A DNA stretch of 64,000 nt from Proteromonas lacertae (lineage: Eukaryota). Position 1 is the first letter of the stretch; every line of letters begins with the position of its first letter. Below the pieces are notes generated by a model. That model had not been told where the DNA came from. It made no database searches and was given only the letters and a program-made list of their open reading frames with translations. Below are positions 1 through 64,000 of the stretch, piece after piece. The DNA is taken from assembly GCA_002245135.1 (NCBI GenBank), contig NGBS01000873.1, forward strand, positions 248,001 through 312,000, read 5' to 3'. Position numbers and translations under genes: made by a program.

Positions 1-133
1 AATATGGTTTGGATGTACCATTCTTTATATATAAGTTATGGCCATTGGACTATAGAATGTAAATAAAATTACAACAAAATACAAGATAATCGACAGCATT
101 TTCTTCTATCATGCCACTTTCACATTTATGCAT
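1..133 (-). CDS. Tandem family copy 0, 5' part only (runs off the window)
   Basis: ATG at 133 gives a 17-codon exon 1 (MHKCESGMIEENAVDYL), then a phase-0 33-nt GT-AG intron (82..50) and SNGHNLYIK. This is the same exon-1 layout and orientation as the neighbouring paralogs. Confidence 0.6.
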
Positions 134-306
134 CTTCTATATCATTAAAAAATGAATTTAAAAAATTCAGTTATAAAAAACTCAAATCAAGCTCTTTGAT
201 ATTTTTTCATTTTAGATTATTAAGCAAAACACAGCAGTATATATGTACTTATATTGAAAATCATAATTTATAAATATTTAATAATCTATACAACTAACGA
301 TATACA

Positions 307-1603
307 TTATTCGATATTTTTCTCAGATTCTTCTTCTGGTGCGATTTTGTTCTTCGAAATGTTTCTATTGGGGAAAAAATGCTTGTTACTGCTGCATTTA
401 TGTTTAGTACTAACTGCATGACCAGAAAATGGATTATTTAAAGATTGTAATTGTGGGTTAATTGCAGGATAGCCACAACTCCTTGACGGTTTAGCTCTAA
501 ATCTCTGAAAACTTCCAAAACCACTTCTATTGCCAGATAACGCCGATCTTTCTGATTTATCACTCTTCATACTATACTTTGCATTATCATCTCTAAATGA
601 ACTTTTTCTACATGAATACCCAAATACTTGTCTAATCAAATACAGCATATCATCAAATGCTTTTTCACAATTTGTTAATGTGTAATAATCATAGTGGTAT
701 GGAGCTGGCCTTGCAGTAAAACACTTTCTTAATATTCTACCTAAACATGATTCTTTAGGAACCCTTAGCTTCTTTAGATCATCAATACTATTATGATCAT
801 AGAAAAACTTCATTCTGTTTTTAATAATTTCATAACTATCTTGTTTCATTGTTAAATCTATCAGGAAATCTCTATATGTATGCAAGAATTTATTAAAATC
901 AGGAGATTCTTGGAAGTAAGTGAGAAAATCTTTCATATAATACATTTGATCTGGACAATTACTCTCTTCGGCTGATTTTTTTAATACTTTTAATAAATCA
1001 CTATATTTCTCTTTATCTAAATAGTAAGTAGCAAAGAAATCATTTACTTGTTTCTAATCAATATGAGATTTATACTATATATATACCCTTGATATAAATA
1101 TATTGCTAAATATTTGACTCATCGATAGTAGTAACAATAGAAGATGTTTTGTATTGAAAAAAACGAAACAACACACCATTATAAAGAAATCTTCATACAT
1201 TACATCAGCTATAGTATTATATGATAATATAAATATACATTCTTTGAAAAACATTTTTACTATTCCTCTATTTTCTGTTGGAAATAGTTCAATCAGCCTT
1301 GGAAGTGGTATGAAGTAATTTCTGGGTTCTAATGACCATAGTCTTAAATAAGGCTCATGTATCATATTTATTTCATAATTGTTCACTATAAATATATATA
1401 ATTATCAGATATACAAAACAAAAGTTCAGCCATATGATATGACGTAACTGCTAAAGGTAAAAAAGTGCCATTTTCTTTACATGCAGTCTTTTTAAATTCT
1501 TCATATGCTTTGTTCTAGTGATTATAAACCATATGGTTAATACTAAAATCAGCTGTAAATTAGTCTCCAGCACAAGTGCCTCTGCATCCGATGTATGGGA
1601 CAT
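307..1603 (-). CDS. Tandem family copy 1: degenerate EF-hand (calcineurin B/NCS-like) protein
   Basis: Five exons with GT-AG introns 1543..1515, 1414..1386, 1238..1209 and 1086..1054 restoring one frame. Family motifs FLPL, NNYEI..I...YLxLW, SNIFIS, PKESC..R..FT..PAPYHYDY and C-terminal KIAP. Confidence 0.85.
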
Positions 1604-1761
1604 TAAATAATTAAAATATTATAAATATTAATATTTGTCTTATTTTAGAGTTATTTTTGAAAAATTAATTTAATTAAATGTAACGAATATATTGAGGAAT
1701 ATTTTTTTAATGATTATCCCAAATACTCACATATACATTAACAGAACGAATTAAATGATAT

Positions 1762-3263
1762 TTAAACAATCACAGGTGTGTTATTAATTGATTCTTCTAT
1801 GGGAAAAACCTGAGTACTATGTAATTTACTCTTTCTAGAAGGATTATTAGGGTTACTATCTAAAAAAATGTTATTACCATTATTAGTCAATCTTAACGAG
1901 AAATGTGAAGGAGATTGTAACTGATACAGCTTCTCCGATTTCTTAATAATCACTGATTTACTATTTAACGAACGATTTATGAACTGAGGTGATAAAGATG
2001 GTCTATTATGAAAACTAGTTCTTCTAATCTCACAATTATTGAACATCTGTTTAATCGAACAAATTATTTTGTCGAATGACTGTTCTGTAGGATTATCAAT
2101 ATGATAATCATAACAATAAGGAGGAGGATAATTAGTGAATAACACTCTAACTATATATTGTAAACAAGATTCACTAGGAATCTTACTATTATTATTATTA
2201 ATCAATTTATTGTTTAATTCACCATTACTGTTGTTGTTGTTGTTGTTTATATCGTGTAAGGAAAGTCTATTATTATTATGTCTACTTATATTCGATTGCA
2301 TTGCACTGCTTGTCATTATGGACAATTCAGATATTCCTATCTTTGAATCTTTCGTATCACCAGATGTTGTAACGGATAGTGTAGCATCTTGATGTTCTAT
2401 GATGTTTTGATTGGATGAGATACGTACTGTGGCACTACTATATATATAATTAATCCTTTTAATGATCCGCTCATAAACTGGGAAGGTAATGGTGAAATTA
2501 ACTAGAAGTGATCTAAATGTCTCTAAATAGGAAAAGAACACTCTAGAACTACAGAAATATTCTATAAAGTCTTTTAATAAATAAGAATCAGGTGGACAAC
2601 TATATATAAATAAAATAATTAGATTATACTGATCACAAGTTATTTTAGAGGATGACAATATACTTATTAAATCACCATATGATTCTGTACTAAAACCATA
2701 ATTACGAAAAAACATATTAATTTGATTTCTTGATATAAATAAATTACTGCTAATCCTACACATCGAAACCATTAGGGCGATGATGTGTGACGGTTTAAAA
2801 AATATAAAAACACATGTAAACACGAAATATAAATCATATTGTATACCATCTTCTATTGATTTAATTAAATTTTGAATAATTTTATACTGTTAGAGAAGAA
2901 TTGTTTGATCAATCCACTATACTGAGATGGGAAATGGGAGACATATTTTTCTATTGGTATAAATTTGTTCTTAGGCTCTAAGATCCAAATCTCTAGAAAT
3001 GAACGATAGAATTGGTTAACCTCGAAATTATTAACTAGATTAAATAATAACAATATAATATCAATACGAAACAGAGTGGAAGCTATTGAAAAAGACACAC
3101 TTTCTAATGGCAGGAATAAGGTGTGTGGTTTACTATCACCTCTCTTTTTCATATTTTCATATGCTTCATTCTAAAAAATAATTACATAAAATCACTATAC
3201 CAACATAATCGTTGAGTCATTCTTTGCTTTATTCAGTTGCGACGAGTTAACTTGTATACTCAT
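1762..3263 (-). CDS. Tandem family copy 2, with a ~70-aa Ser/Asn-rich insertion
   Basis: ATG 3263; introns 3200..3171, 3067..3035, 2887..2853 and 2629..2600; motif PSESC...LFTNYPPPYCYDY; C-terminal QVFP. Confidence 0.85.
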
Positions 3264-3408
3264 TTATTATATTATAATGTTAATTAAATTAATTTATGTA
3301 GTAAATATAAGATGTAATAGAAAAATCTAATCGAAAAGTGAAACAGCTTGGCTTGAGACGAACAGTTTTATTTAAAAACAAAAAATTCAATCAATAAATA
3401 ATATATAA

Positions 3409-4637
3409 TCACTTAGTTTCATGAACAGGTAATACTTGAATACTACGTCTCTTACTATTCACAGTTTCAGGACTTACGTTCTTCGAAAGAATTTGTAAGG
3501 ATTTTACACTAGTACGATGATTGATAGTGGGTGTACTTCTCACCATATTCGAATATATCAATGAATTTCTTTTAGAAGTTGACACTGGCTTTTCAATCAT
3601 ACTAAGTTGAATCATTCTGTTTAAATCATTTTGAGATATATCAGGACTTTTATAATAACTAATCATTCGGTCTTTTTCCTTTTTCTCTTTATAAATATTT
3701 ATAAATCTGTCTCTTAATACACTAATTATTTCACTCAGAGCATAGAGAGCTGGATCAGTTGTACCATACTCTGAATAATACGGTTTTGGAAGACCATTCA
3801 ACTTTCTACTTACACATGAAAAGCAACCTTCCTTCGGATATGATGTGCAATTAGGATTAGTATAAAAATAATTACATTTTGCAATGATGGAATCATACAA
3901 ACCTCTACTCATTGTACACTTTATCAATTTCTTCCTAAATCCTTCGATATAATCTAAAAATCTCTTCGATTTGTTTAAATAAATTAAAAAATCAGTTAAT
4001 AAATAGGAATCTAAAGGACAATCTGGATCTTTTCTTCTTTCTACACCAAGTACTGCACACATCTCAACTAAATTATGATTAATTTCATATTCTGTGAATA
4101 ACTGACTGATTTCTTCAACTTTGATGTAATCTGAAGTAAATATATTTGTCATAGATAATAATAACAATGCAATATGAGAAATATCATAGAAAATAAATAT
4201 ACACACGAATATGAAATAACTCTCATAAGACATTTGATCTATTCAACAAAATTTACACTAGAATAATACTTGTATTGAAGAATTTAAATATTAAATGATT
4301 ATAATCTTTACCTATTTTCAACACAAACGTTAGAGTTGGAACATAATCTACAGATTTGTCAATACTCCACATTTTAAGGTAACTTTTATAAATAATGTTT
4401 ATATCATGATTATTTACTATATTATACAACATTATAAACGATAAATATACAGAATAGAGACTTTGCTACTAAATATGAGTTCTGCGGTAAAGGAAGCAGT
4501 AGACAATTCCAATTGTACATAATTTTATTCATTGAACGGTATGCTCCTTTCTATAAGCAAATCAATATCATAATTATAAATACTAACGAAGCCATGCCAA
4601 CACTAGCATTTATTTCATCATCATAATGCTGTGACAT
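3409..4637 (-). CDS. Tandem family copy 3
   Basis: ATG 4637; three short GT-AG introns at the conserved positions; variant motif PKEGC...PKPYYSEY; C-terminal QVLP. Confidence 0.85.
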
Positions 4638-4819
4638 GTTTGATTTATTTTTTTATTTGTTAGTTGTTCCAATAATTCAAAATACAATCTCATATAAAGC
4701 CGTTACATATTTTATTCTTATTTTTCACACAAAAACAATATAATAAATATGTATATTACAACTTAATTTAATAAATAATATCCATTTGTTAAATAAATAT
4801 TAATATTCAAATAAAACTA

Positions 4820-6095
4820 TCATTCTTTATGATCAGAATTATTCTGAATAACAGGAATTGTTCTTTTAAAGGATATAGCCGTCATTGGAGAGCCAGATGG
4901 CGATAAAAACATATTCCTTTTACTACTAGTATGTAAATTAGTCAAATTATTACTATTGATAGTTCGTTTATAAATACTGTTATTACTGTTACCTATTGAC
5001 TCATCTTTTGGACTTGGATTTGTAGGACAATTACTACTAAAACTGTTATGACTACTTTTCATAGATTGTTTCTTCATCAACAGTGATTTATGTTGTATAT
5101 TTACATTAGAGGATACTCTAGAACTTTGTCTAGCTCCATAACCATGACCTTGTCTCAAACTATAGATCATTTCGTCAAATAGTATGTTTTCAGGTGTACT
5201 AACACAATAATCAAAATGAAATGGTGGTGGATCATTTGTAAATAATTCCCTTAATATTAAGCTCTTACAACTTTCCTTGGGTATAGGTTTATTTACTGCT
5301 TCTGGATTTCGATAGAAATATTCTAATCTCATCTTTATATTATTATAAATTGTAGGATTTAACACAGTTGTAGATAATTTAAATTTAATTTCTTCAATCA
5401 TTGAGTTGAAATAATTGGAAGATTTCAAATACTTTATAAATTCCTTTAAATAATATGCGTCTTTTGTATCACTTAAAGCAGAGTTTGTCTGTGCTGATAA
5501 TACTGATATTAAATTACTGAAAGAGTCATTATTTAAGTAAAATCCATTTACAAATCTAGCTAACTGCTTAGTGGTGATAAATATATTACTGTGAATTTGC
5601 GTTAAAGACAAGAACAATAATATTAATCTATCCACATCAAAAAACAGAAATAGACAAACAAATTGAAAATAATCATCATAATAAATATCCGCTATTATTA
5701 TTATATAAAAATATATAATTATATATAATTATACAATCTTGAAAAAACATTCTTATTACTCCTTGTAACTTAAAAGGGTAAAAATTTAATAATTTCGCAC
5801 AGGGTATATATGTCTTTGATGGTTCAGTGTACCATATCTTCACATAAGACTGGAGAATTAAATCTATTTCTACATTGTTGACTAACAATATAAAATGATT
5901 TACTAAAACATACGGAATAAAATTTCACACATTCTTATACAAGGTTCATTCATCTGTATAAGTGTTTGTATGTAAAAACCTTTCGATCGTTTTGTAATTG
6001 AACGATATGCTGCTTGCTGCATACAATAAAATAATCATCTATACTAATGTATGTATGGAAGGATATGATAAAGAACCACGTACTTCTTGGGTCAT
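4820..6095 (-). CDS. Tandem family copy 4
   Basis: ATG 6095; three conserved introns; motif PKESC...LFTNDPPPFHFDY. Confidence 0.85.
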
Positions 6096-6245
6096 TTGTT
6101 ACTACACAACAGAATTAATCATTTATTAAATATATCAAAAAAGTGTAACGTATAAATTTCACCAACGCAAAAATCTTAAATCATTAAAAATAAAATAACT
6201 TAAACATATAAACTACAGGACGGTTAAAAAATGTAATGATCATTA

Positions 6246-7413
6246 CTATACAGTGGTTGTATTGTTGTTGTTTGAAGTAGGTAATACTTTATTACTCTTC
6301 AATTTCTTAATATCAGTGTACGAACCACTTACTTCTCTTTTCACATCTGAATCTGTACGATTGATATTATGTGATGATGGCTGTTGTGGAGGAGAAAAAA
6401 TACTCTTATGCACACTCCTATTAATACTATTCTTCGAATGAAGAAAAGACAAAACGGAAGATCCTTTTTTCGAACTTCGCCTAAATGAATAACCATAGAA
6501 CCTTCTTAATATCAAAATCATTTCATCATAACTGCTGGGAGAAGGAGAAGAGAGCTTAAAATCATAATGATAAGGAGGTGGTTCATCTGTAAATAATATT
6601 CGTGTTAAATGTGAACCACATGATTCTGATGGCGGAAATGGCTTTGTTCCATTGTAATAAAACTCCATACGCGTTAGTATTGAATGATATACTCTATATG
6701 TGAAAATAGAGTTAATTAATATATTTCTAAATTCAGATATAAATGTATTGAATGGTTGGGATTTTTTGAAGTAGTTTATAAACTCTTTGATGGGATATGA
6801 ATCTTGTTTGGAGTTTCTGTCCATCTTTTCGGTTAGCACAAAATATAGATCTTTGTAGGAAGCTTGATTTAGTGAAAATGATTTGAAAAACATTAATATT
6901 TGTTTCTATTTCAACATAATTAGATAGAATATACTTTTGTAATTAATATATTACTATGTATTTTACACATCGATAAAAATAAAGGGATTAAACGACTATT
7001 ATCAAAAAATGTAAACACACAGACAAAAATGAAGTAATAATTATAGTAAACTTCCTCTATAAAATAATATAATAACACAATATTATACTATCAAAAAAGA
7101 ATTTTCTAATAAAACCATGACAAGGAGTAGGAAAATAATATAGCAGCTTGCTACAAGGTACATAATTTGTCTGTTGTTCATTCATCCATATAAGCAAATA
7201 GGAACGTAGTATTAAATCTACTTCATAGTTATTCATGTATAAAGTTTGAGCCATTAAACTAGCAGTAGGAGTCAAAGGCAAATATGTTTGTAGGGTTTTG
7301 CGAATATGACCTCCTTTCATTAATGAATAAGCGTTTCTCTAAAACTATTAATATAACACAAATACCAAGCTATCTATAGATAAGTCAGGTGTAGTGGTAT
7401 CATCTTCCTCCAT
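6246..7413 (-). CDS. Tandem family copy 5
   Basis: ATG 7413; lacks family intron 2; motif PSESC...LFTDEPPPYHYDF; C-terminal NKVLP. Confidence 0.85.
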
Positions 7414-7621
7414 GGTTTAATTACAATTTCGTAAATGTAACTGAAACGATATCAAGCCTCAAATAAATAAAAGTTTCAAACCCCATAAAACTGAAAAAAA
7501 GAATCAACCATAAGACTGTTAATAATAACATGAAAAGTATTTAAACATGGTCATGAAGAATAAAAAAGAAGCAAAACAACAACATACACAAAATCAAATC
7601 AAATAAATAACTAAACTTAAA

Positions 7622-8802
7622 CTAATTACTTGGTAAATCAGAATCATTTATTGGATTTATTCTATTCTTAAAAAATGATCTGTGGGAATGTACTTCAGAA
7701 CTATTTTCTTCCATTGCTTTTGACAATCTTACACTTCCTTGTTTCATACTGCTACTTATTGATATATTACTATGTTTTACTCTCCTTTTCCACATACAAG
7801 AGCCAGAACTACGTCTATCAGAATATCCATAACTATATCTTATTGCATAAATCATATCGTTAAATGATTTCTTATTTAGAGATATTAATTTAAAATCATA
7901 TTTATAAGGCGGTGGAAGCTCTGTAAACAGTAATCGAGTTATACTGTCAATACATGATTCTTTAGGAGGGTCATATATTGAACATGAATAGTAGAAGATT
8001 ATTTTCTTTTTAATGATTTGATATACTTCATCTGATATTACATGCTGTATTATTGATGTTCTTAATTCACTTAAAAAATGATGAAAATTGTCTTTTGATA
8101 TAAAATAAGATTGAAAATCTTTTAGGTAATATCGATCAGTAGAAGAATCTTGAGGAATATCTACTTTCATTTTATCATATATATCAGGATAATCGTTATT
8201 ATCAAGATTAAAACATGAAAAAAAGTTCAACACTTGTGACTAATAAATATATAAATATTATATATATATATATACTGATGTAATAAACAAATTACTGTGA
8301 ATCTTTGATATTGAAAGTAAAACAGGAAAAATTAATTCAGTTTCAAAAAATGTAAACAAACAAATGAACAAAAAAAAAACATTATATCCTATGTCTTCTA
8401 TATTATATGAAATAAATATCATATGAATATACTTATATTATTGAAAAATGAACCTATTAACTTCGAAAATTTCTGTGGGAAGAGATATTGTATTTGTGTA
8501 CATGGAATTGTATCAGATGTTGGATGGCTTGTCCATATGACTAGAAATGATCGGAGAATTCTATTAACTTCGTAATGATTCACTATTTATTAACTAAAAT
8601 CATAAATATACATAACAACGTCTGCGCCATTAAATAACTTAACGTATTTAGGCTTATGTACTCTTTTGAACAACATTCTCTCGATAAAGTCTTTATGTTC
8701 TTCCAAGCCTTTCTCTAATACAAAAATTATAATTTATATTCATACCAGTTTTTTAACAGTTGAGCTATCTGCTGTATTACTCACCGTCTCAGCTAAAGGC
8801 AT
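7622..8802 (-). CDS. Tandem family copy 6
   Basis: ATG 8802; four conserved introns; motif PKESC...LFTELPPPYKYDF; C-terminal NRINP. Confidence 0.85.
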
Positions 8803-9000
8803 AAAAACATTAAAATTAATTTTGATCCGTTTTTGTTTGATGAATCGTCATTTCGACATTCTCATCGATTGAGAATGTATGAAAAGATAGTAATCACACA
8901 TACACAACAACAATAAACACAAATAAATAAATAAACTATTTATTTATAAATCCAAAACACTTACACAAAAAATATGGTATTTGTACAACATAAACAATAT

Positions 9001-10190
9001 TTACAAAACTGTGGGGGCAAGCTGACTAATTTTAGTAGGAATCATATGTGATTTCTTTGAACTATCATAAGAAGACGAATTAAACGAAATAATCCTCGAA
9101 TTAGCTGACAATGCTCTAGATCTATGTTTAATAGAACTACTACGAGCAGCAACATTATTCAATGATTCAGTACTTCCAGCTTCTCTTATTTTACATCCAA
9201 TTGCAGACAATTTCAGAGTTTTAGGTCTAGATGAATAACCGAATAATAATCGCAAAGTTCTAATACATTCATCAAAGGAAGAGAGTGTAGAATTAGCAGG
9301 ACGATAATCATAATGATATGGGGGTAGATCTTCAGTGAAAATTTTCCTACACACAAAATCAACACAGCTTTCTTTAGGAGGAATTGGGTTTTGAGGGTTG
9401 AGATAGTAATATTGATATCTTCGTATTAATATATCACACTTTTTTGATTTTAATACATGAGTTTTGTTATAAATAGCTAATTTATAGAAATAGGAGGTAA
9501 AACTATCATCATTCTTGATAAATATCAAAAATTCTCTAAGAGAGTAGTTATCTTCTGTGGATGATAAAAATTCATCAATATTGTCTGTTCTGTTGATATC
9601 ACTAGCTTTACTCAAAAATCTAATAACATCTTCGAATTCTTGGTTAGACATGTTGAACGTTTGTATGAAATGATAAATTTGTGACTTTGTAATAAATAAA
9701 TTGCTTTGAATTCCTGCAATTGATAATAGCAGAGGTAATAAATGATTTAAATCAATAAATGTGAATAAACATATAAATATAAAGTATTCAGATATGTATA
9801 TAGGATCTACAAAAGTTGATATATAAATAAAAATACGATCATCAAAAAAAGCCCTGATTAAATTTCTATAATCATCAGGATAAAGCAAAATTAACTTGGC
9901 ACAAGAAAAACTAGTACTAGTCTGCACGTTACTCCACATGTTTAAGAAAGAAGTCAATATATCATCAATCTCAGTTTCATTCACTAGATTAATAAAAAAA
10001 ATGCATAGATACTGTATAAACATTGAGCTATAGATAATGCGGCTGAATTAAGAGGAAGAAAATGCTGAAGGTGAGTTCCTATTAGTCCTTTCTGCAAGCA
10101 GTTGTACGCGTTCTTCTAAAATAATATATATCGATTGTATGAAAATACGTAATTAATAATAGATATATCATTATTATTAATGTCCTTCAT
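9001..10190 (-). CDS. Tandem family copy 7
   Basis: ATG 10190; three introns; motif PKESC...IFTEDLPPYHYDY; C-terminal QLAP. Confidence 0.85.
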
Positions 10191-10227
10191 TTAACTATGA
10201 ATTTCAAAATCATATGACGAACAAGAT

Positions 10228-10237
10228 TCAAGCTTGA
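10228..10237. promoter_or_regulatory. Palindromic TCAAGCTTGA, an instance of the recurrent upstream TCAAGC/GCTTGA motif
   Basis: Lies 38 nt upstream of the copy 7 ATG; half-sites recur upstream of about ten start codons in the window. Confidence 0.4.
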
Positions 10238-10371
10238 CGAGCTTATTCGTCATTTTTCTTTTTTTTCTTTTTCTGAATCTCTAAAGCAAACTTTCATTAC
10301 ACGATCTCTCATTTTAATTCTCAAATATCACATACCATATACACAATTATTAATATATTATATTATATATT

Positions 10372-10376
<5 letters not shown>

Positions 10377-10410
<34 letters not shown>
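10377..10410. repeat. (TA)n microsatellite
   Basis: About 17 TA units just 3' of family copy 8. Confidence 0.9.
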
Positions 10411-10414
<4 letters not shown>

Positions 10415-10435
10415 TTATATAAACATATATTTCTA

Positions 10436-11659
10436 CTATTCAGTAGCAACAATTGAATAAGGGTATATTTTAGATCCTTTTGCATGATAGGGGAGAATGG
10501 CATTATTACTGTGATTTAATGATGCCTTATTACTATTACTAGTATTATTCAAAGTCCTTAATCGAGAACTTGATAAATTTTTATTACTTTTTCTAACCAT
10601 TGAATTTCTTATAGAATTAAAAGAACTTGAACTTCTTAGTTTTGTAGGAGATTTTGAACCTCTTGAGTTAATTCCACTTATTCTATGTACAACTGTAAAA
10701 TTACCTTTTAACATCCTTATAAAGTCATCAAATACAGATATAGATAGATCTACAGGACAATAAGTAAATGAATATGGTTGCGGTTTATCAGTGAATAAAG
10801 TCCTTATAGTTCTGTCTATACAAGACTCCTGTGGCGCTCTTACACCGGGATATTGATAGAAAAAATTAATTTTCAGTTTAATTCCCTCAGCTATATCAAG
10901 AGAAAGGATGTGATAAGTGATATAAGTCTTAAATTCATTTAAATGATTACATAATGCATCTGAAGTCTTACAAAACTCAATAACATCTTTTAAATGATAA
11001 GTATCTTCAGAAAAACTATTTATTTAAATGTATTAATAAGATAATATATATACGATGATTCATGTTCTAAATTATTATAAAATTCTTTGAATTGTTTCAC
11101 CATTTCGTCAGGTAGGTTGTATGACTTTATAAATTTTAAAAACTGTTCCAATGTAATAAATATATTACTATAAACACGTGTCATGTAGAACAGTAGTGGG
11201 ACTAACTGCTCATATTGAAAGAAAGCAAAAACACATATAAAGGTAAAATAATCACTGTAATAGACGTTTTCTATACATTATAAGATTCAATGAAAATACT
11301 ATCACAAAAGTAATTTCTGACTAAAGAACGATATTTGTCAGGGAAGAAGTATAATAACTTACAACACGCTATGTAGTTAATACTTTGTTCATGCTTCCAG
11401 ATATTCAGATAGGACATTATAATATGATCAACTTCATATTCATTTACTAATAGAGCGTGAAAAAAGATCAATACAATAAAGTGCTTCTGCAACATCTAAA
11501 GCAATATAGCTAAGGGGTAAAAACTTTTGTAGGTGTTCAGTTTTTAAATTACGACACATTGTTGTTGCTAACATCTACAAATAATATGATATGTAATACC
11601 AACTGACTAGCAGGTATATCTGAGCTGTTACTCGATATAGACACCCTAGATGTCGCCAT
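10436..11659 (-). CDS. Tandem family copy 8
   Basis: ATG 11659; four introns, including 11053..11016; motif PQESC...LFTDKPQPYSFTY; C-terminal SKIYP. Confidence 0.8.
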
Positions 11660-11727
11660 TCTTCATGAAAACAAATTGATGTATAATGAAAAAGATTCGT
11701 TATTATTTTGAATTTTTTTTATAACTC

Positions 11728-11735
11728 AACAAACA
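11728..11735 (-). terminator. TGTTTGTT candidate 3'-end processing element
   Basis: Exact Blastocystis-type motif about 27 nt downstream of the GPCR stop; looser TG-rich tracts follow many other stops. Confidence 0.4.
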
Positions 11736-11761
11736 TAGCTATATAAAATAAAAATACTAAT

Positions 11762-14700
11762 TTAAAGATCATAACTTTCTATTGGAGTCTTTGTAGGGAA
11801 ATTATTTTTCTCCTCCTCTATAGATCCTTCAGGTGTAACTAATTGAGGAAGAACTATCACAGGTAACTTTGCAGCTGATCTTCTAGGCTCAATTGTGACT
11901 TTTCTGGAAGGTGCTCTACTTTTTGGTATTATACCAACACTATTCAAAGCTGATGATTTACGTTTATCTAATCTCATTGCAGCTGATACTTTAGAAGGAT
12001 CATCATAGAATGTATCTGGCATGGATATAGTACATATTCCAATATTACACACAACAAATATATCTGGTTTTAATCTAAATCTTCCTCTAGTTACACTTTT
12101 TTTAGCTATACTTCTTGTTTTTTTAGATGCGTCTGAATTATCACCTCCACTGGATGTACCAAACGTTGTACTAGCTAATACACTTGCGAATAAGGTAATC
12201 TTTGAAGCAAATTGTAAAGCTATTATACATATCACACCTAATTCAACTCCAATTCCTCTTAACATCATTAAAGTATCAGGTTGTTTAGCCATCATCAAAT
12301 TTAATGGTATTTCCAATATACCCAATACAATCATTACACCAATGATAGATGCTAATGTTTTAGATTCGTTGAATTCTGAGGATGCTTTTCTCGTTGACCA
12401 AGCTAGTTTTGCACCCCATAAAAACAACACTATTACTCCACCTATTTCTATAAATGTGAATATATCATTCTCACTACATTCTCTGATGTAAACATCTTCT
12501 AAAAAGTTTGAATAATCACTACTATATGTTTTTACATAAACTGCTGGATCTACCACCCACCAGATTACTAAATACACGCTTTGGACTACTTCAATTATTA
12601 ATATTATCCTAATTAACATCCAATTGGATATTTTCACTCTCTGTAGATCTTTATTGTTGAATAATTTATGAATTCTCCAAGCTTTACAGAATAATATACT
12701 GAATAAAAAGTCTACAGATAAAGCTAATACCCATACTCTACAAAAACATACTCCCCAATTTGGAACTAATGTAAATATAAATCCAGAAACACTTATCATT
12801 ATTAATGCAACTATTTCATATGATAAAAACAAAGGTGAAGATAACTTAATCATCTTTACTTCTCTGAATAAGTAAATACCAACTAATAAACAAAGACATA
12901 CTATTATCAATATTATCATCAATACTAAAACAACATATCTTAAAACAGTATTTGTTTCAAATAATACAAACTTTTTACCCATTTTACATTCATCATTTTT
13001 CATATAAGTAAGTTGTGGATCTGGTTTTATTTCTTTACCTTGTCCTGGATATACTTTTGATAATACGCCATTCAATGTCCTCATTATGAAGAATGATTTC
13101 TTTGCATGATTATTGTATGTAATTTCTAATTTACCATTGGGAGCTTCATATGATACATACTTCATACTCAATCTTAAATATTCTCTACTTGGAAATGCTG
13201 CAGCTGATGATACAGTTACTGTTGATGAAGATGATGAAGATGTGCTTTTTAATATACCTTCTTCATTAGCTGCATATTCTACACCTGCTTTCCATAAGAA
13301 TATTGTTGAATAACTTGATTCAAACATTTCATTCAATTCTATGGCATCTAAATACATTGAATTAACTGATTGTGCAAAGGCTTTAGCTGATGTAGATGTT
13401 GAACTATCTGAATAAGATGATGCTATATAACAACCACTAATTGATTGAATATTATCTTCACTCAGATCAGCAGAATCATAGTAAAACAATAAGTATATGT
13501 AAGTTGACATATCAACATTATTAGCCTTTAAACGATTGATAAATTCATTGGTACTTTTACCTGAAAATAGATTGATGTATGCTATATTTGTACCATATAA
13601 TATTCTATTACTAGCTAATGTCTGTAAAAGTGTTGGATAGGATCTATCATTAGTGGCAGCAAAGAAGAAATTACCAACATAATTAATACCATTTTCTTCA
13701 CTGTATCTACCAATAGCTTCAGCAATTACTGATGTTTGATTTTCATTACCACCAAATATATAAATGTTACTAATATCCATTTTCTTTAAATACTCAACTG
13801 CAGCTATTGCTTTTTGATTTACACTTGATCCTGTAGTGATTGTATATTCTGAACATATATTACCATCATCTCTGCCTAAATAAAAGAATGTTAAATCACT
13901 TCTTGCTCCACTTAAATATCTATTTACTTCATCTCTACATCTCGAACTCATACAACCAAATATTGATTTGGTTTGAGTTTCAGTTTGAATTGATCTTACT
14001 GTTGGATATATTTTATTGAATGTTAAGAAGTAATGATTTGGTATGATTTTCTTACCATTTACTCCGCCTTCATCATTTATTTCATCTATTGCCATATCTT
14101 GAATTAACAAATTTTGCTGTTCAGATTTACCACCAACATCAATTTCATGGATAAAGGCAATATATATTGGATCTTCATTGTATAAATCTGTTTTTTCAGT
14201 CTTCCAATCACATACATATCCTATATATTGACCTTCTAGTTGGTTATATACCCTTGATTCTACATATTTAGATGGCATCCAATTGACAAGTATTACATTG
14301 TTGTCTGTTATGTAACCACTGTATATATTCCTTCTAAATATATTATTCTTTGCTAATTCTATTGTTCCTGATGGAATATCAGTCTGGAAATCGTATAATA
14401 AACTCACTTCATTCACATCAATCGAGCTTGAAGCTTGACACATATTCTTCCAATACAATAACAATGCATAAGCACTTTCATATTGAGTTCTTATTCTCAT
14501 TTTATCACCTATATTTATATGTAATCCTTGTGCGAATGATGAAGCTAAAGTTGGTATAGTTACTGATGAATATGTCATATCCTTAAGTGATTCAAAGAAA
14601 CTACCAATTACTATATGACCTGCTAAATATTTTGATTGTAAATCATTGAAGATATTCTCATCAAATAATGTATTATATACTGTATATTTTGGATATGTCA

Positions 14701-17700
14701 AACCTAATTCATACATCGCTTTATAGAAATGAGTGTAATATTCTTTACTTTCAAATGTGGCTATTATATATCCACCATTTGGAATTGCTTGTTGGATCAT
14801 TCTTAGTTGAACACTTGTCTTTTCTAAATCATATTCAATATTTCCCATCAATAAAATATTTGTATAACTCATTCTAGTTTGAATCATATCATTCAAATAA
14901 GTTGTATAATTAGATGGAGAATATACTGTTATGGCTGAAGTTGTATCTTCTAATATTCTTCTTATTGTTATTGTTGCTATTTGACTTGGATGTAATTCAC
15001 TAACTATTACATTCTTTGGACATATTTCATTGTAAGTATGTCCACAGAAGAAAAATAATTTATTCCTATTTTTCATTTCTTCTACAATTATTGGATAATC
15101 ATCAGGATTATAACCACCGAAAATGTAACTAATATCCTCATCTTTATCAATCTGTTGGAATATTGATTTATAATTAGTTGAATTAGATTTCAAATCATAC
15201 ACTCTATAGAATAATTGATATGTATTCAATAATGGATCCTTTTCATTTAAATAAGTAATACCAGCTAATATTGAATCAAATATTGGCTTTTCAATATCTG
15301 CATCTTTACCAGAAAATGATGTAATAATACCAATTCTGTAAGTGGAAACTGTTTGACCTGAACCAATAGTTAAATCACTAAAATCACAAATATAATAACT
15401 ATTATCTCTCATATAATATGCTTGAGGGAAATGAGGAATCTTTGCTGTATATACAATACTCCATTTATAGTTTAAATTCTTATATCCAATTATCAATTCT
15501 CTACCTAAATATTGATTTTTACCAAAACCAATTGTTCCTTCTTGAGTTTCTAATGTACCATCATCACTTATTAATTCCTTTCTAACCTTATCTACAGCAA
15601 AATCATTAATTCTATTTATAGCATTTGCCCATAACTTCATGGCAATATACACAGCTGAAATAACATCATTTATAAAAACTGATTTTTTATCTATTCTTTC
15701 GAATAAACTATTTTTGAAAACTTTATTGGCTGGTCGACTATTACCTATTGAACTGTAATAAACTAAAGTCTCATAATCATTTGTAACTGTCATCATTGTA
15801 TCAGATGATGGTTCACTAACTATCACATGTACTTTTGAAGATGGTAAATTATATTTTGCTATTTCATCTTTTAAATAGAGAAAATGTTCAGCTTTACCTT
15901 TAAAGATAATACAAACAGTTCTATCATCATTTACAGTAGAATATTCAAGTAATTTTTCATCTATCAACTCTAAACTATTAGCTACATGAACAATAGCTTC
16001 AACTCTTTCTAAATAGTCTCTAATATAATTACCAAATTCAACATCATCTTCTCTTGGGAAAGCTAATAAGAACTCATCATAACCTCTATTTCTTAACACA
16101 TTTAAACCTGGATCATATAATGATACATGATGGTTAGCTACAAATGTATTAGTATCACAAGAACCCATATCATATTTATATAAAAAGAATACCAATATGT
16201 TATTCTGTACTATCAATTGATAGGCTGGTTCTAAACATCTCTTTGTTGCTGAGAAGAATATTGCTTTTGGTTTAACAGTTGTAATATATTCTATCAATTT
16301 AGCAACACAAGTATCATATCTTGATTGTGTATCATAAATTTCACCTTTTAATTGTCTACCATTCACACCACCAGCTGCATTTATTTCATCTATTGCCATT
16401 TTAAATACATCCACTTCACCAGCATTATATTCTTCTAATTCACCAGTTAAACTTGCCAATAATAATATCTTTTCAGAACCTACTTCATATCTACTTGAAT
16501 TATGTTCTGGTGCAAATGAACACATGTATTTATATGTTTCAATAATATCCCAACTCCAAGCCATTGGTGATTGTTGATTTACCTTTGAATAAACTGTTGA
16601 GAATTCTTCACCATTTGAATCATATTTACCTATATAAAATGGTAATGATGGATAATGACTATCAGTAAAAGCAAATGTACCTAATGCATCTTCTGATGAT
16701 ATTGTTATTAGTTTATCTCTTATTACATCTGTATCAGTTACACCACTTTCTTTTACAGCTTTTATCCATAGTTTAACTGCTATATAAGTTGAATCAGCTA
16801 TAGCTGTTGTTTCTTTTGTATAAGTGTAATGATTCATTAATTTCTTAAATGCTGTGTTTGAATCACTCTCAATATCATTGAAATAATGATCTACTAAATA
16901 AATATCATGTCTTTGTAATTTAGTAAGTGTATTGTACTGATCTTTCATTGATAATATATCAATAAACAAATATTTCTTTCTATCTATAGCTAAATTTTCT
17001 ATTGCATTTAAAAATCTCTTTACATTGTTATTATCATTAATAACAAATGGAATAATACCTCCTTCTTTTCCATTTCCAAATGTATTTAATAGTGCAGTAA
17101 TTTCACTATTTTCAATTCCTTTCTCATTTGATATTGTATATGTTTTAGTGTAAGTATACATACCACTCCCTTGACTTTGAATAATTTGAGATAATGTTAC
17201 TGAACTACTATCAGATTCACTGATTATTGCTAAATTTGAATCAATACCAGTTGTAATTAAATATTCTAATACTTGTGGAACGAATTGATTGGGTAATAAG
17301 CCAGTGTAGAAAGTATCATAATCACATTCTTGACCAACAAATTTCTGTGGATAAATGAATAATATTTTATTCTTTTTACTCACTTTTTGACTTAATGTTT
17401 TACAGTCATTATCTATACATCCTATTAACACTTTTATATCATTTTCTACAATCATATTATTCACCTTTTCTTCTAATTCACTTTCTGTTATACTTGTATC
17501 ATAATTTATTAATATAGGTAAAACAATTTTACCATCAATTGTAAAATCTTCAGCATCCATTTTCTCATGAATTGCTGTAATTCCTCCATATAAACCTTTT
17601 ATACTAATTAAACGATCTGTTCCTTCATATTGGAATATTAAACCGATTTTTATTGTTTCATATTCACCATATATATTGTTTTTTATATCACATTTCTCTA

Positions 17701-20700
17701 AATTATGATTCACATTGTATAATGATAAAAATCCATCATTCTTTATTGGATAACTATATCTATAATCCTCAGCAGTTACAGCTTCATTTGCTTCATCCAT
17801 TTCAATAGTCAAAATCAATAATTTACCATCAAATTGATTATTATTGTTAAACTTAACTGTACCAAGAACAGTATCAATTTCAGTGTCATAAGATGAATGT
17901 TTCATTACATTTGTATCATTAGAACCATATTTATTAAGCATAAGTGCTAAATACCATCCAATTGCATTAGATCTACTAATCAACACAGATGTAGTTTCTA
18001 CAAAGGAATATCTAGCTGTAAACTCATTAGTAAATTCTTCTCGTGTCTTTTGAGTTTCTTCATCATTAACATCAATCGCATATGTAAAATAATGACCTTT
18101 TAATTTATTACCTAAATGTGTAACTGATTCGGATGTTAATTCAGTACTAATTGATATATATTGAGGAGGTTTCATATTATGTTCATACAAACTGGTGATT
18201 AATACTTCAGCTGCTGGTCCTTCTAATACAGACACTATTAAAGCACCATTTGTAGCAACTTGTTTTGTTAATTCAACATAACCATCCATATCTATATCAT
18301 CAATTGGAACAGTGAATTCCATTGTAAATGCTAATGAATAAACACTTAATTCTTTCTTTAATTCTTCACCTAATGCTATTGAATAAGTTGTACTACTTTG
18401 GATTAAAACAATATCATCTTTTTCATGATCCATTATCCAATAAAGTAATATGAAATAGGAGTTTAATGTTAAACCAAAATAATATGTGTTTTTCAAACAT
18501 TCAAAACCTTCATAATCACTTTGAATTATCAAAGTCTTGTTCAATTCTTCAGCTACTAAATCACCTTTAATTCTATATGATTTTCTCCAAGCACCAATGA
18601 TATAATCAAACTTATATTTTTCAGAATATTCTTTTATTCTAAAAGCTAATTCTTCTTCAGTATCTCCACTGGTAAAAACATACATCTTTGCATATTTACC
18701 TTCTATTCCTCCTTTATTATTAATCTCATCAAATGCAGTTTCTAAACCAGAAATAAAATAAATAGAATTCTGGAAATATTGGTCAGTCAATGGGATCTGA
18801 ACTCCAAACACTATAGTAGGAACAGAATAATTAGATCCTCTACCAGTTTGCCAATTACATTCATACACATTCACATTATTATACTCTAAGTAAAATGGTT
18901 TTGGTTCATAATTATTACTCAATGTAATATTATGTGTTAGTCTTCCAGTAGAACTTATTAATCCTATATATATACCTTGATTAATATGATTATTGCTACT
19001 AAATATCCATTCGCCTAAAGTGGTATTAACCAATGAAGTAAACATTAATTTCTTTACATAATCATTATCTAAAGAAGTACCTAATCTAAGTGTTTCCACA
19101 AATTGCAATACAACTGAATACATGCAAATATCATAATAATTTGGATCAATCCAATGTCCTGTCACTGAGTAAAAGTCAGTAATATAAATATCATAAATTC
19201 CTGTTCGTTCTGGTACAAATGGAGTAACTACATAATGACCAGCTGAGTCTGTCGCATTGTATTGTATTTGACTTGTATCAAATAAATACACTGTATATAT
19301 TTGAGCACATTCTTCACTATTCTCAAAATTTCTACATACTTTCTCATTGAATAATCTGAAGAATATCTTTGCTTCAGTATATTCAAAGAATGCTAATATT
19401 CTTCCACCATTTTCCATTTTCTTCACTGCTTTAATGATCTGATTAGTCATTGATGTTTCATCTCTTCTATTTACTTTTCCAATGTATAAAACCTCTCTTT
19501 CATATGTATATAACATTGATTTCAAGAATTCAACTCTTCCTTCATACAAATCACCATCAGTAGCTCCATATAAGATAGAAATTGGTTTTTGTTTTCTTAA
19601 AGTTGATAAATATGTAACAAAAGGATAAATAATTTGATTTGGTACTACAAAAGGGTAAAATACATTATCTTCACATTCATTTCCTTTACCATAACCAGTG
19701 TAAAATAAAAACATATTAGTGCTTTGAATTACTGGAACTAAATAATCTTTAGTTTTTTCATTGCATCCTCCAAATAAATACTTCATATTTCTTCTTTTTA
19801 ATTTGATGACTAAATCAGATGCATCTTTTTGGTTTGTAGGACAATCGTGTAATTCAATTCTGATATATTTGTTCTGTACACTTCCAAATCTATTCATCCA
19901 CGCATTCAATTCAAACTGTGAAATATAAGAGAAATGAAAATGACTTTCCTCATTGTGGGTAATATCTAATATAAATGCAAATCCAATAATATCATCTTCA
20001 ACCATTACTAATGGAGGATTTACTGAATAATCACTAGTTAAATACTTTTCATCATGTAATAAATAGAAGAACGGCTCTGGTTTAGATGGTGAATTAATAG
20101 CTATATAATCAGTAGGAACTAAATCTAATAGTTTTGATACAGCAATGGTAAAACTCATATGATTATCAAGTGTAACAGGTAAATCACCTAATGGAGACAA
20201 TATAACATTATTATATAAATATGTTCTTAATGCAAAACTATCATCTTTATATTTCTCACTTGCTGTGATTGCACTTTGCATTAATGATAATGCTATGTAG
20301 GTGGATAACTGCAATTCGTTAAAGATAATGGAAGAATTACCTTTAAATGTATCTATTTGATTCTTTATCATATGGGCTTGTTCATTGATTGAATAATCTG
20401 ATAAAATTGTGCTTACCATCACATCATCTAATAGATTCTTATCATCTAAACTATAAAACATTGAAGATGCATAATCCAATATTAATATTGGCATTTGTTC
20501 ATCAGGATAAGAATATTTAAACTCAGCAAGTAAAAAGACTGTGTAATTCTGTAATGTTGTGTATAAAACATACTCCGATGATGCATTGTTGGTTTTATTA
20601 TATATTTCTTCACATAAAGCTGTCCAATTGGCTGAATTTGCATCACTAATACTGATGCTATCATATACAGCATTGAGATTTTCTACATACTTTTGAGAAT

Positions 20701-23670
20701 AAAGGAATGTATTATAACAATCTCTATTTAAAAGATAATATAATATGTATACTCATTATTCTTAAGATAAACAAATAAAAACTTCTGTCCTTGAGATAAT
20801 CTAATATGAAAAGATATCAACAGCCTTTGACTTGGTATAGTATTAATCTGAATTATATTCTGATATGTGATTTCTCCACCTGATGGAAATATTGAGAATA
20901 AAACTTTATCTTTTTCCACTAACAAATCATCAATTGCATCTCTTTCTTCTCTGAATTGTGCACCAATTAAACAGATAATATCATTATATTCATCAATTTT
21001 GGATCTAATTTGTTGTTGTAATTCTTTCATATTTGAATAATGAATATAAAGTGGTAAAATTTCATGAGAATTTAACCCACCATCTTGATTTAATATATCA
21101 AACATAACATTTATATATTCCATAATTAAACTATCAGCAAATGAATGTCTATCAAACACTAATATAATGTGGTAAGAATTTAATGGTTTGACATGTAATT
21201 CACCATTCTCAAAAATACACTTTTCTGTCAAATTGTGTATTACAAATAACCTTGTACTAGAAAATTGCCTCATTATTGCTGTAGAATTAACTTCCTTTGT
21301 AAATTGATAAATTCCTAATTTGGCTTGAGCATGACTTGAATAGTATAGTTCATATTGATCATAAGCAGGTGTTTTAACAGCTTGGTGGAATATATAATTC
21401 TTATATAATGATGGTAAATAAGATGAAGATGATTCAATAGCTTGTACTAATAGTGATATAATATTAGTTATTAATCCTAACTCTGAGAATATTGGTATAT
21501 CTCTTCCTAAGAATTCTTTGTAATATCGTCTATATGGATCTAATACTTCTGATTTTATCATTGTACTAGAATGTGCAATAAAGAAATAACCTTCATACTA
21601 TATACATAAATATAAATAAATTATGATAATATATATATATATATACATCTATTTTTTCTATACTATCTTTCTGTTCATCTACATATGTTTCATCTAATCC
21701 ATATACCAGTACTGTATAATTATTCGCATAAGTCATCGATTCATTATATAATACCTTCATTATAGATGGAATATAATCACTTTCAGTAACCACAATAATC
21801 GCTGTATGATTATAATCACCCATTGTCATTAGTTTAATATTTGTAGTTGCATTTCTTGCTTGTATTTCTGATGTATCTGCCATTTCAAAAAAACCAATTC
21901 TATTCTCATAAAATCCTCTTTCAATTAAATCATTATATAATATCTTTCTACTAATTGTTCCATAATTAGTGGTTGATGAAATAATAGCTATTTTTCCATA
22001 ATAATTATTCTTTTGTAAGTATGAAGATACTAATAACGAATATGCGCTTGTTTCAATATTTCCATAGATTACATTATCTTCACATGTATCACCAGCTGCT
22101 TCATTCATATAGAATATTTGAATATCCAATCCTCTTATTGATGATGATATGTTGTGCATTATTTCTGGTGATGTAAACATAAAAATTGATGACATTTCAT
22201 ATTCACTATTATATTCTTTAATTGTATTAATTGTGTCAGAAACAGTATCATCTTTCACATCGATTAATAATGCTTTCATTTGTCTTCCTAATATCAAGTT
22301 CTAATTAATGATAATAATAATAATAATAATATAAAATTATTATACATTTTCCCCATAATTTCTCATTAGTTTTTCAATAAATATCTTGATTAATCTATTC
22401 TTATGACTTGCCATATTCAATACAAATCCAATGGGAAACATTTCTAAAGTTGCATTACCATCCACTGAATTCTGTACAAAATCACAAACAACATTATCAA
22501 TTTGATTATAGACCTCATTCACTCTAAAATCAGTTACAGCTTCTATAAAATAGGTGATTTTTTCATCATATCCATATTTCTTTGGATCTGAGGTATAATC
22601 AGGAATATCACTGTTAGTTTCAACGAATTTAAATGGAACTGATAGATAATTATTGGGTGTTAAATACATTGTTCCACCTGGATAATCTATTGGTTCATTA
22701 TACATCAATGATAATAACGGATATATCTTATCGGATGGAAATGTTTCAGCCATATATTGAATTTTGTCAAGCAAAGCGAATACATATGTAAACATTGCAT
22801 CTCTAGCATCATTGAATTTATCAGGATAACTAGTTTTATATTCTGTAGCTAATTTATTATCCTCAAAACCAGTATAACTAGTAATTATTTCATTGTTCTG
22901 TTTTAACAGTATTTTACTCAAATATTTATAATTTAAACTTCCTGGTAAGAAAACAATTGGGTAATTCTTTGGATCTGACTTACCTATATTAACTACAATC
23001 ATATTTTTAACAGATAAAAGTTGAGTAATCTGAGGTATTTGACTGTTCTTTACTATTATCATACATTTGGGAACTTCAGTTATTTTAGTAAACAGACCAA
23101 GGCCAGTTGACATGTCAATAACAGCATGCGAAGATTCAACAATATTTACACCAAAATACTTTGCAGTAGTATTGAATCTTTCTTCATAAAAAGTGTCATA
23201 TTTTGTATTTTCATATAGAAATGCAACATTTCCATCATAATTAGCTGCAGCGATTGATAACACTATAATATAAAATACATTAATATACAGTTTAAGATTA
23301 ATGGTATTACAGTAACTCCACTAATAAAGTGTTTATTACATCTTCCTACACTTACTTCATTCATACATATAATCAACACAGTATCATTTGTAATATATGA
23401 AGAAGTAGAATTGAGCAGTTCATCATCACACACTGCAAGTATAATCTCAGTTTTTTTAGTTTCCACTTCTTCTTTTATAACTTTATCATAATCTGCTGTA
23501 CTATGACAAGATAATGTATCTACACTATGAATTGTGATATTTGGATGATTATTGCTGTATGGTTCTAGGAAATCTTTAAAATACATATTAGAATCACCTT
23601 CAAAGTATGCAATATTCAAGTGGTATGATTCTACAACTACAAAATACAAATAAATAGCTATTAATAACAT
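11762..23670 (-). CDS. Giant class C (GABA-B-like) GPCR, ~3,919 aa: signal peptide, nine tandem type I periplasmic-binding (UrtA/AmiC/FmdD-like) domains, 7TM
   Basis: ATG 23670 starts the signal peptide MLLIAIYLYFVVVES. Introns 23288..23263, 22345..22301, 21646..21598 and 20752..20724 join five exons into 11,760 nt in frame. The 7TM (~12950-12200) has the class C motifs IKLSSPLF, CKAWRIHKLF and SEFNESK. Ectodomain repeats include YPQKFVGQECDYDTFYTGLLPNQ and FGCMSSRCR, resembling UrtA. Confidence 0.9.
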
Positions 23671-23927
23671 AGTATATAAAAACGAATGAGAAAAATGCTT
23701 GACTCGAGTTTTGAAAAGTATAACCGAAAAAAAGAGATTTGAAAAGCGCTTCACAATTCTAATGAAATTCTCATTGATTTAACTAAGGTTACGATATTGA
23801 TGTTTCGTTATTCATTAGGAAGTGAAACAAAATGATTGATTAATTATCTATAAAAACACTATTTGCATATATAAATGATTTGTATATTAATAAATACTAA
23901 TCACACTATTCAGAAAATAATTTATTT

Positions 23928-24747
23928 CTACTTTCTGTAAGTATATAAAGCATTTTCGTCAAAATCATCCACAGTCTTGTATATAGTATTATAAAAATAC
24001 TCCAATTCATTAATAAAAGTATTCGTTTTGTTTTTTAAGTACTTTTTTAGCTTGTGATTTAAATTTTTATCTAGTGTATTAAATTTACTTAATTGTTTAT
24101 ATATATAGTTACAGACAAAGTAGTCTTCATTCCCTAATATTATTTTCACTTCTCTTTCAATGAAAGGTTTTAATTTATTCTGTATTTCGCTTTTTTTCCA
24201 TTCATTTGGTGTTATTTCATTCCATTTAATATCTTCATCATCACTATCTTCCTTATATAGATCTATAGGTATTATTTTTTTCTTATATATTTCTTTTCTA
24301 AATCTATAAAGATTAGAAATTGGATCTGGTATTCCATTATCTTTTATATTCCATTCTAAATATTCTGTATTAGATTCTATTTCATATGTTAATTTTGTTA
24401 TATTAATTTTACATAAAGGACAGCTTTGGTTGATTTTCAACCAACTACGAATACAATCTAAGCAAAAAGCATGGTTGCATCTATCATTCAATGTTCCATT
24501 CTATATGACATAATAATACAATAATACATTCATCTCTTCTAGACATATCGAACATTGACCTTGAATTACTCTTGGAGATGGTATTATTAATGTTTTGTAT
24601 GTAAATGTAGGTATTTCTGATATTTCTCTATTCATTATACATCATTTTTTATTAATACTTGGCATCTATTGAATCTTCATTGACATTTTCCTTCTTTTCA
24701 TCTTCTGTATCATCTATATTAATAATTTCGTCTGTTAATTTACTCAT
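23928..24747 (-). CDS. C3HC4 RING E3 ubiquitin ligase, Topors-like
   Basis: Three exons; spliced RING CSIC...CNHAFCLDC...CPLC; C-terminal LKPFIERE...TNTFINELEYF resembles the Topors helical domain. Confidence 0.75.
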
Positions 24748-24946
24748 CTGTTTTTTATAGCAAGAGAAAAGTAGAAAAGCTTGAAATTAAGTTCGATTCT
24801 TAAAATCATTCATTCACAAGTATTTTAAGTATTTCTATATTTTGCATAGGTTATTTACACCAAATAGGTAAATTTATATTTAAAAGAATTAAAAGATTAT
24901 CAACAAATTTTCAATAATTCACAAATTTACTACACTAATAAGCTAT

Positions 24947-25470
24947 TCATTCTACTTTACTTCTACCAGAGGGAAGTATTTTATTTCTCGAACTATACTT
25001 CATTTTATCCGAAGATATAGAAAAGAGAGAAGATGAAGACTTTTTACCGAATGATTTGGCATTAGCACTTTTAAAACTATTACACTTATTCTGTTTTTCA
25101 GATTGTTTTCTACTTCCATATCCACGAAGTTGTTTTAACTGAATTACTAGATTATCTTTAGCAGTTGTTGAAGGAATCGGTAGAATAAAATCGTAATGAT
25201 AAGTAGATGGTTCTTGTGTAAATAATTTACGAGATAAAAACTCACAAAAATTTTCTCTTGGAGGTGTATATATTCGATTTGGATTTTCATAGTAAAATCT
25301 TTGTCTTTTTAATATTCTTACGTATAATCTAGGTGACAATATATACTTAATAAAACAAGATCTTATTGAATCTAGACTACTTCTTAAAGGAATTGAAGAG
25401 CATACGAATTTTGTAAATGCTTTAATTGAAAACATTGGTTCTTTACAACTATTACAGATAATAAATACAT

Positions 25471-25501
<31 letters not shown>

Positions 25502-26193
25502 CTCTGGTAAATCAACTATATTCTCATTCAAAAAATGATTATAATCATTAGTAGTAGTACAATGTCGAAATATACTCAAAATTGAATTAATCTGATTCTA
25601 ATTATCAATATATAGATAATAAAAATTATACTTGTGTTATATATAAGTTACTATATATTTTCTTCATTGCAAACAATAACGAGATTAACTGTTCTGGAGA
25701 TAGAAAAAGACATGTACAAACAAATTGAAAAAAGATGTCATGATCTATTTTATCTATAACCATTATATTAGATTGTTATTTATATATTATAGAATATATA
25801 TATATACCTGTTTCATATATACGAGTGATGAATAGGTTTTTAGTACTTGGATATTTTTGTCTTAATTGACTGGCTGATACATATGATTTATCTTGACCTT
25901 TAGACCATAAATCTAAATAAGATTCATAGATACAATTGATTTCATATTTATTTACTAAAATCAGATAATTTGAAGCATGTAATACAAATAAATGTTTGAG
26001 CCATGATAAAACTCTTCACTGATAGCGAAAGATATAGTTTATATGACTTTTTCCTTTTCAGGATTAATCTTTTGTGATAGATCTCAGACTATACACATCA
26101 AATTACTCTATAAATAGATTATACCAACTCATCTGCTGTAGGAAGGCAAAACTGAGCATCTTGACTTTGTATAACTGATGCAATAAAAGACAT
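24947..26193 (-). CDS. Tandem family copy 9 (all five family introns)
   Basis: ATG 26193; five GT-AG introns restore frame; motif PPRENFC...LFTQEPSTYHYDF; C-terminal NKILP. Confidence 0.85.
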
Positions 26194-26366
26194 TTGCTTG
26201 AGACATAGTTTGACAATTTTACTTCATTTTTATTTAAATTAAATATCTACTGCTAGTGCTGTAATTTCATTTCAAATTACTACAGAATGAAACATATAAA
26301 AAAAAATTAAAAAAAATATTCTTATTTAACACAGTTTTATTATACTCAACTAAAAGATCCTAGTTT

Positions 26367-27484
26367 TTAAACTGGATACACTCTATTATTCTTTTTAGAT
26401 GATAAAATATGAGAATTATGAGACATATGTACAGATCTTAACATTGAAGAATCACGACTAAGTCTACTTGGGGTACATTTATTAAGACTGGATCTACATC
26501 TATTACCATACCCTTTAATATATTTTATTGTCAAAATTAAATTCTCTGGGTAATTTAAAGATATATTTGACAAAATATAGTCGAAATGATATGGAGGTGG
26601 TTCATGTGTAAATAATATTCTTTGTATATATGCAATACATGGTTCTTTAGGTGGATCAAACACCTTTGCTGGATTATTAATGTAATACATCTGTCTATGT
26701 ATTATATGTGAATATATTGATGGATCTAATATGCGGTATATAAATGATAGCTTAAGATTATTTAATATTGACTCAAATGTAGGAGATTCACTTATTAATT
26801 GGATAAATGGTTTAATTGAATAGACATCTTCTTCACAATCAGACAAATTGAGATTATAATCATCTTGAAATTGGTGCAATTCATCTTTTGTTATTACTCC
26901 TTCAAATAAGTCCAAAACCATATTAATTTGACTCTACATTATAATATAAGCATAACTATATATATACTTGTGTTATACAGATATTACTATGGATTTTGGA
27001 ATGAGATAAAATGATTGTCATGATATGTGTAGGATTTAAAAACAGTATTATACAAACAAATTGAAAAAATGAATCATAGTATATTTCATCTGATTCAAAA
27101 AATACTGAACATATATTTGAAGTAAATGCACAAAATCTATTCCTGAAACTACTCACAGGAACATAATTAATTTCTGGATTCTCTCTCCAGAGACTTAAAT
27201 ACGCCATATATATACAATTTACTTCATATTTATTCACTATAAAACAAATAGGTATATATAATACACATAAATGTTTGAGTTATAAAATGACTGAAGGATG
27301 AGAAGGGTAACAACAATTCAGAAACAATTGTCTTGCGATATTTAATACAATGATCACTTAAAATTTTCTATTACAGTGTAGATATACACATTAATACTAA
27401 TTCGTCTGTTGTGGGGTAAGAAATGGTGTCATCGGTACGTATATTAAGTGAATTTTTAATACTACTAGTTCTATGCGATTCCAT
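26367..27484 (-). CDS. Tandem family copy 10
   Basis: ATG 27484; lacks family intron 3; motif PKEPC...LFTHEPPPYHFDY; ends NRVYPV. Confidence 0.85.
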
Positions 27485-27841
27485 GGGTTTATTTTAACAT
27501 AATTTAGATTTGAAAAAACAATAATAATTTTTGTAACTGATTTCTTCAAAACAAATGGAAAGCATGGGAGAATATAAACAACAATGTAGAGATATCAGAT
27601 TTCCAATTTAAAAGAGTAGTCAGTAAACGATTCAGTCAGGCTTATCGTTATGCAGGAGAAAAAACATTTTTTAATATTTGGGGTTATGAAAAAAAGGTTG
27701 TCAAGCTTTATCAAGCTTTCTTTTTGTTTTTGTCTTTTTTCTTCATCATTATTTTCACGATGTAAGTGATAAATCATTAAATATTTATCACATTATTATT
27801 ATCTTATTATTTTATTATTTTTATTAAAGGAAGTAATAAAG

Positions 27842-28955
27842 ATGGAATCTTCTTCTCTTGATCTTGAAAGTACAATGTTATTTTAAATATTCATATAAGA
27901 TTATCCTGATACAAGAAATTTAACAAGCGATGAAATCGAACTTTTGAAACAGAATGGCAATAGAGTTGAAAAGGATGAATGGGATAGAGTAAAAATTAGT
28001 ATAAAATCTGTATTATTTGATCCAACTAAAATTATTAATTGTTATTTCCAAGGAATAAATATCTTAGGTTCAACAGAATCTGAAGATGATTCTTCCAATT
28101 ATGAGTTAAGAAATACAACTTTTGAAAATTGTATAATTCATGATTATTGCAAAATTGTAAATAATAATTTAATAAAAAACACAGAAATATTTGATAATGT
28201 AAAAATCAGTGGTTGTGGAACTGTTACATACGATGGTTCATCTCAATTTGGTGAATTAACAGAAGTTTTATTAGGAAATGAAATTGGAAAAAGAGTAATT
28301 CCAATTAATTCATCAATGAGTTTTAAGGAAGTATCTAAGATAGTAGAGAAGAAGAATGAATTAGTTAAATATTCACCAATAATAAAAATAAGTAAATGCA
28401 ATATAATTGAAAAGAATTGTGATATTGAAAATTGTAATAGTTTAATCAATATCAAACTATCACCAAATACAAAAGTATCTGGTTCATCTTTAAAAGATAC
28501 AACAATTACATCAAACTCAAAACCAGTTCACATCATCAATATGTGTGTATTAGATCATGTGATAGTAAAAGATGGTTGTAAAATAGAAAATTTAGCAATT
28601 ATTTCAAGCAGTATGGTATTTGAAGGTTGTCATATTGTTAATCATGGAAAAATCACTGATTCTATAATTGGACCATATACAGCAACATCGTGTGGTGAAA
28701 TTCATAATTCGTTCTTAGGTCCATATGTTGCAGCACATCATCAAAGTTTAGTTCAATCTGCCATTATATTAGATGGTAAATGCAATATTGCTTATGGTTC
28801 AAATATAGGTAGTAACCATACAGGAAGAGCTCCAGATCAAGAGTTGTGGAGTGGTGAAGGTGTTTTCTTTGGTTTAGGATGTAATATTAAATATCCAATT
28901 AATTTGATTGAATCTCCGCATTCGATTATTGCAAGTGGTGTTTTAATGTTACCAC

Positions 28956-28993
<38 letters not shown>

Positions 28994-29719
28994 TATTTTT
29001 ATTAATAATAGACAATGTCAATGCCATTTTCTCTAGTAAATTCTCCAGTTAAACATTATCCAGAAATGTCTCCAGTTTATAATGAAGTATTTCCAGGTTG
29101 GATAATCTATCAAAGTCCATATTCATTAGTAAGAAATACTAGAAAATATAGAACAAGAACCACAGGAAATGGTAGTACAAATACTAAAGTATTTACAATG
29201 AAGACAATACAGTATATTATCCAAGCTAAGAATCAATTAGAAAGTGTTAAAAACACTGGTGAAAGAGAAAGGTTATATACTGATCAAGATGTACCAGGAT
29301 TAGGTAAAAATTATATGTTAGAAGAGAGTAGAATTGCTGGAATTAATGCATATAAAAGAGCTATATTGTTGTATGCATTGGAAGGATTATTTGATGAATG
29401 TTTAAAACAGAATTATACTGATCCAAAGATGGATATAAATCAGATAGAAAATGTTACAACTGAATTTAAATTTCAGATTCAATTAATCAATGACTATCTT
29501 TCTACTAATATATTATCAGTTGCTTTGAAGAAGTATGTGTTAATGAAAGAGAAATTGTTTGCTGATTCAAGAGATTCTAAGAATCGAGATGATATTCGTG
29601 GTAGAAAAATTATTCCTAATTATGATGATTATTATGAAGGTAGTGAGAATGATTCTGTGATAAATTCAGAAAAAGAGATCTTTGAATCTCAAAAAGAACA
29701 ATTATCTCAATTATTATAA
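27842..29719 (+). CDS. DUF4954-like left-handed beta-helix (hexapeptide-repeat) protein
   Basis: Three exons. N-terminal RNLTSDEIELLKQNGN, hexapeptide-like I-x-D/N-x-C-x-I repeats and NIAYGSNIGSNHTGRAPDQELWSGEGVFFGLG, which I recall from DUF4954 proteins. Confidence 0.7.
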
Positions 29720-29814
29720 CAAAAATAACAAAAATAAGTTTTTTTAAGTGTGTTTTTAATTTAATTTACTATATTTTTTTTGTCTATCACATATTTGTAT
29801 TGTTTTTTTTCATT

Positions 29815-31974
<2,160 letters not shown>

Positions 31975-32046
31975 TAAAAAATTAGAAATGCAATTCACAA
32001 ATCGTAAATCGATCCGTTTCACTTTTTTAACTTTCGTTTTTTAAAT

Positions 32047-34320
32047 ATGACAAATCGAGTAACAGAGAATGTAAAAGTATATTGCAGAGTTAGACCATTA
32101 TTGAATGATGAAATACCAGATAGTCAATGTGTAAAGCCAGTAGATGTTAATAAAGGCCGTTTTTCAGTGGATACTGATGCAGAAACAAAAATGTATATTT
32201 AACATTGATGTATATGATAATTAGATATTCAATGGATTCATTCTTCCCAGAATCTTCAAAACAGGATGAAGTGTTTGATACAGTTGCATTACCAGTAGTT
32301 CAATCTGTGCTGCATGGTTTTAATGGAACTATCATGGCTTATGGTCAAACAGGAGCAGGTAAAACTTACACAATGCTTGGTCCAGACGCATCGAATAACA
32401 CTAAAGGAATAATTCCACATTGTTTAGAATCAATATTTTCATATGTAAAACAAAATTCAGTGAATTATGAATGGACAATTGAATTGTCATTTATTCAAAT
32501 ATATTGTGAGTTAATTTTAGATTTGTTTAATCCCCAATCTAAAGTAACAATACGTGAAAACCAATCTCATTCCACCTTTCTAGAAGGAGCTACAAAATAC
32601 AATATATCCAATGTAAATGAAGGAATTGAATTAATCCAAAAAGGATTAGAAACAAGAATAACAAGTTCAACAGCAATGAATAGTGATTCAAGTAGAAGTC
32701 ATGCAATATTAGCACTGTATATAACAAAAAGAAAGACATCCAATGTTAATGAAGATAGTAATAATGGAATAAAAGCATTCTTTGGTACTTTATATTTAGT
32801 AGATTTAGCAGGTTCTGAAAGAGTAGGCAAATCTGCAGTTTATGGAACACATTTCAATGAATTAAAAGCAATTAATTTATCATTATCTGCCTTAGGGAAT
32901 TGTATTAATGCATTAGCAGAGAAAAGATCATTTGTTCCATATAGAGATAGTAAATTAACAAGATTATTATCATCTTCATTAGGTGGAAATAGTAAAACAA
33001 GGTATTTATATATTTATTATTATTATTAAATAGTTTAATATTGTGTATAAGTCCAAGTGCCTATAATAGACAAGAAACTATTTATACCTTAGCATTTGGT
33101 GAAAGGGCTATGACAATAACATTGAATTTATATACAAATGAAGAAGTTGATTATAAAGCGTTGTATTTAATCACACAAAAGAAATTAGATGAAAGTAATG
33201 ATGAGATTATTAAACAGAAGATATTAATTGAGAAATTAAGAAATGAGTTGAAAGAAGTGAAAGATGAATTAGAAAGTTCAAATTATAATAATAAAGTATT
33301 AATACTTATATATTGTTTATTTATGTCTTTATCAATAGATGTTAAAAGAACAATTGAATAGTTATAATTCAATGAGTAAAAGTGAAGAAAAAGGAGAAAA
33401 TATCTCTACAAAATGGGAAAAAGAAATTGAAACAATCCAATTGAAGTATAAAGAAGAATTAGAAAAAGAAAAAGAAAGAATGAATAAATCTAAAGAAGAA
33501 TCGTTAATTCAGTTACACCAAGCTGAAGAAGAATGGAATAAGATTGAAAGTGAATTAAACAATCAAAAGAGAGAGTATCTTGATACATTGCAAGATCTAA
33601 AAGAAACTAAAAAAGAATTATCTGATTTAGATTCATCTACAAGTCAAAGAATTGCTGAATTAATGGAAGATATTCAGATATATGAGAATAGATTAGGTGA
33701 ATATGAACAAAGATATGGAGTATTAGAAGATGAAGAAGAAGCAGATATTGAAACAGAAAAGTTGAGAATAGAATTGGAAAGTAAGGAAAAAGAATTGAAT
33801 GAAGTAAAAGATCAGTTTAAAAATGAATTTGAATCATTAGATAAATTGTATAAAACTAAAGTTGATCATTTAGCTGAAAGAGTTCATGTAATTGAAGAAA
33901 GTAAATTTAATCCAAAATTAGCTGTTAAACCTTCACAACAACAGCAAAACTCAATAAAACCAAAGAAATTACCAAGTTATATGAATGCTAGAGCTGTAGC
34001 AATAACTGGCAAATCTGCAATTGATAGAAGAAAACAATATGGAAATAGTATTTATTTACATAATGCTAATTTGTCAAAGATTAATAATAAGAATAAAATG
34101 AGTCGTATATATATCATCATAATTATATTTAATAGAAATCAATAAAGTGTATGGTAATAGCAATATTGGAAGAAGTATGTCAACAGGAACTGCATATCAA
34201 AGAAAGAACACTAACAATTTTTCATCTTATTTAGTTGATAATACTAAAATGAAGAAACAGAATTCAATTAGTGGAAGGAATGTTGCTCCGTTAAAACCTA
34301 GAATTAATACTCATTGGTAA
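32047..34320 (+). CDS. N-terminal-motor kinesin with coiled-coil tail (neck EVDYKALY, ARK-like)
   Basis: Motifs VKVYCRVRP, GQTGAGKT, SSRSH, DLAGSE and VPYRDSKLTRLL; four short introns join the ORFs to TAA at 34320. Confidence 0.9.
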
Positions 34321-34607
34321 GATAATATATTTATGTATTTAATTGTGTTGTTTAATTTGGATAATTATTTCACACTTACTCTCCCGCATGTAATTTATAT
34401 TGTAAACAAATATAACATATCAAGCTAAATGTATTAAAAACTATTTCATTCCTTTTTTGTTGTTATTTGTATTATATAAATTACTATAAAATACAGGATA
34501 CTACTTTGTCCTTATATTTTACTTATTGTTTACTGCAAAAATTATTAATTTTATTCTAATTTCAATAAACAATAAGTAAGTGTAATAACATATCATAATT
34601 TAGTATC

Positions 34608-37600
34608 TTATCTATCCAAACATCTAATTTTCAACATACAGAAGTATAAACATAAAATCATCACAAATATGACAATTAATTGATAACCAACTAAATTCCA
34701 TAACAAATCATATCTCATCCCATAAAAATCAATGAAATATTCATGAATTGTTAATGTAATATTACCTTCAATACGAACATTTGGACAAGAAGCTTTATTT
34801 GTTTCAAAATTATCACATTTGAATTGATTTATAGCTGCTGCTTGTTGAGAATACATTTGAGGATTTATCCAATATAACCATTTCCAAGGAGCTTTCAAAG
34901 AAGGATATGGAGTTAAAAAACCAGTAAATGTCATTGCTAAACTATTACCAATATTAATTGCTAAAGAAGCATTAGATTCTTTAGTAAAGAAATAAGAACA
35001 CCATTGAGCTAATAAAGAGCAAAATAAATACCATTCATATGTAACTAATAAATGAATTAACACTTTCTTTATATCACCATCTAATCCAACCATTGGATAG
35101 AATATCAGATTGAATACCAATGATAGCATAAAAACATACACTGCTTCAACAAATACTAAAGAAATCAAATGAGCAAATGGATGATATGTTTTCATTAAAT
35201 CTTCTCGATAAAATATCATTCTTGTACCAATTACAAAACTAACTACAGAATATACACAGTTTATTCCACAAGACATAATACTTATACTTATTCCAGCAAA
35301 TTTACTTTGAAGCCCACCTTGATTACTATCATCTACTTGGAAATATAATATACCAATAGGAATAAAAGATATAATTACATCTTCAAATCTTGCCAAATTA
35401 AAATCAAGTTTTCTCCAATTCATTCGGAAATTTCTTTTGGTTACTTCATAGATTTGTCTGAATATTGAAACTGAATATTTAGATTTGGATTTCACTGATG
35501 GTTGATCAGAATTCTTTATTTCATTTATTATATTCAAATTATCTTCATACAATTTGCTTTTCATATAATAATCACCAAATTCAATAGTATTTTTACCATC
35601 TACACCAGCACCTGTTACTTCTAACATCCAACTAGCTGGATTATCATTCTCTTTAATCTTTGGAACATTTTCTATCTCACTTATATATTCTACCACTTTT
35701 GAACCATGTTCACCTAATGGACCTAAATAAACTACTTTTCCACCTCTTTCTAACAATAATACATCACTAAATAGTTTGAATATTTCATAAGATGGCTGAT
35801 GGATTGTACAAATTATACTTCTTCCACATTCAGCTATTCTTTGTAATACTTGACATACTAACAAGGCAGATGAACTATCTAATCCAGTTGTTGGTTCATC
35901 TAAGAACAATATTGAGGGATTAGCTGCTAATTCTATTCCAATCATTACCAATTTTCTTATACCCATTGGCAAACCATTCTCTTTTGTTCCTATCATCATA
36001 TTTTTATATTCACTTAATCCTAATAATTCGATTGTTTCATCTACATATTTCATTATCACACTATCTTTGGGATTTCCTGGATATCTTAATCTACCACTAA
36101 ACATTAATGCTTCTTTCACAGTCTCAGTTTCAGGTAATGTATCTTCTTGTTCAACATATCCACTTAACATACACAAATCATTGGTTTTGTATTCTTTACC
36201 ATTCAATAAGAATGTACCTTCTGTTTTTCCTTGTGTTTTTCTGTTTGCTAATACATCCAATAAGGTTGTTTTACCTGCACCACTTGCTCCCATTAAAGCA
36301 GTCATACTGTGACTTCTTACAAATCCACTTACATCGTCTAATAACGTTTTATCTACTTTTCTTTTTGTTATTGGATCTTTTACTCTTACACTGTATTTCA
36401 CATGCTCAAATGTAAAATCTACATTCTTTACTGGAATATCAAGTGAACTAGCTTTCTTTTCATTCATATCTCTCTTCATCTTCTCCAACTTATTTATTGA
36501 ATCTTTATCTACTGTTTTACTTGGATAATAAGGATCATAATGGAAGAAATGAACTACTAATATTTGACATATTACAAAGAAGATATGTTCACATATTAAT
36601 ATTATTAATGAATACCATATTTCACTTCTTTCAGTTGGAAAATCATATGCTTTGAGATAGATTTTTGATTCTTCTTTTGTATATTTATTACTTGTAAATT
36701 CATTTATAATTTGGATTTTTAACATATGAGCAAATGGACTGAAATAATAAAATTCAATTAACCAAATTGGAATACTCTTTCTGGTTATATTAAAACCATT
36801 AAATGTATATATTATAAAACCAACCAGTGGTAGAAATGAACTTAAACTTCCCATTGTTTCAAATAGATATACAAATATTCCATAACAGGATATAAATGTT
36901 GTATATCCAAGAAATAATGATAGAATATAAATGAAATAATATTCACCATTATTATCAAATGAAAATCCCATCATTGAATAGATTATTGTCCCATATACTA
37001 TAGTTTCAAGAAATTGAATCAGATAATTGCTTATCACTGAACTGATTATATAAGCACTACTACTATAATATCCTTGTTTCAATTGTTTATATAATGGTAA
37101 TTTATTCAAAAAAGAAGGCATTATTATTCCTAATGTTGCAGTTACTATTGTAGCTGTAGCTATAAACATACCTCCAATTTTGGATATAAAATCATCTTTA
37201 TCAAGTCCAAAAAATATCCAACCAAGGATTACACTAGATATAATTTGTTGCATCATTCTTCCTATCATTACACCAGGATTCTTGTATATATTCTTACAGT
37301 GATAATTGAACAAGTAACATAACTGTTGAATGTAAGACATTGTATGTTTTTGATGAAACATTAAATCATTATAATTATTGTGAATTTCTATGGATGGAAT
37401 AGCTTCTTCATTTACTTCTTTTTCTATCTTTTCATAATTCTCACTCTTGTGGTATAAATCAACCATTGACTTTATATCAACATTCACACTTTCATCTTTT
37501 CGAAATGATAATCTTGATTCTTCTTTTCCCATATCTGATAAAAATGAACCAATATCTTTATTATTTGGAATATTATAACCAATTGAATTGAAATACTTCA

Positions 37601-38557
37601 TAATACACTCTTCATTTGATGATCCACCATAAATTATCTCACCTTCACTCAGTATTATCACATTATCAAACAGTTTTATTACCTCAGGATCTGGCTGTAA
37701 TAAGTGACATACTAAGATTCCTTCAAATATCTTTACCCATTGATTTAGGAATTTACATATGTCATACGTAACTGCACTATCTAAACCGGTACTCACTTTA
37801 TCCAACAACAATACTCTGGCTGGACCAGCTAATGCTTCACCTAATGTAACTCTTTTCTTTTCACCTCCACTAATACCTCGAATCATTTCATCACCTACTA
37901 ATGTATTTTCACAGATATTCAATCCCAACTTTTCTATCAACAGTTTGGTTTTATTACTCACATCAGCTTCTAATCTGTAATGGCCTTTTTTTAATAGATT
38001 ACCTTTACCATTCAAACAATGAACTGCAAAGTTTATTGTTTCTTTCACAGTCAAATTGCCTAATTGAATGTCATTTTGACCACAGAAACTACACAATTTC
38101 TTCCAGTTCAAACTCTCGATTGACTTACCATCACATTTCACGCTCCTGTGTGTTTACTGGATGGAATATAACTTGCCAATGCCTTTAAGAACGATGTAGT
38201 ACCTGAAGAAGGAGGGCCAAATACCTAATTGCTTATAAGTATGTTTTATACTAACGTTGATGAACCAGACTTGAAGTGATAAGTCACATCCTTAAGAACC
38301 ACTTGATTCTTCTTGCTTGATAAACCTAATCCATCCATAACTTGATAATAAACTCCAGTAACGATATTTGGAATATCATTATACTCTCTTTTGGCTTTCT
38401 TTACTTCAAATGTGTAGTTTTTGATAACAATATCAACTTTTGGTAAGTCAGGTAAAAATGTCTTCAGCTGCTTAGCATAGTCTTCGTATTCTGATATAAC
38501 ATCTATTTTTATATCAGACTGAGCTAAACTAACCGGTAATACTAAATTATCACTCAT
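34608..38557 (-). CDS. Full-size ABCG / PDR transporter (NBD-TMD-NBD-TMD)
   Basis: One intron near the 5' end; NBD1 GISGGEKKRVT; NBD2 GASGAGKTT and LFLDEPTTGLDS; NPASWMLEV; two 6-TM blocks. Confidence 0.92.
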
Positions 38558-38826
38558 AAATTTCACAGTATTTGAAATTATTAAATTTTACATTTGTTAA
38601 CATTATTTCTTAACAAACGATTAATGTTTAATTACATCTCAATATATAGGCGCAAGAAGATTAAATAAATAGCTAATATATAATGATTTTATATATAGTG
38701 AAAAGGCAAAATGATCAAAGCGATATTTGGTAAATTTACAAATTATTTACATTTCATATATGTAAATATACACACAACACATTATAACTACAGGTAATAT
38801 ATAACAAAATAGATTTTTAAATACTT

Positions 38827-41800
38827 TTACTCTTTTTCTTCTTCTTCTTCTAATATCAACTCTCTTTCTTTACTTTCTTCATTACTAAATAAAACACCAC
38901 CATAACTTTCTTCTTCTTCTTCTTTCTTCTCATTTTTATTATTAGTAGTATTATTAATATTATCATCTAAATCAGAATCATCAGAACTTAATGAAGTTAT
39001 TTCTACATCAGGTTTATAAGAACTTGAAGATTTTGCTGCTACAATCTTAGATACTCGAGAAGGAACACTACTCTTTCGAGGATTCTTTAAAGCTGGAGGT
39101 TGATTTGCTCCTTCTTTAGCATTTGGATTCTTCTTTCTCTCTAAAATTGGTAGTAAATATTCTAAAACTCTTTGTAGTTTTACTGATAAATGACTATTCT
39201 ATTAATATATTAATATAATTAACAAATATATATATAAATACAGATGGAATATCATCAAATTGTTTATATTCAGCTATTTGACCCAAAGCATCAACAAATT
39301 CTAAAAATCGCATCTTTTGATCTTCATATGTTAATACTTCATCTATTACTGTTTGTTCAGCTCGAATAAATGCAAATGTCACTTCACGAGCTGTAAATCC
39401 ATCATCCATTAAACCACTTGCATTTAGTAAATCGCCAAATTCACCAATTGACATAAATGGTTTTTCACCTGGTAATGCTTCTCTTCCACTATACATGTCA
39501 AATAAGGCTTGAATTTGAACTTTATTGTTTTTAAAAATATCATCACATTTTTCATTATATAATCGAGACCATCTCCAAGAATTAATATCAAAATAATCAG
39601 CTCGTGGTAACACAAATTCTTCTAATAATTGTTTCATTCCATCAGCTACTTTACTCATTTTACCATTCTTTATGTATTTTGCCATAGCTATTCGAGGTAA
39701 AGATTCTAAAAATTCATATCTCATAAATGCTCTTTCATTATTACGTTTTGGTCTAGGACCTACTGATACATTCACTGCAATAAATATTGTATCTAAATCT
39801 TTTAAAGCGCAAGTATCATCGTCAGGAATTTCACATTTTACACAAAATTCAGTAAAGCCATTCCATTGAATTGCAAATGGATCTCCTGCACCAAAACAAG
39901 CATAGTGTTTGTAGATATCTTTAATTATTTTATAATGAGATTTTAATATTTGTTTCGTGTTTTCTAAATCATCAGGATCTTTTATAAACTTTCCACATTT
40001 AGTGTGACTCCAATCAGCTTCAAAACATTTTCGAATCAAATCATCATTATCACGATTATATGGATAAAATATTGATTTAGGAAATGACCAAGGATCTTTT
40101 GCTGGAGGTGGACCTTCTACTGGTTTTGCTGGTTCATATTCTCGTGGTGGAGGGTAATCCACTAATACATCCTCTCTCAATGGATTATCGATATAATTGG
40201 CAACTGAAAATTTCATATCAGGTAAACCAGGAATTGCTATTGTAATATATAAATAAAAATAATTATACAATATTCAGCTCCCATCACATCTTTATCTAAA
40301 TCAAATGCATAAGTAACTGGTTGATAGCTATGACCATTTAACAGTAGAAATACAAATGTATTCTTACCTGGAGGAAACATCCTTTCCATTTTCCATACAT
40401 CACCTACTTTATCCATCGTCATTGGAGTAAAATCTAGAGAAAATTAATATATATATATATATATACTATCAAATGAAAAACAAATTCGAATTTCTTCAGC
40501 TTTTGGACCACTTTTACCTGGTGTATAAACGATTGTATATGGTCTCCAACCTCCACATATCCAACAGTGAGTATTATCTCGAAAGCAATCATTGGGAATT
40601 ACATCCCATAATGGCTTATTACGAGTATCACTACTCCAATAGATTTCTTTTGCTCGATTATCTTTCTTTTCACCTAATTCCCAAGGTTGAACATATACTT
40701 GAGCATCTACACTACACATCTCACCTTCTAAATGAATTCCTATTAATATGTGATTTTGAGTTAGAGCAATATTTATTCGATCTAAATCATCCTTCGAGAA
40801 ATTATTATGAGATAAATCTAAATGAATTAATGTATTATTTTTTATAAACATATCACATAAAGAATCAACTGGACTATCAGCTACTCGATTACCACTAGCA
40901 AAACAATTCCATGATAAATCAGCTACTTCTAATGTATTATTATCTCTTATTCCTTCAGCTACAGCCTTTGCACCATCACCTCGAATTTGATTCCACGCTA
41001 ATGATATTCCTTTCAGACTTTGATTTTGACTTAATAAATTACCAAAACAAATAGCTCCTCGATCAGATATTTCATTATAGCCCAAATCTAAATATTCCAG
41101 TGTAGCATTATATTTTATTGCACTACAAATCATTACAACATCTTTATCAGTTATTCCTGTTTTCTTTAGATATAAATGAGAAATATTATAATTTGGATCA
41201 TCCAAAATTTCGGCTAATTTTTTCACAGCTTCTGTTCCTATCATATTATTAGTTAAATCTAATTGATATATTTGACTTGTTAATGATTTCAATAAAGAAA
41301 TAACTCCACTGGAAGTCAATCTATTATCAGATAAATCTAATTTTGTAATTCCATTTAACTGTAATAAAGCATCACCATGTGCCATTGCATAATTATCTCC
41401 CATTCCATAATTTGATAATTTGACTGTAGTAGGAGCTCTTGGAGATGGGACAATACCTAATGGTTCAGGAACTATACCCATTCTTTCACACTAAATAAAA
41501 TAAAATAAAAAATAAAAATATATAATACAGCAACTAAATAATTTGTTCTTGCTGAATCTGGTCTTGCTCCTTTATCATTTCTATTTCTTAAGTTATGATA
41601 ACGTGAATAATAGGTTGCTAATTGATCTCTTCTATCACTGAATGGGTTTAAAGTCTCAGTTTCTGGATATCTTTGAACTTCTTTGTCATATACTCTTGCA
41701 CTTTGAGATTTGTTTTTGTGTGGTAAATTTACTAATTTATCTAATGGTAAGGTTATTTGGGAAAAATCATCTACTTTTTTATCTTCTTTTCTTTCTACTA

Positions 41801-42097
41801 GTGACTCTTCGAATTTATAATCGTATTCTGGGTCAACTATATCTATCTTTAAATCATCTGGAGTATGTGCTCTTAAAGTTAAATCAGCAGTTCCTCTAAT
41901 AATAATAAAATTATGTGTTAATTTGAATACTGTTGCATTGGAGTAGAATCAGGTAACTAAATTATAAAATAATATTATTATACGTAATCGTAAGTTTCAT
42001 CTTCTATTCCTGCGCCTGTAATAAAAGGATCTTTTTGTTGCTAATGAACTATAAAGGGTATAAATACGAAAATATAGTTTCCTGTTGCAGTAGTCAT
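38827..42097 (-). CDS. RI-like leucine-rich-repeat protein with a small beta domain and a helical C-terminal domain
   Basis: Multi-exon model from ATG 42097 to TAA 38827; LRRs (LDLSDNRL, LDLTNNMI, LDLGYNEI, ADLSWNCF, LDLSHNNF), then CWICGGW and a C-terminal RYEFLE...FLEFVDAL region. Confidence 0.75.
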
Positions 42098-42314
42098 GAC
42101 TGAAAAACAGTGTATATTTTATTAAGAAGATAGCTTTCTATTACAAACAAAAAAAACTATTTCAAAATTAAAACTGTTTTACTGTAATTATATCTGTAAA
42201 TTACTAATTACTCAAGCCTAAATCAAAGCATCGTTACATTTGACTTTTTTGATTTTTTATATCAAATAGTCGGCTTTAGGATAAACTTATAGTCAGAAAG
42301 AGAAAAGTGTCAAT

Positions 42315-56653: not shown

Positions 56654-57645
56654 ATGCAAACCGAGAAGTATAGTTTCTAAATCTAAAAATAGAATACATA
56701 AATACGTTCAGAACTTATCTACTGTTGAGAAGGAACATCATAAACAGATTCTTTTCGGATTAAGAGTTTTTCCATGTGAATATCAAGAAAGATATGGATT
56801 TTGTTATGAAGCAGAAACAACAAGAAAGGGGAGAGAATATGCTCATGTATATATCATACTTATCACATTCAATTAGCATGATTGTTTCTATTATCACTCA
56901 TATATGGATCAACGTAGATGTCCAATAACTTTCGATAATTGTGAAGCATATAGACCAGCTTTATGCAAATCCTATAACATGAAGACAGGAAAATGCAAAT
57001 TTGGACCGAACTGTATCTACTCACATGGGTATTCAATGATTTTTGATTTATTTTATTAGCTATAATGAGTTATTATTCCATCCTGCTATATATAAAACTA
57101 GAATGTGTAGATATATTGAAAATGGACAAGAGTGCCCTGGAGGAGCATATTGCTGCTATGCTCATGGTTTTAATATATCATTTTCTTTTAATGATATATA
57201 ATTGTTGAAAATTTTCTTTAATGATTCTTTTTAAGATCTTAGAATTCCACCAGAGATTGTTGTAATAGAGCCTAATTCTAATAACTATAGTAGTAGCCTA
57301 CAAGAAGTCGATAATATACCTAGTGTTAACATACCTGATCAGTTATATAACTCAAGCGAAGACTTTGTTTATGATAATGATGAGTATTTATTCATTCTTT
57401 TTACTTTCAATAGAAAATCTTTAAGAGAAACAAGTCCTTTGACAATTACATACAACTTTCAACAATACGAGCAAAAGCCACAACAGTTGCAGCAAGTTAA
57501 ACCAATGCAACTAGTTAAACCTATACAAAAACCTAAATTTCATACTTCACCTGTTAATTCACGTTCTAATTTAAACAGAATCGAAGAGTTATTAGAAAAT
57601 TTCTCCGATTTTGGTCCAATCTGTCATCAAGAACTTTGGAACTAA
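56654..57645 (+). CDS. Unkempt-like CCCH zinc-finger RNA-binding protein (mostly missed by the ORF track)
   Basis: Spliced translation CFYYHSYMDQRRCP...YRPALC...CKFGPNCIYSHGYNELLFHPAIYKTRMC...CPGGAYCCYAH..DLR. Confidence 0.82.
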
Positions 57646-57796
57646 CTTGTATTTGTAACTAATACACTATAATATAAAACTGCTTAATTCGATTTTATAT
57701 TACATCCTATTTGCTTTGTTTATCGAAAATGAGAATTTTAAAAATCAGAAGTAACTTGGCTTGACTGTTTTTGAAATTTCAAAATAAATTATCTCG

Positions 57797-60700
57797 ATGT
57801 ATAGTACATCTGTGGATGATATAGTACATGCAGATCCTGAAGAAGTGTGTGATATAATAACTAGATATTTTACTGATGATGATGGAGAGAGTGAAAAGAT
57901 TAATTGGGAAAGTTTGATGAGTAGTGTTGTACAAAATTCTGAAATGAGATCAAAATGTTCATGTGAAAGTCATCCAGGAGAATTGTATTACAGATGTTTG
58001 ACGTGTGAAGTATTACCTCTGTTCTATGTATTATATGAATAGTTATCTGAAAATTCATACTATTGTAAGAATTGTTTCAATGCAGAATATCATAAATTTC
58101 ATCAAACATTAGAATACAAAGCATTAGATGCAAATGAACATTACAAATGTTATTGTGGTGAAATTGACAAGCTGAATATATTATCATTCTGTAAAATGCA
58201 TCAAGAACATACCGATATGATCACACCTCAAATGGTTACGAGTATGAACAGAATTGCTAAAATCACTATCGAATATGTAAGTGAAACGTTCCAAGAAATT
58301 TTCCCATCATTTTCATCCCCAAATTCCCCAGATATCACCTATACACTGATTTTACCGCAATGTCAAAAATCATTGCAAATTTACCACTTTGCTATATCCA
58401 ATATCTCTGGATTATCATTAGAACAAAAATCAGAAATATTAAATAACTTAGAAACAGAGCATCAATCAACATTGACAGATTTATCAATGGATTTAGTCAA
58501 TAATATAATAACTTATTTAAAACAGTCCAATATTGTTTATATCCTCTTAACTAGTGATAATTACATCAAATATCAACGAATAGAACAGATATTTAGATGG
58601 TTGAATTATTTATTAAAAGGTGGAACGACTTTTAGACAACCAATTGTTGAAGCTGTATAAAAATATATTAAAAATATATTTGTTTTTATAGATAATGAAA
58701 TCTTATTATGATGGATATACACATATTGAATCAATAATGAGAAATATTCACAAATTACCATATTCATTAAGTTATAATATTCAAATATTTATATGTAATT
58801 TATTGAATTCGAAGCAATTCTCTGATTTGATATTGTCCTATTTATTACAGAATTATATATCATATATTGATGCATATACAATGAATCAAATTAATTATTT
58901 TACTATTCCATTAAATATATATCAAATTGTATATAATCATATATATATAATTAAATAGTTGTTAAGTAATACTGAAATAATCAAAGATAGCCAGTTTAAT
59001 ATATTGAAATTGTTGTTTCAATCATTGAATGTATATTTTATTTATTTATTCTTGTCTGTATAGAACATAATTGAAAGATCAGATTCTCATTCAAATATAC
59101 TAATAGACAAGATCATTAATTTAATACAAATCTATTTATTCCATTATAATAGTGAAGATGTTAAACCAATTCAATATTATTATGATATTATTGATGTAAT
59201 AGACAAAATACAACCAAAAAGTATAACTGAAAATGCAAATCCAACGTTATTACTATGGGAACAGATGAATTGTACATTTTATTACAATTATAAGATATCT
59301 CAATGTTTAATTACTATTGGTAAAATACTCTATGACATTAAAAATAAGAATATTGCAGATGACGTGTTAGATTATGTTAAAAAGAAATATATCAAGTATC
59401 TTGAGGATGTATATATATTATTATATTATATATGATGTATAGCTGGGAGAATTTCATATTCCTATCAAAGAAACTGTACTATATAATTCTATTCAGTTTT
59501 TATATGAATTATTATTATTTTACAATATGAAATATGATACAATAACAATCAATGATTATTTTAAGAATATGAATGATGGTAATAATGATATTATATTATC
59601 AATAATACAGAATTGTATATCTCCACATGTTTTCTCTATTAAAATACAAACATCAAATGCTACACCTGAATATATGACTTTATTAGTATATTTCATTATT
59701 TTTATTTGTTATTTAGACTGATTTTTACATGTCTTCCTATTATGCAGAAATGAATATATTTTTGTTACACACAATCGCTGTTTATTATGGAATGGAAAAT
59801 ATTATTAATTTGGTATTAGATTACTCTGAAACAATAGATATTATAGCAAATGAAAGAGTATATTCACTCTATAAACATTCAAATAATATATTGTATGGAA
59901 AAGAGATAGTGAGATATATATGTCAAATATTGATTATTAGTTTAATATATAATAACAATACCACTAACAATTCATATTATAAACAGTTTTTGATTAATAC
60001 ATTGAGATTAGAATGTCAAAGTAAAGAAGAATTATATTTTAAAAGTATTTTTATTATTATGTTCTTTTTTATAGTGAAAACTCACTTTTATAATCGTTTA
60101 AATGAATTTTTTAGTGTATTTTTTATCACAGATAAAGTTCTTAAAGATTGTGCAGTATGTAATAACCTCAGATATAACAATTTGAATATTTATTCATTAC
60201 AAACTAAATATTATAACGAATATTATTATCCATTTGTACTAAATTACACTGTGAATAATAATTACTGTATTACAAAAGTTATTCAATTATTTTCCATTTA
60301 TTCATTACCGAAAGAACCATTTAACTCTCAATTTCAACCGAATTATGATTATTTATATTCAAATAATTGTTTAAAACTATTAATTTCCACTTTATATGTA
60401 TTACCTCAACCAAAGAAAGTTTCTAGTAATAACCAACAGCAAATCGACTATTATTATATTGTCTTATATTTGTTATCAATTATTTCACATAATGTTACAA
60501 TGCTCACTGATGAATTTAAACATTCTTTAATAACCAAATCAAATAGATATGGCAATGAGAATTGGTTAGATTTATTCTACATTTATGATTGGTTGAAATT
60601 GGATAGATTGAATGATATTTCTCATTATATTATATCCAATTTTCAAAAAATATGTTTGGATATAAAAATAACAATATCTCGATTATCTCCTGATAAAGCA

Positions 60701-62143
60701 AGTATATATATTTTTATTAATGTATTTGTTATTTTTATTAGAATTATTGGATATGAGCAGTGGAGAAAGAGAATCAATTCCAAGTAAACTAAACAAACAT
60801 TCATTCTTAAGAATGTGTTCGAGATGTAAAGAATATGTTTCTAAATATTACTGTTTTAATTGTGATGATCTATTTTGTAAGAATTGTAAACTCAGTGTTC
60901 ATGAAAATGTATATATATTAATTTGTAATATATTGTGAATTAGATAAATAGAAAACATCATAAAGTTAGACCTCTTCTATTTTGTAATGAATGTCATTCA
61001 AATGAAAGTATTTTCGCTGATATTTACTGTATAAATTGTAATAAATTCTATTGCATCATTTGTTCACAAACAAAGCACACAAATACAAAAGAAGAACATG
61101 AATTTGTTGGTATAAACGATTATGCTGAAGGAAATTATAAACATGAAAATAAAGAAGTAAACAATCGAAAAATGGAAGAAATTGCATTCTTATCAATGAG
61201 AAGTCATTACTTTCATATAGGAATTCGATTAATTAAAAAAGTAAGTGATGGTATTAGAGTTCCAGTGAAATGCATTCATCCTAATATCCCTGACCATGAT
61301 AAATTGTATATGTTAGAAATAACTGAACCACCACCATCAGTAGAATTGATTAATTATAAACCTTATGAAATATATAAGAAGGTTGGAAATCATGAATTTT
61401 TATTGCCATTTGTTGGTACAATAATGTATATATATATATATATATATATAATTAATATAGAGATTTAATAACAACAACATTTATCGAATACTTTTCTAAC
61501 AAGTTGATTAGTGATAGATTATGTTTTGGATTATTTGATTTTGAACAAAAAGTATATTATATTATTATTATTATTATTTCTATAGAGTATGGAAGAAATA
61601 GTTCCAACGCTTCAAATGATTACAAGTAAGGGAAAAGGAAACTATCCAACAATATTGAAGTATAGTTTTGAAATAAGTAAAATTCTCTATGATTTATATA
61701 ATAAAAACATTATTCATCGTAATATCAGTCTTTCAAATATTTATATTTCAAAAGATGATCATATTCAATTAACTGGGTTAAATTACAGTATTGTTGTAAA
61801 TGATGATAAAACGACTAGTAATTTAAATGTAATTGGAAATTTAGAAACAAGAGCACCTGAATTCTTTGCTCATTTGAAAGGAAGAAAAACAAAAGTTTTA
61901 AATTATAATAAACAACCATCTTGGGAACTTGGAGTTATTTTGTTTGAAATTTGTGAAAAGGAAAAACATCCTTTTCCTAATTACCCTAAGAGTGTTAATA
62001 ATAAGTTGAAATTGACTGTTGATTATCCAAGTGAGTATTTAGATTTAATACAGAAATTGATAATTTTAGATCCTTCAACTAGAACAACAATTACCGAAGC
62101 TTATAATACTTTAAATTTGTTATATTCCACAATTAACCAATAG
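57797..62143 (+). CDS. UBR-box, long helical region, two B-boxes and a pseudokinase in one protein (~1,300 aa)
   Basis: Eleven GT-AG introns connect all the ORFs in frame. UBR zinc finger YRCLTC...CKNCF...H..H...CYCG...FCKMH; B-boxes CSRC..YCFNC..FCKNC..H and CNEC..YCINC..YCIIC..H; kinase-like HRNISLSN and APEF. Confidence 0.72.
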
Positions 62144-62306
62144 ATTTAATTATTTTGTATGTTTAGAATAGTTTTTTATATGCATAATAAAACTTATTAT
62201 TAATGTGATATAAAATTCTATTGTGTCACATTGTTTTTATTTTGAAAATCTTTACAAAACACAAAACGGCTATATTTCGATTAATCAAAAATACATCATT
62301 ATACCT

Positions 62307-62552
62307 ATGCTGTATAATCATTTTCACAATAAATTAGGATGTACAGAAGCGCAATTAGTATTAGCATGGGTTTTAAAAAATAATAATGTGAGTGTAATGT
62401 TAATTAGAGCTTCAAATATAGAGCAATTGGATGAAAATTTGAAGCGTTTGGAAATATTACCAAAAATGAGTGATGAAATAATGAATGAAATTGATGAAAT
62501 AGCTTGTACTAAACCTATTCCATTTCCTGATTGTAGAACATGGAATAATTAA
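62307..62552 (+). pseudogene. C-terminal fragment of an aldo-keto reductase (Kv-beta-like)
   Basis: KLGCTEAQLVLAWVLKNNNVSVMLIRASNIEQLDENL matches the AKR C-terminus. Only ~160-190 nt separate it from the upstream stop, leaving no room for the catalytic N-terminal two-thirds. Confidence 0.7.
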
Positions 62553-62586
62553 AAACATAAATTGATAATAATAATAATAATAATCT

Positions 62587-64000
62587 CTACTTACACATCT
62601 TAATAAATTTTTCTATTTTTGCTTTATATTTTCCATCATCATATTTCAATGCTTCATTAAATGAGCTTAATGCATCAGTTATATTTTTCAACTAACAATA
62701 TACACCATATATATATATATATATATATATACCTTATCTAAATTCATTTTTCCTATAGCCATTAATAATTTACATTTCATAATTCTATTATTTTCTCCAT
62801 TTACATACTTCTCAGCTTCTTTTAAATATTTAACAGATTCATTGTATTGTTTCTATTCATATGATATATATTTATGAAAACATATATACAACAAAATAAT
62901 AATATTGTGATATATTATAATTACTTTCATATTTCTCTTCATCAGATTCTGCATATTTAACGGAATCTTTAAAATATTTTATTCCTTCTTCTAACTTATT
63001 CTATAATAAAAACAAAAAATAGATTTCATTATTATTAATTATTATACTATAGCCATTAAATCATTTCCTATATTCATATAACTAATATATTTCATAGCAT
63101 TACTATCTGACAATTTCAATGTCTGTTTAGATACTTCCATTCCTTTTTCATACTCTCCCTTTCAATAATAATTATTATTATAATATACATTGAGAATATA
63201 ACATGATGTAAGATTGTTATAACATTTCCATTTCTCCTCATTTGATTTAGCATATTTAAGAGCATCATTAAAATATTTCATTGATTCGTTGAACTTACCC
63301 TATATATTCATATATATATAGTAATTATGCTAACTGAAAAGTATAACATCCTGCATCAATAATATGTTTGAATTTCTGGGAATCATTAGAGGAATAATTG
63401 ATTGCTGATTTTGTATATTCTAATGCATTTTCTATTTGGTTTAATTCCACATAGCATTTAGTTAATCCAACACTTAAACCATATTTTTGATTTTTATCAT
63501 TTGTTAGAGAATAATTCATTTTTGAATATTTTATTGCTTTTTCATATTCTTTCTATTAATTAATTAATACAAAATATTATATATATATATAATTACTTTC
63601 TCATAATAAATAACACCCAAATAGTTAGTTACTAACATTTTTTCTTCATTTAATTTTGCTAATGTGAATGCTTTTTCTAAATATGGTATAGATTTATCAT
63701 CTTGATTCTATTATATATATATATATATATATATATAAACTTACTAAATTGTAATAACATATTCCTAAATATGTATTTGATAAAAAATTCTGTTCATGTC
63801 CCATATTCGTTTTTATTGCTTCAGATAAATAAGGAATTGCTTTTTCATAATTATTCATATTATAATAACATGTACCAATGTTGTAATTACATATTGTTTT
63901 TTGATGTTCATCTTCTGCTAGATGTAACATATCTTTATAATTAACTACTGCTTTTTCATAATTTCTCTATAGAAAGTCACAAATTATTATATTTATATAT
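62587..64000 (-). CDS. TPR-repeat protein, 3' part (5' end outside the window)
   Basis: Successive exons encode TPR units (NIGTCYYNMNNYEKAIPYL, LGVIYYEKKKEYEKAI and similar); TAG at 62589..62587. Confidence 0.85.

Follow-up and report, generated by a model that had tools for sequence, protein, structure and literature searches.

A Predicted Class C Receptor With Nine UrtA-Type Flytrap Repeats in Proteromonas lacertae

Results

Gene Model and Domain Order

Within the window, the 64,000-nucleotide stretch of Proteromonas lacertae DNA that was analyzed, one gene was predicted at positions 11762..23670 of the minus strand, to which all features below belong. Its largest part is a long frame (11762-20752) that is open for 2,996 codons from stop to stop. 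Two of 24 candidate GT..AG intron combinations yielded a single frame that begins with the ATG at 23670 and remains open until the stop at 11762. One has introns of 26, 45, 49, and 29 nt (23263..23288, 22301..22345, 21598..21646, and 20724..20752) and predicts five exons encoding 3,919 aa; the other uses an alternative donor for intron 4 (20782, 59 nt) and predicts 3,909 aa. Comparison with homologs did not separate the two models, which scored nearly equally (326 vs 329 and 237 vs 236). The uninterrupted homolog P0001 (3,886 aa) aligned with the 3,919-aa model (residues 8-3841, 30% identity) across all four junctions. The four introns and one giant frame proposed in an earlier note on this DNA were thereby upheld, as only such joins gave an open frame and the result was collinear with P0001. 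On sequence evidence the gene is real, with four short introns and five exons in one predicted receptor frame. A mis-joined model, with the upstream exons as separate genes and a shorter receptor, can point to the two possible intron-4 donors and is scarcely tenable, since P0001 and P0003 (3,244 aa) both begin with a signal-peptide-like segment and continue without breaks through the same repeats, identically ordered, and the long frame alone, with the upstream exons omitted, still holds six full repeats and the seven-transmembrane (7TM) domain.

A signal peptide (aa 1-17, 23620..23670) was predicted from the N-terminus, whose first 16 residues are hydrophobic and, read by eye, resemble the N-termini of P0001 and P0003. 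It is followed by nine repeats, whose starts lay within 2 nt of earlier coordinates, and by the 7TM domain. The predicted ectodomain, a large N-terminal extracellular region as is characteristic of class C receptors, comprises approximately 3,500 aa before TM1. It contains 27 N-glycosylation sequons, while the cytoplasmic tail (11762..12196), which shares three short motifs with P0001 and P0002 and ends at the stop codon, contains none.

Class C Membrane Domain

The 7TM domain (12197..12949) matched Pfam 7tm_3 with 116 bits (E 2.6e-33; cut-off 33.5), and its predicted model showed seven helices. Its nearest solved relative was GABA-B2 (e.g., PDB 7ca3_B, E 2.3e-15), with which a TM3 Lys-x-Trp-Arg sequence and the start of TM6 could be aligned. 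Alignments with GABA-B2 and with 11 family members showed the presence of the TM3 basic motif, the acidic motif at the start of TM6, and the TM3-ECL2 cysteines, all elements with functional roles. The TM7 proline of GABA-B is missing from the window protein. A class C, GABA-B-like 7TM domain, as originally suggested, was confirmed.

No match to NCD3G was obtained at E ≤ 0.1, and repeat 9 runs straight into TM1. Membership of the mGluR/CaSR/T1R subgroup was ruled out because this cysteine-rich domain is missing between flytrap and 7TM. A GABA-B receptor proper was ruled out because the protein does not have a single ANF_receptor flytrap of the GABA-binding kind.

Homology of the Repeats to UrtA

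When scanned singly, repeats 4 (18815..19990, 55 bits), 5 (17654..18814), 6 (16472..17653), 7 (15341..16471, 80 bits), 8 (14168..15340), and 9 (12950..14167) each passed the Peripla_BP_5 cut-off of 27 bits, with scores of 55-102 bits. In all six, ANF_receptor remained under its cut-off (best 22 vs 25.4 bits). With a profile built from repeats 4-9, repeats 1 (22436..23619, the most diverged flytrap), 2 (21172..22435), and 3 (19991..21171) scored 32, 54, and 59 bits, compared with a maximum of 5.1 bits among 188 listed shuffled or reversed control sequences. In PDB searches, the repeat profile matched UrtA over its full length (E 1e-55), AmiC at 5e-19, and LIV-type proteins at 3e-9 or weaker; the 29 matches with E ≤ 1 included no eukaryotic flytraps and likewise no GABA-B flytrap. 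Of the UrtA/AmiC likeness noted previously, the UrtA part therefore stood, while AmiC proved clearly more distant. The long frame did not reach the curated cut-off of TIGR03407 (UrtA), scoring 358 bits over 7 stretches vs 492.75.

UrtA homology, in sequence as well as fold, spans the entire domain including the tail. The repeats generally end in a cysteine-containing word, as had been described, with the exception of repeat 3, which has no terminal Cys; here both cysteines of the UrtA-type pair are missing, as they are from the orthologous repeats in P0001 and P0003. Cyanobacterial UrtA kept its higher profile score even without the tail and with Cys masked (228-255 vs 197-206 bits). Its higher score may stem from short branches.

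AlphaFold2 modeling from a single sequence was unusable (pLDDT 35). With 38 family rows, a model of repeats 8-9 plus 7TM was obtained at pLDDT 89 and pTM 0.80. Comparison of this model with UrtA, to which repeat 8 is similar including the C-terminal tail, gave Z 44.2 and an rmsd of 3.3 over 380 residues; the best eukaryotic flytrap among the structural matches listed had Z 32.2. Whole-chain matches to GABA-B-type structures showed an rmsd of 25-28 Å over approximately 715 columns, so that the predicted flytrap-to-7TM arrangement would differ from that of the GABA-B receptor.

Family and Ancestry

The family was recovered by exhaustive profile search. Word-indexed homolog searches found nothing with repeat 6 alone, nor, when restricted to shorter proteins, with repeat 9 and the 7TM domain together. 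Scans for family loci gave 136 pattern matches in metagenome contigs and 1 in viral contigs, none of which were confirmed. In the ESM Atlas, all class C clusters recovered had a single flytrap, and the other matches were bacterial binding proteins. At least three repeats in conserved order were present in 42 of the 151 homologs examined, and every repeat position formed its own clade across divergent homologs. Identity to P0001 increased along the protein: it was approximately 25% for repeats 1-5, 39% for repeat 9, and 51% for the 7TM domain. In Blastocystis, a class C 7TM was found in 0 of 8 proteomes (published table), and the window showed no enrichment of the Blastocystis 3'-end motif (5 occurrences vs 6.5 expected); an assignment to this lineage was therefore discarded.

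The distant relative P0092 also carries nine repeats, which are far better preserved. Its repeats were not matched one-to-one with those of the window protein by position-specific profiles, and a shared nine-repeat ancestor is therefore not claimed. Of the nine-fold amplification proposed earlier, the number holds; a recent event private to this gene is contradicted by the position-wise clades across divergent homologs and by P0092. Against the 7TM of the window protein, that of P0092 scored 102-106 bits and that of the chytrid protein P0146 only 16-20 bits; because of this low score, P0146 may represent a separate fusion event.

A tree of 54 rows united the receptor-type repeats and the window lineage (97/97) and nested them in a Cys-pair clade that also contained cyanobacterial UrtA (98/98). 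AU tests rejected none of three alternatives: the long branches of the window protein grouped with the outgroup (p 0.43), the same branches grouped with proteobacterial UrtA (p 0.23), and all bacterial UrtA kept separate from the receptors (p 0.35). Three trees without slow-evolving members left the sister group unresolved (AU p 0.12-0.29). The repeats likely descend from a cyanobacterial-type UrtA urea-binding protein. Profile matches, tree, and structural match favored a bacterial urea-binding protein over a eukaryotic ANF/GABA-B flytrap as the source of the repeats, as already suspected from the sequence.

Urea Contacts and Pocket Conservation

Eight urea-site residues were scored: W120, S122, Y141, Q144, E146, Y190, N246, and S274 (UrtA numbering, PMC10392092). 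Each repeat of the window protein retains 0-2 of these eight, and none has Q144 or Y190. Among 42 AT-rich proteins, all 163 complete domains retain 0-4 of the eight, and Y190 occurs in 3 of 203 domains. P0092 has all eight residues in five of its nine repeats, which are 45-56% identical to cyanobacterial-type UrtA, P0124 has all eight in one of three repeats, and P0146 has six of eight in its first repeat. In these slow-evolving relatives the urea residues are thus found in distal repeats, and the membrane-proximal repeat is degenerate in all three.

Repeat 5, the best candidate ligand site, retains W120, R125, Y145, and E146 and has Asp in place of Q144; Y190 is lost and the lobe-2 sites vary. 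This pocket motif is retained even in paralogs whose identity to the window protein is no more than 22-33%. With paralog repeat positions hand-assigned from best-hit order, positions 144 and 146 were both acidic in 16 of 28 repeat-5 domains of AT-rich paralogs and in at most one domain at each other position tested (3-9). As judged from these alignments, repeat 5 alone retains a conserved acidic pocket. Against singling out repeat 5, the pockets of repeats 3 and 4 were on average no less acidic (mean net acidity 2.3 in repeat 3 and 2.1 in repeat 4 vs 1.7 in repeat 5), and pocket conservation in repeat 4 exceeded background (0.41 vs 0.34). Separately, the loss of Y190 and the variable lobe-2 sites may mean that repeat 5 binds nothing.

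Repeats 6 and 9 carry an additional Cys-x4-Cys in their binding loop. In AT-rich paralogs it was found in 31 of 38 repeat-6 and 33 of 34 repeat-9 domains; domains at positions 3, 4, 5, 7, and 8 all lacked it. Repeat 9 also carries a Ser/Thr-rich insert.

Discussion

Proposed Function and History

The window protein is proposed, with confidence evenly balanced, to be a class C chemoreceptor with nine UrtA-derived flytraps. The ligand, bound by repeat 5, would be a small nitrogen solute, probably cationic and other than urea, and the change would be relayed to the 7TM domain through four further domains, repeats 6-9, serving as a stiff stalk. A disulfide may pin the tail of each repeat, and repeats 6 and 9 would be structural. 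The ligand class, dimerization, and G-protein coupling are all putative. Historically, a UrtA domain was likely fused with a eukaryotic class C 7TM, then likely amplified to an array whose order became fixed, after which whole receptors were likely duplicated into a repertoire with diverged pockets.

Alternatively, several or all of the nine repeats might bind different solutes, the receptor acting as an integrator and the variable pockets of repeats 6-9 reflecting diversification of specificity among paralogs. All repeats have the two-lobe fold, and close orthologs share repeat-specific pocket motifs such as an Arg-Asp-Asp stretch in repeat 9. Across paralogs, the pocket columns of repeats 6-9 are less conserved than their domains are on average (0.25-0.29 vs 0.35-0.37), as under diversifying selection, but relaxed constraint explains this equally well. 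The degeneracy of the membrane-proximal repeat in slow-evolving relatives and the position of the added Cys pair on the binding loop also argue against many ligands, which we regard as unlikely.

Somewhat less probable still is a long glycosylated rod that touches surfaces or cells, as spacer, adhesin, or force sensor, its flytraps no longer binding small molecules. The scarcity of urea residues and of Y190 throughout the AT-rich proteins, the confinement of sequons to the ectodomain, and the confidently predicted arrangement of repeats 8 and 9 with the 7TM domain are consistent with such a rod; a pure spacer, however, would have no need of the repeat-5 pocket motif kept across distant paralogs.

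That the window protein senses urea or amides at multiple sites, a reading of the multivalent nutrient/metabolite sensor that the earlier note had inferred, is very improbable. UrtA ancestry and the residues retained in P0092, P0124, and P0146 would fit such a role, but substitutions of S122, Q144, Y190, N246, or W120 singly weaken or abolish urea binding by UrtA, according to the available part of PMC10392092, and the repeats retain at most two of the eight contacts. Without urea contacts, the window copy likely senses something else.

The proposed chemoreceptor can be placed in a wider scheme, held tentatively and at slightly less than even confidence: an undescribed class C GPCR family derived from a cyanobacterial urea binder, in which P0092, P0124, and P0146 would be true urea receptors, while in the window lineage a fixed nine-domain scaffold would have been multiplied into dozens of copies with re-tuned pockets, a chemosensory repertoire signaling through a chain of flytraps. 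We know of no GPCR for urea; the intact members are candidates for one. The series from intact to diverged repeats bears on how a transporter binding protein becomes a receptor repertoire. Models of class C activation involve one flytrap per subunit. A family whose members carry between two and nine flytraps, their order fixed, distal sites intact and proximal ones degenerate, raises the question of how distal closure reaches the 7TM domain; if the scheme is true, signaling along a long chain would replace the mechanism that animal class C receptors operate with a single flytrap.

Comparison With Known Systems

Known class C receptors include some that carry a single bacterial-type binding domain (PMC3251606, PMC3971589, PMC5168858, in the parts available). 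In these non-animal GPCRs, a periplasmic binding domain (Bmp, OpuAC, SBP_bac_1, PBP_like_2, TctC, or Peripla_BP) has likewise been recruited to a 7tm_3 body. Their N-termini reach at most 1,600-1,667 aa, and the available parts of these sources mention no UrtA or tandem arrays; the ectodomain of the window protein comprises approximately 3,500 aa. No description of a tandem UrtA array was found in the literature searched. The Phlyctochytrium bullatum hypothetical protein KAJ3101170.1 (P0146) resembles the window receptor in having a signal peptide, a 7tm_3 domain, and repeats of the UrtA type, of which the distal one is intact and the proximal one degenerate, but has only two repeats instead of nine.

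Cyanobacterial UrtA (PDB 8hic, 7s6e, 7s6f; TIGR03407) shares fold, length, Cys pair, and C-terminal tail with the repeats, and its full binding site is also present in the receptor relatives P0092 and P0124. UrtA itself, however, works singly, as a periplasmic lipoprotein supplying a transporter, whereas here nine repeats are carried on a eukaryotic receptor and the urea contacts are lost. With the GABA-B receptor, the window protein shares a homologous 7TM domain, a flytrap-7TM joint without NCD3G, and the TM3 and TM6-start motifs; the GABA-B receptor has one ANF-type flytrap, in contrast to the nine UrtA-type flytraps found here.

Results

The predicted class C receptor gene (11762..23670, minus strand) lies in AT-rich DNA (window GC about 0.27) that also encodes typical eukaryotic proteins (kinesins, WD40, RING, Tudor, DEAH helicase). 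A frame of 2,996 codons without a stop (11762-20752, minus strand) is preceded by four shorter upstream frames. Two of the 24 candidate-intron combinations gave a single frame that opens with the ATG at 23670 and ends with the stop at 11762, either with introns of 26, 45, 49, and 29 nt (3,919 aa) or with a fourth intron of 59 nt (3,909 aa); homolog scores did not discriminate between these two predicted models. A search restricted to proteins of 1,647-5,243 aa yielded three matches among 5,320 candidates. One of these, P0001, an uninterrupted homolog of 3,886 aa, aligned with the predicted spliced model over residues 8-3841 (30% identity) and spanned all four junctions. The open frame and this collinearity bear out, for a predicted model, the proposal of the earlier note that four introns join separate reading frames into a receptor of ~3,919 aa.

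The receptor gene is flanked on both sides (307-11495 and 24947-27279, minus strand) by about ten tandem copies of one intron-containing gene family without Pfam match (25-40% identity among copies). On the plus strand, a 1,729-aa open frame shows multiple Tudor/Agenet-like matches (42328-47517). DUF4954 is mainly bacterial, and a DUF4954 and hexapeptide-repeat protein (27899-29005, plus strand) is a candidate for transfer.

The repeats start at aa 18, 404, 794, 1178, 1570, 1957, 2351, 2728, and 3119 (minus strand), and TM1 follows directly after repeat 9, at about aa 3525; a cysteine-rich domain is absent. Each of repeats 4-9 passed the Peripla_BP_5 cut-off, while repeats 1, 2, and 3 reached 32, 54, and 59 bits with a profile built from repeats 4-9, for which no control exceeded 5.1 bits. 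All nine proposed Venus-flytrap repeats were thereby recovered. Repeat 1 of P0003, another nine-repeat homolog, gave no score against this profile. The 7TM was confirmed as class C (Pfam 7tm_3, 116 bits) and, as had been claimed, GABA-B-like, with GABA-B2 as its closest solved relative (E 2.3e-15). It retains the TM3 and TM6-start motifs of GABA-B2 but lacks the TM7 proline. Three short motifs in the otherwise divergent cytoplasmic tail (12002-12169, minus strand) are common to the window receptor, P0001, and the homolog P0002, and are candidate effector or trafficking sites.

Sequence comparison indicates that the nine-repeat array is old and its order fixed, since identity among the window's own repeats is just 10-18%, identity to the same-position repeat of P0001 is 24-39%, and the nine positions fall into nine separate clades (support 99-100). 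The sole DNA-level likeness between repeats is a 43-nt stretch (84% identity; 16357-16399 and 14053-14095), close to where repeats 7 and 9 begin.

Resemblance to UrtA, the binding protein of bacterial urea ABC transporters, was corroborated in sequence and in predicted structure. The profile of repeats 4-9 matched cyanobacterial UrtA structures along the whole profile (E 1e-55), AmiC less strongly (5e-19), and LIV-type proteins no better than 3e-9; its 29 matches at E ≤ 1 included no eukaryotic flytrap. An AlphaFold2 model of repeats 8-9 and the 7TM, based on 38 family rows with bacterial sequences excluded (pLDDT 89, pTM 0.80), placed repeat 8, with its tail, on UrtA (Z 44.2, rmsd 3.3 for 380 residues). 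Repeat 9 superposed on a different urea-binding protein (Z 42.0); scores were lower for AmiC (39.8) and for the best eukaryotic flytrap among the matches listed (32.2).

The only two invariant residues in the alignment of repeats 4-9 are cysteines, both also found in cyanobacterial UrtA. They were retained together in 140 of 148 domains from AT-rich homologs (those with window-like composition), and both are gone from repeat 3 in all three full-length copies examined. In the 145 bacterial sequences first examined, they were either both present (57, of which 56 had been chosen for the tail cysteine) or both absent (88). Counting against a strict pairing rule, 11 of 93 single-domain matches had the first cysteine without an aligned tail cysteine. 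A putative disulfide would join the two cysteines.

When 1.84 billion representatives were searched exhaustively with a profile, 150 proteins were listed. Among the 151 examined, P0001 included, 42 had three or more repeats and at least 17 a 7TM by a custom profile; Pfam 7tm_3 was verified in all eight profile-positive proteins tested. Nine repeats are also present in P0001, P0003, P0137, and P0092. Many other homologs stop within repeat 9 or begin within repeat 4 or 5; introns are the probable cause. AT-rich composition like that of the window is shared by 42 proteins that have at least two repeats, most with the order of repeats 5-9 conserved.

A few members without AT-rich composition are much nearer to UrtA. 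Five repeats of P0092 (3,745 aa, first repeat incomplete) carry all eight urea-site residues and share 45-56% identity with cyanobacterial-type UrtA; one of three repeats of P0124 has all eight, and the first repeat of P0146, a protein of the chytrid Phlyctochytrium bullatum, has six. Each of these three proteins has a degenerate membrane-adjacent repeat. The public gene model of P0146 leaves UrtA similarity just past the Tyr-Pro-Val stretch (residues about 135-160), perhaps through a mis-called intron, so that its first repeat may exceed six intact residues. The other relatives appear eukaryotic, judged by 7TM or kinship. Six proteins of about 1,500-1,600 aa (P0117, P0119, P0121, P0122, P0135, P0150), probably bacterial, have an intact UrtA domain at both ends; HEAT or NTPase matches lay in between in three of four scanned.

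Separate fusions of the UrtA module may have occurred, because the chytrid 7TM is distant from that of the window (16-20 bits, versus 102-106 for P0092) and another homolog, P0153, joins two UrtA-type repeats to a glutaminase. P0153 (cluster of 46 members) continues from its repeats through a short Cys-rich stretch and one membrane helix to the C-terminal glutaminase, and is possibly a nitrogen-sensing receptor enzyme.

In the repeat phylogeny (54 hand-picked rows including slow members and window repeats 5, 6, and 8; 382 columns, LG+G4), the window lineage formed one group with the receptor-type repeats and with two single-domain proteins (97/97), inside a clade with UrtA labeled cyanobacterial from the named cluster members behind five of seven representatives (98/98). 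AU tests on 26 rows left the following alternatives unrejected: the long window branches joined to the outgroup (p 0.43), the same branches joined to proteobacterial UrtA (p 0.23), and a topology in which receptors and bacterial UrtA are fully separated (p 0.35). The bacterial recruitment claimed in the earlier note stands as regards UrtA origin, which is well supported because relatives have intact urea sites; a cyanobacterial donor is favored by the tree, with the alternative placements unrejected. Two AT-rich proteins nested in the receptor-type clade, P0202 and P0151, combine N-terminal membrane helices with one UrtA domain; the P0202 cluster occurs on contigs up to 34 kb, and a viral source is possible.

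The urea site of Prochlorococcus UrtA is formed by eight conserved residues, and binding is weakened or lost when S122, Q144, Y190, N246, or W120 is substituted (PMC10392092). Window repeats 1-9 keep 1, 1, 0, 1, 2, 2, 0, 0, and 2 of these eight. All 163 complete AT-rich domains keep at most four, and Y190 is retained in 3 of 203. Because these residues are mostly lost, the window receptor is unlikely to sense urea, and the multivalent urea/amide sensor previously proposed is not supported for this copy; that reading fits the conservative relatives.

Across paralogs, repeat 5 has R125 and Y141 in 21 of 28 domains each and, at 144-146, the sequence Asp-Tyr-Glu (18 of 28 for each residue); 144 and 146 are both acidic in 16 of 28, compared with at most one domain at any other repeat position tested. 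The W120-S122 loop has gained Cys-x4-Cys in 31 of 38 repeat-6 and 33 of 34 repeat-9 domains. Repeat 5, in mid-array, could be one retained site that was re-tuned in a way that would suit a cationic solute, with a stalk stapled at repeats 6 and 9 beneath it. Low pocket conservation in repeats 6-9 could instead represent diversification, and repeats 3 and 4 are acidic too.

Discussion

The observation of the earlier note stands, and its extent is larger than was seen there: the window receptor is one member of what appears to be a previously undescribed family of class C receptors with tandem UrtA domains. A full-text literature search, with subscription papers outside its scope, gave no report of UrtA-type or tandem flytrap receptors, and the accessible portions of PMC10445921, PMC12842992, bioRxiv 10.1101/2025.04.15.649019, and PMC12965686 do not mention them. 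For Proteromonas lacertae, PMC12129017 tabulates 116 entries for class C 7TM, 182 for type I binding proteins, and 7 for G-alpha, and gives no architectures.

The consulted part of PMC3251606 describes class C receptors outside animals that carry bacterial-type binding domains (Bmp, OpuAC, LysR, PBP_like_2, SBP_bac_1) and N-termini of up to 1,667 aa. Excerpts of PMC3971589 tabulate Peripla_BP plus 7tm_3 without copy numbers, and those of PMC5168858 report about 100 gut-fungal receptors with type II domains. Whole-chain superposition of the model on GABA-B gave an rmsd of 25-28 A, so the predicted placement of the flytrap on the 7TM differs from that in animal receptors. The class C receptor with a bacterial-type binding domain is a known kind, of which the tandem UrtA form is apparently a new version.
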